From an uncultured delta proteobacterium (GTDB lineage: Bacteria; Desulfobacterota; Desulfobacteria; Desulfobacterales; B30-G6), in the NCBI GenBank assembly GCA_963823335.1, contig CAWGLD010000001.1, forward strand, positions 32,001 through 96,000: 64,000 nucleotides of DNA, written 5' to 3'. Positions within the stretch are counted from its first letter, which is position 1. The number at the start of each line of letters is the position of its first letter. Of this stretch, positions 1 through 64,000 are shown piece after piece. The notes under the pieces are model-generated. The model was not told the DNA's origin. It saw nothing but the letters and a program-made list of their open reading frames with translations, and did no database searches. A program made the translations under genes and the position numbers.

Positions 1-206
1 ATCTCTGCCAGGACCTGGTGCCCATCCATGCCGGGCATCTTGATGTCCAGAACGACCACATCCGGGTTTTCATCGAGTTTTTTAATTGCCTCCGAACCAC
101 TTGCAGCCAGAATGGTTTCGAATCCTTTGCGACTCAGGATTCGTTCTGTGGTTGTCCGGAACTGGGCCTCGTCATCCACCATCAATATCTTTATTTTTCG
201 ACTCAT
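1..206 (-). CDS. Response regulator, receiver domain (runs off the window edge)
   Basis: Read manually: MSRKIKILMVDDEAQFRTTTERILSRKGFETILAASGSEAIKKLDENPDVVVLDIKMPGMDG...; acidic DDE pocket, D-x-K-MPGMDG motif, AGGAA RBS. Confidence 0.9.
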   Translation of the reverse strand, partial: MSRKIKILMVDDEAQFRTTTERILSRKGFETILAASGSEAIKKLDENPDVVVLDIKMPGMDGHQVLAE

Positions 207-249
207 TTCATTTGCTTCCTTTTATTATGTTTATCCCTGCAACGCCCCT

Positions 250-786
250 CTATCGGGCGAGAATCGGTATTAACGACCAGAAAAAGAGGATCCAGATTGC
301 CAGAGAAATGGCCATGATCAACAGGGCCTCCTTCAGCTTCAACCCGCAGCCCTTTGTTATTCCGGTTCCAATCAGCCACCACTTCCAAGGCTCGGTAAAT
401 ATCACAACATACGGCACCCACGAAACCAGCAAGGTGACACCGGCGCTGAGGGCATAGATACTGAACAATCTTGTAAACCGAACTTTCCTCCCGATGCTCA
501 GTGCCATAACAACGTAGCCCAACCCTGCCAGAACAAACACCATCCCCACAGCGTTGAACATATGGATGCCGCCGGTGATGAAAAAGTTCTGAAGATCCGA
601 GTTCATCAAACTTGCAAAGCTGAAAAAACCGGCCGATAAGAATAGAAAACCAAGGGCTTGCGTCATACCGCCGGACTGTGGCAGTTCGCTGAAGAACCGG
701 CGTGGGTGTCCCATGATACTGAAAACGGTCTCAACATAAAAACCCAATGAAAACGTGTCCATCCGGTTTGCCTCGTCAGATGTCAT
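250..786 (-). CDS. Yip1-family membrane protein
   Basis: HPRRFF motif followed by about 5 hydrophobic helices; coupled to the upstream small ORF by an ATGA overlap. Confidence 0.7.
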   Translation of the reverse strand: MTSDEANRMDTFSLGFYVETVFSIMGHPRRFFSELPQSGGMTQALGFLFLSAGFFSFASLMNSDLQNFFITGGIHMFNAVGMVFVLAGLGYVVMALSIGRKVRFTRLFSIYALSAGVTLLVSWVPYVVIFTEPWKWWLIGTGITKGCGLKLKEALLIMAISLAIWILFFWSLIPILAR

Positions 787-950
787 TGCCAGACCCCCAA
801 CTTGTAGCCCGCCCCTATCACCAGCATGATGACGGTCAGGACAAAAAAGAACTTGCGCTCCGTATCTTTGCTGAAGTATAGCCGGCCATCTTCAAGACGC
901 AGTATTCTGTTTGCCTTTTGATCGATGCCATATCCGCTGTGTTGTTTCAT
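783..950 (-). CDS. Small single-pass membrane protein, 55 aa (not in ORF track)
   Basis: MKQHSGYGIDQKANRILRLEDGRLYFSKDTERKFFFVLTVIMLVIGAGYKLGVWQ*; GGAAGGA RBS; stop overlaps the Yip1 start. Confidence 0.7.
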   Translation of the reverse strand: MKQHSGYGIDQKANRILRLEDGRLYFSKDTERKFFFVLTVIMLVIGAGYKLGVWQ

Positions 951-974
951 ATTTCCTTCCCCTTTCAGAAGCGT

Positions 975-2828
975 CTAAAAGCCAGGTAAATCGCCGAATC
1001 CCAGGATTTGCCAGAAAACCAAGACCAGCAGCATCAGCAGCACTTGAGATAAAATCCAAATGGGTACTCCCACGCGCAGAAAGTCCTTGGGTTCGAGGTA
1101 GCCGCTGGCGTAAACAATGGCATTGGGTGGTGTGCCGATCACCATGCAGTAGGCAAAGGAAGACGAAATAGCCGTTACCATTGCCATGAACGGCAGATAC
1201 ATTGTGCCCGGATGCGCCAGACCGGCCATGTTCAGGGTGACGGGGCCCACGGCGGCGGCGGCAGGACCATCTGCCATCAAATTGGTAATGATGGCTGTCA
1301 GACCGCTCGAGGCTGCCAGCAACGGCAGGCCGGAGTCGATTCCGAGGGGAGCCACCAATTCGAGGGCACTCCTGGCTATCCAGTAGGCAGCACCCGAACT
1401 GTCCAAAACTCTTCCAAAAATCATGGCGCCGGCATAAAGCCAGATCACACCCCAATCCACTTTTTCCTGGTAATCACGCCAGTTGGTGATCCCGGCAAAC
1501 AGATAGGCGATTGCCCCGGCCATGGCAATCACGCCGATGCCCAGGCGCACCGGCAGCCAGCCCATATCAAAAAAGGTTTTTTCGGTAAACCAGCCGAACA
1601 GCATGACGACGAAGATAATGATGGCCGTAATCTGCTTGCGGTTCCAGCCGCCCATCTTGTCGATTTCGAATTTCAATTGGCCCATGGCCGGTGCCAGAGA
1701 AGTGATCTGCGGCTTGAATCGAAGGTTTATGGTAAACCAGGTGAGAGGAATCATGATGATGACAAAGGGAAAACAATAGACGATCCACTGGATATAACCG
1801 ATGTCCATGCCGAACATGTCGTTGAGATAGGTCATCATGATGACGTTACGGGCACCGCCGGAAGGAGCGCCCGGGCCACCGATGTTGCACGCCATGGCGA
1901 TGGTGATCATGATCATTTTGCCCAGTTCCGGATCTTCCGGGATTTCCCGTGTCAGACTGTTCTGGTAAAGCAGCATACCGATGGGCAGAAACATGGCCGC
2001 CAGGGCGTGATCGGAGATAAAGGCCGCCAGGGGGCTGATGATCACAAAAAAGATCAGCGTAATCCAGCGCACGTTCGGTACGGCCAGCTTGCGAAACATC
2101 ATCAGACAGATGCGCTTGTCCACGCCGGTCTTGACAAAGGCTGCGGCAAACATGAGGCTGCCCATGATAAACCAGACCGCATCGTCCCAGTAAAGCATGG
2201 TGACTTCTTTACGGCTGACTACGCCGGTAAACACCAGCAGCAACCCGATGCAAAACGCCACGCCGGGCAGCGGGATGCATTCCGTCAAAAAGCAGATCAC
2301 CACGAAAACGACCATGGCCATGGCCACCTTGATAGCCCAGGCCCCCTGGTCCGCCGACTTTCTGTCCTTGTCGGACAGTTCCTCGTATTTGAGGCCTTCC
2401 TTGCGCAGGGTCAGCGCTTTTTGGGCAACATCCAGATACGTCTCGTTGTCGAGTTTTGTGTCCACGAAAGTCATGGCTCTATCGAAATTTTCCTTGGCCG
2501 CGGGAATTTTGTTACCCCTGGCCCATGACAGATCGCGGTTCAAAAAACTCTTTCTGCCCAGAGCCCCCATCTGAACATTCTGTTCCATGATCTGGGCGCA
2601 GAGAAGTTCCCATTGTTCGGCATCTACACTTTTTTTATTGAAAAATGATTGGGTAATAAAATTAACTGCCGCCGTGGGGCCTACCTTGTATTCCATACCC
2701 ACGTCCTTCATCCCGTAAGGCGTGGGCATGAACAAGATCACAAACAGCAGAATTATTGGAAAAATAAAAATTTTCCAGTTCACGTACTTGTCGTATCCGG
2801 TCGCTTTTTTCTTAGTCTTTTCTGTCAT
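975..2828 (-). CDS. SLC13/DASS family anion or dicarboxylate:Na+ permease (copy 1)
   Basis: TECIP, FISDHA, GGPGAPSGGARN, VIGTPPNAIVY motifs; many TM helices; start set at MTEKTKK (ORF track extends to 2852). Confidence 0.9.
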   Translation of the reverse strand: MTEKTKKKATGYDKYVNWKIFIFPIILLFVILFMPTPYGMKDVGMEYKVGPTAAVNFITQSFFNKKSVDAEQWELLCAQIMEQNVQMGALGRKSFLNRDLSWARGNKIPAAKENFDRAMTFVDTKLDNETYLDVAQKALTLRKEGLKYEELSDKDRKSADQGAWAIKVAMAMVVFVVICFLTECIPLPGVAFCIGLLLVFTGVVSRKEVTMLYWDDAVWFIMGSLMFAAAFVKTGVDKRICLMMFRKLAVPNVRWITLIFFVIISPLAAFISDHALAAMFLPIGMLLYQNSLTREIPEDPELGKMIMITIAMACNIGGPGAPSGGARNVIMMTYLNDMFGMDIGYIQWIVYCFPFVIIMIPLTWFTINLRFKPQITSLAPAMGQLKFEIDKMGGWNRKQITAIIIFVVMLFGWFTEKTFFDMGWLPVRLGIGVIAMAGAIAYLFAGITNWRDYQEKVDWGVIWLYAGAMIFGRVLDSSGAAYWIARSALELVAPLGIDSGLPLLAASSGLTAIITNLMADGPAAAAVGPVTLNMAGLAHPGTMYLPFMAMVTAISSSFAYCMVIGTPPNAIVYASGYLEPKDFLRVGVPIWILSQVLLMLLVLVFWQILGFGDLPGF

Positions 2829-2868
2829 GACACCATTTCCCTCACGGCTCACCGGTCAAGCGTTATTA

Positions 2869-3332
2869 TCATCGCTCGGGTTTTTCAGCCTGCTTCAAAA
2901 TTTCCCGGGGTGATTTCATGTAACTGCGCGATTGCGCCATCTGTATTTTTTCCTCCAATAGCTGTCTTTTCCGAAAAGCCTCCTTAACCTTTGCAATCAG
3001 GTCGTCGATATCCGTGGGTTTCATCAGATAATCCGTGGCGCCGCATTTCAAGCCGTCAATGGCTGATTCGACGGTGGCATGTCCGGTCAGCATAATGACC
3101 TCAACCAGGGGAAACCGTCTTTTAATCTCCTTTAATGTTTCATTCCCGTCCATACCGGGCATCTTGACATCGAGAACCACCACATGAATATGCTTTTGAT
3201 CTCAATAGTGTCAAGGGCTTCCGCCCCGCTGGTGGCGGTAACGACATCGATCCCTTTTTTGTTCAGCAGTTTTTGGGTGGTGGAAAGAAATCGTTCTTCA
3301 TCATCCACCAGCATGAGTTTCATTGCCTCCAT
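2869..3332 (-). pseudogene. Single-domain response regulator with a frameshift near 3195 (real or assembly error)
   Basis: N-half MEAMKLMLVDDEERF...EALDTIEIK and C-half HIHVVVLDVKMPGMDG...MKP are in different frames; one base is missing at GAGATCAAAAGCAT. Confidence 0.8.
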
Positions 3333-3358
3333 AGCAGACTCCTTGTTGAAGTTGTTAA

Positions 3359-3677
3359 TTAAGGATCTTCTCCCAATTATTTGGGAGAAAGGGTCCAAGG
3401 GGTCCAGGATTCAAGGATTCAAGTGTTTGTTTTCAAGGGATTTGATCAGTGCTTTCAGCATTCTCTCTACATCCCCGATCTTCATTCTTAATTCCTGAAG
3501 CCTCTCTTTTCCCATATAACCCAAGTCACCAGATATCATCGTTTATCCAAACAAAGTTTATACGATTTTTCAAAAACGTTTAACTCTTTATAATTTTTAA
3601 GCATTCCACTCGAACCCTGGAATCCTCGAATCCTTGAACCCTTCATTTAGATCAACTCTTTTGGGTCTGATCCTTAA
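3359..3677. mobile_element. Inverted-repeat-bounded cassette with an internally deleted four-helix-bundle gene
   Basis: Ends TTAAGGATC / GATCCTTAA; subterminal inverted arrays of 8-bp GGATTCAA-like units; encloses the gene remnant at 3411-3604. Confidence 0.7.
3411..3604 (-). pseudogene. Four helix bundle protein (23S rRNA intervening-sequence protein family) remnant
   Basis: N-term MLKNYKELNVFEKSYKLCLD joined out of frame to C-term ISGDLGYMGKERLQELRMKIGDVERMLKALIKSLENKHLNP*. Confidence 0.75.
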
Positions 3678-3716
3678 AACCGCTCCAGTAGACCCCTCCT
3701 GTAAAATCTGGGAAAT

Positions 3717-5402
3717 TCACTTGACCGAGGGCAGCCGGATGGTAAACGTGGTGCTGTTGTTCTCCTGACTATCAACCGACATGCTGCCGCCCATTTTATC
3801 GATGATGCCGTAGCATACCGAAAGCCCCAGTCCCGTCCCTTTGCCTACCGGTTTGGTGGTGAAAAACGGCGCAAACACCTTCTTCAAGTTTTCAGGACTG
3901 ATACCGCTGCCGTTGTCGCGGATCTTAATTTCGACTTGCCCGTCTTCCGCATGACCGGATTCGATCTGAATGGCACCCCCTGAAGATCCATGTCTAACGA
4001 TGACGGCATCGATGGCGTTGTTCAAGAGATTCACCAGGACCTGTTGCAGATGGCGCAGGTCTCCATGAACCTCCGAATTTTGATCGGATGTTTTCTGCTC
4101 GATGGCAATCCCGTGCACACCGGCCTTGTTGGCCACCATACCGACGACTTCGGGGATGAAGGTGTGAAGATCAATATCTTTGACCACCGGCTCACCCTTG
4201 CGTCCGAATTGAAGAATGGCCTGGGTAATATCCGCACATCGATCCACCTGAAGTTTGATCTGTGCAATGGAATCTTCCATGTCCGACAGATCTTCCGACT
4301 CCTTTATGTCCCCTTTTTGCTTCAGATCCGAAAAAATCATCTCGATCAGGGCATACTCGCTTTTTATGATCTGAAGGGGGTTGTTGATTTCATGGGCAAA
4401 TCCGGAAGCCATTTCCCCGATTTCCGCCAGCCTACCGGCCCGGAAAAGTTGTTCGCCCAGTTCATCTTTCTCCTGATCCATACGTTCCATACGACGGACA
4501 ATACGGTCCGTCAGAATAAAGGCAATGGCAACGATGATCATACCGCCCAGAACACTGATGAAAAATATACGATATGCGGCCTGGTGCAATGACTTGAACG
4601 CATCCGCTTTTTCCTGTCGCACCACCAGCAGCCAGCTGTTATCTTTCAGCCATGTGGTGGCATATAGAAAGGTCTCGCCATGAACATCGGCGCCTAAAAA
4701 GGCTTTTATTTCCTCATGAACCGGTCCGTATTTGGGGCGATCCGGATCCTTTCCCATCAATGAACCGCCGGAACGTCTTTCCGTTTGAAATACACCTTCG
4801 GTGTCCAGGAGATACGCCTCACCGGTTTTACCGATGCGCACCTTTTTTACCAAGTCATTGAATATCTGGGTGTCGATGGTGGCGCGGATGACCCACTGAC
4901 GACCTTGATTCATCTGGGCAATGGCGATGACAAAATGGGGCACCTGGCGGTAGCCGAGAAAGACGTTGCTGATATAAAACCCGTTTTTCATAACTGCTTT
5001 GAACCAGGGAGCCTGATCGTACACCTTGCCCGACAATGGATACGGTCCGTGGTAGGCAATGTGCAGGCCGTTTTCATCTAAAATGCCCAGATCCACAAAG
5101 GCACTGGATTTTTTTTGCAGACTGTAAAATGTTTGTTCAAGCTTATCTTGATACTTCAGTTCTTCAAAGGACAAGGTATTGCTTACAAATTCCAGATCGG
5201 CTTTTCTCTCCACTAAAAATGATTCGATCATCTGCCGGTGGTCATGCACAATTCGCTGAATGCTGGCGATGGTGCTGTTTTCCAGTGAGTTTGTAAAATA
5301 ATAATGCCCGATGCCCAATACCATGGCATACGGAATCAGAGGTGCCAGAATCATGCTGGCAAGAATTACTTTTTTTAAACCCGCATACGGATTTTGCTTC
5401 AT
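3717..5402 (-). CDS. Sensor histidine kinase, dCache-type periplasmic domain
   Basis: Two TM helices, H-box FAHEINNPL, N box, [21 protein letters not shown]. Confidence 0.95.
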   Translation of the reverse strand: MKQNPYAGLKKVILASMILAPLIPYAMVLGIGHYYFTNSLENSTIASIQRIVHDHRQMIESFLVERKADLEFVSNTLSFEELKYQDKLEQTFYSLQKKSSAFVDLGILDENGLHIAYHGPYPLSGKVYDQAPWFKAVMKNGFYISNVFLGYRQVPHFVIAIAQMNQGRQWVIRATIDTQIFNDLVKKVRIGKTGEAYLLDTEGVFQTERRSGGSLMGKDPDRPKYGPVHEEIKAFLGADVHGETFLYATTWLKDNSWLLVVRQEKADAFKSLHQAAYRIFFISVLGGMIIVAIAFILTDRIVRRMERMDQEKDELGEQLFRAGRLAEIGEMASGFAHEINNPLQIIKSEYALIEMIFSDLKQKGDIKESEDLSDMEDSIAQIKLQVDRCADITQAILQFGRKGEPVVKDIDLHTFIPEVVGMVANKAGVHGIAIEQKTSDQNSEVHGDLRHLQQVLVNLLNNAIDAVIVRHGSSGGAIQIESGHAEDGQVEIKIRDNGSGISPENLKKVFAPFFTTKPVGKGTGLGLSVCYGIIDKMGGSMSVDSQENNSTTFTIRLPSVK

Positions 5403-5550
5403 GGGTTGGGCTGCTCTGGTTTATATTTACCAATAAATTCGTTTTACGAATGTATGAAACGCGACAGTTGAAATGCCTTATCTTACTTCTGCTGTTCGAT
5501 ATTTCCTATTCAGTATTCGATCTTTTCTTTAAAAACTGGCGGATAGAAGA

Positions 5551-5919
5551 TCACCCTAACAGAGTTTCATAAACCACCTGTTTCAGACGCTCGACGCTGA
5601 CGTCCCTTTTTTCCACAAAAATAACTTTCTTCACGGTATTTGAATCAAATGTGTGATCTAAAAAATGGGTGTGCACAATTATCGGCAGTGTTGGAATACG
5701 ATCCAGAACAGTATCCAATATATTTGAACCATCACTGTCGGGAAGATCCGGGTCCAGTATGATCAGATCGAGAGGATCATGATGGAATGTCATTTTAATC
5801 ACTTCACGGGCATTTTCCGCCAGAAGGACCTGGAAGCCCGCAGAAACCATCTCGCGCTGAAGAAACAGGCGCACATTTCGATTTCGATCGGCAATCAGTA
5901 TTGTAAAATCCGTTTTCAC
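5551..5919 (-). CDS. Single-domain response regulator (atypical receiver)
   Basis: TILIADRN...DLIILDPDLPD...IIVHT...FVEK. Confidence 0.8.
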   Translation of the reverse strand: MKTDFTILIADRNRNVRLFLQREMVSAGFQVLLAENAREVIKMTFHHDPLDLIILDPDLPDSDGSNILDTVLDRIPTLPIIVHTHFLDHTFDSNTVKKVIFVEKRDVSVERLKQVVYETLLG

Positions 5920-5961
5920 TGATTTGTTCCTTAAGGCAAATGGGTAAGCTATGATCCAAAA

Positions 5962-5977
5962 AGCAAGCTCTATGCCA
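5962..5977 (-). promoter_or_regulatory. sigma54 (-24/-12) promoter for the operon starting at 5919
   Basis: Minus strand TGGCATAGAGCTTGCT, exact GG-N10-GC spacing. Confidence 0.85.
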
Positions 5978-6070
5978 TCTAATCAGATATCGAAAATATT
6001 TGTTAACTATCTGGAAATAAAGTGAATAATATTTCAGATCTGACAAATCATATCCGGTGGCAATAAAGGA

Positions 6071-6089
6071 GTGTCGATTTATTTTACAG
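6071..6089. promoter_or_regulatory. Putative upstream activator site (TGT-N11-ACA)
   Basis: GTGTCGATTTATTTTACAG; 15/19 identical to 17035-17053 and at nearly the same distance from a sigma54 promoter. Confidence 0.6.
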
Positions 6090-6098
6090 GGTGTAAAC

Positions 6099-6121
6099 AT
6101 AAAATCGTGACACGATTTTAT
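6099..6121. repeat. Short palindrome, copy 1
   Basis: ATAAAATCGT-GAC-ACGATTTTAT; identical arms at 31209-31232. Confidence 0.7.
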
Positions 6122-6240
6122 TTGCAGACTGGAGATTGCTGTAGTAATTTGGAAAAGTTATTCCGATGGGCCATCGCCCTCAGGATAAGATCGCTATTGG
6201 CTCCAGTGAAACGGAAAACAAACGTCACTAGCAACGTATT

Positions 6241-7473
6241 ATGGGATGGAGACCCAAAGTGCCGGACAATAAAACTGAGTCGACAAAACCGGAGTTGCCC
6301 CGGGACCAGCCAACATTTATCTTCAACCGGATGGAGTTCGCAGGATCAATGGGGGATCTGGGAACCCTGCTCCCTATTACCATCGCCATGATTGTCTTAA
6401 ACGGGCTGAACGTCACCAATGTCATGGTGACCGTGGGGCTGTTTTATGTCGTTGCCGGTCTCTACTTCAGGGTGCCGGTCCCGGTCCAGCCTATGAAGGT
6501 CATCGGCGCTTATGCCATTGCCGTCGGTCTTACACCGACGCAGATCATTGCCGCTAGTCTCTGGATGGGGATTTTAGTTCTTATTCTGGGTACCACCGGT
6601 CTGATTCATGTGATCGGTAAATACACCCCCAAAAGCACCGTTCGCGGCGTGCAGCTCGGTGTCGGCATCATCCTGATGAGCAAGGGGCTGAATTTTATCA
6701 TCCAACCGGATCCCAATCTGGCCATCCAGACCATCGGTGCCATCAACACGGGAATTATCCTGGGAATCGTCGGTATGATCGTGACATTTCTGTTGCTCGA
6801 CAATCGAAAATTTCCGGCGGCAGTCCTGGTTGTAGCGGGCGGTATTGCCGTCGGGCTCTTGATCGGCAAGCCGGTGAGATGGGAGGAAATGAAAATCGGG
6901 TTTCATCTGCCCCGTTTTTTCCCTTACGGTCTGCCATCCTGGAACGACATCCTCTGGGTGCTGCCGGTTCTGGTGCTGCCTCAGATCCCCATGACCATCG
7001 GCAATGCCATACTCTCCAACACCGATGTCATGCATGAATACTTCGGTGAAAAAGCTCGCCGGGCATCCTATCGTTCCATCGCCAATAGCCAGGGAATTGC
7101 AGGGATTTTCAGTTTTATACTGGGGGGTATCCCCATGTGCCATGGCGCGGGGGGAGTGGCCGCCATGTATCGATTCGGGGCACGCACCGCCGCCGCTAAT
7201 GTGATCATCGGTGCCATATTCGTGGCCCTGGCCGTCTTGTTCGGGCAGAACGCGCTCCCCATATTAAATTTACTCCCCATGTCTCTGCTGGGGGTTCTTC
7301 TGGTTTTTGCCGGGGCACAACTGGCCCTCATGGTCAATGACCTCACCGAACGCAAAGATCTTTTTGTGGCCCTGATCATGCTGGGCATCACCCTGACGGT
7401 GAATCTTGCCGTGGCATTTCTATGCGGTATTGTCATCGCTTATGCGCTGAAGAGTGACAGGGTGAGTGTCTGA
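6241..7473 (+). CDS. Putative sulfate/molybdate transporter (MOT1-type)
   Basis: EFAGSMGDLGT, PVPVQPMK, PQIPMTIGNA, PMCHGAGG, YRFGART motifs; start uncertain. Confidence 0.85.
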   Translation: MGWRPKVPDNKTESTKPELPRDQPTFIFNRMEFAGSMGDLGTLLPITIAMIVLNGLNVTNVMVTVGLFYVVAGLYFRVPVPVQPMKVIGAYAIAVGLTPTQIIAASLWMGILVLILGTTGLIHVIGKYTPKSTVRGVQLGVGIILMSKGLNFIIQPDPNLAIQTIGAINTGIILGIVGMIVTFLLLDNRKFPAAVLVVAGGIAVGLLIGKPVRWEEMKIGFHLPRFFPYGLPSWNDILWVLPVLVLPQIPMTIGNAILSNTDVMHEYFGEKARRASYRSIANSQGIAGIFSFILGGIPMCHGAGGVAAMYRFGARTAAANVIIGAIFVALAVLFGQNALPILNLLPMSLLGVLLVFAGAQLALMVNDLTERKDLFVALIMLGITLTVNLAVAFLCGIVIAYALKSDRVSV

Positions 7474-7546
7474 AGATGAACGTCCACATCCATTGTTGTA
7501 AATCGACATTTTTAAAAACATGGCCACAAGACCTTTATCAACGTCC

Positions 7547-7630
7547 GATAAATCCCTGGAAAACAAACGCTTGAATCCGTGAATCCTGGACCCCTTGAAC
7601 CCTTTCTCCCAATTAATTGGGAGAAGATCC
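7547..7630 (+). repeat. Isolated end of the four-helix-bundle cassette
   Basis: Near-identical to the reverse complement of about 3363-3445, including KSLENK codons, 8-bp repeats and the TTCTCCCAA-TTGGGAGAA hairpin. Confidence 0.8.
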
Positions 7631-7644
7631 AATAAGTTGAAAGG

Positions 7645-9084
7645 TTACTCGCGGTGGTCCTCATCAACGGACGTTTTAAGTTTGAGACCATATTTTTCAA
7701 TTTTGGCGTGTAAGGTGGGGCGGGAAAGCCCGAGCAGTTTGGCCGCCCGGGTGCGGTTTCCATCGGTTAGATTCAAGGCTTCACTGACCAGGGTACCGGA
7801 AATATGATCCATGATGCTTTCATAGGTGTGCTCTTCAGCTTCCTCGGTCATTGATCTGCGCATCCAGAGGCGAATGACCTCTTCGGCCGCTTTGGGATCG
7901 GCATCCCTGATTACTTTTTTATCGTCAAGAGCCTGCAGAACGTCCTCGGATTGGATTGGAGCACCCCGGCTGAAAATCAAGGCTTTTTGAATGGTATTGG
8001 CCAGTTCGCGAACATTGCCCGGCCATAAATGGTTGTTTAAAGGAGCAACAGCACCTCGCTCAATTCCGGGATTGTCCATACCCAACTCGATGGCGTATCG
8101 AGACATAAAATAGTCTGTCAAAAGCGGGATGTCGTCCCGGCGTTCGCGCAGGGGCGGAAGCGAAATCGTTACCACTTTTAGCCGGTAGTACAGATCCTCA
8201 CGAAACCGCCCATTCGCCAGGGCTACCTCCAGATCACGATTGGTAGCCGCAAGAATGCGGACATCCACCGGTATGGTCTGACGCCCCCCCAATCGTTCAA
8301 TACTTCGTTCCTGCAGCAGGCGCAATATTTTGGCCTGAATGCTAAAGGGCATATCACCGATCTCGTCCAGAAACACGGTGCCGCCGTTGGCTTGTTCGAT
8401 TTTTCCCACCCGGCGGTGAACTGCCCCGGTAAAAGCCCCTTTTTCATAACCAAACAGTTCACTTTCCAGGAGGTTCTCCGGGATGGCAACACAGTTGATC
8501 ACCAGAAAGGGTTTCTCCGCTCTCAGGCTGTGCTGGTATATGGCCCGAGCCACCAGTTCCTTGCCGGTCCCGGACTCTCCCCGGATCAGCACCGTTGCGT
8601 CGGCAGTGGAGACACGTCCGATGGCCTTGTATACATCCTGCATGGATTTGCTGCGCCCGACAATGGCTTCTTTGCTTGCTTCGTCCGGTGAAACATCCAT
8701 TTGCACCGGTGTGCGCATAAAACGCCCGGCTTCCAGTGCCTGGTGAATAACCGTCAGCATGGCGGGGATTTCAAAGGGTTTCAGAATGTAATCAAAGGCG
8801 CCTATTTTGGTGGCTTGAATGGCGGTTTCGGTGGTTCCGTAAGCGGTCATGATAATAACCGGAAGCTTGGGCTCTAAGGCGTGAATAGCTTCAAAGGTTT
8901 CCAGGCCGTTCATCCCAGGTAGCCGGACGTCGACGATCACCAGGTCCGGTGACTGGTTTTGAACGATTTCAATACCTGCTTCCCCCGAAGCGGCGCCTTC
9001 AGCCGTGTAGCCTTCCTCGGATAAAAGTTTGTGAAAACTTTTACGAAGCTGGTCGTCGTCGTCAATAATCAGAATCGTGCTCAT
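7645..9084 (-). CDS. sigma54-dependent response regulator (NtrC/AtoC family; REC-AAA+-Fis HTH)
   Basis: GESGTGKE, ESELFGYEKGAFTGA, FLDEIGD, WPGNVREL, C-terminal HTH; start set at MSTILIIDDD. Confidence 0.95.
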   Translation of the reverse strand: MSTILIIDDDDQLRKSFHKLLSEEGYTAEGAASGEAGIEIVQNQSPDLVIVDVRLPGMNGLETFEAIHALEPKLPVIIMTAYGTTETAIQATKIGAFDYILKPFEIPAMLTVIHQALEAGRFMRTPVQMDVSPDEASKEAIVGRSKSMQDVYKAIGRVSTADATVLIRGESGTGKELVARAIYQHSLRAEKPFLVINCVAIPENLLESELFGYEKGAFTGAVHRRVGKIEQANGGTVFLDEIGDMPFSIQAKILRLLQERSIERLGGRQTIPVDVRILAATNRDLEVALANGRFREDLYYRLKVVTISLPPLRERRDDIPLLTDYFMSRYAIELGMDNPGIERGAVAPLNNHLWPGNVRELANTIQKALIFSRGAPIQSEDVLQALDDKKVIRDADPKAAEEVIRLWMRRSMTEEAEEHTYESIMDHISGTLVSEALNLTDGNRTRAAKLLGLSRPTLHAKIEKYGLKLKTSVDEDHRE

Positions 9085-10558
9085 CGTTTGACTCCTGACG
9101 CGGCAAAAAGATGACAAATGTCGCGCCCCTGCTCTGGTTTGATTCGATTTCCAACCATCCGTTATGCTCCTCGATAATGCGAACGGCAATACTCAATCCC
9201 AGTCCGGTACCTTCTTCTTTGGTGGTGAAAAAAGGTTGCAGCACTTTGCCCCTGATCGGTTCGGGAATCCCCGGACCGTCGTCACTTATCCGGATGAGCA
9301 CACCCCTCTCTTTTGACCGTGCCACCGATTCCTGCTCCTGAATGACAATGGAACCACCCCTTTCCATGGCCTCGCATGCATTCACCACAAGATTGACAAT
9401 GACTTCTTTGATCTGCTCGGGATCGGCCTCGATTTCAGGCAGATATTGCTCACGCCTGATGGCTACCTCGACATTATAGGACTTTAGACGATGTTTTAAT
9501 AGCGTGATGGCTTGATCGACAACCATTGAAGGACTGACGGGCTGGATCTTGAGTTTCGGAGGTCTGGAAAATTCGAGAAAATTCTGAACGATGGTATCCA
9601 CATGACGAATTTCTTCCGATATGACATCAAAATCTTCTTTCTGGGTATCTGTGAGCTTCAGTGATCGGCTCAAACTGAAAAGACGCATTTTCACCGACGT
9701 AAACGGGTTGCGAATACTGTGGGCCATCCCGGCGGCAAGTTTGCCGACCAAAGCCATTCTATCCGCCTGCAACAGGGATTCACGGCTTTTTTGAAGCTCG
9801 GACTGGGTCTGGTCCACATTCTGAATCAGGCCTCGCACGCCATGACTGAGCACTTTGACCTCATCACCCACCAAGGCTTTATCCTCCTCGCTGCCGACTT
9901 CAACCGTCAAGCGGCGAAGCGGTCTGAGAATCTGGGATCTCAAAACAAATGCCAGCAAAACGGCCAGAAGGAAACCAATGCACACGGTGGTTATGGCAAC
10001 AATCCTGAGGTTGGCGGCCTGGATCTGGTTGTTCGCTTTTACCTGCTGAATTCTTTCTTCATGGATCTCTTTGTATTTATGGCATAAATCCAATAGGGTG
10101 AAAAAAAGATCGCGGACCTGCCGGTGAAGGGCAACGCCGGTATCACGATTACCCGCCTGATAGTAGGAGATGACGCGATCTTTGAGGTTGATGTACTGAG
10201 CATATTCGGATTTGATCCGATAAAGCGCTTCTTTTTCATGCTCGTTTTCAGCCATATGTATCGCATCTGTCAGCCGCTCTTTGAAAATCTGCCGAAATTC
10301 ACCCAGTTTTCTCAGCCATTCGGGGTCACCTTCCATAAAGTAATAGGAAACAAACCCTTTCTGGTTGACCAGCGCAATTTCAAGGGCTTCCGCTGCTTGA
10401 AACGCCACGATGTTTTTTTCCGTAACACCCACCAGCAGAGTATCCATTTGATAGGTGTACCAGACGGTAACGATACCTCCGGCCATGGTGATAAAAACCA
10501 GCGCAGCCAGAATGACGTAAATACGGATACGCAGGCTCATTTTCCGCCATATTTTCAC
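9062..10558 (-). CDS. Sensor histidine kinase with helical periplasmic domain
   Basis: Two TM helices, H-box MAHSIRNP, FFTTKEEGTGLGL; overlaps the start of the activator gene. Confidence 0.93.
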   Translation of the reverse strand: MKIWRKMSLRIRIYVILAALVFITMAGGIVTVWYTYQMDTLLVGVTEKNIVAFQAAEALEIALVNQKGFVSYYFMEGDPEWLRKLGEFRQIFKERLTDAIHMAENEHEKEALYRIKSEYAQYINLKDRVISYYQAGNRDTGVALHRQVRDLFFTLLDLCHKYKEIHEERIQQVKANNQIQAANLRIVAITTVCIGFLLAVLLAFVLRSQILRPLRRLTVEVGSEEDKALVGDEVKVLSHGVRGLIQNVDQTQSELQKSRESLLQADRMALVGKLAAGMAHSIRNPFTSVKMRLFSLSRSLKLTDTQKEDFDVISEEIRHVDTIVQNFLEFSRPPKLKIQPVSPSMVVDQAITLLKHRLKSYNVEVAIRREQYLPEIEADPEQIKEVIVNLVVNACEAMERGGSIVIQEQESVARSKERGVLIRISDDGPGIPEPIRGKVLQPFFTTKEEGTGLGLSIAVRIIEEHNGWLEIESNQSRGATFVIFLPRQESNDEHDSDY

Positions 10559-10579
10559 AACTCAGCAACCCCCTGCCTT

Positions 10580-10662
10580 TTGAACCGAAAAAGCGAGCGC
10601 ATTCCCCGTAGGTTCTGCCGTACGGCAGAACATTCCTCGTAGCTTGCTGCGAGGTTCTTCAA
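10580..10662 (+). mobile_element. IS200/IS605-type palindromic mini-element, copy with an internal 20-bp palindrome
   Basis: TTGAACCG...ATTCCCCGTAG[GTTCTGCCGTACGGCAGAAC]ATTCCTCGTAGCTTGCTGCGAGGTTCTTCAA. Confidence 0.7.
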
Positions 10663-10672
10663 TTGCGACTTT

Positions 10673-10775
10673 TATACCGCTTGTCATAATAATGTTCCGA
10701 AAACAGGATGGCGGCATAAGGGGTTGTAGCAGAAAAAAGGTCCTCAATCGGAACGTTTTTCTGACAACCCCTATA
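10673..10775 (-). mobile_element. 103-bp MITE, copy 1 of 4
   Basis: Near-identical to 31258, 36319 and 56600; 28-bp imperfect TIRs, TA ends. Confidence 0.9.
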
Positions 10776-10797
10776 TCTAAACCACCCCGGTGGGCAC

Positions 10798-11238
10798 CTA
10801 TAGGTCGCCGCTTCTTCGTAAAAGAAGTTTTAGCTCGGCTTTTCGAATTCGCTCGGCCTGCTCATCTTTTCTTTTAAGAGCCGCTTCCAGCTTGGCGGTC
10901 AGTTCCCCAAAACGGGCCGGTTTTAAAAGATAATCAAAGGCCCCCAGTTTCAAGCCTTTCACCGCGCTCTCGGTGCTCCCATGACCGGTCAGCATGATGA
11001 CTTCAACCAGAGGGAACCTGTTTTTTATTTCCCTGAGGGTTTCGATGCCATCCATGCCCGGCATTAAAATATCCAGTATTACCACGTCAATTTCTTTTGA
11101 TTCTAAAATATCAAGACATTCCTGGCCGCTATGGGCCGGGGTAACGTTTTCGCCCGCCTCTTCCAGTCTGAGGCTAAGTATTTCTACAAAATCGTGTTCA
11201 TCATCAACCAGCAAAATTCGGATCGGTATTTTAATCAT
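10798..11238 (-). CDS. Single-domain response regulator
   Basis: ILLVDDE, LDILMPGMDG, LTGHG, YLLKP. Confidence 0.93.
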   Translation of the reverse strand: MIKIPIRILLVDDEHDFVEILSLRLEEAGENVTPAHSGQECLDILESKEIDVVILDILMPGMDGIETLREIKNRFPLVEVIMLTGHGSTESAVKGLKLGAFDYLLKPARFGELTAKLEAALKRKDEQAERIRKAELKLLLRRSGDL

Positions 11239-11257
11239 GATGATTTTTTTCTCCTAT

Positions 11258-12479
11258 CTACTCTGCAAAGCGAGACTTAATTTTTTCAACCCATTTTTGA
11301 CCGAAACGTTCGTCAACATCATCGTTATTTTTTTGATGCTTCGGTAGCCGGATAGAAAAGCTGGTTCCCAATCCAAGCTTACTTTCTACGTCAATGGTAC
11401 CACCCAGTTTCTCAATGATTCCCCTGGTGACAAAAAGGCCCAGCCCGGTCCCTGCCCCGGGGGATTTCGTGCTGAAAAACGGTTCGAATATTTTTTCCAG
11501 ATTCTCCCGGGGGATGCCTTGACCGGTATCGCTGATGGTGATCGTCTGGCTGGCACCGGCATTTTTGATGGCAATGGTAATGGTGCCTGCGGCATTTATG
11601 GCATGAACGGCGTTTGTCAGCAGGTTTAAAAATACCTGTCTCAACTGGTAAGGATCGCTTTGGATCGAGCCCAGTGATGGTTCCATCCGGCGGATGATTT
11701 CAATGTCCTCTGTTTTTGATCTCATGGCTGATGAGCCGAATGGCTTCTTCAGCTAATTCAGTCAAGTCCACTTCCGAGACGCTCGATTCCGATCTTCCCA
11801 CAACCCCCAAAAGCTGATGGGTGATCCGGCTCGCCCTCTCGACACTTTTTTCCACCTTATCCAAGGCCTTGGCAAAATCATCACGGCGGGGCATGTCTTT
11901 CAGTTCATCTCTGGCGAACAATTGCTGCATCCATCCTGCCGACTCTCTGATAATGGCCAGGGGGTTGTTTATCTCGTGCGCCACACCGGCAGCCAGGGTC
12001 CCCAGGGATGCCAGTCGTTCGGTGGCGATCATCTGCTGCTCCATTTGCTTTCGGTACTCAGCTTCCTGTTGCTCGGCCGTTATTCTTTGAATCTTATCGT
12101 AAGCCTGAATTATCTTGTTATAAAGATGTTCCAGCTCGATGGGTTTCATCAAGTAGTCAAAGGCACCCGATTTAATCCCTTCGATGCCATCGAAAGTGGT
12201 GGCATGGCCTGTCAGCAATATGACCTCGGTCTTGGGATAGGTGGTATTGATATTTTGCAGGACCTCGATACCACTCATGCCCGGCATCTTGACATCCAGA
12301 ACCACCACATCCATCGCTTTTTTCTCGAGAATCGACAGACATTCATTCCCGTTGGCCGCCTGATCGCAGTCCAGGCCTCTTTTGGCCAGGCGTTTGGCCA
12401 TGGTTTGACGGAAGTTCTCTTCATCGTCCACCAGAAGAAGACGGATGGGTTTTAATTGATGGGTATCGCCTGTTTTCAT
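11258..12479 (-). pseudogene. Hybrid receiver-histidine kinase with a frameshift near 11710 (real or assembly error)
   Basis: REC and H-box (VAHEINNPL) in ORF 11700-12500; HATPase in ORF 11258-11725; one extra base at GAGATCAAAAACAGAGGAC; start MKTGD overlaps the DASS stop. Confidence 0.85.
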
Positions 12480-14056
12480 ACGAGTCCCAAAATCTTCCAC
12501 CAGACCCCCGCCACAAGAACCAAAACACCCAACAACACGGGGGTAGCAACAAGGCCTGCCTTTGTCAGATCGGAGGCCTTGAAATACCGGTAGCTATACG
12601 CGATGGCATTGGGAGGACAGCCAATTACCAGCAGCATGGCAAAAGAGGTGGACATACCCAGGCACAGGGCCATCACCGTGGGATTCACCCCTTCAAGCTG
12701 GGCCATGGGTATCACGATGGGCAATATCAGGGCTGCGGCGGCCACATTGGCCATGGCATTGGTTACCAGGGCGCCGAAAACGGCTACCCCGATAAAGAGC
12801 ACCAGCCATCCGCCGCCTTGAACGAGGGGGAAAAAAAGATGGGCAAAATAAGCGGCCGCACCTGAACCACCCATGGCCAGCCCCAGTGAAATACCGCCGC
12901 CAAAAATAAACAGTGCCGTGCCCCACTCCAGATTCTTGTGAATGTCTTCCCATTCCAGAACGCCGGCCAGAACCAACGCAGTGACACCCAGCATGCCGGT
13001 CACGGAATAATCTATACCATGAAGTCCCTTGGTCAACCACAGAATGAATGCTAAGCCGATGATGATCAGTGTTCTCTTTTCAATGGAGCTCCATGGAGCC
13101 AGTTTTTCGTCGAATGTCGGCATCTTGTATTTATCGTTCGGTCGAAAAACCAGCCAGACCACGCCAACGGCCACCGGTACGGTAAGAATGGCAGCCGGCA
13201 TGGCATACTTGATCCAGTCGAAGAAGGTAATTTCTATACCGGTGAATTCCAGCAGAAATGCGGCAGCCACCATGTTGCGACCGCCACCCACCAGGGTGCC
13301 CATGCCGCCGGCGGAACAGGCAAACGGCAGGGAGAGCATCATGAATTTTGCCGTATTGGAATGGGGTTCTATTTTGGCCGCCCGCATCAAGGGCAGCATG
13401 GTCACGATGCCCACGGCACAGGCAGCAGCATCATGCATGAAAGAAGATGCCAGCCCCAGACTGATGGCGATGATAAAAGTGAATTTGGTAACGCTGTTTC
13501 CGGCTTTTTGAATGATAAAATGCCCTAAACGTCTGGTCAGTCCTGCCTTGTCCAGGGAAATGGCAAAAATCAGACAGCACATGATAAAGACCACCACCGG
13601 ATGCATATAAGGTGCCCAGGCATCTTTGACATCCGCGATACCCATGACGACGATCAAGACCCCGATACAGATGGCCGTGATCTCGAGGGGAATGGGCTCG
13701 GCCACAAAAAGAAAAATCAGCATGGCCAGGATGGCCAGAAATCGTTTAGCTTTAGGCGAAAGACCGTCTACATAATCGACCCGAAGGTCCTTCATTTTCA
13801 GGTTTTCAGCCGTTTCCCGCAGATATCTACCCGGAGTTTTAAAATCCTTCGGGTTTTTGACTTCAACCATATATTCTTGAGTTGATTTGCCTGCCTTATC
13901 GATAAGCTTAAAATTATCTTGGATATGCTGAAAAAAGTCGTGGTTGTTATCTCCGGTTATGGTGAATCTGGTTCCCTCCGGCCTGGGCAGCAACAGAACC
14001 ACGATGCAAAGAACAATCGCCACGCCAAGCTGAAACCACTTTGATTTTAGTAACAT
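12476..14056 (-). CDS. SLC13/DASS family permease (copy 2)
   Basis: AEPIP, GGMGTLVGGGRN, MANVAAAA, VIGCPPNAIAY. Confidence 0.9.
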   Translation of the reverse strand: MLLKSKWFQLGVAIVLCIVVLLLPRPEGTRFTITGDNNHDFFQHIQDNFKLIDKAGKSTQEYMVEVKNPKDFKTPGRYLRETAENLKMKDLRVDYVDGLSPKAKRFLAILAMLIFLFVAEPIPLEITAICIGVLIVVMGIADVKDAWAPYMHPVVVFIMCCLIFAISLDKAGLTRRLGHFIIQKAGNSVTKFTFIIAISLGLASSFMHDAAACAVGIVTMLPLMRAAKIEPHSNTAKFMMLSLPFACSAGGMGTLVGGGRNMVAAAFLLEFTGIEITFFDWIKYAMPAAILTVPVAVGVVWLVFRPNDKYKMPTFDEKLAPWSSIEKRTLIIIGLAFILWLTKGLHGIDYSVTGMLGVTALVLAGVLEWEDIHKNLEWGTALFIFGGGISLGLAMGGSGAAAYFAHLFFPLVQGGGWLVLFIGVAVFGALVTNAMANVAAAALILPIVIPMAQLEGVNPTVMALCLGMSTSFAMLLVIGCPPNAIAYSYRYFKASDLTKAGLVATPVLLGVLVLVAGVWWKILGLV

Positions 14057-14136
14057 TTCTTCCCCTTTCCTCCTGATGACAAGCTCCGTCTCCGGATCTG
14101 AATATACCGAAAGTCAAATCGAACATGCTGCATTCG

Positions 14137-14544
14137 CTATAGATTCTGCTTGCGATAGGCATGCGCCTCCATGATTTTTTCAATCAAGTCTTCCAATTCA
14201 CACGGTTTGGTAAGGTAGTCAAAAGCCCCCAGCTTGATCCCCTGTTCGGCAGCTTCCGCAGATCCATGCCCTGTCAGCATGATAACGACCAGCCGGGGGG
14301 CCATGATTTTAAGCGTTTTAAGCACTTCGATACCACTCATGTCTTCCATCTTCAAATCCAGGAGAGCCACATCAAACGTCTGGCCACGAAGCACCCGAAT
14401 AGCCTCGGTGCCGCTGTACGCCTTGACGACATCCATGTTCCTACGCTGGAGTCTCTTGGACACAATATTTACAAAATCCTTTTCATCGTCGATCAGAAGA
14501 AGACGAACGGGATCGGAATTTATATTTTTATTTGAACGGGTCAT
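14137..14544 (-). CDS. Single-domain response regulator
   Basis: LLLIDDE, LDLKM, LTGHG, YLTKP. Confidence 0.93.
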   Translation of the reverse strand: MTRSNKNINSDPVRLLLIDDEKDFVNIVSKRLQRRNMDVVKAYSGTEAIRVLRGQTFDVALLDLKMEDMSGIEVLKTLKIMAPRLVVIMLTGHGSAEAAEQGIKLGAFDYLTKPCELEDLIEKIMEAHAYRKQNL

Positions 14545-16256
14545 TGTTGTCTATCGGATTCCTTTTGAAACGGAAGGGAGATTGAAAAGGTCGTACCCGT
14601 TCCCACCGTACTGTCTACTTCGAGTTTCCCACCCATTTTTTCAATAATCCCATAACAGATCGAAAGCCCCAGACCGGTTCCCTTGCCCACCGGTTTGGTT
14701 GTGAAAAAGGGATCAAATATCCGGTCCAGGTTGGCTTCTGGGATTCCCTTTCCCGTATCGGAAACTTCAATGACAAGGGCGTGTCCTCGCTGGTGCGATG
14801 ATATCGTCAGCGTACCACCATCGGGATCCATGGCATCGATGGCGTTGTTGATCAGGTTAAAAAAGACTTGCTGCAGCTCGGATATGGAGGCCTTTAAAGA
14901 AGAGAGGTCTTCCTGAAAATTGGTCTGGATTTCCACCATGCCGTATTTGGCCCGCTGGGAAGAAAGAGCCACCAGTTCCTCGAGCAGCGCGTTTATATTC
15001 ACCTCCTGAATTGTCGTGTCGGTTTTGCGGGCAAAGCTGAGTAATTTATGGGTAATTTCCTTACATCGTTTCCCCTGGGTTTTAATCTGGGCGATGGCCC
15101 GTTCGAATTCAACTCGGTTCTCACTTTTTTCGAACGTTTCTTCTTCCATAAGATCGCCCATCCAGCCGGCTTCCTCCACCATAATGGCGACGGGATTGTT
15201 GATTTCGTGGGCAATGCCTGCAGCCAGTTCGCCTACCGAGGCAAGTTTACCTGTCTCAACGATTTTTTTACTCATCATCTGTTTTTCTGCATCTGCTTTG
15301 GCAACCCGTTCGACGATGGTTTTGGACAGGGTAAAGGCCATGATGACAATACCGATCAAGCCGATGAACATCAGGGCAGTCGTTATCATGAATGTTTTGT
15401 TCAGGTCGGCAAATGCATCTGCAGTGCGTTGCTGGTATACCAGCAACCAGTCTCCGTTTTTAATTGAAGCCGCAATGTAGATGTTTTTATGACGGGAGGC
15501 GTCTGTTTTGGTGGCGATGCGGATTTTTCCGGGGGATATTTGTTGATTTGCCAGAAATTCTTCATAAATGGTTTTGCTGTCAATCATATCCTTGGAAGGA
15601 TTTGTCTCCGGGGTTGTCTGCAACTTTCCGGCATTGTTTAAAATAAACGCAAACCCGGTTTGACCGAGGCGAATATTTTCAACCATGGTTGTAAATGCGA
15701 CAAAATCGATGGTCGCCCGTAAAATCAAAGAGCCATCATCGCGACTGTTGCTTACGGCAATGATAAAATGAGGCAACCCCCTGAGCCCTAAAAAAACATC
15801 GCTGATAAAATACTCGCTCTGGATCGCTTTTTGAAACCATTCTGCATCCGAGTAATCGGCCTTGGCCAATTTAAACGGTCCGGCATAGGCAACTTGTTCA
15901 CCATGGGAATTAACGACACCTAAATCAACGAAATCATATTCAAAGTCTTTCTGGAGGTCTGTCAGGCGCTCTTGAAGGAACAATTCATCCTGCAGGTTGC
16001 TCTGACTGCAGCTATCACTCAAAAATCGAATATCGCTCAGTTTTTCCTGTAAGAAATTGTCGATTTTCTGTGAATGGCTGAGAACCAGTTCACGAAGATG
16101 GTCGTAGACCTTTTCATGATAGGAGGCACGAAATTGGCGATAGATCGTGCTGCTCACAAGGATCAGGGGAATAACGGAAACGATAATGATGATCAGGATG
16201 ATGTTACGGTTTAAAGACCGCAAATACTGATCGGTCGATTGCGTAGATTTCGTCAT
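14541..16256 (-). CDS. Sensor histidine kinase, dCache-type (paralog of 3717-5402)
   Basis: H-box IAHEINNP; shares FVDLG, ISxVFLG, PHF, RATID, ADAF motifs with 3717-5402. Confidence 0.95.
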
Positions 16257-16275
16257 AGTCTTATTATCGCTTTTG

Positions 16276-16722
16276 CTAATATCCGCGTTTTGCTATAATT
16301 TCTTTAATATGGGCTTCCTGGATTTTTTTTTCGTGACCCCGTTTTTTCTGCGCAGCCTCATTGACTTTGCCCATCAATTGTTCCATGTCACAGGGTTTCA
16401 TCAAGTAGTCAAAAGCGCCAAACCTCATCCCTTCAATGGCTGATTCTACCGTAGCATGGGCAGTGAGCATGACAACTTCGATTATCGGGTAAGCGGCCTT
16501 CATTTTCTTGAGGGTTTCGATCCCATCCATACCGGGCATCTTGACATCCAGGATCACCACATCCACATTGGGATGTTTATCCAGGGTTTGCAATGCCTCA
16601 GGGCCGCTAAAGGCTGCAATCACGTCCAAATTCCTTTTCTCCAGACGTTTGGTCATGGTTTCTACAAAAGGGGTTTCATCGTCGACCAACATGACTAAAG
16701 GGGTAACTAAAGGGGAATTCAT
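16276..16722 (-). CDS. Single-domain response regulator
   Basis: MLVDDE, LDVKMPGMDG, LTAH, YLMKP. Confidence 0.93.
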   Translation of the reverse strand: MNSPLVTPLVMLVDDETPFVETMTKRLEKRNLDVIAAFSGPEALQTLDKHPNVDVVILDVKMPGMDGIETLKKMKAAYPIIEVVMLTAHATVESAIEGMRFGAFDYLMKPCDMEQLMGKVNEAAQKKRGHEKKIQEAHIKEIIAKRGY

Positions 16723-16923
16723 TTTATGTCTCCTTTTGGTTTAAACCTTAATTGTCGAGTTAAATACCGGGACTCTTTTTCTCTGTCAGATCTAAACCAA
16801 TCCGGGTCAAAGGTCAAGAATTGAACGCCCCCTTGTGCCGGTGGATAGTCTTATTGTAACCTATTTCCCGGATATGATATCATAGCAAATTTCCAATGTA
16901 AGTTCCGGATCAGTTTTTGTGGG

Positions 16924-16939
16924 AGCAAAGCCTGTGCCA
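16924..16939 (-). promoter_or_regulatory. sigma54 (-24/-12) promoter for the operon starting at 16722
   Basis: Minus strand TGGCACAGGCTTTGCT, full consensus. Confidence 0.88.
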
Positions 16940-17034
16940 AAAAAGGAAGGATTACTAACATGCTATTTTTTATTAGAAAACTATGATAAGGATAATCGCT
17001 TCCTTAAGAAAAGGGAAGGTGCTTGGGCTTGCGG

Positions 17035-17053
17035 GTGTCAGGTTTTTTTACAG
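17035..17053. promoter_or_regulatory. Putative upstream activator site (TGT-N11-ACA)
   Basis: GTGTCAGGTTTTTTTACAG, counterpart of 6071-6089. Confidence 0.6.
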
Positions 17054-17125
17054 TTTGTTAAAAAATCAAGCTGTGCTATGCATATAATGTGCTTGAGGCG
17101 TAAATTAAAAAAAGGAGCATAGGAT

Positions 17126-17284
17126 ATGAATCCATTTTTCATAACGGCACTTTTTCGCATGCTTAGTCTGAAACGCACATGCCCGGAGTGCAAAAGAGGC
17201 CAGACCGTTTCTTCAGACAAAAAAGGAGAACCGGTGAAGTGCAAATTCTGCGGAGCGACCATCCCGCCACGAGCAACCCGTTGA
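17126..17284 (+). CDS. Small zinc-ribbon-like protein, 52 aa (not in ORF track)
   Basis: MNPFFITALFRMLSLKRTCPECKRGQTVSSDKKGEPVKCKFCGATIPPRATR*; two CxxC; AAGGAG RBS. Confidence 0.7.
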   Translation: MNPFFITALFRMLSLKRTCPECKRGQTVSSDKKGEPVKCKFCGATIPPRATR

Positions 17285-17347
17285 ACTTGCCTGGTTAATG
17301 GGCGACAATGACCTATGTTAAATGCAATTAAACTGCCATAACTATCT

Positions 17348-18100
17348 ATGCTATTAGCTACACTAATCAAAGCCAGCGTATTTTTAGGAAGGGCTCTTCT
17401 TGGGGCATCCCGTGACCTGGCACCCATCATCATCGTTATCGCGCTGTTCCAGGTCCTGGTCCTACATCAACCCTTCCCGGACTTTTTATCGATATTGGCC
17501 GGATTGGGACTGGTGATTGTTGGCTTAGCCCTTTTTGTGGTCGGTCTGGACATGGGTCTCTTTCCCCTGGGCGAAGCCCTGGCAGAAGAATTTGCACGTA
17601 AAGGCAGCCTCTTCTGGCTTTTGCTTTTCGCTTTTGCCTTAGGGACCGGAACCACCGTTGCCGAGCCGGCCCTGATAGCCGTCACACGCGAGGGGGCAAG
17701 AGCCGCCGCCGAGGCGGGACTTATTGACAATACCGTTACCGCGATAAAGCAATATGCGTTTGGCGTCCGTTTGACCGTGGCATTGTCCGTCGGCGCTGCA
17801 ATTGTTCTTGGGGTATTGCGAATTTTACGCGGTTGGTCCCTGCCAATTTTGATCGTCGGCGGCTACCTGCTGATTATGCTCATGACCGTGTTCGCACCAA
17901 AGGAGATCATAGGATTAGCGTATGATTCGGGCGGCGTCACCACCTCAACCGTTACAGTGCCACTCGTTACGGCCCTGGGTGTTGGACTCGCGCGCACCAT
18001 ACGCGGCAGAAGCCCATTGACGGACGGTTTTGGTCTCATCGCCCTGGCATCTCTTACGCCCATGATATTTGTGATGATTTACGGATTGATCGTCATTTAG
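17348..18100 (+). CDS. DUF1538 family membrane protein
   Basis: GLFPLGE, TVAEPAL, AYDSGGVTTSTVTVP, DGFGLIA. Confidence 0.9.
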   Translation: MLLATLIKASVFLGRALLGASRDLAPIIIVIALFQVLVLHQPFPDFLSILAGLGLVIVGLALFVVGLDMGLFPLGEALAEEFARKGSLFWLLLFAFALGTGTTVAEPALIAVTREGARAAAEAGLIDNTVTAIKQYAFGVRLTVALSVGAAIVLGVLRILRGWSLPILIVGGYLLIMLMTVFAPKEIIGLAYDSGGVTTSTVTVPLVTALGVGLARTIRGRSPLTDGFGLIALASLTPMIFVMIYGLIVI

Positions 18101-18107
18101 GGGAAAT

Positions 18108-18866
18108 ATGGAAATACTTTTTAACCCCATACTGCTGCTGATGGCCACAGCCAAAGAAGTGCTTCCGGTTCTCGGGCTGCTGGTTATATTTCAAACCCTT
18201 GTGCTCAAGAAACCACTTCCCCAGCCGGGTAGAATCCTCTTTGGATTCGTTGCCGTTCTGGTCGGTATGACCTGCTTTCTCGGTGGCTTGGATTTGGCTC
18301 TTTTTCCCATTGGCAGAACCATGGCGCTTCAACTGGCTGAGAGCGCCCAGTACGGTGGTAAGGCAACCTGGACAGCTTATGGATGGGTCTATCTTTTTGC
18401 CTTTTTGATGGGTTTTTCCACCACCATAGCAGAGCCGTCCCTCATCGCGGTGGCCCACAAGGCACATGAAGCCTCACGCCAGGCAATTTCATCCTGGGGC
18501 TTACGTATTGCAGTTGCTATCGGGGTTGGCTTCGGTATAACATTGGGTACCTTTCGTATCGTCACAGGTTCACCGCTGTATCTTTATATTATGGCTGGAT
18601 ATGTGGTGGTTATCATTCAAACCGCATTTGCACCCCGGATGATTATTCCATTGGCTTATGATTCCGGTGGTGTGACGACATCTACGGTAACCGTTCCACT
18701 GGTTGCAGCCCTTGGTTTGGGGCTGGCCTCCAGCGTTCCGGGCCGAAGTGTCGTTATGGATGGATTCGGGCTCATCGCGTTTGCCAGTCTGTTTCCAATC
18801 ATCAGCGTTTTGGGCTACGCCCAACTGGTTCAGTGGAGAGTGCAACGGAAAGCCCGTAAAACCTAA
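18108..18866 (+). CDS. DUF1538 family membrane protein (paralog)
   Basis: TIAEPSL, AYDSGGVTTSTVTVP, DGFGLIAFASL. Confidence 0.9.
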   Translation: MEILFNPILLLMATAKEVLPVLGLLVIFQTLVLKKPLPQPGRILFGFVAVLVGMTCFLGGLDLALFPIGRTMALQLAESAQYGGKATWTAYGWVYLFAFLMGFSTTIAEPSLIAVAHKAHEASRQAISSWGLRIAVAIGVGFGITLGTFRIVTGSPLYLYIMAGYVVVIIQTAFAPRMIIPLAYDSGGVTTSTVTVPLVAALGLGLASSVPGRSVVMDGFGLIAFASLFPIISVLGYAQLVQWRVQRKARKT

Positions 18867-19070
18867 AGTGAGCGTTTCAAATTTTAAGAATATTGGATTT
18901 AGAAATATTTTCAAAGGATTTGATCCATTTGGATTCTTAAAATTTGAAACCCGTTGGGATTGTCGATCTTACCGCATCTACGGTGTCAGATGCCATTCCG
19001 CATAGACCACTATAGCGAAATAGCATCTTCCTTGTATCTACGGCAACCTCGACAATCGCTCAATTTAGGT
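18861..19070. mobile_element. About 210-bp MITE-like element with internal hairpins
   Basis: Ends ACCTAAAGTGAGCG / CGCTCAATTTAGGT (13/14 inverted); perfect 18-bp internal inverted repeat 18874-18891 / 18933-18950. Confidence 0.6.
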
Positions 19071-19148
19071 AAAAACAAACAAAGTACTGCCCGAGTATAA
19101 GTGCAAAGCTAAAATATGGAAGGAATCGGGCGAAAGTGATGGCGCGCA

Positions 19149-19472
19149 ATGGTGTATAAATGCATACTCGCAATGGTGAAGCCGGACTTGACCGGTATGG
19201 TCGTCGATTCTGCTAAAGAAGTAGGTGCCACCGGAGCGACAATCATACCCGCTTCGGGCACAGGTGCCCATGAAGCGAAAACCTTTTTCGGCCTCAGCCT
19301 GGATATTCGCACGGATGTGGTTCTTTTTCTGGTGGACAATGAAATTGTTGAAGCGGTCCTATCTGCCATTCAAGAGGCCGGGCGGTTTAACGAACCCGGC
19401 ACGGGAATCGCTTTTGTGCTGGCTGTCGAGCAGACAGCCGGATTGGAAAGTCAGACGTCACCGCATCGGTAA
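19149..19472 (+). CDS. P-II family signal protein
   Basis: GATGATIIPASGTG, PGTGIAFVLAVE; usual partner of DUF1538 genes. Confidence 0.88.
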   Translation: MVYKCILAMVKPDLTGMVVDSAKEVGATGATIIPASGTGAHEAKTFFGLSLDIRTDVVLFLVDNEIVEAVLSAIQEAGRFNEPGTGIAFVLAVEQTAGLESQTSPHR

Positions 19473-19562
19473 CGACCTGCACTTTTGCGTATTCCAAGAA
19501 CCGAAATGTGTTTAAACAGCTAGGATGCTGGAACGCTGCTGTCCGCTTATAGCTGTCAGCCA

Positions 19563-19629
19563 CCCTCCAACCCTTGTGTCACCCTCGGCCCCTCCAACCC
19601 TTGTATCACCCTCTGCCCCTCCAACCCTT
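19563..19629. repeat. 27-bp tandem repeat, about 2.5 copies, G-run rich on the minus strand
   Basis: Unit CCCTCCAACCCTTGTRTCACCCTCKGC at 19563 and 19590, partial at 19617. Confidence 0.85.
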
Positions 19630-19633
19630 CCCT

Positions 19634-21088
19634 TTACCCTTTGGAATCCATGAGCGCCTTGAGCTTCAAGGCCAGATCACTCATGGGCTCCGCCTTGGTG
19701 TTTTGTGAATAATTCTCCCAGCCGCCTTCTTCCGCTGCATCGCCCGGTACCAGGGTAATCTTCCGGTCCCGCACGTTTATCTCAGCCACGCTGACACTGA
19801 GCGACTCGCCGGGTTTGAGTTGTTCCAGATGACCGGGTTTTTCAGCCAGGTTGAATTTCGATTTCGGCAACAGACCGGTGATCCCCGGCACCAGCGTTAC
19901 GAAATATCCAAACGTTTCCTTGTGCTCCAGCGTTCCCGTGACGACCTGACCGACCTTGAAAGTGTCCGACACCTCGAGCCACGGGTCTCCCTGGGTGTCG
20001 CGCATACTGAGGGATATCCTGCGTTTCCTGGGGTCGATATCCTTGATCAATACAGAAACGCTTTCCCCCGGTGTCACCTCGTCTGCAGGTTTCACCACAC
20101 GCTTGACATAGCTCATTTCACTGATGTGAACCAGTCCTTCTATACCCGGTGCGATCTCCACAAATACACCGAAATCCATACAACGGGTCACCGTGCCGTT
20201 GACCTTGTCTCCAGAATTGAACTTTTCCGACACCTGGTTCCACGGATCTTCCGCCACCTGCTTCATGGAGAGAGAGATCTTTTTGGCGCCCTTCTTGTCG
20301 CTCCCCGTGATGCCGATGACCTTCACCAACACCCTGTCGTCGGCCTGGACCACCTGCTCGGGTTTTTCCACCCTGGACCAGCCCAACTCCGAAACATGTA
20401 CCATACCCTCCAGACCCGGAATCAGCTCGACAAATGCACCGTAAGGCATGAGTTTGGTGACACGCCCTTCCACAACATCGTCCTGCTTCAATGTGCTCAA
20501 GAAGGATGCTTTTTCTTTTTCCATGGCCTGGGCCAGTATCTTTCGCCGGGAAACCACGATGTTTTTTCCATTATCCTCAAACTGCGTAATCAGAAATTCA
20601 TATCCCTGGCCCACATAATCTTCCGGTGTTTCGACATATGCGACATCCATCTGGCTGATGGGACAAAACGCACGGCGGCGAAGGATTTCCACGTTGAACC
20701 CACCTTTGCAGGTGGCCTGTACTTTTCCTTCCACGGGAATGGCGCTCTGAAACGCTTCTCTCAACATTTCCACACCGCCGATACCGGAGATGGCCTTGGA
20801 AAGACGTATTTCATGCTCATCGCGCGCCACCACGTACAGCTCCAAGTCGTCACCTTCCGCAAACGGCAGGTTTCCTTCACTGTCCAACAGCTCTGCCCGA
20901 TCCACAATACCGTCCACCTTGGTGCCGATATCCAGAAAAATGGCGTCCTTTCCTATGGATATGATCTTGCCGGAAATCTTGTCGCCGAGTTCAAGATCGT
21001 CACTCATACCGGCGCTGTAGGATTCGAAAAGATCGGCAAAACTTTCTTCTTGCGGGTCATTGTTTTCATTTTCAATTTGGTCTGACAT
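19634..21088 (-). CDS. rpsA: 30S ribosomal protein S1 (short form)
   Basis: ESFADLF N-terminus; repeated S1 domains (YGAFVEL..GLEGMVHVSEL, FGVFVEI..GIEGLVHISEM). Confidence 0.88.
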   Translation of the reverse strand: MSDQIENENNDPQEESFADLFESYSAGMSDDLELGDKISGKIISIGKDAIFLDIGTKVDGIVDRAELLDSEGNLPFAEGDDLELYVVARDEHEIRLSKAISGIGGVEMLREAFQSAIPVEGKVQATCKGGFNVEILRRRAFCPISQMDVAYVETPEDYVGQGYEFLITQFEDNGKNIVVSRRKILAQAMEKEKASFLSTLKQDDVVEGRVTKLMPYGAFVELIPGLEGMVHVSELGWSRVEKPEQVVQADDRVLVKVIGITGSDKKGAKKISLSMKQVAEDPWNQVSEKFNSGDKVNGTVTRCMDFGVFVEIAPGIEGLVHISEMSYVKRVVKPADEVTPGESVSVLIKDIDPRKRRISLSMRDTQGDPWLEVSDTFKVGQVVTGTLEHKETFGYFVTLVPGITGLLPKSKFNLAEKPGHLEQLKPGESLSVSVAEINVRDRKITLVPGDAAEEGGWENYSQNTKAEPMSDLALKLKALMDSKG

Positions 21089-21307
21089 GGTTCCACCCCA
21101 TAAAAGGTTAAAGAAATCTGATGATGGTTCACCTATATTTAACTAAACTCAGGCGATAGGTAGGCGAGGAAGCCGCTATTTGCAACAGTTTTTTGATTTT
21201 CAGGTCCAAAAAGACGTGTTTCGGTGTTTTTTCATGGATAGGGGAAGAAATCAGGCTTTGCTGCGAAGAAAGTGAATCTCCACACGCTTATAAACATGAG
21301 GATCTAC

Positions 21308-22306
21308 CTAACGCTTGAATCTTAAAATGAGGGGTTTTGTTGCTTTGGAATGGTCATCACCAGAATTATCAAATACGGCCATTGCGAAACCATACCGCTT
21401 TAAAGGGTTAAAAACCACATCATCCTCATGACCGGTATCCAGTTTTCTGGTGAACATTACGGTCCAAAAGCCATCCGCATAATGACTTTCAGCCTTCACG
21501 TCAAATCGAGATCCATCCGGCTTAACGGGCAATCGATAGGGAATGATGTCTCCAACTCCAAATTTATCATAATCTTGTATTTTTACAGCCTGCTCAAAAA
21601 GAAGGATACCGGGGATGGTGGGTTTTTTATCCGGATCCTGCATATATACGGGTCTTAATCCATTCATATCCTCATTTCTTATGTCTCCTCCGGTGCCGAA
21701 ATCTTTCCGTCTTCCTGTTTCGCGATAGGACCCGGATGGGTTCCCGGCCACGGTCAGCCATGCATCATCTGCATACCCATACGGAGCCGAACGAGCGGCT
21801 TTCCAATGCCATAAGTCACCTTTTTCCACATCGGTTCGTGTCGCGAACCGCCATTTTTCCTTGGGAATGTCAGGAGGACTGTGGCACGTAACCGCACACC
21901 CCCGCGTGGCAAATTTTTGAATTCGCGTCGTTTCGAACAGCAATGCAATCCGATCTTCATTGCCCTCCATATGGACCCATTCATTGCCATTAAACCGCCA
22001 TGATTGCTTGATAACACTGTGGGTTGCATCTCTCCATCTCAACCTGAAATACACGCTGTCATCCGTGTAGGCCGCTTGTGTAGACACAACACCATTGGTC
22101 ACGTCAACAATTTCCCTTCCCTGGACAGGGATATCGATCCCTTTAAAATTCTGCCAGATGGCATCGTCCAAGCCTTTTGGCGCTTGTACAAGGTGTTCCG
22201 CGCTGATCATCAATGTGTCGGCTGCCATGAGAAAATTCCTTCCTAAGGGCAGAAGAACCAAAACCAACGAAAAGAGAACCAGACAAAAAGATTTACCACA
22301 ACTCAT
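21308..22306 (-). CDS. Exported EbdC/DOMON-like heme-binding protein (ethylbenzene dehydrogenase gamma-related)
   Basis: Signal peptide; YFRLRWRD, NEDRIA, GCAVTCH, DLWHWKA, RKLDTG, AVFD. Confidence 0.85.
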   Translation of the reverse strand: MSCGKSFCLVLFSLVLVLLPLGRNFLMAADTLMISAEHLVQAPKGLDDAIWQNFKGIDIPVQGREIVDVTNGVVSTQAAYTDDSVYFRLRWRDATHSVIKQSWRFNGNEWVHMEGNEDRIALLFETTRIQKFATRGCAVTCHSPPDIPKEKWRFATRTDVEKGDLWHWKAARSAPYGYADDAWLTVAGNPSGSYRETGRRKDFGTGGDIRNEDMNGLRPVYMQDPDKKPTIPGILLFEQAVKIQDYDKFGVGDIIPYRLPVKPDGSRFDVKAESHYADGFWTVMFTRKLDTGHEDDVVFNPLKRYGFAMAVFDNSGDDHSKATKPLILRFKR

Positions 22307-22339
22307 AACAAACCTCTACCTTGTGATTACACGCCCATG

Positions 22340-23404
22340 TTAATGTGCAGTGGTTCCAAAATGTTCAAAATAACCCATAAAGGACAGCGTCAGCAGAAGA
22401 ACCGCTATCGCTGCTGCCGGTATGATAGTTTTCAATCTCTTGGCAGGGTGACGCTCTGACGAACGATCAAGAAAGGGCAACAAAAGCACCAGCCCTGTCA
22501 GGCAGCCTGGAATAATCGCGGACCCCATCACCATTAACGGTCCCTTAAAAATCGCCACCAACTGGTTTAAAAATAAAACCCACCATTCTGGTCTGGGTAC
22601 AAAATTGGAATCGGTGGGATCCGCCGGGTCTCCAAACGAAGAGGGCCAATACCAGCTGATTAGGCCCAAGATCAATGTAACCATCAGAAACAACACCATA
22701 AATCGGCTTATAATGGTCGGGGTTGTCGTTTTCTTGGCGTCACCGTTACTTGTTAGCAGCAACTCCGCTAAACCGCGCCGATAAATAAAGTGGAAATGCA
22801 CAGCAATAAACAGCAATAACGCGCCCGGTAAAACGAGTATATGCAACACGTAAAATCGTGTCAGGGCAACGATACCGGTTAAAGATCCACCTTGAAGAAT
22901 CCGGGTCATGAAATCACCCACCAGTGGTACAGACGAAATAATACTTAGCCGCACCTGGGTAGACCAATATCCTTTCTGATCCCAGGGGAGCAGGTCCCCG
23001 GTGATGATAAACAAGGGAAAGATCATGAAGGTCAACACCCCGGACACCCACACCAGCTGTCTCGGGGACTTGTATGCCCCAGCAATCATCGCCCGCAGCA
23101 AATGCAGTCCCGACGTGATCAAGAGCAGGTTCCAGGCATAATGGTGAATACCCCTGATAACACTTCCGAAAGGAAGGTTGAAAATAGAATAATCAACGCT
23201 GTCATAAGCCGCTCCAGGAACAGGGGAGTAGTAAAAAGCCATGACCCCCCCGGACAACAACAGGAGTAGAATCAAAACCAGGATCAGCGAACCTGAAAAG
23301 CGGCGCCAGGAAAGAGCATTGTCGGAGACTTCAAATGTCCGAAGCCTGCCGACAAGCTCTTTCAATGCAAGAAATTCAAGTAATATATCAAACCGACTTG
23401 TCAC
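22340..23404 (-). CDS. Cytochrome b of a Rieske/cytochrome b complex (b6 and subunit IV-like parts fused)
   Basis: Four heme His (RGIH, GLH, YVLH, AVH), LPWDQKGYW, LTRFY, PRPEWW. Confidence 0.92.
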   Translation of the reverse strand: MTSRFDILLEFLALKELVGRLRTFEVSDNALSWRRFSGSLILVLILLLLLSGGVMAFYYSPVPGAAYDSVDYSIFNLPFGSVIRGIHHYAWNLLLITSGLHLLRAMIAGAYKSPRQLVWVSGVLTFMIFPLFIITGDLLPWDQKGYWSTQVRLSIISSVPLVGDFMTRILQGGSLTGIVALTRFYVLHILVLPGALLLFIAVHFHFIYRRGLAELLLTSNGDAKKTTTPTIISRFMVLFLMVTLILGLISWYWPSSFGDPADPTDSNFVPRPEWWVLFLNQLVAIFKGPLMVMGSAIIPGCLTGLVLLLPFLDRSSERHPAKRLKTIIPAAAIAVLLLTLSFMGYFEHFGTTAH

Positions 23405-23548
23405 AATCTTCCCCTCGCATGGAGCTATTGGTCTTGGCGCTGGTGTTCCTTACGTTATAAACGCTCATTATCAAGTTCGAGCGGTTGTTCGACCTAATTT
23501 TCCATAGCAGTTTCGGAACATTATTCTGACAAACGCTATAACAAGCGG

Positions 23549-24538
23549 CTATCGTTTGAAACTCAGAGTGATAACTTCGGAATCATAAGAATTTTCATCT
23601 CCGGAATCATCAAACAATGCCAGAGCAAAGTTGTAATTCTTGCGCACATTAAAGGCAACATCGTCGTCATTGCCGGTGTCCAGTTTTCTATGAAGCAAGA
23701 CTGTCCAACCCCCATCCGCATAGCGGCTCACTGCCTTGATATCGGCCCTGGATCCTTCAGGCGGAGTGGGCATCTGGTACGTAAGCGTATCGCCTGCTTT
23801 GAATATGGAGTAATCACTTATTTCTACGATATCCGAAGCGAGCAGGATGCCGTCATCGGTAAGCTTTTTGCCGGGCGCCAGCATATATTTCGGTTTCGAT
23901 TTGTCCTCCGTCATATTTTTCTGGTCACCGCCCTTGCCTGCGTCGCTCTTTCGTCCGCCACCCTTTTCACCTATTTTTGTCAGCCATGTATCGTCGGCAA
24001 ATCCGGCAGGATCTGATCGAGCTGCTTTCCAGTGCCAGAGGTCACCTTTCTCCGCCTCTGTGGTTGTCCCGAATTTCCCTTCTGAGGCATTGGGCGCTCC
24101 GGATGGCACATGGCAGGTAATCGCACAACCTTTTGTGGCAAAGTTGTTGATTCGATTAATTTCAAAAAGTATCGATATGCGGTCTTCATTACCTTTCTGA
24201 TGGCTCCATTTCTCGCCATCGTACTGCCAGGCACCCTTCGTCAAGCTCTTTGTTGCATCGCTCCATTTGAAGAGGAAGTAGATGTCGTCATCGGAATAGA
24301 CTGCTTTGGTACTGACAGATGTTTTTTCCCCGGCAAATTTTTCCTTTCCATCAAAAGGAACAATAATTCCCTTGGCCTTTTCCCAGACGGCATCATCCAA
24401 CCCAGAAGGCCCTGATTTTACATGCTGTACAATCAAGGTCTCCTTGGACGCGCCGATGGCCTCATTTGACTTCATGAAAAATGCACCAAAAACCAGAATC
24501 GCACAAATCGTCAAGCTTACAATAAATTTTATGCCCAT
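23549..24538 (-). CDS. Exported EbdC/DOMON-like heme-binding protein (paralog)
   Basis: Signal peptide; YFLFKWSD, NEDRIS, GCAITCH, DLWHWKA, RKLDTG. Confidence 0.85.
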   Translation of the reverse strand: MGIKFIVSLTICAILVFGAFFMKSNEAIGASKETLIVQHVKSGPSGLDDAVWEKAKGIIVPFDGKEKFAGEKTSVSTKAVYSDDDIYFLFKWSDATKSLTKGAWQYDGEKWSHQKGNEDRISILFEINRINNFATKGCAITCHVPSGAPNASEGKFGTTTEAEKGDLWHWKAARSDPAGFADDTWLTKIGEKGGGRKSDAGKGGDQKNMTEDKSKPKYMLAPGKKLTDDGILLASDIVEISDYSIFKAGDTLTYQMPTPPEGSRADIKAVSRYADGGWTVLLHRKLDTGNDDDVAFNVRKNYNFALALFDDSGDENSYDSEVITLSFKR

Positions 24539-24570
24539 GTTATTATCTCCTTTTTTGGGGGTCCATTATT

Positions 24571-25143
24571 TTAGAAGGATAGATAAACCAGCAAATTGCC
24601 TTCATTTATCTTATGTTCCAATGTTGACAACGCTCGTGTCGGCGGCCCAGCTACAGGCTTACCATCCGCATCAAATCTACCGGAATGACAGGGGCAATCA
24701 AAGGATTGTGTGTCGTCACGCCAGATCACATTACATGCCAGGTGGGTACAGGTTGATGAGAATATTTTGAATCGATCGTCTGCTTCCGCCCTAGCCCACA
24801 CAAATCCTCGTTGAGGCAGAACCAACCACCCATCTTTCACCATAAACTCATAGGCAAGCATCTGAAAGCCGGTCGCTTGAATATCTGTGGTTGCACCAAA
24901 ATCAACCCATTTTCCGGTTCCCTTTTTCATGGCAGGCGCGATGAGATAGGAAATTAGTGGAATACCGGTGAGGAATGAGGCGCAGCCCATCAATGTGGCA
25001 ACCTGGAGAAAGCCCCTCCGATCGGCCTTGATAGGTTCCGCTGACGACATTGCATCATTGGCAATGGCAATTTTGCCGCTGTTCATTTGCTTGAGTCCTT
25101 CATCCATGGCAACAATTGAAACACTATAGAACTCCTGAGGCAT
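24571..25143 (-). CDS. Rieske 2Fe-2S subunit
   Basis: Tat-type RRGFL plus TM anchor, CTHLAC, CPCHSGRF, GPP; real start may be 25086. Confidence 0.93.
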   Translation of the reverse strand: MPQEFYSVSIVAMDEGLKQMNSGKIAIANDAMSSAEPIKADRRGFLQVATLMGCASFLTGIPLISYLIAPAMKKGTGKWVDFGATTDIQATGFQMLAYEFMVKDGWLVLPQRGFVWARAEADDRFKIFSSTCTHLACNVIWRDDTQSFDCPCHSGRFDADGKPVAGPPTRALSTLEHKINEGNLLVYLSF

Positions 25144-25200
25144 ATCGATTGCTTATTGAATGGCAATACACCTCATAGTAAACACCGTATATGAGTGAAT

Positions 25201-25238
25201 GTGAAAAAAACGTGAACTTAGTGTAAAATGTTTGTGAA
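25201..25238 (-). promoter_or_regulatory. Tandem OmpR-family (ColR-type) binding boxes upstream of the Rieske operon
   Basis: GTGAA/GTAAA at 25201, 25212, 25223, 25234 (11-bp period); minus strand TTCACGTTTTTTTCAC and TTCACAAACATTTTAC. Confidence 0.72.
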
Positions 25239-25300
25239 TTTTAGCGATGAGAGGTTATTTATGAGGAAAAAACGGGAAATGCTTTGGTTAGCAGACAATT

Positions 25301-26635
25301 CTATTGTGGCATACTATCACTCAAATCCTTGGGATGCGGCGCAGATGAACTGCTTGCGGACTGAAAAAACAATGATACTTTTGTCCCTTTCCCCAGATCA
25401 CTTTCTATTTGAAAGCGCCAGCCGAACCGATCACATAGCCTACTCACAATAGACAGACCCAGTCCATATCCTTGACTGCTTTCTCCCCTGGAATATGGTT
25501 GGGTTACCCTGTCTAATTCACAAGGATCAATGCCCTCACCTGTGTCTGTGATAGATACGCTGTCACCACAGACCTGTATGGAAATCGTTCCATTCAGGGT
25601 GTGATGGAAAGCATTGTTAATCAAATTGGTGATAACCGCCCTCAATACAGGAGGTGGCGCGTTGAGAATGGGTTGGGCCTCTTGTACAAAGTGTATTTTG
25701 ATCGACTTGTCGGCAAGAAGATGACGCTTTTGTTTGACGACATCCTGAATCACGGGTACAACAGCACATATCTGGCTGGAATCGATTGTTAATCTTTCTC
25801 TTCCCAACCAGAGGAAGGTTTCTATAATGTTTTCCATGTTTGCCACCGCACGTGAAATACGCTGCACAGGTCTATAAACCGACCGCTCTTCCATAGCAGA
25901 TTGCTTCTTCAATATTTCAACCGCTCCCTTGATCACCGTAACCGGGGTCCTCAATTCATGACTGGCATCCCTTGTAAATTTTTTCTCCCGTTTGATAAAT
26001 GCGTCTACCCTTGTCATGGCCGTTTCCAGTGTTTTTGCAAGAAGTCCGACCTCATCATTTGAGAAAGATCCGTGAAGATCCATCGGCAGCTTTTCCGGGC
26101 CGGATTCCCTAACCTGTTCTGAAAGATAGACAACCGGTGCGATGATTTTTCGGGATGTCATCATTCCGATCCATATGGCCAACACAACAATCAGGATGAC
26201 GCCAATGCTGAGAACAATACCGATATAGAGTTTCCGGGTTTCCGTGAATTCAAGGGCACTTACGTTGTAAAGCATATACAGCGGCTCCGTTCGATTCGGG
26301 TATAGCTTTACCGCGACATGGTACTCAATTCCCTGGTAATATTTTTCATGAATACCTTCGCTGATACCCTCGACCATCGATGCTGCAAAGTCCGGCATCG
26401 ACTTACTACCGGCGTATACATTTATATGAGACGAATTGGGCGATAAAAGACCGGCGTGTTCTTGATATTGAAGCCCTACACGAGCCATTTCTTCAGACAG
26501 ACGACTATCGATCATTTTGTCATCGATAAAGTCCAGAGAGATATATATGACCAAAGAAAAAATAATTCCGAGTCCTGTACCGAACAGACAGAATGTAAAA
26601 ACAATTCGCTTCCGAAGACTATGACGAAATTTCAT
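25301..26635 (-). CDS. Sensor histidine kinase, ColS-like
   Basis: MKFRHSLRKRI N-terminus, GIHE, ExxE (EFTE) before TM2, HAMP, FTRDASHELRTP. Confidence 0.9.
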   Translation of the reverse strand: MKFRHSLRKRIVFTFCLFGTGLGIIFSLVIYISLDFIDDKMIDSRLSEEMARVGLQYQEHAGLLSPNSSHINVYAGSKSMPDFAASMVEGISEGIHEKYYQGIEYHVAVKLYPNRTEPLYMLYNVSALEFTETRKLYIGIVLSIGVILIVVLAIWIGMMTSRKIIAPVVYLSEQVRESGPEKLPMDLHGSFSNDEVGLLAKTLETAMTRVDAFIKREKKFTRDASHELRTPVTVIKGAVEILKKQSAMEERSVYRPVQRISRAVANMENIIETFLWLGRERLTIDSSQICAVVPVIQDVVKQKRHLLADKSIKIHFVQEAQPILNAPPPVLRAVITNLINNAFHHTLNGTISIQVCGDSVSITDTGEGIDPCELDRVTQPYSRGESSQGYGLGLSIVSRLCDRFGWRFQIESDLGKGTKVSLFFQSASSSSAPHPKDLSDSMPQ

Positions 26636-27341
26636 TAGACCTCCCCAAACAATATCCAACACCACGAACCGTTTGAAGAAGAGGTGTGCTAAATGGCCTG
26701 TCTATGGCACGTCGCAGTGCATAAATATGGCTGCGCAAGGCATCACTTTCAGGGGGCAAATCACCCCACAGTGCATATTCGATTTCTTTTCGCTCAACGA
26801 CATTGGGGTAGGCTTTCATTAGCATTGCAAGAAGGTTTAAACAGGTACGATTCAACTCGATGAGTTTCCCGGACCTTCGAACCTTCATGGTTCCCAAATC
26901 CAGTTCCAGATCAGCCACATGAAATTGTTTTTCAGTTAAATCAATACCCCGGCGAACGATCGCATTAATTCTTGCCGAAAGCTCTTTTAGGGCAAAAGGC
27001 TTAACTAGATAATCATCCGCTCCGGAATCAAAACCAGCGAGCTTGTCATCGAGGGTGTCACGAGCGGTCAGCATCAGAATAGGGGTTTGTTTTCCACCCT
27101 CTTTTCTGAGTTTTCTACAAAAAGTGAGTCCATCCATTCCCGGTAGCATGACATCCAATATGATCGCATCATAATCCTGGGTCAATGCCAGGTGCAACCC
27201 ACCGATGCCATCCATGGCAAAATCCAGTTGATGCCCACCGGCTTCCATGAAATCCGCAATATTTTCAGCGATATCGATGTTGTCCTCCACAACAAGGATA
27301 CGTAAAAGACTTTTCTGTTTAAAGGCTGACAATTCCATCAA
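26619..27341 (-). CDS. OmpR-family response regulator, ColR-like
   Basis: RILVVEDN, GLHLA, LTARDTLDDKLAGF, ALWGDLPPESDALRSHIYALRRAIDRPF, TVRGVGY. Confidence 0.93.
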   Translation of the reverse strand: MMELSAFKQKSLLRILVVEDNIDIAENIADFMEAGGHQLDFAMDGIGGLHLALTQDYDAIILDVMLPGMDGLTFCRKLRKEGGKQTPILMLTARDTLDDKLAGFDSGADDYLVKPFALKELSARINAIVRRGIDLTEKQFHVADLELDLGTMKVRRSGKLIELNRTCLNLLAMLMKAYPNVVERKEIEYALWGDLPPESDALRSHIYALRRAIDRPFSTPLLQTVRGVGYCLGRSNEISS

Positions 27342-28504
27342 TCAAACCGCTCCCCTTTTTGCCGTACAAACTCCAAGAAACTTTCTCTTTTCGGAATTTG
27401 GAAAGGCATGTCTTCCAGATTCTCCGCGATGGGGAATCGACCATAGGTATGACACGCCGCCACGGCCGCATGAATATGATCCGATGGTGTATCAGCAGGA
27501 ATCTGGTTGAGATGAATCATACAGCGTCCGTTTCGCGCCATCTTGTCGATATAGAGCTTGATGCGTTCCACAATCGCCTCAACTGGCCCAGCTTTCAGCA
27601 ATGTTGCATCGACACCGGCGGATACAAAGGCGTTGTGCTTATTTGCAAATGCCTTCACTCTCTCCGGGCCGATGTCGTACAAATCCGGATCCAGCACACT
27701 CAGGGAGCCGGGACTGCATTTGAGTTTTTGCAAGAAAAAACGCTCCGGGTCTCTGCTTTTTGCATCACCCCAGTTCCCTCTTGTAATCACGTTGTCGCCT
27801 AATCTGTCTCGCAGTCGCTCAGTGTAAGCCACTACATATTCATCCATCATATCAAGGGTGATCATCGGAGGAGAGGCCCAGGCATCACGTCCATCGATGA
27901 TCAGATTCTCATTTCCGGCCTCGCTTCTCATCACTTCGATAAAGGGTACGATAGCATCGTCACACAGAAATTTAAACAGACGATGCACAAAGCGCGGCCG
28001 ATCGAACATATCCGTGACCAGGTTTTCATATCCCCGGATATTTGCAGCAATGCTGAACGGTCCGGAAAAATAGACCCGCTCTAGCTTTCCCGTCATTTCC
28101 AGGAAATGTTTATTGACCTCCCGGACCCACGGCATGCGGCCGGATTTATATGGATCAGGGGGGATGATTCGATCCAGATCCGATGGTGTACGTATGAGCG
28201 GCCGGGTACGGTCGGTATCTGGTATCCCCCTGGAAGGATAAATGACTCTTTGTCCCAGGGCTTCGGCCTCTATGTTGTATACGTCCCAGAAATTACTGAC
28301 CAGATCGAAGCGGTAGTATTCGGTAACGAGGAGTTGTATCTGCGTAAAAGTAAGCGCGTCTGTGAAGAAACGTTTTGCTGAAACACCTGCGATATGAGCT
28401 GAATGGTCATTGCTTTGAGCTCCGATGGCAATATTGGTTTCTTGGGTGGTCGGGCCTGTGCCCGTTTTTCTTGCTATTGTCATGATAAAGCTCCATAGCA
28501 TCAT
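27338..28504 (-). CDS. Uroporphyrinogen decarboxylase / MtaA-CmuA methyltransferase family protein
   Basis: YNIEAEALG, PDPYKSGRMP, GPFSIAANIRG, IPADTP..HI. Confidence 0.8.
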   Translation of the reverse strand: MMLWSFIMTIARKTGTGPTTQETNIAIGAQSNDHSAHIAGVSAKRFFTDALTFTQIQLLVTEYYRFDLVSNFWDVYNIEAEALGQRVIYPSRGIPDTDRTRPLIRTPSDLDRIIPPDPYKSGRMPWVREVNKHFLEMTGKLERVYFSGPFSIAANIRGYENLVTDMFDRPRFVHRLFKFLCDDAIVPFIEVMRSEAGNENLIIDGRDAWASPPMITLDMMDEYVVAYTERLRDRLGDNVITRGNWGDAKSRDPERFFLQKLKCSPGSLSVLDPDLYDIGPERVKAFANKHNAFVSAGVDATLLKAGPVEAIVERIKLYIDKMARNGRCMIHLNQIPADTPSDHIHAAVAACHTYGRFPIAENLEDMPFQIPKRESFLEFVRQKGERFD

Positions 28505-28615
28505 ACCGGCCGGTTGTCATTCAATATCCCAATGAACACCCGAGATCCCCACACAGGCTCCATAGGATTTTGGATATTATATCTTGACAGCAGCATATCC
28601 GGTTCGTAATCTCCT

Positions 28616-28761
28616 TAGAAGCTATCTCAAAATAGTTTTTTGGCCCAATTTCTGTGTTGGTCCCTTGCTTCAACTCCTCGGAATACTTCAGTATGCCTGC
28701 GGGTTGAATTTCGGGCCCGCCTTGAACTTGAACCAAAACCCTTTTTTTGAGATAGCTTCTA
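28616..28761. mobile_element. 146-bp MITE
   Basis: Perfect 17-bp TIR TAGAAGCTATCTCAAAA / TTTTGAGATAGCTTCTA, non-coding interior. Confidence 0.85.
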
Positions 28762-28788
28762 TCATATTTTTTTGGGGGAGGTTGACCA

Positions 28789-31212
28789 ATGATTCAAAAC
28801 TACGAGAAGCTCGGTGCTTTTTATCTCGGCAAGGAATATGACCTGGCCACCCGTACGCTCAAAGAGGACCTGATTCTCTACGATTCCAAAGATCTCAATA
28901 CCCACGCGGTCATCATCGGCATGACCGGCAGTGGTAAAACAGGACTTGGCATCGGTCTTCTGGAGGAAGCGCTGATCGACAACATCCCCATTATTGCCAT
29001 CGATCCCAAAGGGGATCTGCCCAACCTGCTTTTGACCTTTCCAGACCTTGACCCCATGGATTTCCAACCCTGGGTGAATACCCAGGATGCTCTCAACCAG
29101 GGTCTCAGCATCGACAAATTCGCTGCCAAGCAGGCTGAAACCTGGCGCAAGGGACTCGCGGACTGGGGCCAGGCACCGGAACGCATCGCCCGTCTGAAAG
29201 CTGCGGCGGAGTTTACCGTGTACACCCCGGGAAGCCATGCAGGGGAGCCGGTAAGTGTTCTAAAATCCTTTGCTCCCCCGCCGTCTGCAATTCTTGCAGA
29301 AACCGACCTGTTTCGCGAATGTGTCCAGACCACGGCCACAGGTATCCTCGCCCTTTTGGGGATTCAAGCGGATCCCATCACCAGCCGGGAGCACATCCTG
29401 ATTGCCAAAATCCTTGAGGCTGTCTGGTCTGAGTCCAGGAGTCTCGATATCGCCGGTTTGATCCATACCATTCAATCCCCGCCCTTCGAACGTATTGGGG
29501 TGATGGATCTGGAGATGTTCTACCCTGCCAAAGACCGATTTGCCCTGGCCATGCGTCTGAACAACCTCCTGGCATCACCGGGTTTTGAAACCTGGATGGA
29601 AGGCAGGCCCCTCAACATTGGACAGATGCTGCATACTGACCAGGGCAAACCCCGCGCCTCCATTTTTACCATCAGCCATCTTTCAGATACCGAACGAATG
29701 TTTTTCGTTTCCATGCTCCTCAACGAGATTGTCGGATGGATGCGAACCCAGGCCGGCACATCCAGTTTGCGTGCTATTTTGTACATGGATGAAATTTTCG
29801 GATACTTCCCTCCCATCAGCAATCCACCCTCCAAAACACCCCTTTTGACACTTCTGAAGCAGGCACGCGCTTATGGACTGGGCGTGGTGCTGTCTACCCA
29901 AAACCCGGTGGATCTGGACTATAAGGGGCTTGCCAATACCGGTACCTGGTTTATCGGTCGTCTGCAGACCGAACGTGACAAGGGGCGGGTTCTGGAAGGT
30001 CTTGAAGGCGCTGCTGCGGGGAGTCGATTTGATCGCGGTCGTATGGAAGAAATCCTGGCAGGCCTGGGCAAACGGGTATTTCTCCTGCATAACGTGCACG
30101 AAAATGAACCTGTTATTTTCCAGACCCGCTGGGCCTTGTCCTATTTGCGGGGCCCCATGACCCGGGAGCAGATTAAAGCCTTAAAAGCCGACAAGGCGAG
30201 CCAACAGCCGGTGATTGACAATCTATCGGAATCGCTTGCAGCCGGTCCGATAAAACCGGTTGAGCCTGCCCAGGTCCTAACAGGCCCGCCGACACTGCCG
30301 CCGGGGGTTGAAACATTTTATATGCCTGCCTCCGGGGCCGGTCATGGTGTGGTGTATTATCCTGGTGTAATCGGTCGTATGGATGTCCACTATGCCGATG
30401 CCAGGTATATGGTGGAAACCACTGAGACACTGGCGCTTGTCGCCCAGTTGGGAGATGGTCCTGTTGCCCTGGACTGGGACAGTGCTGTGGAAGTTGACCC
30501 TTTCGCCATTGAGACCGTGCCGGTCTCCGGGGGGCAATATGCTGATCTGCCCACAGCGGCATCCAAGGTCACCAACTACCGCAAGTGGAACAAGGACCTG
30601 TTACGCTGGGTAAGTCAAAACCGTCCGAAGTTGCTTTTGCGTTCAAAACGTTTTGGCATGACCAGTCAACTGGGTGAATCCGAGGGCGAGTTTCGATCGA
30701 GACTGGCACAAACAATGCGTGAAAAACGGGATCTGGAAGTTGAGAAGCTGCGCAGAAAATACAGCAAGCGCTTCACGACGTTGAAAGATCGACTGATGCG
30801 CTCCGAGCAGGCCATTGACAGGGAATCCGAGCAGGCCAAGGCCTCAAAAATGCAGACGGCGATTTCCTTTGGCACCGCCATTCTGGGTGCCTTCCTGGGT
30901 CGTAAGGCCGTCAGCACCACATCGGCTTCAAGGGTTGGAACCGCCATGAGATCCGCCAGTCGCGTCAAAAAGGAAAAAATGGACGTGGTCAGGGCCTCAG
31001 AGAGGGCTGAGGCGATCCGTCTGCAACTGACCGAACTCGACGAACGCCTGCAGGCGGATATGGATACGATCGAGCTGTCCCTGGATACGGATGTGGAAGA
31101 GCTCGAGGAAATCAGCATAAAACCCAAAAGCACGGGTATCACCCTGGAGGTCTTTGGGCTGACCTGGATGCCGTTTAGAAGGAATGCCGGCGGCGGGATG
31201 AGCGCAGAATAA
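28789..31212 (+). CDS. HerA/FtsK-superfamily ATPase (DUF87-type) with C-terminal coiled coil
   Basis: Walker A GMTGSGKT, IDPKGD, Walker B LYMDE, KQARAYG, STQNPVDLD. Confidence 0.85.
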   Translation: MIQNYEKLGAFYLGKEYDLATRTLKEDLILYDSKDLNTHAVIIGMTGSGKTGLGIGLLEEALIDNIPIIAIDPKGDLPNLLLTFPDLDPMDFQPWVNTQDALNQGLSIDKFAAKQAETWRKGLADWGQAPERIARLKAAAEFTVYTPGSHAGEPVSVLKSFAPPPSAILAETDLFRECVQTTATGILALLGIQADPITSREHILIAKILEAVWSESRSLDIAGLIHTIQSPPFERIGVMDLEMFYPAKDRFALAMRLNNLLASPGFETWMEGRPLNIGQMLHTDQGKPRASIFTISHLSDTERMFFVSMLLNEIVGWMRTQAGTSSLRAILYMDEIFGYFPPISNPPSKTPLLTLLKQARAYGLGVVLSTQNPVDLDYKGLANTGTWFIGRLQTERDKGRVLEGLEGAAAGSRFDRGRMEEILAGLGKRVFLLHNVHENEPVIFQTRWALSYLRGPMTREQIKALKADKASQQPVIDNLSESLAAGPIKPVEPAQVLTGPPTLPPGVETFYMPASGAGHGVVYYPGVIGRMDVHYADARYMVETTETLALVAQLGDGPVALDWDSAVEVDPFAIETVPVSGGQYADLPTAASKVTNYRKWNKDLLRWVSQNRPKLLLRSKRFGMTSQLGESEGEFRSRLAQTMREKRDLEVEKLRRKYSKRFTTLKDRLMRSEQAIDRESEQAKASKMQTAISFGTAILGAFLGRKAVSTTSASRVGTAMRSASRVKKEKMDVVRASERAEAIRLQLTELDERLQADMDTIELSLDTDVEELEEISIKPKSTGITLEVFGLTWMPFRRNAGGGMSAE

Positions 31213-31232
31213 AATCGTAGACACGATTTTAT
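31209..31232. repeat. Short palindrome, copy 2
   Basis: ATAAAATCGT-AGAC-ACGATTTTAT, overlapping the ATPase stop codon. Confidence 0.7.
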
Positions 31233-31257
31233 AGAACGCGACGGTGTCGCTCCTTTG

Positions 31258-31360
31258 TATAGGGATTGTCAGAAAAACGTTCCGATTGAGGACCTTTTTT
31301 CTGCTACAACCCCTTATGCCGCCATCCTATTTTCGGAACAGTATTATGACAAGCGGTATA
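31258..31360 (+). mobile_element. 103-bp MITE, copy 2 of 4
   Basis: TATAGGGATTGTCAGAAAAACG...GACAAGCGGTATA. Confidence 0.9.
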
Positions 31361-31363
31361 AGC

Positions 31364-32017
31364 TTAACCCGAAACCGGTACGACATAAAATAAGATCGAA
31401 AAGAAATGAAGAATACTTCCAGCCAGCACAAACAGGTGCCAGATGGCATGGTGATATTTCAATGTTTTCCAGCAATAGAAAAGAATGCCGGTCGTGTAGG
31501 CCAGCCCGCCCAGCACGAGAAAGACGATGCCACCGGTCGCCACGGATACGATCAAGGGCTTGATCGCCACCACCACCACCCAGCCCATTCCGATATACAA
31601 ACCCAGGGACAACGCCTGCCAGCGTTTCAGCATGGACAATTGAAACACCAGCCCGAGAGCCGCAAGACCCCAAATCACGCCAAAAAGCCACCAGCCCCAG
31701 GGTCCGCGAAGACTCACCAGTGTAAACGGTGTGTAGGTTCCCGCAATGAGCAGGTATATGGCGGAATGGTCCAGGACCTGTAGAATGCTTTTCACCCGGG
31801 GTTTCTGAATGCTGTGGTAAAGCGTGGATGCCGTGTAAAGAAGTACCAGGGTTGTAGCGTAAATACTGACACTGACAATGTGCCAGACATTGCCGTAGAT
31901 ACTTGCAAAAGCAGTCAGTATTCCCAACGCGGCAATGGCCAGCACCATACCGATCCCGTGGGTGATGCTGTTGGCAATCTCTTCGGCCATGCTGTAATGC
32001 TTGATACTTGTTTCCAT
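31364..32017 (-). CDS. Hemolysin III / PAQR family membrane protein
   Basis: EEIANSITHG, STLYH, LDHSAIYLLIAGTYTPF, HAIWHLFV; start set at METSIK. Confidence 0.95.
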   Translation of the reverse strand: METSIKHYSMAEEIANSITHGIGMVLAIAALGILTAFASIYGNVWHIVSVSIYATTLVLLYTASTLYHSIQKPRVKSILQVLDHSAIYLLIAGTYTPFTLVSLRGPWGWWLFGVIWGLAALGLVFQLSMLKRWQALSLGLYIGMGWVVVVAIKPLIVSVATGGIVFLVLGGLAYTTGILFYCWKTLKYHHAIWHLFVLAGSILHFFSILFYVVPVSG

Positions 32018-32045
32018 ATACGCTGCTTGCAATCCCCCCTTCGAC

Positions 32046-32074
32046 TTGAACCGCAACGAGGTTCGCTAACCCCG
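32046..32074. repeat. Degenerate fragment of the IS200/IS605-type mini-element
   Basis: TTGAACCGCAA plus TCGCTAACCCCG pieces shared with 59660-59778. Confidence 0.45.
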
Positions 32075-32261
32075 TGGGTTCTGCAATAATTTTTTACAAC
32101 CATAATACATATCCGTGTCGAAGTATAACGCATTTCCAACACGTTACATTTATTTTACATTATCGGAGCCCTTCTGGAAGGAAAAGGAGAGACAGGGATG
32201 ATAGGGGTGCAGACAATGGATCGGTAGCACCACAGGTCAGATTGCAGACCAGCGGCAGTTT

Positions 32262-32456
32262 CTACCACCAGCAGATAACTTCATCGAAATCAAAAATCAG
32301 ATCGATCAACTCGTCGTAATCAGGTGCTTCCCCTTCAATCTCGAACAACGGTATCTGTAAACAACTGTACCCCAGTGACAGGGTGTACATGAATGTTCGC
32401 TGAAGGTCATCGGTGGGCGTTTTGAGAATATGCAACATTTTCTTTCTTTTAGGCAT
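32262..32456 (-). CDS. Small DsrH/TusB-like hypothetical protein
   Basis: MLHILK N-terminus and DYDELIDLIFDFDEVICW C-terminus; overlaps the upstream gene. Confidence 0.6.
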   Translation of the reverse strand: MPKRKKMLHILKTPTDDLQRTFMYTLSLGYSCLQIPLFEIEGEAPDYDELIDLIFDFDEVICWW

Positions 32457-32775
32457 CTGTTTCTTCCTTGTGATTGTCCCGGTTTCCAAAGGGGATGACC
32501 AGGTCCATTTTTTTCAACTCGCGCGCAAGTTTGTCCAGGGGAACATACTTGAAACCGTGCTGCTCGTTCACCTCAAGGTTGGAATAGGTTTCGCACTCCA
32601 TTTCTTCCAGCCATTCCAGATTTTCCTGAAGGGCCTCGTTCATTTCCACCTGGACATCAAACACGAACAGGTAAGCCCAATAGTTATGAGCAGCCAGCCC
32701 CAGAGCCGTACGGGTACCTTCCCACACATCCTGAGATCTGCGTACGACGACAGCACAGTGCTTGATATTTTCCAT
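32449..32775 (-). CDS. DsrE/DsrF-like protein
   Basis: EGTRTALGL helix and LARELKKMDLVIPF C-terminal motif. Confidence 0.65.
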   Translation of the reverse strand: MENIKHCAVVVRRSQDVWEGTRTALGLAAHNYWAYLFVFDVQVEMNEALQENLEWLEEMECETYSNLEVNEQHGFKYVPLDKLARELKKMDLVIPFGNRDNHKEETDA

Positions 32776-32808
32776 AATACGTGTTCCTCTTCTTTTTTCG
32801 ACCTAAAA

Positions 32809-32846
32809 TTGAACCGAAAAAGCGAGCGCTCGCTTTTTCGGTTCAA
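32809..32846. repeat. Perfect 38-bp palindrome made of two mini-element left ends
   Basis: TTGAACCGAAAAAGCGAGC|GCTCGCTTTTTCGGTTCAA; overlaps the stop codon of 32843-33148. Confidence 0.85.
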
Positions 32847-33148
32847 AACGTCAGATAACGGTCGCAGTCGTAAATCATCTCCGCATGCCACGATTGTGAA
32901 GAATACGCACTGCGGTCAAGGACCGCCTTGGCTTCTTCCAGTTTCAGGCCCTCAAACCCGACCTTGCACAGCGCGACATCAACGATTCCTGCCAGCTCTT
33001 CCATTTGGGGATCCGTGCAGAGCCGCGTGCCCTCATGGGTGAAAAAGACTTTCACCGCAACACCTTTTTTTTTGGCTGCCTTACACAGCAGCATCAGCTT
33101 TTCCAGATGGCGATCCGAAGTGACATAAATACCCAGTGTTTTTTTCAT
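32843..33148 (-). CDS. DsrE family protein
   Basis: KVFFTHEGT, Cys in VALCKVG, MIYDCDRYLTF. Confidence 0.75.
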   Translation of the reverse strand: MKKTLGIYVTSDRHLEKLMLLCKAAKKKGVAVKVFFTHEGTRLCTDPQMEELAGIVDVALCKVGFEGLKLEEAKAVLDRSAYSSQSWHAEMIYDCDRYLTF

Positions 33149-33157
33149 GTTTCGCCC

Positions 33158-33502
33158 TCAATCAAACCTTGAATTGCAGGTAACGCCCCACAGGGCCCAC
33201 TGCTGGCCGGGTCTCGATATTTTATGAGATATTTCCAGCTCCACTGCCGCCCGTTCGTCCGGTTCAAGGGGCAGACGATCCAGGCTGTTATCGATCCCGG
33301 TCCAGAAAAGACCCCGGTAAAACTCCCGCATTCCCTTGACTTTTGCGGTTATGAACCGCTCTTCAACAGCACTCAGCAGGTTGACGGTTCCCGAATCGAG
33401 CCGGTCTCCATTGCCTGGATCTAAAACCAGAAAGACAGCCAGACGAAATTGCCTGCCGCCATGACCGCTTTCCAGCGGATCTCTCTTCCATTCGATATGC
33501 AT
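33158..33502 (-). CDS. Hypothetical protein
   Basis: Ends 9 bp before the DsrE-like gene on the same strand. Confidence 0.55.
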   Translation of the reverse strand: MHIEWKRDPLESGHGGRQFRLAVFLVLDPGNGDRLDSGTVNLLSAVEERFITAKVKGMREFYRGLFWTGIDNSLDRLPLEPDERAAVELEISHKISRPGQQWALWGVTCNSRFD

Positions 33503-33756
33503 CGCGTGACCGTCCGATTAAAACAGCTACATTGTGGTATTTATATAGTTAAGCCCTATAGAAACTGGTGTCAACATCTTTGTACCACCCAGAATGAACC
33601 GTCACCGCTCCCCCATCTTACCGGAATAATTGACACACCACCATCCGATGCATAGTGTTGCTCCTGAGATCGTACAAGAAAATACCGGCGCTATCTGCTC
33701 CTTTTTACGATTAAAAATGCAACCCTGTGCCACAGATTAATGATAGGTCAATATAA

Positions 33757-35136
33757 ATGGACACAGATAATGGCTTGATCACAAAACCGATTCCCGGATT
33801 GATTGCCCAATTGGCGATTCCCGCCAGTATCGGTATGTTTTTCAACACCATGTTCAATGTGGTGGACACCTATTTCAGCGGTCTGATCTCCACCGAAGCC
33901 ATCGCGGCACTGTCCCTGTCCTTTCCGGTGTTTTTTGTCATATTGGCCATCGGGTTTGGCATCAGCACCGGCACGACGGCATTAATCGCCAATGCCCTGG
34001 GTTCCGGCGATGAGAATAAAGCGCAGCTGTATGCCATTCAATCCGTGTCGTTCACCATCCTTTTGTCCATGGCGCTGACGTTGGCAGGTCTTTTTGCGGC
34101 ACCTTTCCTGTTTGGTGTCCTCGGGGCTGAAGGAAGCTATCTGACAATCTCCCTGTCTTATATCAACATCATCTTTTACGGTATGGTGTTTTTTTCCCTG
34201 ACCTTTGTGTTAAATGCAATTCTGACTGCCCAAGGCGACACCAGATCATTTCGCAATGTGTTGATTGTCGGTTTTTTTCTCAATTTGCTTTTCGATCCCT
34301 GGTTTATCTACGGCGGCTTTGGTCTGCCGGCCATGGGTCTTGCCGGTGTGGCATGGGCTACGATTTTAATTCAGCTGTTCAGCACCCTGTTCATGAGCAT
34401 GCGCGTCATCAAATCCGGTTTGATCTGTCGGGAGTGCTGGGCCATGTTCATTCCACGCCAGCACTTTTTTCTGGATATTGCAAAACAGGGCTTTCCGGCC
34501 AGTCTGAATACCATGAGCATCGCCATCGGGATTTTCATCATTACCTGGTTCATCAGCAAATATGGGCAGACTGCGGTTGCCGCCTACGGCATCGCCACCC
34601 GGGTGGACCAGATCGCCTTATTGCCCATCATGGGGCTTACCACCGCGACATTGACACTGGTGGGTCAGAACAACGGTGCAACCTTTTTTCAACGCTGCCG
34701 GGAGGTGTATCAAAAGGCGATGCTATACGGTATCGTTATCACCACGGTGAGCATGGTCATCGTATTTTTCTTTCCCCGTCTGATCATGCAGATATTTACC
34801 CAAGACGCGGCAGTACTGGATATCGGCACCTTTTATTTGAAAATTTCGGCCTTTATTTACTGGGCCTACATCATCCTGTTTGTAGCCGTGGCCGCCCTGC
34901 AGGGCTTGAAGCGGCCCTTGTATGCCATTTGGATAGGGCTTTATCGTCAGATTCTGGCCCCGGCAATTGTTTTTTACGCGCTGGCCAGTCTCCTGGGTAT
35001 GGGTCTTACCGGGATCTGGTGGGGAATTTTTGTGGTCACCTGGTCAGCCACCATTTTCACCCTGTTTTACGTGCGCCGGACCATGAACAGGATGTTCGTC
35101 CCAGCGAAAGCTCCTGCCGCAAGTACGAATAAATAA
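33757..35136 (+). CDS. MATE family efflux transporter
   Basis: LAIP, FNVVDT, QGDT, NLLFDPWFI, AAYGI, VGQNNGA. Confidence 0.93.
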   Translation: MDTDNGLITKPIPGLIAQLAIPASIGMFFNTMFNVVDTYFSGLISTEAIAALSLSFPVFFVILAIGFGISTGTTALIANALGSGDENKAQLYAIQSVSFTILLSMALTLAGLFAAPFLFGVLGAEGSYLTISLSYINIIFYGMVFFSLTFVLNAILTAQGDTRSFRNVLIVGFFLNLLFDPWFIYGGFGLPAMGLAGVAWATILIQLFSTLFMSMRVIKSGLICRECWAMFIPRQHFFLDIAKQGFPASLNTMSIAIGIFIITWFISKYGQTAVAAYGIATRVDQIALLPIMGLTTATLTLVGQNNGATFFQRCREVYQKAMLYGIVITTVSMVIVFFFPRLIMQIFTQDAAVLDIGTFYLKISAFIYWAYIILFVAVAALQGLKRPLYAIWIGLYRQILAPAIVFYALASLLGMGLTGIWWGIFVVTWSATIFTLFYVRRTMNRMFVPAKAPAASTNK

Positions 35137-36003
35137 AAGATCAACCCTTTGTAGATAATGTTTGTATATTTTTTTATTGGCATCTTCGACACGTTGGAAA
35201 AAGCCGCTATTAACCGCCCCCCGAAGTATGCACAGCTCCTTGATCTGATCGATACTTTGCCGGCCATCCACAAGCTGGCTGCAGGTATCGGTGCATCTGC
35301 CACAGTCGATACACAGCCAGATGGAAGGGGATCGCATCAATTCGTCAATTAACCCGAGATTGATCATACGAAACAATACCCGGGGATCAAAGACCGATCG
35401 TTCACAAACGATCGGGCAGGCGCTGCTGCATTCGCCACAGGTAAAACAGGCTTGTGTCCGGGACAATGCCATAACGGTCTTGATATCGCTGGTAAGCCAG
35501 TGAGTTTTCTGCATCGAAATGAGGGAAGCAGATGGGCGAACCGGCTGCTCCAACCAGTCATGCCACATCTGATCAGTAAAAATTTCGAGTTCCTTATCAA
35601 AACAATGATGGACAGCCCGCCAACGTACTCTTTGGAATTTGGCAAACAGATCCTGATAAAGTCTCAATGTACCCATGGAGACGATCCCCTTGAAAAAGGC
35701 TTCACGACGCGCAAACGCAATCAGCGTGGACGGACTGACAACATTGGGACAAACATTCATACAGCGCCGGCAGGTCAGGCAGTACCAGATTTCCGGCATA
35801 TGCAACAGCTCTTCCAACAAGCCCAGATTGGCCATACGAACTATTTTCTGGGGTCTCAGACGACCGGTGGCAATGTTCACAGGGCATTCGAAGTCGCAGG
35901 AACCACATGTCCAGCACATGGTCGTCATACTGCGGGAGGCTCGATCAAGCTGTCGACCCAATGTTACATCCGGCGTGATGAAAGATGCCATGCTCTCTCC
36001 CAT
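35044..36003 (-). CDS. Tandem HdrC-like 4Fe-4S dicluster protein
   Basis: CWTCGSCDFECP / IWYCLTCRRCMNVCP and CFTCGECSSACP / IWLCIDCGRCTDTC. Confidence 0.85.
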   Translation of the reverse strand: MGESMASFITPDVTLGRQLDRASRSMTTMCWTCGSCDFECPVNIATGRLRPQKIVRMANLGLLEELLHMPEIWYCLTCRRCMNVCPNVVSPSTLIAFARREAFFKGIVSMGTLRLYQDLFAKFQRVRWRAVHHCFDKELEIFTDQMWHDWLEQPVRPSASLISMQKTHWLTSDIKTVMALSRTQACFTCGECSSACPIVCERSVFDPRVLFRMINLGLIDELMRSPSIWLCIDCGRCTDTCSQLVDGRQSIDQIKELCILRGAVNSGFFQRVEDANKKIYKHYLQRVDLLFIRTCGRSFRWDEHPVHGPAHVKQGENGG

Positions 36004-36318
36004 TTAGGTTCAGGGCAATAACCAGGTTGCGTTTTGCTTTTTTAAGATTGGAACACGATTATCAGTGCTGTTCGCGCTGCATACAACAGAGTATAGGGTG
36101 GTGGTGTGCCGGTTGTGTCGCTGTATCCGAGGCAGTCATTAGCTACAATGTGGCATAACACCTGATCCAAATCAATACTAAAAAGCGACCGGTCAGATCA
36201 GAATTTCTTCAACCTGATTCTTAGTTGGCGGTGCCTTCGTACCTATTGCCGGAACCACGACAGGCTGCATTGTTTATGATCTTGACATGGAATCTTCGTT
36301 TCTCTATACTTTATTGTT

Positions 36319-36421
36319 TTTAGGGGTTGTCAGAAAAACGATCCGATTGAGGGCCTTTTTTCTGCTACAACCCCTTATGCCGCCATCCTATTTTCGGAAC
36401 ATTATTATGACAAGCGGTATA
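36319..36421 (+). mobile_element. 103-bp MITE, copy 3 of 4
   Basis: TTTAGGGGTTGTCAGAAAAACG...GACAAGCGGTATA; 37 bp upstream of trkA. Confidence 0.9.
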
Positions 36422-36458
36422 AATACAATCTTTGGCCTAAATTCTTTTGGTATTATTC

Positions 36459-37865
36459 ATGTTTGGAAAAAATAACACGCTATCTGAAAAGATTTTGATC
36501 CTCGGCCTCGGCGGCGTCGGGTATTATCTGGCTAAACGGCTGGCCCATGAAGGGTATACCATTACCGTCATCGAGTCGGAGGGTCGCTTGATTCGAGAAG
36601 CAGACGGTACCCTGGATGCCCGGTTGATGCAGGGCAATGCCATGAGTATTGAATGCTGGCGCGAGGCCAATGCCGAAAAAATGGATTACCTCATCGCCGT
36701 CACCGACAACGACGCCGTGAACATGATGGCTGCCACCATTGCTCATCGTTTTGGAATACAACGAAAAATTGCCAGGGTCCGTTCCCAGGAATTCGGGAAT
36801 CAAGATTCGTTTCTTTCGGATGAAGACCTGAAAATAGACCTGTTCATTCACCCGGAAGAATTGGCGGCCCAGGAAATTATCAGAATCATCAAACTAAGGG
36901 CAGGCAACGATATTACCGATATCGCCAATGGACAAATCCAGGTCATGGCGACACGCATCAGGGAATCATCCTCCCTTGCCAATAAAAAGCTGAAAGAAAT
37001 TTCCCAGACCTATCATGAATTCCCATTTCGGGTGGTCTCCCTTGCCCGGGGTATCACCACCATCATTCCGGGAGGGAACGACACGCTTTTGCCCCAGGAC
37101 CAGATCTTTATTATGGCCGCCACCAAGGATTTGCCCAAGCTGATGTCTCTCACCGGTGACAGGAAGAAACGCAGTCACAAGGTGATGATTTTAGGCGGCG
37201 GCCTGGTGGGGAGCCGCGTCGCCCAGTTGCTGGAAAAAACCGTCCAGGTTACCCTGATCGAAAAGAATGAAAAATCGGCTGAAGAATTGTCTATTTCCCT
37301 AAAGAATACAGAAGTCCTGCATGGGGATGGTTCCGATGCCAATGTACTGCAGATGGCCGGTCTTCTGGATGTGGATACGTTTATCACCGCAACCGGGGAC
37401 AATGAAACCAATATCATGAGCTCCATGCTGGCAAAGCACCTCATGGACGAAAAAGGCAGTGAAGAAAAATCCCGTCAAAGAAAATCGATCTGCCTGGTCA
37501 ACAAAGAGGACTACCTGGTGCTGGCCGGCACCATGGGTTCTGATATTGCGCTGAACAAGAAAATGCTGGCCGGCAACGAGATCCTGAAATTCATCAGAAT
37601 GGGCCAGCTCTTGTCCGTGGCCCATCTGCACGGCTCTGACGCTGAAATGGTGGAAATCGTGGCTGAACCCGGGTCGCCCGTCACCCGCAAACCCCTGTCC
37701 AAACTGGATCCCTCTTATTATGGAAAAATTCTTATCGGTGCTATTTTCCGGGATGAAAAATGGCAGATCGCCGTGGGTGACACCCAAATCCAGGATAACG
37801 AGCGGGCCATTGTCGTGTGTATGTCAATGTCTTTAAAAGATGTTCAGCAGTTGTTTTTTAAGTAG
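36459..37865 (+). CDS. trkA: Trk potassium uptake NAD-binding subunit
   Basis: Two RCK units (GLGGVG, GGGLVG), AVTDNDAVN, HGDGSD. Confidence 0.93.
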   Translation: MFGKNNTLSEKILILGLGGVGYYLAKRLAHEGYTITVIESEGRLIREADGTLDARLMQGNAMSIECWREANAEKMDYLIAVTDNDAVNMMAATIAHRFGIQRKIARVRSQEFGNQDSFLSDEDLKIDLFIHPEELAAQEIIRIIKLRAGNDITDIANGQIQVMATRIRESSSLANKKLKEISQTYHEFPFRVVSLARGITTIIPGGNDTLLPQDQIFIMAATKDLPKLMSLTGDRKKRSHKVMILGGGLVGSRVAQLLEKTVQVTLIEKNEKSAEELSISLKNTEVLHGDGSDANVLQMAGLLDVDTFITATGDNETNIMSSMLAKHLMDEKGSEEKSRQRKSICLVNKEDYLVLAGTMGSDIALNKKMLAGNEILKFIRMGQLLSVAHLHGSDAEMVEIVAEPGSPVTRKPLSKLDPSYYGKILIGAIFRDEKWQIAVGDTQIQDNERAIVVCMSMSLKDVQQLFFK

Positions 37866-37871
37866 AACCTT

Positions 37872-39329
37872 TTATTTCTTCCAGAAAGATGGGTAAAATA
37901 TCACCAGTGCCGAGAACATCTCCAGCCTCCCCACCAGCATGTTCCAGGACAAGAACCACTTCCCAAAAGCGGAGATGTGGGCATAGTTTTCAGAGGGGCC
38001 GATGGTGCCGAATCCCGGGCCGATATTCATCAGTGTGGCGATAACGGAACTCATGCCGGTGACATAGTCCATGTCGTCAACCAGCACCATCACGCACCCA
38101 CCGCCGAAGATAAGAAAGATATTGACAATAAAATAGCATATGGCCAGGTCGATAATGAGCCGGTCGATGGGACGGCCGTTCAGGCGGACCGTGACCACCG
38201 ACATGGGTTGAAAAAATATTTTTTTAATGGATGCCACCATGTATTTCCAGACGATGACATAATGAACCACTTTGATGCCACTGGTGGTCGATCCGGCGCA
38301 GGCGCCGATAAAACACGATGCATAGAGAAACATTTGGGCGGCCTGGGGCCATTTTTCATAATCGGCGGTGGTGAACCCGGTGGTGGTCAGCAGCGACATG
38401 ATCTGAAAAGTGCCGTATCGAATGGAATCCCCCAGGCTTCCGTAGGTGTTTTCCTTCCACAAGATCCATGCCACCATACCGCAGAAAAAGAGCAAAAAAC
38501 CCACGTACCAGCGGAATTCGGTATTTATCCTGATAACCTTCCATTCCCCTTTGACCATATGGTAGAACAGCATAAAGGTCATACCGCCAAAGAACATGAA
38601 CAGAGTAATCACCCAGTCAAAATAAGCGCTGTCATAATGTCCGATACTTGCGTTTTTGGGCGAATAACCCGATGTCGATACGGTCCCGAAGGAATGGCAC
38701 AAAGAATCAAACAGGGACATGCCGCCGAAACACAACAAGGCCGTTTCCAGGACATTCAAGGTCAGGTAGATGCCCCAGAGCCAGATCATGGTATCCCGGT
38801 TGCGGGGCATGAATTTTTCCTTGGTAATCACCTGTCCGGGGCTCGACTCGGCACGAAAAATACGCACCCCGCCCATGCCATGCGGAAGAAAAATAACGGT
38901 CAGGGTCAAAAACCCCATGCCGCCCAACAAATGGGTCTGGCTGCGCCAGAACAACAATCCATGCGGAACAATTTCAATATCCCTGAGAATCGTCGCACCA
39001 CTGGTGGTATACCCGGACATCATTTCAAAAAAAGCATCGGTAAATGAGGGGATTGAACCGTGAAACATGAAAGGCAGTCCCGACACTGCAGAAATCAGGA
39101 CCCATCCAAACACGGCAATGAAAAAGCCGTCTTTGATGTTCAGTTCATGGTGTCTTCGAAAAAACCACCACAGGGGTAAGCCAAATAAAAAGGTGATAAT
39201 CCCGGAAATAAAAATGGAAAACAGATCGTTCTCCCTGTAATAAATAGAACAGGCCAATGGCAATACCATGGAACAGCCCGTAACGATCAACAGTTTTCCC
39301 AGGACATTTGCGATGGATGCATAATTCAT
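37872..39329 (-). CDS. trkH: Trk potassium uptake membrane subunit
   Basis: FFEMMSGYTTSGAT, LGGMG, STSGYS, TTTGF, GSTTSGIK, NIGPG, GRLE. Confidence 0.93.
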   Translation of the reverse strand: MNYASIANVLGKLLIVTGCSMVLPLACSIYYRENDLFSIFISGIITFLFGLPLWWFFRRHHELNIKDGFFIAVFGWVLISAVSGLPFMFHGSIPSFTDAFFEMMSGYTTSGATILRDIEIVPHGLLFWRSQTHLLGGMGFLTLTVIFLPHGMGGVRIFRAESSPGQVITKEKFMPRNRDTMIWLWGIYLTLNVLETALLCFGGMSLFDSLCHSFGTVSTSGYSPKNASIGHYDSAYFDWVITLFMFFGGMTFMLFYHMVKGEWKVIRINTEFRWYVGFLLFFCGMVAWILWKENTYGSLGDSIRYGTFQIMSLLTTTGFTTADYEKWPQAAQMFLYASCFIGACAGSTTSGIKVVHYVIVWKYMVASIKKIFFQPMSVVTVRLNGRPIDRLIIDLAICYFIVNIFLIFGGGCVMVLVDDMDYVTGMSSVIATLMNIGPGFGTIGPSENYAHISAFGKWFLSWNMLVGRLEMFSALVIFYPSFWKK

Positions 39330-39612
39330 AAGCGGCTCAACAGACTCTTGTAAACAGTCTCTCTGTTTTACATGAAAATAAATATAAAATCATCATTTAT
39401 GTGATTATTGGGGCGATAAACTGGGTTGATGTTGCCAGAAGGGACGGGGATGATCAAGACTGAAAAGAGGCGGTTTCCTGGTTCAGACTCTCGAAATCAC
39501 GCAATCAAATGGCTTTAATGGTCAATATCGAAAAAAAAAGGCCCCTGCCTTGACTTTACGGGTTTTATTCCCCATGTTACTGAAAATACGTTTGTAACCA
39601 AAGGAGTTTGCA

Positions 39613-40122
39613 ATGCAGAGAGTCGAAAATGGTTTGTTTGTAAGTGTCGATTATACGGGAACGCTGGAAAATGGCGAGGTGTTTGACTCCAGCAAAGACC
39701 GTGAACCCCTCGAAGTTCACATGGGTGCCGGCAACATGATCCCCGGGTTTGAATCGGCCCTCATGGGTATGTCCCTCAACGAGAGCAAAACCTTTACCCT
39801 TGCACCTGAAGAAGCCTACGGGGAGCGTGACGACAGTCGCACATATGCTTTCCCCAAATCCGATATTCCTCCGGAGATGAAACCGGAGGTGGGCCAGATC
39901 CTGGCATTGACCAATCCAGACGGGCAACAGATCCCTGCCCGGGTGGATCGGATAGATGATGAAACCGTGAGTTTTGATCTCAACCACCCCCTGGCCGGGG
40001 AATCGCTTACCTTTACAGTGGAAGTGCTGGGCATCAACGAAACCAAGGTTCAACAAAACCAGGGCTGCGGTTGCAGTTCCTCATCCGGTGGCTGTGGTTG
40101 CGGTGATTCCGGCTGCTGCTGA
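39613..40122 (+). CDS. slyD: FKBP-type peptidyl-prolyl isomerase, SlyD-like, Cys-rich tail
   Basis: VFDSS, MIPGFE, PEEAYG, DLNHPLAG. Confidence 0.88.
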   Translation: MQRVENGLFVSVDYTGTLENGEVFDSSKDREPLEVHMGAGNMIPGFESALMGMSLNESKTFTLAPEEAYGERDDSRTYAFPKSDIPPEMKPEVGQILALTNPDGQQIPARVDRIDDETVSFDLNHPLAGESLTFTVEVLGINETKVQQNQGCGCSSSSGGCGCGDSGCC

Positions 40123-40134
40123 TGGAGAGCGCGT

Positions 40135-41250
40135 ATGAATACGTTTTTTCTTCGTTATCTATTTACGATGGGGATCTTTCTTTGCCTGGCAAATCCCCCG
40201 AGCACCCTCGCCGACGCAAACGTATCGGCTGACTACCCGTCCCTTATGTCGTCTCTGAAGATAGACGATGCGCATGACTTTTGTGATGAAGAAGTCCCCA
40301 TCAACAACCAGGAAGTCCGGGAACGATTTGAAAAAGAGCTTTTGCTTTCCCTCTGGGATCGACCACAGGTAATTCTCTGGTTGAAACGATCCCATCGCTA
40401 TCTTCCCCACATTGAAAAAATACTGCAAGAAAACGGGATGCCGGATGACCTCAAATATATCGCTGTGGCTGAGAGCGCCTTGCGACCCCATGTAGGTTCA
40501 AAGAGGGGAGCCATCGGATTCTGGCAATTTACAGCCGCCACCGGTCGGAAATATGGACTGGTCGTCGACGAACATGTGGATCAGCGCCGAAACATTTTTG
40601 CCTCAACAGCGGCCGCCATTCAATACTTGAAACAACTTCACCAAGACTTTGGTTCGTGGACCCTTGCCGCTGCCGCATACAATATGGGCGAAGGTGGTCT
40701 CATGGCCGAAATAATGGAGCAGGGCACGAATAACTATTACCTGCTGTATCTCCCTCTTGAAACACAGCAATATCTCTTTCGTCTTCTTTCGGTAAAGCTG
40801 ATTTTTTCAGATCCGGAAAGCTACGGTTTCAGACTGACAAAAAAAGACACGTATCCACCGTTGTCCTTTGATCAGGTTCAGGTGGCCTGCTCCCAGGAGA
40901 TCCCTATCCGGATTGTTGCTCAGGCAGCCAAGACACATTTCAAGACGATCAAGGATCTGAATCCTGAAATTCGGGGTCACTATCTTACCGAGGGAAAACA
41001 TACCATTCTGATACCCAGCGGGGCTTCAATGGGTTTTCAAGAGCGCTATATAAACCTTGAAAATAAATATTCAGCAACCCGGGAGGAAAGAATATATATC
41101 GTCAAAGAAGGGGACAATCTTTCTATAATTGCCGACAGGTTCGGTATCCCACTGGCAGCCCTCATTATCTGGAACCGCATTGATTTCCAGCGTCCTATCC
41201 ATCCGGGCGATCGTCTGATTGTCAATCGAGACACCATGCAACCCGAGTAG
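40135..41250 (+). CDS. Lytic transglycosylase (MltD-like) with LysM
   Basis: AVAESA, GFWQF, AAYNMGEG, C-terminal YIVKEGDNLSIIA. Confidence 0.9.
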   Translation: MNTFFLRYLFTMGIFLCLANPPSTLADANVSADYPSLMSSLKIDDAHDFCDEEVPINNQEVRERFEKELLLSLWDRPQVILWLKRSHRYLPHIEKILQENGMPDDLKYIAVAESALRPHVGSKRGAIGFWQFTAATGRKYGLVVDEHVDQRRNIFASTAAAIQYLKQLHQDFGSWTLAAAAYNMGEGGLMAEIMEQGTNNYYLLYLPLETQQYLFRLLSVKLIFSDPESYGFRLTKKDTYPPLSFDQVQVACSQEIPIRIVAQAAKTHFKTIKDLNPEIRGHYLTEGKHTILIPSGASMGFQERYINLENKYSATREERIYIVKEGDNLSIIADRFGIPLAALIIWNRIDFQRPIHPGDRLIVNRDTMQPE

Positions 41251-41284
41251 ATATCCGGAATAGACCGTAAAGGGCATGTTGAAA

Positions 41285-42556
41285 TCACTGACAGCAGAAT
41301 GACAGTGTTTTGAGTGCTCCGGTCAAGACAGACACCCCTTTTTCAATATCATCCCACTCGGTCCACTCCATGGGTGCATGGCTGATGCCCTTGACACTCG
41401 GCACGAAGATCATCCCTGTTCTGGCAATTGAGGCCATGTTCTGGGTGTCATGACCCGCACCACTTACCATCCGCTTGGATCTGACACCCGCCTGAACCGC
41501 TGCTTTTTCAATTACGCGAATAATCTCTTCTGACAGCTTGACAGGCGGTTGCAGATGTGGAGATTCAACGTGTACATCAATGCCATTTTCCTGTTTCAAC
41601 CCCTTTAAAAAAAATACTGTTTCGTCTGTTAAGCCCTGCATATTCTCCATAGATGTAGCCCTGATGTCGAATCCCAGTTCCACCATTCCCGGTATGACGT
41701 TCATGTTATTCGGGTAAACGCTCAGATGGCCAGTGGTGCCGACAATGGGCGAATGTTGCGACCTGGCCATCTCCCGCGCCCGCCTGTTCAGGAACCTGAT
41801 CGCATCTGCCGCCGCCACCAGGGCATCCTGCCGCAAATGCATGGGCGTTGTACCGGCATGGTTTCCAATACCCGTAATAGTGGATTTCAGCCAGGTAATG
41901 CCGGTGATGTCCTCCACGATGCCCACAGAAATATCCTCGGTGTCCAGAACCGGTCCCTGCTCGATGTGCAGCTCAATAAAAGCATCAATATCGTCCACAC
42001 GATATTCAAAGTCACCTCCATAGCCCATTTTCATGAGAACTTCATGCAGCGTCAGGCCATGGGTGTTTCTGGTTGAAAGAGCCGCGTCCGTGCTCATTTT
42101 ACCGGTTAAGACAGCACTACCCAGCATGGCGCCGACCACAAAGGCCGATCCTTCTTCCCCTGTGAATGCTGCCACTTCAATGGGACGCTGGTTATCAAAT
42201 TTTTCATCCCGCAATCGTCGAACTGCTTCAATACCGGAAAAAACACCCAGGGCGCCGTCCAGATGACCACCATTTATCACACTGTCCAGATGGGAACCGA
42301 CCATAACAGCTTTTTCATGGTTTCTGGAACCATCCTTTCTCCCAAAAATATTACCCACACGATCGATCCGGACTGAAAGACCGGCGGCCTGCATACATTG
42401 GACCGTGAAATCGCGCAAAATCTTGTTTGCAGATGACCCCTCAGGTCGCGAAACCCCTATTTTAGGGTCCAGCTGCCCATAGGATCCAACAAAGCGCTTC
42501 GGCACCCGGCCCATTGCGCTGGTCCTGATCAAATCATCCTTGAGTCTGTTTATCAC
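41285..42556 (-). CDS. M20 family Zn hydrolase (allantoate amidohydrolase / N-carbamoylase type)
   Basis: GSHLDSV, DGALGV, EEG, ELHIEQGP, NHAGTTPM, SGAGHD, GISH. Confidence 0.92.
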   Translation of the reverse strand: MINRLKDDLIRTSAMGRVPKRFVGSYGQLDPKIGVSRPEGSSANKILRDFTVQCMQAAGLSVRIDRVGNIFGRKDGSRNHEKAVMVGSHLDSVINGGHLDGALGVFSGIEAVRRLRDEKFDNQRPIEVAAFTGEEGSAFVVGAMLGSAVLTGKMSTDAALSTRNTHGLTLHEVLMKMGYGGDFEYRVDDIDAFIELHIEQGPVLDTEDISVGIVEDITGITWLKSTITGIGNHAGTTPMHLRQDALVAAADAIRFLNRRAREMARSQHSPIVGTTGHLSVYPNNMNVIPGMVELGFDIRATSMENMQGLTDETVFFLKGLKQENGIDVHVESPHLQPPVKLSEEIIRVIEKAAVQAGVRSKRMVSGAGHDTQNMASIARTGMIFVPSVKGISHAPMEWTEWDDIEKGVSVLTGALKTLSFCCQ

Positions 42557-42572
42557 CGTCTTTGCCTTAAGT

Positions 42573-42844
42573 TTAGGGGACGCTCCTTCATTTATAAGTT
42601 ACTATTCATCCGTCAGTACATTTGCATCATCTTGCCATGCCCTTTCCTTTTTACCCAAAACAACTGAATGTCCGCAAAAAGGGTATCTATCCAGCAGCGC
42701 AACTTCCGCAACGTGTCCTGTCCTGATCGGATTAATATGATGAAGAGCGCCGGGAGCATCGATACATGCGATGCGTGACATAAAATGTTCCCTAACACAT
42801 TCCTTGTTAAAAACAAAACTTATAAAATAAAGAGCGTCCCCTAA
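42573..42844. mobile_element. Inverted-repeat-bounded element with an internally deleted Y1 (RAYT-like) transposase
   Basis: 28-bp inverted ends, 25/28 identical (TTAGGGGACGCTC...); minus ORF 42602-42781 MSRIACIDAPGALHHI|NPIRTG...LDRYPFCGH. Confidence 0.75.
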
Positions 42845-43072
42845 TTTCTTCTTGACACCTGCGGGTAACATAACCATCTTCTAATGGTCGCTAAAGGCAA
42901 AAAGCAGGTGGCTTTCTTTTTTCCGCAGCGCGGAAAAGAATCAGGAGACGGCATGCGGTTTGTAGGGCGACATACAAAATAGAAATGAAACCGTGTTAAC
43001 GGAAACGCCCCTTCTTTTCAGCGGGGCTGTCAAGGCAAGAAAAGCTACTGGCTTTTTTTAAAAGAAGGGTAA

Positions 43073-44635
43073 ATGCAAAATATTCTACAAAAAGTGCTCA
43101 ATAAATTTAAAAAAACACCCAAAGTACCAACGGAAGAAAAAGTCAGCCCACCAAAGAAATTACCGCGGTCCAAACGTACCACCACCGATTCAAAGTCCAG
43201 CCCCCCCAAACCAGAACAAAAAAGTCGTTCCCATCATCGACGACCCACTCGCAAAAAAAAAGGACCAGACCCCCGGACCGGCAGTTCATCGAGCGATACC
43301 TTAGACACCTCCTTGACAGAAAAGTGGGATATATCCAAATTCAAGGTTGAACCGCTCGAAGGCAATACCCGGTTTCACGAATTCGATCTACCTACCCCGT
43401 TGTTTCATGCTATTTTCGATCTGGGATTTCAGTATTGTACGCCTATTCAGGCCGAGATTCTTCCAAGCACTCTGTCCGGCAAGGATGCCACCGGTCGGGC
43501 CCAGACAGGTACGGGCAAAACAGCCGCTTTTTTGATCACCGTTATCACCCGGATGCTGAACATCCCCATTCAGGGCAAACGTAAACCGGGCACGCCCAGA
43601 GTCCTGATCATCGCTCCCACACGGGAACTGGTACTCCAGATCTCCGAGGAGGCGCGCCAGCTTGCCAAGTATAGTGCCTTGAACATCGTGTCTGTCTTCG
43701 GCGGTATGGATTACGAAAAGCAGAAAAGACAGCTGACCAATGCCGTGGTAGACATCATCGTAGCCACACCTGGAAGACTGTTGGACTTTCAACGGCGGGG
43801 CGACCTCAACCTGAAAAATGTTGAGGTAATGATCATCGACGAGGCTGACCGGATGCTTGATATGGGATTTATTCCGGACGTACGCAAAATCATCTACAGC
43901 ACACCCAAAAAAGATAAGCGCCAGACACTGCTTTTCAGCGCGACCCTGACCAGGGAAGTCATCCACCTGGCCGAGCAGTGGACCCGGGACCCTGTCACCA
44001 TTGAAATCGAACCGGAACAGATTGCGGTGGATTCAGTGGACCAGATCGTCTACCTGGTGACCCTCAGCGAAAAGTTTGCGCTGCTGTTCAACATTATTTC
44101 AAAACAGAACCTGGCCCGGGTGCTCATCTTTTGCAACAGGCGTGATGAAGTCAGACGGTTGACGGAAATGCTGACCCGCTACGGGATCAACTGCGCCGAG
44201 CTTTCCGGTGATGTTCCCCAGAACAAGCGGATTCGTCGTCTGAATGATTTTAAGAACAAAAAAATACGGGCCCTGGTGGCAACCGATGTGGCTGGACGCG
44301 GTATTCATATCGAAGGCATGGATCATGTCATCAACTACACCTTGCCACGCGACCCGGAAGATTACGTACACCGTATCGGGCGTACCGGCCGTGCCGGTTC
44401 GGCAGGTACTTCTGTCAGTTTCGCTGACGAGGAGGACGCTTTCTATCTTCCCCCCATCGAGAAGTTCATGGGCCGCGAACTGAACTGTATCCAGCCGGAG
44501 GATGAATGGCTCATAAAACCAGTGCCGGTTCATGCCAAGAAAAAATACAAGCCAGGCCCTGCAAAAAAAACCACTACCGGCACCAGGCGTAGATACAAAC
44601 CCAGACGAAAACAAGCACGGCCCGCAAAAAGATAA
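43073..44635 (+). CDS. rhlB: DEAD-box RNA helicase, RhlB-like
   Basis: [38 protein letters not shown]. Confidence 0.9.
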
Positions 44636-44685
44636 TTGTAATTTCCTTTGGATTTTTTGATGTGAAATTATTTTTGTGCGAGCCC

Positions 44686-45600
44686 TTAGGCCAACGGTGG
44701 TTGTGGCGGCGGCAGTTCTCCACGCTCCAGGGCTTTCCGGGCGGCCCTTACAGGGATACCCGCTTCACACGGCACACCCACCTGGCACAACCCGCAACCA
44801 TACCCCTCAAACTTGTAGGTTTTTTTGACATACTTTCTGGAACGATCCAGATGCTGCCGGCACTTCTCCTTGTCATGACCGGCCTCTGTGATAGCGCGTA
44901 CAGGGCAGCGATCGATACATTTACCACAAGTACCATTGGCGAAGAAGAGACAATAAGCACGGTGGTCGGTATAGGGTCGCGGGGTCGGTTCGATGCCTAT
45001 TTTGACCACCACCGACCCCACCCGCATGGCCTTACCTTTTGCGGTAATGAGCCCGTCACATAGCCCGAACGTTCCCAGACCGGCCGCATGGGCGACGTGA
45101 CGCTCAGACCAGGATGAAGCATAGGAAAACCGTAGCGATTTGACGATGGCCCAGTTGGGAACCAGCATGGGGGCGATAGCAGCATGGCCCATTTCTGAAA
45201 GACGCCCAGCCACATGCCGGCGCAGGGCCACGTTGAACGCCTCCCCATAAACCCTTATCCGGGCCCATTCTTCGGCTGGATACGTCTTGTTCCTGCGGTT
45301 CGCCTTGCGTACCGTTTCCCGCTGGGGCAGGACCCATGAAATAACGGTCAGCTCTTCAGGGCCGGCCAATTCCCCAGGACAATGCTGGTTAAAGACCTCC
45401 CAAGGGGTCCAGTGAAAAGCTCCGACATACTCCTTGTACTGCTGCCAGATCGGGTCAGCGCCCGCTGCGAACCCGACCAGGGCATCTTCCCACGCAGGTT
45501 CGTCCTTCTCGTCTTTCATGCTATTATCGGGTGATTTGCCGATGAAATCACGGATCAAACCGCGTATCCATTCTCTTGATATACGGGTATTGTTTTCCAC
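44686..45600 (-). CDS. Epoxyqueuosine reductase-like 4Fe-4S protein
   Basis: WSERHVAHAAGLGTFG, CGKCIDRCP, CGLCQVGVPC. Confidence 0.8.
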   Translation of the reverse strand: MENNTRISREWIRGLIRDFIGKSPDNSMKDEKDEPAWEDALVGFAAGADPIWQQYKEYVGAFHWTPWEVFNQHCPGELAGPEELTVISWVLPQRETVRKANRRNKTYPAEEWARIRVYGEAFNVALRRHVAGRLSEMGHAAIAPMLVPNWAIVKSLRFSYASSWSERHVAHAAGLGTFGLCDGLITAKGKAMRVGSVVVKIGIEPTPRPYTDHRAYCLFFANGTCGKCIDRCPVRAITEAGHDKEKCRQHLDRSRKYVKKTYKFEGYGCGLCQVGVPCEAGIPVRAARKALERGELPPPQPPLA

Positions 45601-45777
45601 TGAAAACCTCCTGTTTTCTTTGAGATCTGTTTATTCTTACTTTTGAACGGGTTCTGTGTAAATATCTGTCCGTTGAAGTCCCCGTCTGACAGAGTGCTTG
45701 GCTTACTGCCGGCAACCCAGGGTCCCTGCAGCCTGTTTTGTCATCCGCGCGGTCCTGGCCTCGTTACTATTCTAATA

Positions 45778-46593
45778 TCATGTCAAGTCCACGGCAGCTG
45801 TAAGTCTGTCGATAGTCCTGGAGACAAAGCCTTGATCTGTAATGACGAGCTCAATGGCCTGATTTGGGCAGGTATCCACACATCTGCCACATCCACGGCA
45901 GGAATTGCCGATATGCGCCCTTCCCTCTCGAAGCTGGATGGCACCAAGAAAACAGATATCCTGCATGCACGTTCCGCAACCGACACAGTCCTGATTGACC
46001 CGCACATCAATACCCGGCATACGCGTCAGTTTGTTACCGATGTCCGGTGTGATCCCGGGCAGCAACCGCCAGAAACAGCAGCAGGGACAGCAATTGCACA
46101 CCGTAAACAATTTTTTCCCCGGCCGAACGTTGAGCCAGACCGCATCGAGCTTGTTTCTTCCCACCAGGTGAACCAGACCCGCCTCCCGGCATTTTTGAAC
46201 GTGTTTCCTGGCCGCTGCCGCGTCCACCGGCCGACCGAACTTAGGGTTGATGTCCAAAGTGGCCTCTCCCATGAAGAGGCATCCGAGATCCTTGGGAAAG
46301 TCCCTGCAGTCGGAAGACTCCCTGCAGATGCAGAAATCCATGATCCAATGATAACCGGCATTCTCGATAATACGATCCAGGATCTGAGACGGCAGCACCA
46401 GTTCGTTCCGTCCATCCAAGCTGTGGTTGATGGGGATGGTTTTATCTTGCGGGAGGTACATGATGTCATCGTCCTTAAACAAAAGAAAATCGATGACCCG
46501 ACCGATCAAAGCGAGGTGAGACAGTCTGGCCAGCACGAAACGACCGTTAAAAGTCTTGTTGATGATTTTTTTAATTGCATATGGACTGGCCAT
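45778..46593 (-). CDS. 4Fe-4S binding protein
   Basis: CICR, CNCCPCCC, CVGCGTC, CRGCGRCVDTCP. Confidence 0.85.
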   Translation of the reverse strand: MASPYAIKKIINKTFNGRFVLARLSHLALIGRVIDFLLFKDDDIMYLPQDKTIPINHSLDGRNELVLPSQILDRIIENAGYHWIMDFCICRESSDCRDFPKDLGCLFMGEATLDINPKFGRPVDAAAARKHVQKCREAGLVHLVGRNKLDAVWLNVRPGKKLFTVCNCCPCCCFWRLLPGITPDIGNKLTRMPGIDVRVNQDCVGCGTCMQDICFLGAIQLREGRAHIGNSCRGCGRCVDTCPNQAIELVITDQGFVSRTIDRLTAAVDLT

Positions 46594-46835
46594 GTAGACG
46601 TCACCTTTTCGCCATGCAGCATGAATATAATATCTTTACATGAGTACTACACCCCGGCTTTTTGTTGCAAATCATTTCAGCATATGATGGAAATAGTTTA
46701 CCACAGAAGAGTACTGGCACTTTTTCCCGACATTTTTCCCGTTTTTATGGAAAAGCCGGATTGCCTGTGACTTTTCCCTGTAAAACAAAATAGTCACCCT
46801 GGACAGCCGTAAGACACACCGCAAAGGAGACCAGT

Positions 46836-46982
46836 GTGGACGCTTTGGATTTCAATCCCGCCATCTGCGCATCCTGCGATACCTGTGACTGCCTCATGAG
46901 GTGCCAGCACATGACATCCGATCTGGATGAACGCATTCCGGTCCGGGAAATTTCGGAAATCGTCAACAGAAGGCTGGGGTAA
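46836..46982 (+). pseudogene. Truncated Fe-S protein remnant, 48 aa
   Basis: AAGGAG RBS, GTG start, DALDFNPAICASCDTCDCLMRCQHM then early stop. Confidence 0.5.
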
Positions 46983-47148
46983 TTATGGTTTCAGACCGCT
47001 GCAGTGTGTCACGTCGAACAGCCGGCCGCATGTTTGATAAAATGATGGACACACCTGAGAATTTAAGCCATGATGAGGACATGCCCATGGCCGCAAACGG
47101 GTTTCTCGAAACATATCCCAATACAGTCTGAAACAAAAGGGGGATGAC

Positions 47149-47619
47149 ATGAAAGGACTCACTGCAAAACATGTAATGAATTCCAAGGTACTGACTGCTG
47201 AACCTGACTGGTCTGTCAGTCGTCTGGCCGCGTTTTTTATGGAAAACTGTATTTCAGGAGCGCCGGTAGAATCCGACACGGGGACTCCCATCGGCGTGGT
47301 GTCTCTGACCGACATCGTTCACCACGAGACCCAACCCGAAAAGAATGGCGAATGGCCTCATGACTACTACCTGCATACGCTCAATCGCCAGTATGCCAGG
47401 CAGGAAGCAGAAGGTTTCCGTATCCAGGCAGAACCCTTCACCACGGTCCGGGACATCATGACACCCACAATCTTCCAGGTTTCAGAAGATACGCCCGTGC
47501 AGCAAGTCGCCGGTATGATGATTAAAAACTATATCCACCGGGTCATTGTGCTCCGGGATGGAAAGGTCGTGGGCATCATCTCAACCCCTGATATGCTCAA
47601 GATCATCAGGGACATGTGA
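47149..47619 (+). CDS. CBS domain pair protein
   Basis: AKHVM, ISGAPV, GVVSLTD, VRDIMT, IHRVIV, GIIS. Confidence 0.9.
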   Translation: MKGLTAKHVMNSKVLTAEPDWSVSRLAAFFMENCISGAPVESDTGTPIGVVSLTDIVHHETQPEKNGEWPHDYYLHTLNRQYARQEAEGFRIQAEPFTTVRDIMTPTIFQVSEDTPVQQVAGMMIKNYIHRVIVLRDGKVVGIISTPDMLKIIRDM

Positions 47620-47664
47620 CCAGCAACGAAAGAATTTTTCGTCAAGCTTTATGAAATATTCGGG

Positions 47665-49359
47665 CTAGTCGTTCATTTGATAGGCCCCTTTCAGGCTGTA
47701 TACATGCTCCTTCCAGATACGGTTGAAGCGCTCCGGGTTCACCGTCGGTTTTTTAATCATCTTCATGCAGATCTCCATCTGTAGTGGCGTGCTGCTGGTC
47801 TTGCTGTAAAGCTGAAGAGCGAACTTGGAGAAATCCCGGACCATGAAATCGAAGATCTGGTCGATCAGATCGTCCCCCACCGCATCGATCCCGGCTTTTT
47901 CGATGAGCAACTGGCCATAAGCCACCAGGGTGAACAGCTCCCCCAGATTGAGCAGAAAATCGATATCTTTGACCTGGTCCTTGTTGGGTGAAGCACTCAT
48001 GAGCAGTTCCACCAGCAGAGCGATCTGCTCCTTGAATATCCGGATATTGGGAAGATCCAGGCTGTTGTAGGCAATATTGTAGTCGTGGAACTGAATTTTT
48101 CCCAGTCCCTTGGTGGGCCCCTGGTCAAATAGAAACGCGTCATGACCGGGGGCGTCCATTTTCCCGATCTCCGGAAACTGTCCCGGGTTGAAAAAGTAGT
48201 TGGCCATGAACTTGACAATAAGGGCCATGTTCACATGCACCGTGCCTTCCAGTTTGGGCAGGGCACGGATGTCCCTGGCCGCCATCTCGAAGTAGGTGTC
48301 CTTTTCAAACCCCTTGGCTGCAATCACGTCCCACAGCAGGTTGATCACCTCCTCACCCTGGGTGGTCACTTTCATCTTGACCATGGGGTTATACAGCAGA
48401 TAGCGCCGGTCGTCAGCCGAAGCGCTGCGCATGTAGTCCGCCGCCCGTGTGGCAAACATGCGCATGGCACACAGCCGGGTATAGGCATCCACAAAAATCT
48501 GACGGATATGGGGAAAATCGGTCACATAATGCTTGAACAGAAAACGATTGGCCGCATGATCGATAGATTCGTAAAAAGCATGGGCACAGATACCGATGGA
48601 AGCCCAGCCCAGATTGTACTTGCCGACATTGATGGTGTTCAGTGAGGAATCCCAGGCATCGCTGCCCATGGTGAGGATGTCATCATCGGTCAGGGGGTAA
48701 CCATGCAGGGCATACTCGGACACATACATCTGGGAATTCACCACATTCTGAACACATTCGTAGTTTTCGTGCTTGGCATCCACCACGAAAAAGGCGTATT
48801 CATCGGTTTCCGAATTCTTGGCAAAGGTGGAGACCAATGCCGCCTCGTTACCATTGCCGATGTAGTATTTGCCACCGTCTGCCCTATACTGGCCGTCACC
48901 CATGGGGGTCAAGGCCATGTCACTGGCATAAAGGTCCGCTCCGTGTTCTTTTTCCGAAAGACCAAAGGCAAAAATACCGCCTTCTTTCAGCAGGCGGGCT
49001 GTTTTTTTCTTGACGGCTTCGTTTTTTCCCATCCAGATGGGACCCAGCCCCAGAATGGTTACCTGCCAGGTATACCAATGGGCCAGACTGTAAAAGCCGA
49101 GAATTTCGTTGAAGTCCATATTGCGGAATGTGTCCCAGCGACATCCCTCTGCACCGTATTGGGTGGGGGTCAGGAGCTCGGAAAAAATAGACTCGTTTTT
49201 GACGAACTGAAGAAAATCGTCGTACCAGACCCGCTCGTGATCATCGTTCTTGAGTTGTTTCTTGCCCTTGGTTTCAAAAAAATCGATGGTCTTTTGCATG
49301 ATTTCCCTGGATCGTTCATCCAGGTGGTCGAACTGTGCCTTTTTCGGATTGAACAGCAT
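47665..49359 (-). CDS. Acyl-CoA dehydrogenase
   Basis: AFGLSEKEHGAD, GGKYYIGNG, KLEGT. Confidence 0.9.
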   Translation of the reverse strand: MLFNPKKAQFDHLDERSREIMQKTIDFFETKGKKQLKNDDHERVWYDDFLQFVKNESIFSELLTPTQYGAEGCRWDTFRNMDFNEILGFYSLAHWYTWQVTILGLGPIWMGKNEAVKKKTARLLKEGGIFAFGLSEKEHGADLYASDMALTPMGDGQYRADGGKYYIGNGNEAALVSTFAKNSETDEYAFFVVDAKHENYECVQNVVNSQMYVSEYALHGYPLTDDDILTMGSDAWDSSLNTINVGKYNLGWASIGICAHAFYESIDHAANRFLFKHYVTDFPHIRQIFVDAYTRLCAMRMFATRAADYMRSASADDRRYLLYNPMVKMKVTTQGEEVINLLWDVIAAKGFEKDTYFEMAARDIRALPKLEGTVHVNMALIVKFMANYFFNPGQFPEIGKMDAPGHDAFLFDQGPTKGLGKIQFHDYNIAYNSLDLPNIRIFKEQIALLVELLMSASPNKDQVKDIDFLLNLGELFTLVAYGQLLIEKAGIDAVGDDLIDQIFDFMVRDFSKFALQLYSKTSSTPLQMEICMKMIKKPTVNPERFNRIWKEHVYSLKGAYQMND

Positions 49360-49487
49360 GGATAGTCCTCCTTCATTTCTCTTGCTTAACGCACTTGTCC
49401 ATCAGAGCGAGTGTTTTCACGGCCATTGGATGCCAATCTATATTCGCAATATTTCATGCGCTTCCTATCCCATAAAAACAAGTTCTG

Positions 49488-50222
49488 TCAAAGAATATCG
49501 GTCTGATTTGGGGAATTAAAAAAATGATTCGTAAACAATTTAACTGTTTCCATATCCAGCTCTTTGTCCATAAATATTTTGCGTTTTATTACTTGTCCAT
49601 TTTTTTTATCTGTTGAGACGATGAGTCCAATGTATGACCTGGCATCATAATCCCAGACCAGAACCCGCATGTCTTCCCTTTCCGTATAAACAGGATCACC
49701 ATAGGCCACCGTGTTTTTGCGTCTTTCGTGAGCAATGTGATCACGTACCTTATCTGACAGGTTACGGTAGGTCGTGTAGGTGCAGCCTGATATCAGAGAA
49801 TTTTCATAAAAAAAATAGGACCTGGGGCTTCTCCCTTTTTGCTGCGTCAAGGGATACAGGTGCACTTTCTCGGCATGCAGGGCCTGAAACTGTTGACCGA
49901 ATTGTTTCAATTGCGGTGGTGCCACAGTCCCGGATGGTCTTCCGCTAAGATTTTCTACTCTTATTACGTCTTCGGGGGACATTCCCCAGTCACATGCAAA
50001 AAATGCACGCGTTTCCCAAAACCAGCTGTTGTGCTTGTAGCGCCCGCCGAAGATGACTATCGCAGATATCACGGCCACAAGGACAAGCGCTATTCTTGCC
50101 TCGGCGATCCAGAATCTTTTTGATCGCCAGGGCCACTTTCCATCGTCGCGGTATACATACCAGCCATGCATTGTCAGCATTAACAAAATGAATATGGATG
50201 TAAAGATAATGTGAATTTTCAC
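49488..50222 (-). CDS. Hypothetical membrane-anchored protein
   Basis: Two N-terminal hydrophobic segments, WGMS motif; follows recQ. Confidence 0.65.
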   Translation of the reverse strand: MKIHIIFTSIFILLMLTMHGWYVYRDDGKWPWRSKRFWIAEARIALVLVAVISAIVIFGGRYKHNSWFWETRAFFACDWGMSPEDVIRVENLSGRPSGTVAPPQLKQFGQQFQALHAEKVHLYPLTQQKGRSPRSYFFYENSLISGCTYTTYRNLSDKVRDHIAHERRKNTVAYGDPVYTEREDMRVLVWDYDARSYIGLIVSTDKKNGQVIKRKIFMDKELDMETVKLFTNHFFNSPNQTDIL

Positions 50223-50243
50223 CGATAAAACCCTTGCACGATG

Positions 50244-52136
50244 TTATTTTATGCTTGTATTCTCCCGGGTATGCTGAATCATAAAATCCACGAAAACCTG
50301 CCCGAATTTTTTCAGTTTTGCATCGCCAACACCATACAGCCCGGCCATTTCTATTAAAGAGACAGGTTTTTTCGAAGCCATTTCTTTTAAGGTCCGGTCA
50401 TGAAATACAACATAGGGAGGGACATTGTTCTTTTTTGAGATGTCCAAGCGCAACTGTCTCAAGTCCTCAAACAATGCCCGTGGATATTCGAGATCGGATA
50501 ATTCAGAGGGTGCTTTTTCACGAGCAGGCCGGGCTGCTTTTCCGGTCTTGACGACTTCTTTTCTCAGGAATATTGTTTCTCTTGATTTCAGGAAAGTCCG
50601 GCCTTTTTTTGTCAAGGACAGACCACCGTACCCGTTGATGTCGATTTCAGCATAACCTGCTGCAACAATCTGGCGATAAACCGATTTCCAGTCGTTATAA
50701 CTCATTTCTTTTCCAATGCCGAAGGTTGATACCCGGTCATGTCTGAAGTCTCTAATACGTTTGTTTTCTTTTCCTAACAATACATCCGTAAGATATTTTA
50801 CACCAAAGCGCTCCCCGGTTCGATAGATGCAAGACATGGCCTTCTGGACAGCGATGGTTCCATCCCATTTTTCAACTGTTTCAAGACAGTTATCACAGTT
50901 ACCGCACGCTTTGTCATACGATTCGCCAAAATAATTCAGCAAGACCGGCCGGCGGCAGTTTATGGTTTCGCAATATCCGATCATGGATTGAAGACGCTGA
51001 TATTGTATGCGCTTGAAACCCTGATCCCCTTCTGACTTTTCAAGTATTTTTCCGATAGTGACGATATCGGAAAGATCATAGGCCAGCCACGCGCTCGATT
51101 TTTCTCCATCACGACCAGCGCGGCCGGTCTCCTGGTAGTAGCTTTCTATATTCTTGGGCATGTCCAGGTGGGCCACAAAACGGACATTGGGTTTGTCTAT
51201 CCCCATGCCAAACGCAATCGTCGCGACGATGATGACACCCTCCTGTTCCTGAAATATACGCTGGTGCCTTGTGCGGGCAGAAGCATCCAGCCCTGCATGA
51301 TACGGCAGGGCATTATATCCTCTTTGGGAAAGCCATTCAGCCGTTGCCTCCACTTTTTTCCGGGTTAGACAGTAAACAATACCGGAATCACCAGGGTGTT
51401 CTTGACGGATAAAATGATCCAACTGGGATTTTGCATTCTTCTTGATGACCACGGAATACCTGATATTGGGTCTGTCAAAACTGGAAACATATTGTCGGGC
51501 ATCTTCCAGATGAAGTTTTTGCAGAATGTCTTTGCAGGTGGCAATATCCGCAGTGGCAGTCAGGGCGATGCGCGGCACGTGGGGAAATGTTTCATGCAGA
51601 AGATTGAGCTGCAAATATTCAGGTCTGAAATCGTGACCCCACTGGGACACACAGTGGGCTTCATCTATGGCAAAAAGTGAAATAGTCGCTTTTTTCAGCC
51701 TCTGCAAAAAATCCGGTATAAAAATACGCTCAGGAGCGATATACAACAAATCCATTTCATTGGAAGCCAGCTTCTTTTGCACGTGTTGGATCTCTGCGGA
51801 TTGCATGGTCGAATTGATATAGTGGGCCTTGATTCCATACTGCCTCAACCCATCTACCTGGTCCTGCATCAAAGCGATCAATGGCGAAATGACGATGCCG
51901 ACACCTGGCCGGATCATAGCCGGAATCTGATAGCACAAGGACTTCCCACCGCCTGTGGGCATGAGAACAAAGGCATCCTGCCCGGAGACCAGGCTGTGGA
52001 TGATTTCTCCCTGGTTTTCATAAAAGCGCTCAAACCCGAAATAACGCTTTAGAATATCTGCCGGATGTGTCTGGCGTATGTTTTGTGTTATTGATGGGTC
52101 CTCAGAGTTCTTCACCAGCATTTCCTTGCCATCCAT
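50244..52136 (-). CDS. recQ: DNA helicase RecQ
   Basis: [37 protein letters not shown], Zn-binding, winged-helix and HRDC domains. Confidence 0.97.
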
Positions 52137-52483
52137 TCCCAGTCTCCGGTGGTCCCGATATAGCGATTATTGTCCTGGCGCTCGTGGGCTAGATCGTCCG
52201 AAAAAAGGAGTGACCTGTTTTGTTGATAATACCTGTTATAAATCTGTGGTACACAAAAAGGGCATTCGCAAGTATCCGCTGCATTTGGCGGCGGTGCCGG
52301 TATGGATTCTGTCCCGGCTTCCTTTGCCTGACTTCGGCTCAGGGTAATTCTGCATGTTCGAAAGGGGATGGGATGCCTGCGGGACTCAATCAATCTTTCA
52401 ACAGATTCACCGGACGGATCCATGAAGTTTGCCGAGATGATCTCTTTTGTAAAGCTCCGTTTTTCACGCACTGGCATCTTCAT
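52112..52483 (-). pseudogene. Possible N-terminal remnant of a galactose-1-phosphate uridylyltransferase-like gene
   Basis: IESRRHPI..R..RI and CPFC pattern, then unrelated sequence. Confidence 0.4.
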
Positions 52484-52678
52484 TTTTGCTCTTTCGGACC
52501 TATAAACCAAACAATTCGCAAACCCAACGTGGCCGGGCATTTTCCTTTCCCACCTCTTGATCCCCTATATCTGAAAAGCATCCCAGATGCAACCTAATGC
52601 ACCAGGACACCGCTGCCGCAGCCAAGATGGCTCAGGATCTCAAAAGCACAAACCCCGCCATCAACCTATACTGGACGA

Positions 52679-52888
52679 AAAGATCTCAGCGCCATTACGC
52701 AGCCATTATTGGTTGTCGCCGGTACGGCAGACGATGCCTTCATTGCTGAAAATTTTGAACCTGTGATCTCGCAATACACAGCCGTTCAGGTCGCGCTGCT
52801 GCCAGGTGTCACACACATGGGCGTGGTTGGTGGTCCTGACGTTCAACCTGTTCTCAAGGACTGGCTGGAAGATTTCGGCAAACGATAG
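52679..52888 (+). pseudogene. C-terminal remnant of an alpha/beta hydrolase
   Basis: KDLSAITQPLLVVAGTADDAF...LPGVTHMG...KDWL*; no in-frame N-terminus or nucleophile motif. Confidence 0.55.
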
Positions 52889-53384
52889 CTTTTATCGCAT
52901 AATAATTGTGTGGAGAGTGCATTTGCAGAGATGCATGGATACTGTCCAACGTAAAAAAATTGGCGATCCCATATATCGAAAAAATAAAAAAGTCAATCTA
53001 CAGTCCCATCTAATTTCCTTCGCATGATACCCATATTGAATAGGCATTATATGGGCTATTAAATAGTCTTGATTGTCTTGTCAATTTGAATTAGAAAATA
53101 ATTACAGGGATGCGCTCTGGGCCCACCAACCCATTGGCACCTCCAACCCTGCAAAAAGCCCCTGAGAAGATAATTCATTTGCCAGTACCTTCTCCATCTT
53201 GGGGGCTTTTTCACATTGGCTTATTGAACACTTTAGCTATAGCGGCATCTCATCTGTCATTATTCTAATGATAGAACTGTTAAACCCACCACACAAGGAG
53301 GATATCAATCAATCTTCAATCGCTATCACCACTCTACGGATTCAACCGCTAATTTGATAGGAGGAAACCCTTTGGAGATAACAA

Positions 53385-53567
53385 ATGGGCGAAGATAGAC
53401 GTCTTCGTGCAGATCGCAGGATCGATGGGGATAGGCGATTTGGCACAAATCCTAAAGGATATTATGGCCCGGAAAGAAGAGCTGTCTTCGATCGCAGAAA
53501 CTATAACGACAGACGACAGAAGAAATACGCTATCGCATCGCCGATAACGCCTACTCATCAAAGGTAA
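53385..53567 (+). CDS. Small (D/E)RR-repeat protein with YxGPERR motif
   Basis: GGAG RBS; six (D/E)RR units in two period-6 triplets. Confidence 0.7.
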   Translation: MGEDRRLRADRRIDGDRRFGTNPKGYYGPERRAVFDRRNYNDRRQKKYAIASPITPTHQR

Positions 53568-54236
53568 AAAGAATTTCTGGAAAACTGTGATGTCATACTG
53601 CGGAGCGATATTCTAACTCACATTGCAGTTTAGTCAATTCAAGTATAGACGGGGTCAGATTATGCTTGGAATGGTTTTGAATAAAAAAGATTTTTCAGAT
53701 TCTGCCGTAATTTCTTACCATCAATGGCGAAACGGACACTCTCAGCCAAAGTAGTATTTCCAAAACATTCAAGCAGGTCTTTATCTGATGCGTCTACTTC
53801 TGACAAATTCAAACTTTGCCTAATGCGTTTGACGAGTTCTTTCTTTTTGGGGCTCAATGGTTTTCTCCTTCGAATTTGGTGATATATATCATATAGTTGC
53901 CGTGAAGTCAAGTTGCCACAATATAATGTGGTACAATTCCCAGCGCTCAACCGTGGATGACTCCTACAAAACGGTAGATATCAAACCCCTGAAAATTTGC
54001 CGGTGTGCGATTATAATCACCACAGACCAAATCTTGAATTCATAAGCCCTGCCGTGCTACCTTGGTGATGGCCAGATGGTATCGGCAATATTGCCCTAAT
54101 TTCCAAAATGCCAAGTGTATCTCCATACATCTTCAATCCTGATTCTTTATTTTAAGAGTTTACAACCCCGCTAATGGATAGTAGAAACCAGCAATTTTCA
54201 TCATGATTAGTCGTAGTCAATAAAAAGAAATTATAA

Positions 54237-54584
54237 GTGGCACTTATAAAATCATTTGCAATTAGATTAGCAAAGACCAAGTTTGGTCAAACCTCTCTGA
54301 CCAAATCCGAGAGCCTTCATATCTTGATGCCGAAACCGAGTATACGAGTTTATGTCGGTTTAGTCTTATTGGTGATGAGTTGTTTGATAAGTTTGCCGAC
54401 TCTGGCCTTATTGGGATATTTGTCATTGAACATGAGCAAACCGATAATTATCGCAGTTGGTGGCCCCGTTGTTTTTATTTCAGTACATATCATGTTCGGG
54501 TTGGGAGTATATTTAACCGGGCAGAACTACGCTATAGAGCTTCTGCATTGGGCTACCAAGCGATTTCTGAAAAAATACGTGTGA
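54237..54584 (+). CDS. Hypothetical membrane protein
   Basis: Two hydrophobic helices. Confidence 0.6.
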   Translation: MALIKSFAIRLAKTKFGQTSLTKSESLHILMPKPSIRVYVGLVLLVMSCLISLPTLALLGYLSLNMSKPIIIAVGGPVVFISVHIMFGLGVYLTGQNYAIELLHWATKRFLKKYV

Positions 54585-55172
54585 CTGAGTTTTGACAGGA
54601 TCTGATTCGATTTGATAGGTTTAATGGACCAACAAAGATCTCAACACTATGAAATGAAAGAGAGCATCGTGTATTAAGTGGTATTGTGGGGATGTCCAAA
54701 GCGTATCTGACAAAAATCAAGCTTCTCGGATAGTTGGTCTCCATTAATCACCAGGGTGATATTTGGTTTGATTGCATGCATCCTCCTTCTGGGGTTACGC
54801 ACCAATAAAAGGTGGTGAACAAATAGGTCGTATTTGGGGATGCATGCGCATCGCTTATGCATCAGTAAAGGGCTAAATTTAAGTCAAGACGCAGATCCCG
54901 TAGTGGCATCAGACCGCTCGAGGCGACTTTCTATTATTCGTTTGCAGATAACAAGCAGCTGGTAAGGATGTGTAAAAACCACGCACACCAAAGCAGCGGC
55001 GTTATGGATACCAAGGGAAAACAATTGACAATGTCGCCAATAGAGCATTATAAATCATCCTCTTATTTTAGGGCAACCCATATTTACCCTCTGTTTTATT
55101 TGAAATATAAAGGACGGTTTTTTATGGACAAGGTTTTTCAATCCAAAATTTCAATGAATGTGAAATGAAGCG

Positions 55173-55922
55173 ATGATTTTTTTTAAAAGGCTGTATTCTC
55201 TATGCGATAAAGGCCTAAAAAAATTGGCGTATCTTATAAAGGAACGCCTGAATATGATAGAGGTGAAAATCCTGTTGATCGGGCTTGTTTTGATGGCACT
55301 AACTGGGATCTATTTTCTATATCTTCTCTTTACAGACTTCGGCCTCTACAAAGTGCTGTCTTCAACCGCCGCCATCCATATCATGGGGGGAAGGGCCTTG
55401 GGAATTGTCACCTGTCTTTCTGCAGACATTTCCCTATTTTATACGATTTTATACAATTTTTATCTTGAAGTCGTCATTGTTCTGATTGCATATGGTATAG
55501 TGGTCCTGGTAATGCGAAACATCATCCAGCCAAAGCTCTTTAAAAGTGCTGTCCGACAGGCGGAACTCAACGCCCAGAGCCAGAAGACCAAGATCAAAAA
55601 GTACGGTTCTATCGGGCTTTTCCTGTTTGTCATGTTCCCCTTTTTCATGACAGGACCGGTGATAGGGGCCATTATCGGGTACCTGCTAAACTACAGGCCG
55701 ATCAATAATTTTCTGATCGTGTTCAGCGGAACCCTGGCTTCTATTATGATCTATGCCCTTCTCGGCAACAATATCATCAACTTTATCAACCAGTACATTC
55801 ATATTGACGTGCTGAAAAAATGGGGTGGGATCATCATTGCTGTGCTGATCGTGATATTTTTTATCTACCACTTAAAAACCGTTAAAGCCTTTCTTTATTC
55901 TGATGCCGATGACGAAGGATGA
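55173..55922 (+). CDS. Small multidrug export (COG2426-like) membrane protein
   Basis: KYGSIGLFLFVMFPFFMTGPVIG. Confidence 0.75.
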   Translation: MIFFKRLYSLCDKGLKKLAYLIKERLNMIEVKILLIGLVLMALTGIYFLYLLFTDFGLYKVLSSTAAIHIMGGRALGIVTCLSADISLFYTILYNFYLEVVIVLIAYGIVVLVMRNIIQPKLFKSAVRQAELNAQSQKTKIKKYGSIGLFLFVMFPFFMTGPVIGAIIGYLLNYRPINNFLIVFSGTLASIMIYALLGNNIINFINQYIHIDVLKKWGGIIIAVLIVIFFIYHLKTVKAFLYSDADDEG

Positions 55923-56016
55923 TGTTCAAAGGCCCCGGCATCCCGATCTGGAGAAAATCATAGTACGTGGTGACAAGGCTTGTGCCGGCCATTTTTTCGA
56001 CCATACCATGCAAAAA

Positions 56017-56068
56017 TTGAAGAACCTCGCAGCAAGCTACGGGGAATGCGCTCGCTGTTGCGGTTCAA
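56017..56068 (-). mobile_element. IS200/IS605-type mini-element collapsed to one hybrid hairpin
   Basis: TTGAAGAACCTCGCAGCAAGCTACGGGGAATGCGCTCGCTGTTGCGGTTCAA; both ends of 59660-59778 joined through the hairpin. Confidence 0.75.
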
Positions 56069-56178
56069 ATAGTACACTCCTTTATTCTCCCCGTAACGAG
56101 ATTGATGATTTGCTGAGACCGCTTGAAACGTCATCATCTACCTGTTTTATCTATATAATTTAGAGAAAGGAGGTAGAA

Positions 56179-56295
56179 ATGACTCTCACACAAGATGAAT
56201 TGGCAGTAGATATCGGTAATAATTTAGTTGAGTATGATAACTGGACATCTCCATATATCACCATTGTTCATCATTATCCAATCTTGATAAGATGA
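56179..56295 (+). CDS. Possible 38-aa peptide or gene remnant
   Basis: Strong AAGGAGGT RBS; MTLTQDELAVDIGNNLVEYDNW... Confidence 0.3.
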   Translation: MTLTQDELAVDIGNNLVEYDNWTSPYITIVHHYPILIR

Positions 56296-56317
56296 TAAGA
56301 CATTTTTTAGAATATGG

Positions 56318-56347
56318 TTGACAATTATTATTCCGATCCGATAGTAT
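56318..56347 (+). promoter_or_regulatory. sigma70-type promoter in front of riboswitch 1
   Basis: TTGACA-N18-TAGTAT. Confidence 0.5.
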
Positions 56348-56361
56348 AGTACTAACATATA

Positions 56362-56446
56362 AATCAAGTGGGCAAACCTGTTGAAAGGTGGGGACGCAAA
56401 GCCACGGGTCTAAAGCGTAAATGCTATGACAGCCGGGCTGCTGAAA
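56362..56446 (+). ncRNA. c-di-GMP-I (GEMM) riboswitch 1
   Basis: GGCAAACC..GAAA..GGGACGCAAAGCCACGGGTCTAA...ATGACAGCCGGGCTGC; G20 and C92 equivalents present. Confidence 0.95.
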
Positions 56447-56455
56447 ATAACCGTT

Positions 56456-56496
56456 AAAGCCTTTGGGAGTGTCTGCCCTGAGGTTTTTTGTTTTTA
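56456..56496 (+). terminator. Probable intrinsic terminator of riboswitch 1
   Basis: AAAGCCTTTGGG...CCCTGAGGTTTT stem followed by a long T tract. Confidence 0.65.
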
Positions 56497-56599
56497 TGTT
56501 CAACTCTTTTTTTTGATATTATAACAGGTCAAAAAGGCAATAGTTTTAGCTTCAATACCATGAGTATAAATGTCAAATTAATAACCTGAATAATGCCTT

Positions 56600-56702
56600 T
56601 ATAGGGGTTGTCAGAAAAACGTTCCGATTGAGGACCTTTTTTCTGCTACAACCCCTTATGCCGCCATCCTATTTTCGGAACATTATTATGACGAGCGGTA
56701 TA
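56600..56702 (+). mobile_element. 103-bp MITE, copy 4 of 4
   Basis: TATAGGGGTTGTCAG...GACGAGCGGTATA, between the two riboswitches. Confidence 0.9.
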
Positions 56703-56823
56703 AAATTTTAGTGCTCATTTTGTAACATATTTTTAATTTCATGACAGGAACTTGGGCTAATATTCCAGCCCTGTCTTTGTCGGGACACATCCAATATTAA
56801 TATTCTGGTATTGGACTCTATTT

Positions 56824-56905
56824 AGTGAAAGGGCAAACTCACTGAAAGGTGGGGGCGCAAAGCCACGGGTCTAAGGCTTTAGAGCTATGACAGCCGGGTT
56901 GCCAA
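56824..56905 (+). ncRNA. c-di-GMP-I (GEMM) riboswitch 2
   Basis: GGGCAAACTCACTGAAAGGTGGGGGCGCAAAGCCACGGGTCTAAG...ATGACAGCCGGGTTGCC. Confidence 0.95.
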
Positions 56906-57011
56906 CTAAGTGCAGAACTCATCTGTCCTGCAACAATAGATGCGTTGCCTTAGCTATTAATAGGCGCCTTTCTCTTTATAAATATCCAATGCAAAGAGGA
57001 AGGCGCCTATT

Positions 57012-58751
57012 ATGTTTATCAATCCAAATACTATTCTATTTAAAAATAAGTTTCTGTTTGCTTTCTTAACGCTATCTTTATTATTTTTGGATATACCTGA
57101 CGTTTCAGCTACGACCCAAGCTTCGTTCATGTGGGATCCAAACCCCGAACCGGACGTGGCCGGCTACAGAATATTTTGCCGAGAACAAAGCCAATCCTAT
57201 GATTATACAAATCCATCTTGGGAAGGGACAGAAACATACAGCACAATTTACGATTTTGATGAAAGCAAAACATATTTTTTAGTTGTAAGAGCGTTCGATA
57301 CGGAAGGTTTCGAGAGTGGCGATTCCAACGAGGTTTGCTTAGAGCCTTTGAATGGACATAATGAAGTACCGACTGCTGATGCCGGTCCAGATCAGACTGT
57401 TGAAGAAGGGCAGTCTGTCCTTTTGAATGGGTCGAATTCCACGGATACGGACGATGGTATCGAATTTTATCAATGGGTCCAAACAAATGGACCGATCGTA
57501 ACCCTTTCTGATTCCGATGTACAACAACCAAGCTTTACAGCGCCGGATGTTAGTAGTGAAGGCGCTGCGCTGACCTTTGAACTTACGGTTGTAGACTTCA
57601 GTGGCACCCAAGCAAAGGATGTTTGTACCGTTAACGTAACATGGCAAAATGAGCCGCCAACTGCAAATGCCGGCAATGACCAAACCGTTGATGAAGGCAC
57701 TACCGTTCTTCTTGATGGATCTTCTTCTCTGGATATTGACGACGGGATTGCTGCCTATCTGTGGACCCAGATTGGAGGCCCGACGGTAACCCTCTTTAAT
57801 CCTGAAACCCTTAATCCGACGTTTACTGCACCGAATGTTAATTCGGATGGTCTTTCCCTTGCCTTCGGTCTTAAGGTGACCGATGCTGGAGGACTGCAAA
57901 GTGCTGACTCATGTATTGTCAATGTCAGCTGGCAAAACGAATCACCAACTGCAATTATTTCTCCAGATTATCTGGAAACTACGCAGGAGACTTTAGTTAC
58001 ATTGGATGGCTCCGCCTCAACGGATTCTGATGATGGAATTGCCTCATATCTTTGGACCCAAATCGAGGGAGACCCTGTTTCATTGTCAACAGCAACATCT
58101 GCCGTTACGACCTTTACTGCGCCAAAAACAGAAGCATTTGAAAAAAATATAAAATTGAAATTGACAGTTACAGATCATCGCGGACTTAAGGCCACGGCAG
58201 ATAGCTCCATCTACATCATGCAGAATGAACCGCCGGCACTAAATTCTGTTACAATATCTGGCCCAGTCCAGGTTGATGAGATTTCTGGAGAACAGTATAT
58301 ACTTACAGCTAACTACAGTGACGGCAACAGCAGCGAGGTTACAGGCCTTGCAAACTGGAGTGATAATTCCAGTTATGCGAATATCAGCAGCGACGGATAT
58401 TTAGCTGCCAGTTCGGTGGCATCTGATCAATCATGCACGATAACGGCAAGTTATGAGGGAAAATCCGACTCACAGAATGTAATGATCACTGACATTCCTT
58501 CAAACAATTCACCTGTAGTCAATTTCAGCTTTGCAGCAAAGAGGAAAATAGTTGCTTTTAATGATCGTAGTATTGATAGTGATGGAACGATTGTGTCATG
58601 GTTTTGGGATTTTGGCGACGGTACGTATAATATTACACAAAATCCCGAGCACAGATATATCAAGTTTCGTAATTACTCAGTTACCCTCACTGTTACCGAT
58701 AATGGAGGGCTAAGTAATACTATATCAAAAACTGTATCTATCACTAAATAG
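57012..58751 (+). CDS. Exported FN3 + PKD/Ig-like repeat protein (adhesin-like)
   Basis: Signal peptide; WDPNPEPDVAGYRI...VRAFD...ESGDSNEV; three PTA(D/N)AG-type repeats; C-terminal WFWDFGDG PKD. Confidence 0.9.
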   Translation: MFINPNTILFKNKFLFAFLTLSLLFLDIPDVSATTQASFMWDPNPEPDVAGYRIFCREQSQSYDYTNPSWEGTETYSTIYDFDESKTYFLVVRAFDTEGFESGDSNEVCLEPLNGHNEVPTADAGPDQTVEEGQSVLLNGSNSTDTDDGIEFYQWVQTNGPIVTLSDSDVQQPSFTAPDVSSEGAALTFELTVVDFSGTQAKDVCTVNVTWQNEPPTANAGNDQTVDEGTTVLLDGSSSLDIDDGIAAYLWTQIGGPTVTLFNPETLNPTFTAPNVNSDGLSLAFGLKVTDAGGLQSADSCIVNVSWQNESPTAIISPDYLETTQETLVTLDGSASTDSDDGIASYLWTQIEGDPVSLSTATSAVTTFTAPKTEAFEKNIKLKLTVTDHRGLKATADSSIYIMQNEPPALNSVTISGPVQVDEISGEQYILTANYSDGNSSEVTGLANWSDNSSYANISSDGYLAASSVASDQSCTITASYEGKSDSQNVMITDIPSNNSPVVNFSFAAKRKIVAFNDRSIDSDGTIVSWFWDFGDGTYNITQNPEHRYIKFRNYSVTLTVTDNGGLSNTISKTVSITK

Positions 58752-58890
58752 AAATATAGAAATACAAATAGGACATTTATGTGGGGCCAGAAATAGCCTT
58801 GCTTTTTTTGTGGATTTCTCCAACCTATTCACACTTTTACAGGTGTTTGAAAACCTGTGATAACACCATGCCAGAGCATCTTCACCACAA

Positions 58891-59079
58891 TCAAGCATAA
58901 TATCCCATGAACTCTCCACACCGGTCATTGAAAAATTCCATCGCCTCATCAACGGTGTCAAAGATTATCCAATCATGCCGTATGGTCTTTTCACCCTGTT
59001 TGCGAATCCGTTCGATCTCAGTGTTCCCGAAATATTCAAAATGGTCATGATACTCTGTGTACAGCTCATGTTTCCGCAT
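58891..59079 (-). CDS. Small hypothetical protein
   Basis: GGGAGGG RBS; 62 aa. Confidence 0.6.
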   Translation of the reverse strand: MRKHELYTEYHDHFEYFGNTEIERIRKQGEKTIRHDWIIFDTVDEAMEFFNDRCGEFMGYYA

Positions 59080-59234
59080 TTTGATGCCCTCCCTTTATTA
59101 AAAGAACGCCGTTTCATCATGTTTTGGAAGGCAGATTAACACATGCGTTTGACAGATCCGGTCACACTGTTGTAAATATTTTCAAATATTTTCCATCCGA
59201 CTCAAAGCGAACATTTCCCAAAGACAGGATCCCC

Positions 59235-59510
59235 ATGAACAAACTCGACCTCATCAAGACCCTCAACACCACCACTGATATTTCCAAAATTGAAGCAACA
59301 AAGATTGTAAACCTGTTTTTCGAACAGATGGCCACCGCACTCGAAAAGGGTGATCGGGTTGAAATCCGGGGATTGTGCTCTTTTTATACCAAGGAATATG
59401 AGGGGTACACCGGCCGGAATCCGAAAACTAGGGAAACGATCGAGATTGCGCCGAAGAGACTGCCGTTTTTTAAATGTGGGAAGGGGTTGAGGGAGCGGGT
59501 GGATAAATGA
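59235..59510 (+). CDS. ihfB: Integration host factor beta / HU family protein
   Basis: MNKLDLI, GDRVEIRG, GRNPKT, PFFKCGK.LRERV. Confidence 0.85.
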   Translation: MNKLDLIKTLNTTTDISKIEATKIVNLFFEQMATALEKGDRVEIRGLCSFYTKEYEGYTGRNPKTRETIEIAPKRLPFFKCGKGLRERVDK

Positions 59511-59659
59511 TGGCGGCTAAAATTATAGGCGTTATATTTGGCCCCTTGGCAGTGGGAATCTTTGCCTGGAAATTCAAAGAGATCCCACTGTGCCGACCGT
59601 GAATTATATTGCCTCTGGGTTTTGGCGTCGGGTACGCTGTTTATTGGGTATTAAAAAAA

Positions 59660-59778
59660 TTGAACCGCAATAGCGAGCGCATTCCCCGTAGCTTGCTGCG
59701 GGGTTAGCGAGCGAATCTAAATTAGACAGAATTCCTTACGGTCGAAGATTCCTCGCAGCTTGCTGCGAGGTTCTTCAA
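59660..59778 (+). mobile_element. Non-autonomous IS200/IS605-type mini-element (longest copy)
   Basis: Two related subterminal hairpins CCCCGTAGCTTGCTGCGGGG and CCTCGCAGCTTGCTGCGAGG; begins at TTGAA and ends in TTCAA; no ORF. Confidence 0.75.
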
Positions 59779-60058
59779 TTCAGCGATGATTTTGTGAGGA
59801 TCATCCCGGATCACCACCAGTTCGATTTGGGTCTGAGAAAAATTGATAAAAAGGATATTGAGCAAGCAAAGACCTTTCTCAATAGAATGAATTTTGACAA
59901 TCGTTTTGAAATAAGAGATGTCTAATAATAGTATGAAGATGAACGGACTTTCACTCAATATGGTGTAGTCTCAATTTTTATGACGGGATGGTTCGACTTG
60001 GCACTCCGATTGCGTGTCGAATGACCAAATATTTTTTTGGGCAAAAGGAGAATGACGG

Positions 60059-61279
60059 ATGCGTACGATTTATTTTGAGAAAAGTATTCCTAAAATACTG
60101 CTTTCCAAAGTTCTGCAGCCGATTTGGCCGGCGGTGGTTTATTCGCGCTTATCCCCCACCCGCTTCACGGATGTACCAGAGACACCTTTGCCCGGCCCCA
60201 GTTGGGTAAGAATGCGCAATCAGTTGTGCGGCATCTGTGCCAGTGACCTGCACCTGCTCTTCGTCAATGCCGATCCAAGGATAAGCCCCGCTGCTCTTCC
60301 AGGCACCGAACGCATATACCTGGGTCACGAGGTGCTTAGCGAAGTGACTGAGGTGGGGACGGGTGTGACCACTCTGAAGGTAGGAGACCGCGTGATTTTA
60401 GACCACCCGGAAACCAACTGCCTAAACCAGGAGATCAAGCCGCTTTGTCGCCACTGCCGCGAAGGTAATCCCACACTTTGTGAAAATTCCTCTCTAGGGT
60501 TAAGCCTCGGAGGTATGGGCGGCGGCTGGGGGGACGGCTTCACCGCCCATGAAACCGGAGTCCATAAAGTGCCAGATGAGTTGGATGACGAGACCGCTAT
60601 GATGCTCGAGCCACTTTCAGTGGGTGTGCGTGCTGCGCTGCGCTGTTTGCCTGAGCCGGACCAGGGCGTTTTGGTGGTAGGCAGCGGCATGATAGGCCTT
60701 GCGGTTATCGAGGCCGTTCGAGCTCTTTCCCCTGACTGTCACATCGCCGCGATGGCCCGCTACCCCCAGCAAGTCGAGATGGCCCGAAAGCTCGGCGCTG
60801 ATGAAGTCATCATGCAAGAAGATCCCTATATAGCATCCGCCCGCATTACTTCCGGCAAGCTTTACACTGGCAAATTCAAAAACCGTATGATCCTGGGTGG
60901 CTTCGATGTGGTCTATGATTGCGTAGGTTCAGAGAAGACAGTTAAAGACAGTCTTCGCTGGACCCGGGCCGGTGGCACCGTGGTGCTGGCCGGTGTCAGC
61001 TTGAAACCCATGCATGTAGATCTAACCCCTATCTGGTATCAGGAAGTCGGACTGATCGGCCTGTATGCTCACGGCATGGAGAATTGGAATGGGGTTAGGC
61101 AATCCACCTATGACCTAACGACGGACTTGCTGTTGAAAAAGAAACTTTTCATCGATGGATTGATCACCCATCGCTTCCCGTTAGAGCAATGGCGCATGGC
61201 TGCTCGTACGGCAAAAGACAAACGCAGCGGCGCCATCAAGGTAATTTTGGACTTTCGCGATACAAGGTTACAGCATTGA
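60059..61279 (+). CDS. Zn-dependent medium-chain dehydrogenase
   Basis: GICASD, GHE, structural Cys cluster, GSGMIG, ITHRFPLE. Confidence 0.92.
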   Translation: MRTIYFEKSIPKILLSKVLQPIWPAVVYSRLSPTRFTDVPETPLPGPSWVRMRNQLCGICASDLHLLFVNADPRISPAALPGTERIYLGHEVLSEVTEVGTGVTTLKVGDRVILDHPETNCLNQEIKPLCRHCREGNPTLCENSSLGLSLGGMGGGWGDGFTAHETGVHKVPDELDDETAMMLEPLSVGVRAALRCLPEPDQGVLVVGSGMIGLAVIEAVRALSPDCHIAAMARYPQQVEMARKLGADEVIMQEDPYIASARITSGKLYTGKFKNRMILGGFDVVYDCVGSEKTVKDSLRWTRAGGTVVLAGVSLKPMHVDLTPIWYQEVGLIGLYAHGMENWNGVRQSTYDLTTDLLLKKKLFIDGLITHRFPLEQWRMAARTAKDKRSGAIKVILDFRDTRLQH

Positions 61280-61296
61280 TTTTATTATGATCTTTT

Positions 61297-61329
61297 GAAT
61301 GCCCCGTCTACTTGCGGTGGGGAGATTCA
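61297..61329 (+). repeat. Isolated IS200/IS605-like right-end hairpin
   Basis: GAATGCCCCGTCTACTTGCGGTGGGGAGATTCA. Confidence 0.45.
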
Positions 61330-61482
61330 TTTCCAATAAGTAACAAAAAAGAATTGATATAAGCGTGCAGACGTTGATCCATGTATCACTGCTTGATTCC
61401 TCACTGGGATAATGGCAAATGTTATGTAATCAGGTATTAGACCATGGGAAATAAACCTTTGAAGGTATGAGGGCTATCAGTT

Positions 61483-61620
61483 ATGAGCGATACACATGAT
61501 TTAAGCACATATCTTGAACCTACCTATTTTATTGATAGCGACTCACCGACAATAATAGAATATGCAGGCGGGATCTGCCGTGGGATTTACTCTAATATAG
61601 ATAGAGCTATTGCTTTATGA
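61483..61620 (+). pseudogene. N-terminal remnant of a transglutaminase-like protein
   Basis: YLEPTYFIDSDSPTIIEYA...RAIAL*. Confidence 0.55.
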
Positions 61621-62002
61621 CACTATATATGGAGCGTTGAGGCGATATTATCCTAAAATCTTTGCACTGAATGTAAACATGGATGCCGAAACATTTTAAT
61701 CATGTATCAATTTCATAACTCTCTCTAATCACATAATTTTCATGTTATATCATCTTCAAATCCTATTCCAAAAGGTGATCTAATGCCCTCAGACCAAGAT
61801 AAAGTCAGATGACCACAAGTATTTCTTTATTGAATTATACGCAGATAGGAATGACAATATTTGTATCCATGTTGACAAAAAATGTCATTGTCTCTTTAAC
61901 ATGATCTGGCTAACCAAATAATATATTGAATTTAAACGATATATTTATTTATACAAGTTTGCATGATCTTTGCAAAGATTTATTCATTGTAATTTAAATA
62001 CA

Positions 62003-62086
62003 GTTGAAAATGGCAAAACCGCCGAAAGTCGGTGACGCAAAACTACGGGTCTAAAGCTTTGATGCCACGATCGCCGGGTTACCAAC
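62003..62086 (+). ncRNA. c-di-GMP-I (GEMM) riboswitch 3
   Basis: GGCAAAACCGCCGAAAGTCGGTGACGCAAAACTACGGGTCTAA...ACGATCGCCGGGTTACC. Confidence 0.9.
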
Positions 62087-62094
62087 GAGACTAT

Positions 62095-62132
62095 GACGCC
62101 TCTTGGTTGGCATGCGGGAGGCGTTTTTATTT
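62095..62132 (+). terminator. Intrinsic terminator of riboswitch 3
   Basis: GACGCCTCTTG...CGGGAGGCGTT stem followed by TTTATTT. Confidence 0.8.
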
Positions 62133-62184
62133 ATCCGAAACTATGAACTTGCTTAATCGAATGAACTAAAAGGAGGCAACAATC

Positions 62185-62505
62185 ATGAAAAACACAATAT
62201 TAATCAATTTTCTTGTTATCTTTTTTTCTGCTTTGCTTTATCAACCAACATTTGGATTTGGTGATACAATTCACATAGACGCTGAAGGCAATACCATTGA
62301 TAAAGCAACGTATGAACTGATTGCATCGAAAAGAGAAAACATTTTAGGCATAAAATTAAGAAATGGTTATAATTTAAAATCTAATGCCTGGAAAGATCCT
62401 ATCAAATTAAGAAAAATAAGAATTGAACAGTGGAAAAACATGCGAGCGATGTACAATCCTGACTCGCTGCCCTCGATAATAGAACACAAGGCGGTAACCC
62501 GTTAA
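62185..62505 (+). CDS. Hypothetical exported protein
   Basis: AAGGAGG RBS, signal peptide. Confidence 0.75.
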   Translation: MKNTILINFLVIFFSALLYQPTFGFGDTIHIDAEGNTIDKATYELIASKRENILGIKLRNGYNLKSNAWKDPIKLRKIRIEQWKNMRAMYNPDSLPSIIEHKAVTR

Positions 62506-62724
62506 TATATGCAGGCGGTATAAAAAATAAGATTAACGCCTTTCATCAGGTTCATCAGTGTAAGAGGGTTATGGCAACAGGGGGCGGTCAACCCGCTTAA
62601 CTGAAAAGGAGATGGCATGTTCAAGCACAATAATAATGCACTAGTCGCAAAAGATAAAAACAACACAACCCGCTCGGAAGTGAAACCCGAGAAAACATTG
62701 GTTCAACTGGTAAGGGAGTGTGTA

Positions 62725-63165
62725 ATGAAACTGTCTAAAATCAATTTGAGTGTTTTGATAGTACTATTAGCTTTTGTATCGGTATCCGTAGCAGGTGATT
62801 TTGACTGGATGAAAGATTTTAGTATCAAAGCTGAAGCAGATCCTTCAGGCTTTAAAGCAAGACTTTCTTCACGCTTTAAAATAGGGAATGCGGAAATCAA
62901 TGCCGTACTCAGCAATGTTGATAATTCTGCTGACGCTTACATGATACTTCGTTTTGGGGAAATGTCGGGTCAACCTACACAAAATATCATTAGAAAATAC
63001 AAATCTGGAAAAGGCAAAGGTTGGGGGGTGCTTGCGAAAAGTTTAGGTATTAAACCTGGCTCAAAAGAGTTCAAAGCACTCAAAAATGGTGAAGAATTTA
63101 AAGAAAAACGATATACTGATAAAATAAAAAATAAAGAGAAAAAGGGAAATAATAAAAGAGGCTAA
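62725..63165 (+). CDS. Hypothetical exported helical protein
   Basis: GGGAG RBS, signal peptide, GKGWGVLAKSLGIKPGSKEF motif, basic tail. Confidence 0.75.
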   Translation: MKLSKINLSVLIVLLAFVSVSVAGDFDWMKDFSIKAEADPSGFKARLSSRFKIGNAEINAVLSNVDNSADAYMILRFGEMSGQPTQNIIRKYKSGKGKGWGVLAKSLGIKPGSKEFKALKNGEEFKEKRYTDKIKNKEKKGNNKRG

Positions 63166-63233
63166 AAATTATTTTATAGCTCTGTTATAGATTTTTTACT
63201 ATAAAATAAATTAGCTATAATTTAGGGGGTCAT

Positions 63234-64000
63234 ATGAGGGTTTCAAAGATTGTAATTTTAATTTGTTCTATCTCTATTTCGTTATTCTTAATAGCTTGTG
63301 ACGGAGGAGGTGGATCAAGTAGTTCAACGGGCTCAGGGGTTGTAGCTATGTCTGTCACTGATGCCAAACCATTGTTACCAGAAAATGTGACCAATCTATT
63401 TGTTGAATTTTCTGGTGTGTGGGTTCATAAGCCAGGTGGGGGTTGGATTGAATTAGACTTGATTGAAGATCATTATTCTATTGATTTACTCCAATTTCAG
63501 GAAGGTTATACCACTGAACTAGTCCCACCTACAATTCTTCAATCCGGCAAATACACTCAAGTGCGGATTGAGGTAAGTAAGGCAACGATGAGATGCAAAA
63601 ATGAAGATGGATCTACAGAGGATAAGACACTTGAAATTCCAAGTGACAACTTGAAGACAGACAAAAATTTCACCATCGATTTAGGAGACGGGTCCGCTAT
63701 AGATCTCGTCATCCATTTTGACTTAAGCATGTCTGTCGTAGTATCGGGTACCGCACCAGATCTGACATATAAACTTAAACCGGTTCTACATCTCTTCGAT
63801 GATCCCATTAAGGCCGCTATCATTGAAGGAGAGATAGACAAATCCTCTTTTAATGATGCTGAAAACGAAGCAACTGTTGTTGTAGAAAGCAATGAAGGAA
63901 TATACACACAGGTCGTGATTTCACAATCATCTACAGAAGACCCAACAAAATACAGTATCTTTTGGATCGTCCCCAATCAAGAGTACACCGTGAAGATTGA
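63234..64000 (+). CDS. DUF4382-like lipoprotein (runs off the window edge; not in ORF track)
   Basis: MRVSKIVIL...LIAC lipobox, VTDA, VWVH, IDLL, GKYTQVRI. Confidence 0.8.
   Translation, partial: MRVSKIVILICSISISLFLIACDGGGGSSSSTGSGVVAMSVTDAKPLLPENVTNLFVEFSGVWVHKPGGGWIELDLIEDHYSIDLLQFQEGYTTELVPPTILQSGKYTQVRIEVSKATMRCKNEDGSTEDKTLEIPSDNLKTDKNFTIDLGDGSAIDLVIHFDLSMSVVVSGTAPDLTYKLKPVLHLFDDPIKAAIIEGEIDKSSFNDAENEATVVVESNEGIYTQVVISQSSTEDPTKYSIFWIVPNQEYTVKI

Follow-up and report, generated by a model that had tools for sequence, protein, structure and literature searches.

In cytochrome bc1 systems, the operon includes a membrane-anchored class I cytochrome c1 with a CxxCH motif. Archaeal precedents exist for other proteins in this place. 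According to PMC5461723 and PMC4429474, the CbsAB-SoxLN (cytochrome ba) complex of the Sulfolobales has CbsA as a c1 analogue beside the SoxLN Rieske protein and cytochrome b. CbsA is membrane-bound together with CbsB and carries a high-potential b-type haem (+400 mV, PMC13741234); a passage of that paper on FoxC and CbsA indirectly supports CbsA as an EB_dh protein. The haloarchaeal Rieske/cytochrome b-Nar cluster combines a Gly/Phe Rieske protein with a periplasmic b-type haem shuttle, lacks a cytochrome c gene and is linked to NarGH (PMC3509893, section 6). In a control search, the EB_dh profile PF09459 gave matches in Sulfolobus acidocaldarius and Haloferax volcanii. The EB_dh protein of the Sulfolobales is presumably CbsA itself. 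The same fold is found in EbdC and NxrC, the haem b subunits of type II DMSO reductases, and the EB_dh domain also occurs in NirB (cytochrome c-552) and the NirTB fusion of Stutzerimonas and Rhodocyclus. NirB is described as receiving electrons from a quinol-oxidising partner in PMC8954225 and PMC13086519.

The locus described here encodes, with a probability of roughly 55%, a complex III-like quinol oxidase whose high-potential chain terminates in c-type DOMON proteins rather than in cytochrome c1 or f, and by analogy it may work like CbsA-SoxLN and the haloarchaeal Rieske/b-Nar system. In the window, i.e., the whole 64,000-nucleotide stretch of Desulfobacterales DNA that was analysed, four minus-strand ORFs encode a Rieske [2Fe-2S] subunit (24571-25143; PF00355), the EB_dh/DOMON protein A (23549-24538; PF09459, E 1.7e-53), a cytochrome b (22340-23404; PF00033/PF13631) and the EB_dh/DOMON protein B (21308-22306; PF09459, E 3.7e-51). 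The gene order is that of the original prediction, which had also noted correctly that CxxCH is absent from all four proteins and that the two exported paralogs carry a CxxxCH variant, namely, GCAITCH in A (24110-24127) and GCAVTCH in B (21881-21898). CxxCH occurs once in the stretch, in an ORF of 80 aa (22004-22246) read from the other strand. Compared with CbsAB-SoxLN, the acceptor proteins are bacterial, predicted to be secreted and soluble-looking, probably c-type at CX3CH, and present as two paralogs. The locus has no NarGH, molybdo-enzyme or nirS/nirT genes, which sets it apart from the haloarchaeal cluster, from EbdC/NxrC and from the context of NirB. Upstream are genes for a sensor histidine kinase (25301-26665, minus strand; HATPase_c/HisKA) and an OmpR-family response regulator (26619-27341, minus strand; Response_reg and Trans_reg_C) that overlaps the kinase gene. 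This two-component pair (25301-27341), overlooked previously, travels with the module. A promoter and terminator scan of the locus stayed at chance level. Three RNA runs from two studies, found using the stretch itself, gave shares of 0.05-0.12, and short contigs from such runs cover A and cytochrome b at an identity of at least 99%, although contigs cannot show transcription.

An HMM and synteny survey showed that the Rieske protein, A, cytochrome b and B form a conserved module, with all four present in 54 of the 68 GTDB loci. An EB_dh gene adjoins the Rieske or cytochrome b gene in 66 of these loci, and a real CxxCH gene was found at the module core in none of them. Wherever both are visible, the Rieske gene directly precedes A, whereas B shifts its place or is missing. 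The same kinase cluster is found upstream in 17 of the 68 loci, and the response regulator is co-conserved with it. An A-like gene in one genome (G244) has no Rieske or cytochrome b gene within 18 kb. A sister module consists of a Rieske protein, a split b6 (YCFGG) with subunit IV (PEWY) and one CX3CH EB_dh protein; since it uses the same partner types, the pairing of Rieske/b with EB_dh is older than the present clade. No published description of the module was found in the literature searched, which did not extend to subscription papers such as ten Brink 2013 and Dibrova 2013.

The Rieske protein has a twin-arginine anchor and the motifs CTHLAC...CPCHSGRF, the second of which aligns to CPCHGSQY of b6f. 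Gly155 is present in all 59 aligned orthologues and Phe157 in 56 of them, and such Gly/Phe proteins are of the low-potential type (PMC3509893, section 6). Predictions of this kind can miss, as a Ser/Phe protein was measured at +335 mV (PMC12954380). The true start is probably Met20 (25086), given that this residue is near-invariant in homologues. Menaquinol, the substrate originally proposed, would call for a low-potential Rieske type, as seen here, and for menaquinone in the host. MqnC, MenB and MqnA/D gave no match over cut-off in the 94% complete host genome, in which a motif search for quinone genes matched only an unassigned UbiA-like prenyltransferase.

Judged by its sequence, the cytochrome b unites b6 and subunit IV in one fused chain, in which the Cys for haem ci has been lost and a periplasm-side His348 gained. 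The best solved matches of its N-terminal part and of the Rieske protein are b6f subunits, and helix D histidine spacing and seven membrane helices are shared with that type (hydropathy; the low-confidence model, pLDDT 62, was used for helix bounds alone). Unlike b6f and the Firmicute b6c complex, it is a single chain without a cytochrome f or c partner; the split b6 plus subunit IV with the CxGG motif for haem ci is found in the sister module. The haem ligands His 87, 101, 188 and 203 are invariant across orthologues, and Cys301 is the sole Cys. Two further features had been read correctly before, namely, the lack of the haem ci Cys, whose position is occupied by Phe36, and PEWW in place of PEWY, which lies at residues 272-275 (22580-22591). 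PEWW is present in all 59 full-length orthologues and absent from the main text of a Qo-motif survey (PMC4122944), whose supplementary file may list it. Position 208 on the Qi side is variable across homologues, and with haem ci lost as well, it is uncertain whether the complex runs a complete Q cycle.

Proteins A and B are 49% identical. The model of A (pLDDT 90) is an EbdC-like beta-sandwich with Z scores of 21.2 to EbdC and 20.7 to NxrC, which supports the original assignment to an EbdC-like DOMON fold in the c1 slot. The haem b expected with that fold is less well supported: the Met ligand of EbdC is replaced by Phe156/Phe154 (Phe or Leu in the profile alignment of orthologues), and its Lys ligand by His or Asp/Asn, in a loop whose register is uncertain by about 2 residues. 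The loss of the Met ligand makes haem c at CX3CH likelier than haem b, and A and B are thus probably c-type. The EbdC model TIGR03477 scored 39-42 bits, below its cut-off of 170. CX3CH is no local variant, since it characterises a large branch of EB_dh proteins including NirB and occurs in 120/120 close homologues of A and 141 of 150 distant relatives. In a NirTB fusion encoded directly after nirS, it aligns with GCWASCH of the NirB portion (hhalign 98.6%), and NirB shares a C-terminal His as well. As NirT and NirB are tetra- and dihaem c-type proteins (PMC13086519) and NirTB contains five CxxCH motifs and one CX3CH, the latter is needed as a haem site. NirB differs in its additional CxxCH haem domain, its 21% identity and its partners NirT and NirS; the host genome was found to have neither NirS nor NarGH. 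It does have CcsBA maturation genes, which together with the NirTB haem count make covalent attachment at CX3CH probable. A search of the EB_dh family gave 1297 matches in over a thousand clusters, and the ESM Atlas matches were EB_dh clusters alone, with no new function. Sequence and fold searches found no solved structure of a CX3CH EB_dh chain; the toxin-fold rows returned are background.

The two paralogs, treated alike before, differ at the distal residue. B keeps the distal His of the family as His319 (21350-21352), within H-S-K in 59 of 60 orthologues, so that its haem is probably a His/His haem c. Residue 316 of A is Asn316 (23591-23593), in a column of 52 Asp, 9 Asn and 2 gaps among 63 sequences. 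The distal loop lacks His, Lys, Met and Cys in 226 of 249 A-type sequences, with 3 others being pattern mismatches, and has His at 316 in 4. A has no membrane anchor and does not itself provide a distal ligand. Ligation by Asn316, as in SHP, was rejected because Asp is the more frequent residue, and Met256 is not favoured (Leu/Ile in 9/63); Lys155 (62/63) and Tyr318 (61/63) are possible ligands. B nests among the A-type sequences in a quick tree, and A is the predicted core acceptor, with B as a dispensable duplicate.

His348 of cytochrome b (22361-22363) may be the ligand that A lacks. It is present in 57/57 complete GTDB sequences, in all 119 homologues and in 47 of 49 metagenome sequences, and some cytochromes b end 1-2 residues past it. 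All five subunit IV tails available from the sister module lack it. In four of these cases the DOMON partner has its own His or Lys in the distal loop, and in the fifth a frameshift falls in that region. At one locus (L151), A with His316 occurs with a Tyr at 348, but at two others (L158 and L163) both histidines occur together, and the pattern rests on few independent events. That the haem of A is either ligated in trans by this new His or an open catalytic site, making the four genes a complete inducible quinol:oxidant reductase, is put forward tentatively.

In the quinol oxidase proposed, a low-potential quinol would be oxidised at the PEWW site. One electron would pass via the Rieske cluster, for which the sequence type suggests a potential of about +120 to +160 mV, to the haem of A, which would be attached at CX3CH by CcsBA, with the motif His taking over the role of the EbdC Met. 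His348 may supply the distal ligand and dock A, and the other electron would cross the two b haems to the altered Qi side. B may be an optional second carrier; this is awkward, since His/His c haems usually lie below +140 mV. A complex prediction with the Rieske head, A, B and two haems, from which cytochrome b was left out, scored 0.00 and carries no weight in either direction. Electrons would continue to a periplasmic sink of the host, here most plausibly the cbb3-type oxidase, and the module would be under two-component control. The host is not simply the anaerobic sulfate reducer first supposed: dsrA is present, but so are genes for a cbb3-type oxidase with ACIII-like genes, a bd oxidase and a qNOR-like protein. 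The cbb3 genes, however, adjoin their own ACIII-like donor. Genes of the haem-copper family were found in 38 of 50 genomes that carry the module and in 15 of 34 relatives that lack it, in a comparison of kin that are not independent.

Alternatively, the module could be a self-contained terminal reductase in which the Rieske protein feeds A, whose open, acidic-lined distal site reduces H2O2, O2 or NO, and B stores electrons; such an inducible quinol peroxidase or scavenger may conserve energy. We consider this rather unlikely, although the ligand-free distal loop of most A-type sequences and the upstream two-component genes, from three different families, speak for it. Dihaem peroxidases likewise contain one low-spin and one open haem. 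A peroxidase activity attributed to proteolysed NirB was not documented in the literature searched. None of the genes that recur around the module in the 68 loci encodes a terminal enzyme. Haem-copper genes are missing from 12 of the 50 carriers, including the single-chromosome genome G378, and likewise from G018 (97% complete) and G121 (99%), which also weighs against the quinol oxidase reading. None of these three has NirS, NosZ, NapA, NirK or NarG over cut-off, and G018 and G378 lack CCP_MauG matches as well. However, NrfA is present in G018 and G121, and multihaem and molybdo-enzymes are other possible sinks. Furthermore, a catalytic residue would not be expected to vary as residue 316 does, the module can do without B, and the site could instead be closed by His348.

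Reverse flow, in which a periplasmic donor would supply A or B with electrons for quinone reduction by the complex, is improbable. CbsAB-SoxLN has been proposed for uphill and downhill flow (PMC5461723), and the Qo residues Asp137 (in place of Tyr), Trp275 and Asn280 are non-canonical. The probably low potential of the B haem would also fit. Against this, Glu273 of the Qo site is kept in 119/119 homologues and no donor dehydrogenase gene recurs nearby in the 68 loci. The hosts, mostly with dsrA (43/50), moreover have ample low-potential routes to quinone.

Slightly less probable still is that CX3CH forms a disulfide or metal site, the DOMON domain binds haem b, sugar or nothing, and a cytochrome c elsewhere is the true acceptor. 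The fold is common to CBM9 sugar-binding modules (Z 13), the genome encodes other mono- and multihaem cytochromes c, and a CX3CH EB_dh structure is lacking among those searched. Yet CBM9 scores far under EbdC/NxrC, the His that follows the second Cys is conserved to the same degree as both Cys residues (101/102), a second His lies at the EbdC Lys-ligand loop in 82 of 102, and the NirTB haem count requires the site. A sensory or non-bifurcating redox module, sensing for instance the quinone pool or oxidants with the two-component pair and conserving no energy, would suit the loss of haem ci, the variable Qi-side residue, the patchy occurrence (6/40 relatives) and the often adjacent two-component genes, but is very improbable given the invariant haem His, Rieske box and Qo Glu and the many loci without such a pair.

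The quinol oxidase with DOMON acceptors would bring to three the solutions for the acceptor position in complex III-like enzymes, here through a beta-sandwich whose predicted covalent haem is attached at CX3CH. Standard counts of CxxCH overlook this site across the whole family. The split-b6 sister and the fused form offer a recent, readable case in which b6 and subunit IV were fused and haem ci was lost, a step that is debated for cytochrome bc evolution (PMC5600118, section 8). A single mutation would suffice to test the His348/Asp316 pattern, and if the open-site reading is true, H2O2, O2 or NO would be reduced without a separate terminal enzyme. Sediment sulfate reducers would seem to have no need of a Rieske complex, so the module bears on their use or survival of oxidants.

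The four minus-strand open reading frames of the original prediction, their order and their motifs were all confirmed in the window (21308..25143), namely, a Rieske protein (24571-25143), the secreted EB_dh/DOMON protein A (23549-24538), cytochrome b (22340-23404) and a second such protein, B (21308-22306). A and B are 49% identical to each other and were the sole two PF09459 proteins found by a profile search of this genome, G000. The synteny survey was based on a GTDB scan with 159 confirmed relatives. The best 80 of these 159 formed 68 loci, of which 54 contained the complete four-gene set and 66 had an EB_dh gene adjoining a Rieske or cytochrome b gene; by their titles, 65 belong to Deltaproteobacteria/Desulfobacterota groups, and three titles were generic. 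Loci without the full set were mostly cut off at contig edges or frameshifted. Two arrangements were seen, Rieske-A-cytochrome b-B and Rieske-A-B-cytochrome b. Of 78 metagenome loci, 71 had a neighbouring Rieske or cytochrome b gene; the remaining seven are contigs of 1.2-7.2 kb. B is absent from L067, L081, and L094, and the 99% complete genome G121 has a single EB_dh match, next to Rieske and cytochrome b genes; A is therefore the core partner and B is optional. The occurrence of the module is patchy (6/40 relatives), and 300 genomes sampled across the phylum gave two strong matches, of which the one in G244 lacks both Rieske and cytochrome b genes within 18 kb. Locus L222 carries an A-type EB_dh gene (8231-9226), with Rieske and cytochrome b genes absent within 18 kb. 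No enzyme gene recurred beside the module among the loci surveyed. The chief recurring neighbours were two-component pairs of three families, located upstream on the same strand in 17, 5, and 5 loci, and in the window an OmpR-type regulator and a kinase lie immediately upstream. Two DUF1538 genes and a P-II-like gene at 17348-19472 of the window probably form a transporter module.

The N termini of A and B read as cleavable signal peptides, with cleavage judged by eye, and no membrane helix follows. Across orthologues, one A sequence of 64 and five B sequences of 61 were flagged for a hydrophobic stretch further along the chain, in a set in which the B reading frames often had over-long starts. 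The ligand residues of EbdC are Met 108 and Lys 201. A model of A (pLDDT of 90) matched EbdC (Z of 21.2, rmsd of 2.2, 192 aligned residues) and NxrC (Z of 20.7). Met and Lys bind haem b in EbdC (PMC13741234, accessible part). In A and B, profile alignments place Phe or Leu at the Met position, with the CX3CH motif (GCAITCH in A, GCAVTCH in B) as an insertion just ahead of it, which makes haem c at this motif more likely than haem b. All 120 close homologues carry the motif, as do 141 of the top 150 distant representatives. When A and B were aligned with the 100 matches 250-560 residues long, 101 of the 102 rows kept the two Cys and the His of the motif, and 82 had a second His in the C-terminal loop, at the site of the Lys of EbdC-type proteins. 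The motif also aligns with GCWASCH of a NapC/NirT-EB_dh fusion encoded immediately downstream of nirS on a Ruegeria plasmid, which has five CxxCH motifs and one CX3CH. NirT is described as a tetrahaem and NirB as a dihaem c-type cytochrome, and NirTB fusions that follow nirS are known (PMC13086519, accessible part); the sixth haem is accordingly expected at CX3CH. This motif is accepted as a haem site in other cytochromes (bioRxiv 2025.05.29.656830, accessible part), and G000 encodes a CcsBA-type maturation system. A and B are thus probably c-type haem proteins. In the large secreted proteins P0131, P0140, and P0142, the CX3CH EB_dh domain occurs in three or four tandem copies, and some of these proteins carry a PKD or type IX secretion tail; they are possibly multihaem chains invisible to CxxCH counts.

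The two proteins differ at the distal haem-ligand position. Residues 319-321 of B are His-Ser-Lys in 59/60 orthologues, whereas A has Asp (52/63) or Asn (9/63) opposite His319. Among 249 A-type sequences from overlapping sets, 226 had a distal loop free of His, Lys, Met, and Cys; the others comprised 4 with His, 8 with Lys, 6 with Met (three being pattern mismatches), and 5 unmatched. On these sequences, the haem of B is probably His/His ligated, while A itself supplies no distal ligand.

The N-terminal part of cytochrome b aligns without gaps to b6. Seven helices, of which the final one ends at residue 349, are predicted from hydropathy and from a low-confidence model. Phe stands in place of the haem ci Cys, and Asp137 in place of the Tyr found in the GYxLPW motif of b6. 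Position 208, the site of the Qi His in bc1, is freely variable. The Qo motif PEWW was conserved in three sets (59/59, 119/119, and 48/49) and was not found in a search of the main text and two of the three supplementary files of a Qo-motif survey (PMC4122944). In the Rieske protein, the box CPCHSGRF is aligned with CPCHGSQY of b6f; Gly/Phe-type Rieske proteins are listed with potentials of 120-160 mV (PMC3509893, accessible part), and predictions from sequence type can fail (PMC12954380, accessible part). His348, which topology places where the last helix reaches the periplasm, was retained in 57/57 complete GTDB sequences, 119/119 homologues (retrieved with this region as query), and 47/49 metagenome sequences (one exception is a frameshift), and several cytochromes b terminate one or two residues past it.

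A sister module was detected at metagenome loci L146-L148 and L199 and at GTDB locus L106 (L146:1601-4253; L106:3356-6039). It consists of a Rieske protein (box CPCHAGVY in L146 and L148), a short b6 with the haem ci Cys (YCFGG), a subunit IV with PEWY in a loop nearly identical to that of the module cytochrome b, and one CX3CH EB_dh protein, and at times lies directly upstream of the four-gene module, in tandem. A quick tree built from 69 sequences placed the sister EB_dh proteins outside A and B and nested B (support of 99) among A types, beside three A-type proteins with His316, the distal position of A. Given this split b6, PEWY, and outside branching, the module cytochrome b seems to have arisen by fusion, with loss of haem ci, a change of PEWY to PEWW, and gain of His348. 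An equivalent of His348 is missing from all five sister subunit IV tails, and four of the five sister DOMON partners have their own distal-loop His or Lys, the fifth being frameshifted. In L151, A has His316 and cytochrome b has Tyr at 348; both His316 and His348 are present in L158 and L163. This pattern is consistent with, but no proof of, a role of His348 as a trans ligand of the haem of A and as a docking point for the unanchored A, although the independent events are few.

The host had been regarded as an apparently anaerobic sulfate reducer. The presence of dsrA in G000 agrees with sulfate reduction, but bd and cbb3-type oxidases are also encoded, the latter with ACIII-like genes, as is a qNOR-sized haem-copper gene. 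At L023:1771-14045 (G000:C1:317.8-330 kb) of this dsrA-bearing genome, bd genes and an Rrf2-like regulator are divergent from the ACIII-like and cbb3-type cluster, and L024:6830-11003 (G000:C1:396829-401002) holds a second Rieske/cytochrome b module with the Qo motif APWY and an octahaem-TPR cytochrome c partner. Neither menaquinone pathway was above cut-off in G000 (MqnA/D, MqnC, MenB), so we infer the quinone used only from the Rieske type; among the genomes searched, MqnA/D was found in 2/21 and MenB in 0/13 despite encoded quinol-using enzymes, and the quinone-gene search found only an unassigned UbiA-like gene (L230:12717-13667). The same locus encodes an octahaem tetrathionate reductase-family cytochrome (1893-3527), adjoined by a cytochrome b-like gene and rhodanese-like genes, and phenylphosphate synthase-like and phenylphosphate carboxylase beta genes at L231:5209-9896 possibly serve anaerobic phenol-type degradation.

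We favour, with a probability of about 0.55, a quinol oxidase in which A would stand in for c1 and B would be an optional carrier. Across 50 carrier genomes, from 50 of the 68 GTDB loci, dsrA was found in 43, and haem-copper family genes in 38 compared to 15 of 34 module-free relatives, kin not being independent. However, carriers G018 (97%), G121, and G378 (one chromosome) had no haem-copper, NirS, NosZ, NapA, NirK, or NarG match over cut-off; bd was present in all three, NrfA in two, and a weak CCP_MauG match in G121 only. Judged by gene content, the module does not depend on any one known sink, so that the main rival, though less likely, stays viable: A would itself be the catalytic end of a self-contained reductase.

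For the quinol oxidase with A in place of c1, precedents exist. In the accessible parts of the respective sources, a DOMON-type or b-type protein replaces c1 in archaeal CbsAB-SoxLN (PMC5461723, PMC4429474) and in a haloarchaeal Rieske/b-Nar cluster (PMC3509893), Rieske acceptors vary (PMC5600118), and NirB is a CX3CH EB_dh protein between quinol oxidase and reductase that occurs in Rhodocyclus without NirS (PMC8954225). The module would differ by uniting the replacement of c1 with the NirB type of EB_dh protein: c-type CX3CH DOMON proteins would serve as Rieske acceptors, in an unequal pair and together with an apparently fused PEWW cytochrome b. The module is real and conserved, and searches of the openly accessible literature found no description of it. 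It is a new variant among Rieske/cytochrome b complexes.

Follow-up and report, generated by a model that had tools for sequence, protein, structure and literature searches.

A two-component regulatory pair resembling ColRS of Pseudomonas and RaxRH of Xanthomonadales lies directly upstream of, and appears to control, an operon for a Rieske/cytochrome b electron-transfer complex in 64,000 nucleotides of DNA from an uncultured Desulfobacterales-like bacterium (here referred to as the window). In pseudomonads and xanthomonads, ColRS-type systems are known to regulate envelope functions and metal tolerance. In the window, this sensor layout, recognition helix and DNA box stand at a respiratory complex of a sulfate-reducer-like lineage, while sister systems adjoin RND pumps, which would make the locus a natural example of a regulon that was rewired but retained its cis-element. 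A ColRS/RaxRH-related sensor pair has not been described before in combination with a quinol-oxidising electron-transfer complex. Because sensor and box are defined, reporter assays and work on purified domains could show when sulfate reducers use a bc-type complex, and the organism would not have to be grown for this.

Gene layout of the locus

The genes run on the minus strand in the order OmpR-type regulator, kinase, a 157-bp gap, Rieske protein, EB_dh cytochrome c, cytochrome b and second EB_dh cytochrome c (Table 1), and the coordinates given in a preliminary description of this DNA were correct. The regulator and kinase genes overlap by 17 nucleotides. We placed the kinase start at the ATG at 26635, rather than at the GTG of the longest ORF (25301-26665), because the same methionine begins 110 of the 120 listed homologs. 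Upstream, the TGA stop of a URO-D-like gene and the ATG of the regulator have one base in common. NCBIfam MtaA/CmuA models scored far under their cut-offs on the URO-D-like gene, which is not kept upstream of the pair in L001, the closest relative among the loci listed. The ORFs of 110 aa or more scanned across the window include none of the lipid A remodelling genes lpxE, eptA and arnT. An Rfam search of positions 19000-30000 at E ≤ 1 gave zero matches, and the kinase-Rieske gap therefore contains no riboswitch or known RNA recognizable at that threshold.

Table 1. Features of the locus, with positions counted from the first nucleotide of the window
Feature	Position	Strand	Basis
URO-D / MtaA-CmuA-like methyltransferase-family gene	27338..28504	-	Pfam URO-D 1.7e-21
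OmpR/PhoB-type response regulator, 239 aa	26619..27338 (ORF 26619-27341)	-	Pfam Response_reg and Trans_reg_C
Sensor histidine kinase, 444 aa	25301..26635	-	Pfam HisKA and HATPase_c, weak HAMP
Periplasmic His/Glu cluster H96, E97, E104, H106	26318..26350	-	Homolog conservation
ExxE motif E129-F-T-E132, periplasmic end of TM2	26240..26251	-	Each Glu in 120/120 listed homologs
Four direct repeats TTCAC/TTTAC, 11-bp spacing; proximal pair an exact ColR-box match	25201..25238	-	Pattern scans; block kept in L001
Fifth TTCAC, 6 bp past the fourth repeat, outside the 11-bp register; absent from L001	25195..25199	-	Sequence reading and alignment
Candidate -10 hexamer TACTAT (TAATAT at the aligned place in L001)	25175..25180	-	By eye
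Rieske 2Fe-2S subunit, twin-arginine signal	24571..25143	-	Pfam Rieske; CTHLAC, CPCHSG and RRGFL motifs
EB_dh-fold monohaem c-type cytochrome, signal peptide and CxxCH	23549..24538	-	Pfam EB_dh 1.7e-53
Cytochrome b, b6-like N part fused to subunit-IV-like C part	22340..23404	-	Pfam Cytochrome_B and Cytochrom_B_N_2
Second EB_dh-fold c-type cytochrome, paralog	21308..22306	-	Pfam EB_dh 3.7e-51; CxxCH aligned with first copy

Family placement of the pair

The preliminary description had likened the two proteins to Pseudomonas ColR and ColS. In the regulator tree, a clade of 20 rows (SH-aLRT 100) unites the window regulator with RaxR-like regulators, and the kinase tree contains a clade of the same 20 systems (SH-aLRT 97). 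Both trees, which were built from quick searches on loci sampled by likeness to the window kinase, set this clade apart from BasRS, QseBC, CusRS and HprRS of E. coli and from PhoPQ, PhoBR and EnvZ-OmpR. The RaxRH-like loci L010 and L015, both of which adjoin lipid A or envelope genes, lie inside it in each tree, and the recognition helix LRSHIYALR is common to the window regulator and the 20-row clade. The rows include no Pseudomonas ColR or ColS, and the connection to ColRS runs through the RaxRH-like proxies together with a published alignment and residue numbers. Judged by sensor layout, recognition helix, tree position and DNA box, a ColRS/RaxRH-like identity is supported, and to that extent the earlier assignment stood. 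Strict orthology is not supported, because the pair occupies its own subclade, the trees lack Pseudomonas ColR/ColS and the lipid A neighbourhood is absent. The best NCBIfam match, heavy-metal CzcR/SilR/CopR (TIGR01387), was rejected at 191.2 bits against a cut-off of 279.2; the tree, in which CusR and HprR lie outside the clade, also speaks against a CopR/CzcR/CusR assignment. The PorY, PhoR and PmrB kinase models all scored far under their NCBIfam cut-offs.

The periplasmic sensor domain and its signal

The kinase consists of TM1, a periplasmic domain of ~100 aa (residues ~35 to ~137), TM2, a HAMP-like linker, HisKA and HATPase_c. An ExxE motif had been reported just before TM2, and it is indeed there as EFTE, opening the helix that continues into TM2 and invariant in the 120 listed homologs (49-100% identity). 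In the same homologs, E97, E104 and H106 are conserved in 120/120 and H96 in 118/120, and nearby periplasmic positions are variable. When residue numbers and a published alignment (Fig. S1 of PMC8306577) are compared by eye rather than by a computed alignment, E129/E132 correspond to ColS E126/E129 and H96/E97/H106 to ColS H95/E96/H105. The ColS periplasmic domain has 96 residues (PMC4074579), and ExxE before TM2 is described as a ColRS/RaxRH trait (PMC8306577 section 3.2).

An AlphaFold model of kinase residues 8-170 (pLDDT 85.6) consists of a helix, four strands with one short helix, and a final helix, which is a generic small PDC/Cache-like fold. A PDB fold search with the sensor-region model gave 0 matches at E ≤ 0.001, and thus no solved metal sensor; the best match was a WalK integrative model (1.7e-3), followed by weak matches to Cache/PDC ligand-binding domains. 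ExxE is present at the aligned place in 8 of 19 aligned sequences and missing in L002-L009 and other relatives. Since L002, L003 and L004, the closest loci after L001 among those listed, lack it there, the sensor input differs within the subclade.

We propose that the kinase senses a periplasmic signal through this small alpha/beta domain between the two membrane helices. The most likely signal would be a metal cation, bound by the conserved H96, E97, E104, H106, E129 and E132; drawn as it is from residue conservation, this proposal is tentative and falls a little short of an even chance. It is somewhat unlikely that the same wiring serves a non-metal signal instead, with the Glu/His residues sensing pH, envelope charge or another periplasmic cue to which the operon responds. 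His and Glu residues of PmrB sense mild acid, the sensor fold is generic without a significant solved match, and the absence of ExxE at the aligned place in many relatives points to an input that varies within the clade. The genes found beside relatives, which include S/N-oxide reductases (L005, L006), an MtrC-like cytochrome (L008) and RND pumps (L002, L009, L011, L013), are consistent with such variation. Each of the five ColS positions with a published link to metals has, however, an invariant or near-invariant counterpart in the window kinase, and both metal binding by ColS and its response to metals are documented in two species (PMC4074579, PMC13524251). A 2026 study of P. aeruginosa ColS, which weighs on the side of a non-metal signal, names E96-H105 rather than ExxE as the main metal-binding determinant in vitro (PMC13524251), a nuance missing from the preliminary description; the equivalents in the window kinase, E97 and H106, are invariant.

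Repeats in the kinase-Rieske gap

From 25238 to 25201 the minus strand reads TTCAC-N6-TTTAC-N6-TTCAC-N6-TTCAC, confirming the four half-sites at 11-bp spacing that had been noticed between the kinase and Rieske genes. This four-repeat pattern has 1 match at 0 mismatches in the window against 0.01 expected by chance, and any match at all arose in 1 of 100 shuffles, whereas a lone repeat pair is not significant (7 matches in the window at ≤1 mismatch versus 4.63 expected). The final 16 bases, TTCACGTTTTTTTCAC (25216 to 25201), are the sole 0-mismatch match in the window to the ColR consensus YYNASNNYTTTTTSAC, so that the proposed fit to the P. putida ColR box is exact; at ≤1 mismatch the consensus has 8 window matches versus 3.45 expected. 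The consensus is published as (T/C)(T/C)NA(C/G)NN(T/C)TTTTT(C/G)AC (PMC2689224), and Table 1 of that paper contains the window's 16-mer inside the footprinted PP0737 site.

When the gaps of the window and L001 are aligned, the four-box block and a TAMTAT hexamer alone stand out, and the flanks diverge. The distance from the last box to the start codon, as assigned by eye, is 115 nt in the window (M20) and 116 nt in L001 (GTG 11604). A consensus scan for sigma-70 found no minus-strand promoter in the gap, and the plus-strand sigma-70 match at 25201-25229 consists of the repeats themselves. No terminator-like site was found between kinase and Rieske by a terminator scan, and read-through from the kinase gene is therefore possible. 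Unlike L004 and L005, the window has no box upstream of the regulator or the URO-D-like gene in our scan, and autoregulation is thus not indicated in the window.

Direct control of the operon by the regulator is highly probable. Once phosphorylated by the kinase, the regulator would bind the four TTCAC repeats, probably as two tandem dimers, since the repeats lie on one DNA face. The repeats would cover the -35 region of a promoter before the Rieske gene and the stretch immediately upstream of that region, and binding would most likely activate transcription, by analogy with PhoB at pho boxes. We regard it as distinctly improbable that the regulator instead binds the repeats and represses the Rieske operon, or only modulates read-through from the kinase gene. 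Promoters activated by OmpR/PhoB-type regulators usually have tandem same-face repeats in place of a -35 element, no -35 hexamer is recognizable, and in L001 the block lies at a matching distance from the start codon, all of which argue against repression. On the other side, the fifth TTCAC and the proximal repeats extend into the presumed spacer between -35 and -10, nothing resembling a terminator separates the two genes, and repression by ColR is known for some targets, the arnB operon among them (PMC8306577 section 3.2).

Linkage in other genomes

The linkage of pair, boxes and operon, on which the preliminary description had staked its proposal, recurs in other genomes. L001 contains a regulator, a kinase and a TTCAC-TTTAC-TTCAC-TTCAC block, followed by Rieske, cytochrome b6, subunit IV and EB_dh genes; its kinase is 51% and its regulator 66.5% identical to those of the window. 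In a GTDB scan with the kinase alignment, operon linkage was directly visible in 1 locus (L001) among at least 80. The GTDB loci listed are mostly distant kinases, picked up by the generic pattern ASHELRTPV, and direct co-occurrence is therefore under-sampled.

Further evidence came from NCBI contigs, on the assumption that the proteins of a contig are numbered in order. The accession numbers of kinase and Rieske protein are consecutive in three contigs, one of which runs on into EB_dh, and in a fourth contig those of kinase and EB_dh are two apart. Identical longest-contig sizes across the homolog lists gave 11 feasible kinase-Rieske coincidences versus 0.82 expected and 7 kinase-EB_dh coincidences versus 0.62 expected. 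Besides the four accession-adjacent contigs, there are 16 further size coincidences against ~1 expected. Coincidences at 1367 and 1872 bp were taken as chance, since such contigs are too short for both genes. By these comparisons, the pair and the Rieske operon have stayed linked in other genomes.

Of the 5 loci in the window regulator's subclade, 4 (L001, L002, L004 and L013) contain an exact match to the ColR consensus, as do 2 of the 82 other loci listed. In L013 the identical 16-mer lies ~100 bp upstream of an RND efflux operon, and the presence of the same box before RND efflux operons in sister systems suggests that the target has been rewired. It is very improbable that the repeats and the adjacency are coincidental, with the pair regulating genes elsewhere and the Rieske operon being independent of it, because although lone TTCAC pairs are not rare (16 of the 80 loci listed, besides the window counts above) and T-rich intergenic DNA favours repeat matches, a four-in-a-row block is hardly expected by chance, L001 has the same block in the same gap, three repeats in a row occur in only 3 of the 87 loci listed, all in the 20-member clade, and kinase-operon adjacency recurs in many contigs.

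A Rieske/cytochrome b operon with EB_dh cytochromes

The Rieske protein has the CxH...CxCH cluster ligands and an export signal. Its homologs, at 158-170 aa, cover 78-96% of the ORF, and the true start is probably the ATG at 25086 (M20); NCBIfam b6f/bc1 Rieske models scored under cut-off. The cytochrome b has the Qo motif PEWW (motif types from PMC4122944) and scored 168.7 bits, under cut-off, with the NCBIfam cytochrome b6 model. No cytochrome c1, cytochrome f or other class I or multihaem c subunit was found in the operon, in which the sole haem c proteins are the two EB_dh proteins with one CxxCH each. C138, C142 and H143 of the EB_dh protein are conserved with no more than 1 exception in 123 sequences, and such an invariant CxxCH points to covalently bound haem c. 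Both EB_dh proteins may be soluble carriers released by cleavage. We rejected their assignment as type II DMSO-reductase gamma subunits (EbdC/NxrC/SerC type), since TIGR03477, with a cut-off of 169.85 bits, gave them scores of 38.9 and 42.1, and no molybdopterin gene was found in the window. EB_dh-fold cytochromes are structural kin of FoxC, which is implicated in archaeal iron oxidation. Searches at E ≤ 0.001 returned 896 EB_dh and 429 Rieske relatives, and the complex is widespread in sediment metagenomes. In the open-access literature searched, we found no description of a Rieske/cytochrome b complex with EB_dh-fold c-type partners.

The operon would thus encode a quinol-oxidising Rieske/cytochrome b complex that passes electrons to the two EB_dh-fold c-type cytochromes, which would replace cytochrome c1 or f as acceptors. 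Taken as a whole, our best explanation, a ColRS/RaxRH-clade system rewired so that it acts on a respiratory operon rather than on envelope genes, is as probable as all else combined. A more specific version is speculative and, in our estimate, quite unlikely: a metal-gated switch in which the kinase responds to Fe(III) in the periplasm, or to some other redox-active metal, by inducing a menaquinol:cytochrome c oxidoreductase with the EB_dh cytochromes as its metal-reactive end. If true, this would amount to inducible dissimilatory metal reduction, or in the reverse direction metal oxidation, in uncultured Desulfobacterales, and the ColR-type box would have moved repeatedly among envelope, efflux and respiratory regulons. 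Metal redox chemistry or detoxification had been put forward in the preliminary description as a possible role of the complex.

Comparison with known systems

The complex has its nearest counterparts in other Rieske/cytochrome b cores and EB_dh proteins. Sulfolobales SoxLN-CbsAB likewise combines a Rieske/cytochrome b core with a haem protein that is located outside the cytoplasm and belongs to neither the c1 nor the f type, the monohaem CbsA, which has an EB_dh fold. SoxLN-CbsAB is archaeal, aerobic and haem b-type, whereas the window EB_dh proteins have the invariant CxxCH, and we know of no two-component system beside it. FoxC has an EB_dh gamma-subunit-like haem domain that has been likened to CbsA (PMC13741234). 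Type II DMSO-reductase gamma subunits share the EB_dh haem domain (weak PDB match to NxrC 7b04_C, E 0.0012), but they bind haem b non-covalently and are encoded with a molybdopterin alpha and an Fe-S beta subunit.

Other OmpR-type regulators also control or adjoin Rieske/cytochrome b operons: Rhodobacter PetR lies upstream of petABC, and Bacillus ResDE controls qcrABC. These systems respond to redox or oxygen, lie outside the ColRS clade and are not known to have an ExxE sensor. In the regulator tree PmrB-PmrA (BasS-BasR) branches as sister to the clade of the window pair, a join with SH-aLRT 84, yet neither tree includes it among the 20 members, its recognition helix LEVHIHNLR differs, and its DNA box is distinct from the TTCAC repeats. 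Enterobacterial PmrB is an Fe3+/Al3+ sensor that detects metal through a periplasmic ExxE (PMC8306577).

Stewart and Ronald 2021 (PMC8306577) describe RaxH-RaxR of Xanthomonadales as orthologs of ColRS. Compared with RaxRH-like loci, the window regulator is 50% identical with a nearly identical recognition helix, and the kinase is 27-28% identical overall, both kinases having ExxE before TM2 and a G-x-H-[DE] motif. RaxH has a second ExxE after TM1 that the window kinase lacks, RaxRH adjoins eptA/lpxE/arnT-type genes (PMC8306577 and the loci examined) whereas the window pair does not, and L010, L015 and L016 yielded no TTYAC-N6-TTYAC pair.

Pseudomonas ColS-ColR (P. putida PP0902/PP0901; P. aeruginosa PA4380/PA4381) likewise consists of an OmpR-type regulator and an EnvZ-type kinase. 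The two differ in target, which is lipid A or envelope genes for ColRS and a respiratory operon in the window, and in setting, the window pair having no lpxE/eptA/arnT neighbourhood and a Desulfobacterales-like host. ColR has one core box where the window has four tandem boxes. As in the window kinase, Pseudomonas ColS has a periplasmic domain of ~96-100 aa with ExxE beside TM2, a His-Glu pair and a further His, and the ColR box, as in the window, consists of TTCAC repeated in direct orientation at 11-bp spacing, the spacer being rich in T.

Linkage of the two-component pair to the Rieske operon

In the window, genes for a response regulator and a histidine kinase precede a Rieske/cytochrome b operon that also encodes two EB_dh-domain proteins (EB_dh being a Pfam family), and a preliminary description had proposed that this ColR/ColS-like, metal-sensing pair is wired to the operon. 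Linkage conserved together with boxes in the intervening gap (TTCAC or TTTAC direct repeats, TTYAC, at 11-bp spacing) supports that wiring at the level of sequence. In L001, a Desulfobacteraceae MAG that was fetched from GTDB, like the other L-numbered loci, by likeness to the window kinase, the order is regulator, kinase, gap, Rieske, cytochrome b6, subunit IV and one EB_dh protein. Its kinase and regulator are 51% and 66.5% identical to those of the window, and its gap contains TTCAC-N6-TTTAC-N6-TTCAC-N6-TTCAC at 11451-11488. When the two gaps are aligned, only the four-repeat block and a downstream TAMTAT hexamer stand out, and the last box lies 115 nt (window) and 116 nt (L001) from the assigned start codon.

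Box, pair and operon thus co-occur elsewhere, with direct regulator/kinase-Rieske linkage in at least one locus (L001) among the 80 GTDB loci listed. Presuming that NCBI numbering follows gene order, adjacency extends to three MAG contigs in which kinase and Rieske homologs have consecutive accession numbers, one of them running kinase, Rieske, EB_dh as in the window; in a fourth, the kinase and EB_dh numbers are two apart. We also compared "longest contig" values among the best 120 homologs per list, which yields lower bounds. Identical values linked kinase and Rieske in at least 11 feasible cases (0.82 expected), kinase and EB_dh in at least 7 (0.62 expected) and Rieske and EB_dh in at least 9 (0.98 expected), and at least 16 of 119 kinase clusters had a matching value. 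Two further coincidences were rejected as too short to be real.

Features of the pair, the gap and the operon in the window
Feature	Position	Strand	Remark
URO-D/MtaA-CmuA-like methyltransferase-family gene	28504-27338	-	TGA stop shares one base with regulator ATG
OmpR-type response regulator	27338-26619	-	
Histidine kinase, 444 aa	26635-25301	-	17-nt overlap with regulator gene
Gap between kinase and Rieske genes			157 bp
Fifth TTCAC	25199-25195	-	6 bp past fourth, off 11-bp register, missing in L001
Rieske protein ORF, 190 aa	25143-24571	-	
EB_dh-domain protein, first copy (EB_dh1)	24538-23549	-	
Cytochrome b	23404-22340	-	
EB_dh-domain protein, second copy	22306-21308	-	
Ribosomal protein S1 gene	after second EB_dh gene	-	

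Because of the shared base, the URO-D-like gene is probably co-translated with the pair; in L001 the place upstream of the pair is taken not by this gene but by a hybrid kinase and a solute-binding protein. At 158-170 aa, Rieske relatives are shorter than the window ORF, of which they cover 78-96%, so the true start is probably ATG 25086 (M20), which is preceded by AAGGA. An Rfam search of 19000-30000 gave no match. The window has a G+C content of 47.9%, and named relatives are Desulfobacterales and Thermodesulfobacteriota MAGs. Its remainder holds further signalling genes, transporters and housekeeping genes; genes for metal efflux, oxidases or molybdoenzymes are absent. A dense signalling run at 978-16722 comprises two dCache kinases, four single-domain receivers and a sigma-54 activator, interspersed with two DASS/CitMHS-type transporters and a MOT1-type molybdate transporter. 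At 11261-12500 (-), a 266-aa receiver+HisKA ORF is overlapped by a 155-aa HATPase_c-only ORF, which looks like a single kinase split between two frames or a pair of overlapping genes. Two paralogous DUF1538 membrane proteins lie side by side at 17348-18866 (+), and an 807-aa protein with a weak N-terminal HerA/DUF87 ATPase match is encoded at 28789-31212 (+), divergent from the URO-D-like gene.

Repeats in the gap

The four half-sites at 11-bp spacing noticed earlier between the kinase and Rieske genes are present: in the direction of transcription, 25238-25201 reads TTCAC-AAACAT-TTTAC-ACTAAG-TTCAC-GTTTTT-TTCAC. Their suggested fit to the ColR box also holds, the consensus published in PMC2689224 being matched exactly only once in the window, by the proximal 16-mer. 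Table 1 of that paper includes a footprinted PP0737 site containing the identical 16-mer, and its remaining sites are likewise TTCAC-type direct repeats 11 bp apart. A repeat pair is not unusual in the window (7 matches at ≤1 mismatch versus 4.63 expected); a row of four is (1 match versus 0.01 expected). If TACTAT, assigned by eye, is the -10 element, the boxes cover about -70 to -33. The L001 boxes lie nine bases nearer the presumed -10, a 9-bp difference due to the fifth TTCAC. In the most likely mechanism, tandem dimers of the phosphorylated regulator would occupy the four repeats, which share one face of the DNA, and recruit RNA polymerase to a promoter without a -35 element.

Sensor domain and putative membership in the ColRS/RaxRH clade

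As first described, the kinase has an ExxE motif just before TM2, E129-F-T-E132, at the beginning of the helix that becomes TM2. Among the best 120 homologs, which include the window protein (49-100% identity), E129, E132, E97, E104 and H106 show no substitution and H96 is kept in 118 of 120, while many periplasmic positions between these residues vary freely. PMC4074579 gives ColS a periplasmic domain of 96 residues with conserved H95, E96, H105 and the ExxE pair E126/E129, numbers that differ from those of the window kinase by one to three. In a ColS/RaxH periplasmic alignment (PMC8306577 Fig. S1), the motif order is G-x-H-[DE], Y-H, then [FL]-E-x-x-E ahead of TM2, the same by eye as in the window kinase. 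In the predicted structure of residues 8-170 (pLDDT 85.6), two long helices enclose a small alpha/beta domain, and ExxE stands where the second helix begins; a structure search with this region returned no significant solved relatives. To judge by the conserved positions, a metal cation is the likeliest signal and would be bound by the same Glu/His set as in ColS. In a 2026 study of ColS (PMC13524251), E96-H105 is essential for Cu2+ binding and contributes to the Zn2+ response, and ExxE is modulatory.

No NCBIfam model claims the regulator or the kinase; the regulator's best match, the CzcR/SilR/CopR subfamily, was rejected because it reaches 191 bits where the cut-off is 279. In a regulator tree (85 rows, quick search; regulators adjoining the fetched-locus kinases plus seven E. 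coli references), the window regulator falls within a 20-row clade (SH-aLRT 100) that includes L010 and L015 and leaves out BasR/QseB (its sister), CusR/HprR, PhoB, PhoP and OmpR. A kinase tree (34 rows) returned the same 20 systems (SH-aLRT 97). The Xanthomonadales pairs L010 and L015 have kinases with RaxH-type motifs, the former lying beside a phosphoglycerol-transferase-like sulfatase-family gene and the latter beside PAP2, ArnT-like and ArnC-like genes; by such a neighbourhood, Stewart and Ronald call RaxRH the ColRS ortholog (PMC8306577). The recognition helix is DALRSHIYALRRAID in the window and DMLRSHIYELRRSVD in L010, with similar helices in L001, L002, L004, L007, L009 and L015 and different ones in BasR, QseB and CusR.

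Sensor layout, trees, recognition helix and box point to the ColRS/RaxRH group. We file the pair as a putative member of the wider clade and not as a ColRS ortholog, because it falls in its own subclade with L001, L002, L003, L004 and L013, because the lipid A gene neighbourhood of ColRS/RaxRH is absent around it, and because the trees were built without Pseudomonas ColR/ColS from loci sampled by likeness to the window kinase. All the observations of the preliminary description hold, and its interpretation is supported in part, for clade, box and probable wiring; the metal signal and a metal-redox function are putative.

Putative targets of the box in related loci

Exact consensus matches occur in 6 of 87 loci, four in the window's regulator subclade (L001, L002, L004 and L013) and two outside it (L036 and L076), and runs of three repeats are confined to L001, L002 and L005 (3 of 87). 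In L002 the boxes include two overlapping exact matches; downstream of them come a small ORF and an HlyD-DUF2860-AcrB operon ending in regulator and kinase. L013 has the window's proximal 16-mer unchanged (TTCACGTTTTTTTCAC, 18423-18438, minus strand); the gene ~100 bp downstream encodes 326 aa and heads an OEP/AcrB efflux cluster beside a related two-component pair. Boxes lie upstream of the regulator gene in L004 and L005; those of L005 are TTTAC repeats, and L005 has another such pair before a DmsA-type reductase gene. More distant clade members adjoin TorA-like reductases (L005, L006), an MtrC-like multihaem cytochrome (L008) or RND pumps (L009, L011). Because the box recurs before different operons in related loci, the regulator-box pairing is, to judge from these loci, kept while the regulated module is exchanged, the module in the window's family being the Rieske operon.

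Other arrangements were seen in these loci. L005 has an additional repeat pair upstream of a NapC/NirT-cytochrome b561-c7 cluster. In L005 and L006 (Deferribacterales MAGs), related pairs lie immediately upstream of TorA-like and DmsA-like molybdoenzymes (9100-17100). In L008, a gammaproteobacterial MAG, the gene after a related pair encodes an 830-aa MtrC/MtrF-like multihaem cytochrome (11369-13858); no TTYAC pair was found in this locus.

The operon and comparison with known systems

A twin-arginine signal and CTHLAC...CPCHSG are present in the Rieske protein, and the cytochrome b, of the fused b6-plus-subunit-IV type, has PEWW as its Qo motif. Paralogous EB_dh genes flank the window cytochrome b; in L001 the cytochrome b is split and there is a single EB_dh copy. 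The two window EB_dh proteins each carry a signal-like segment at the N-terminus and a WHWK motif. Because CxxCH is conserved (no more than one exception among 123 sequences, including the paralog and the L001 protein), we assign them as putative c-type cytochromes with the fold of type II DMSO reductase haem b gamma subunits. As gamma subunits proper they were rejected, scoring far under the model cut-off, and no molybdoenzyme genes lie near the EB_dh genes in the window. EB_dh1 is the module's most conserved protein (68-92% identity over the best 120 matches), its matches being named "ethylbenzene dehydrogenase-related" or hypothetical by their sources. The operon product would oxidise menaquinol and reduce the periplasmic EB_dh cytochromes; it may act in the reduction or oxidation of metals, or in ordinary respiration.

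In open-access PMC and bioRxiv, we found no description of EB_dh-type cytochromes in a bacterial Rieske/cytochrome b operon, nor of a ColRS-type system adjoining a Rieske operon. Nitrospina has EB_dh proteins with extra haem c sites in another context. The nearest described analogy to the window operon is archaeal SoxLN-CbsAB, and the EB_dh cytochromes can be likened to archaeal FoxC, which has an EB_dh-like haem domain.
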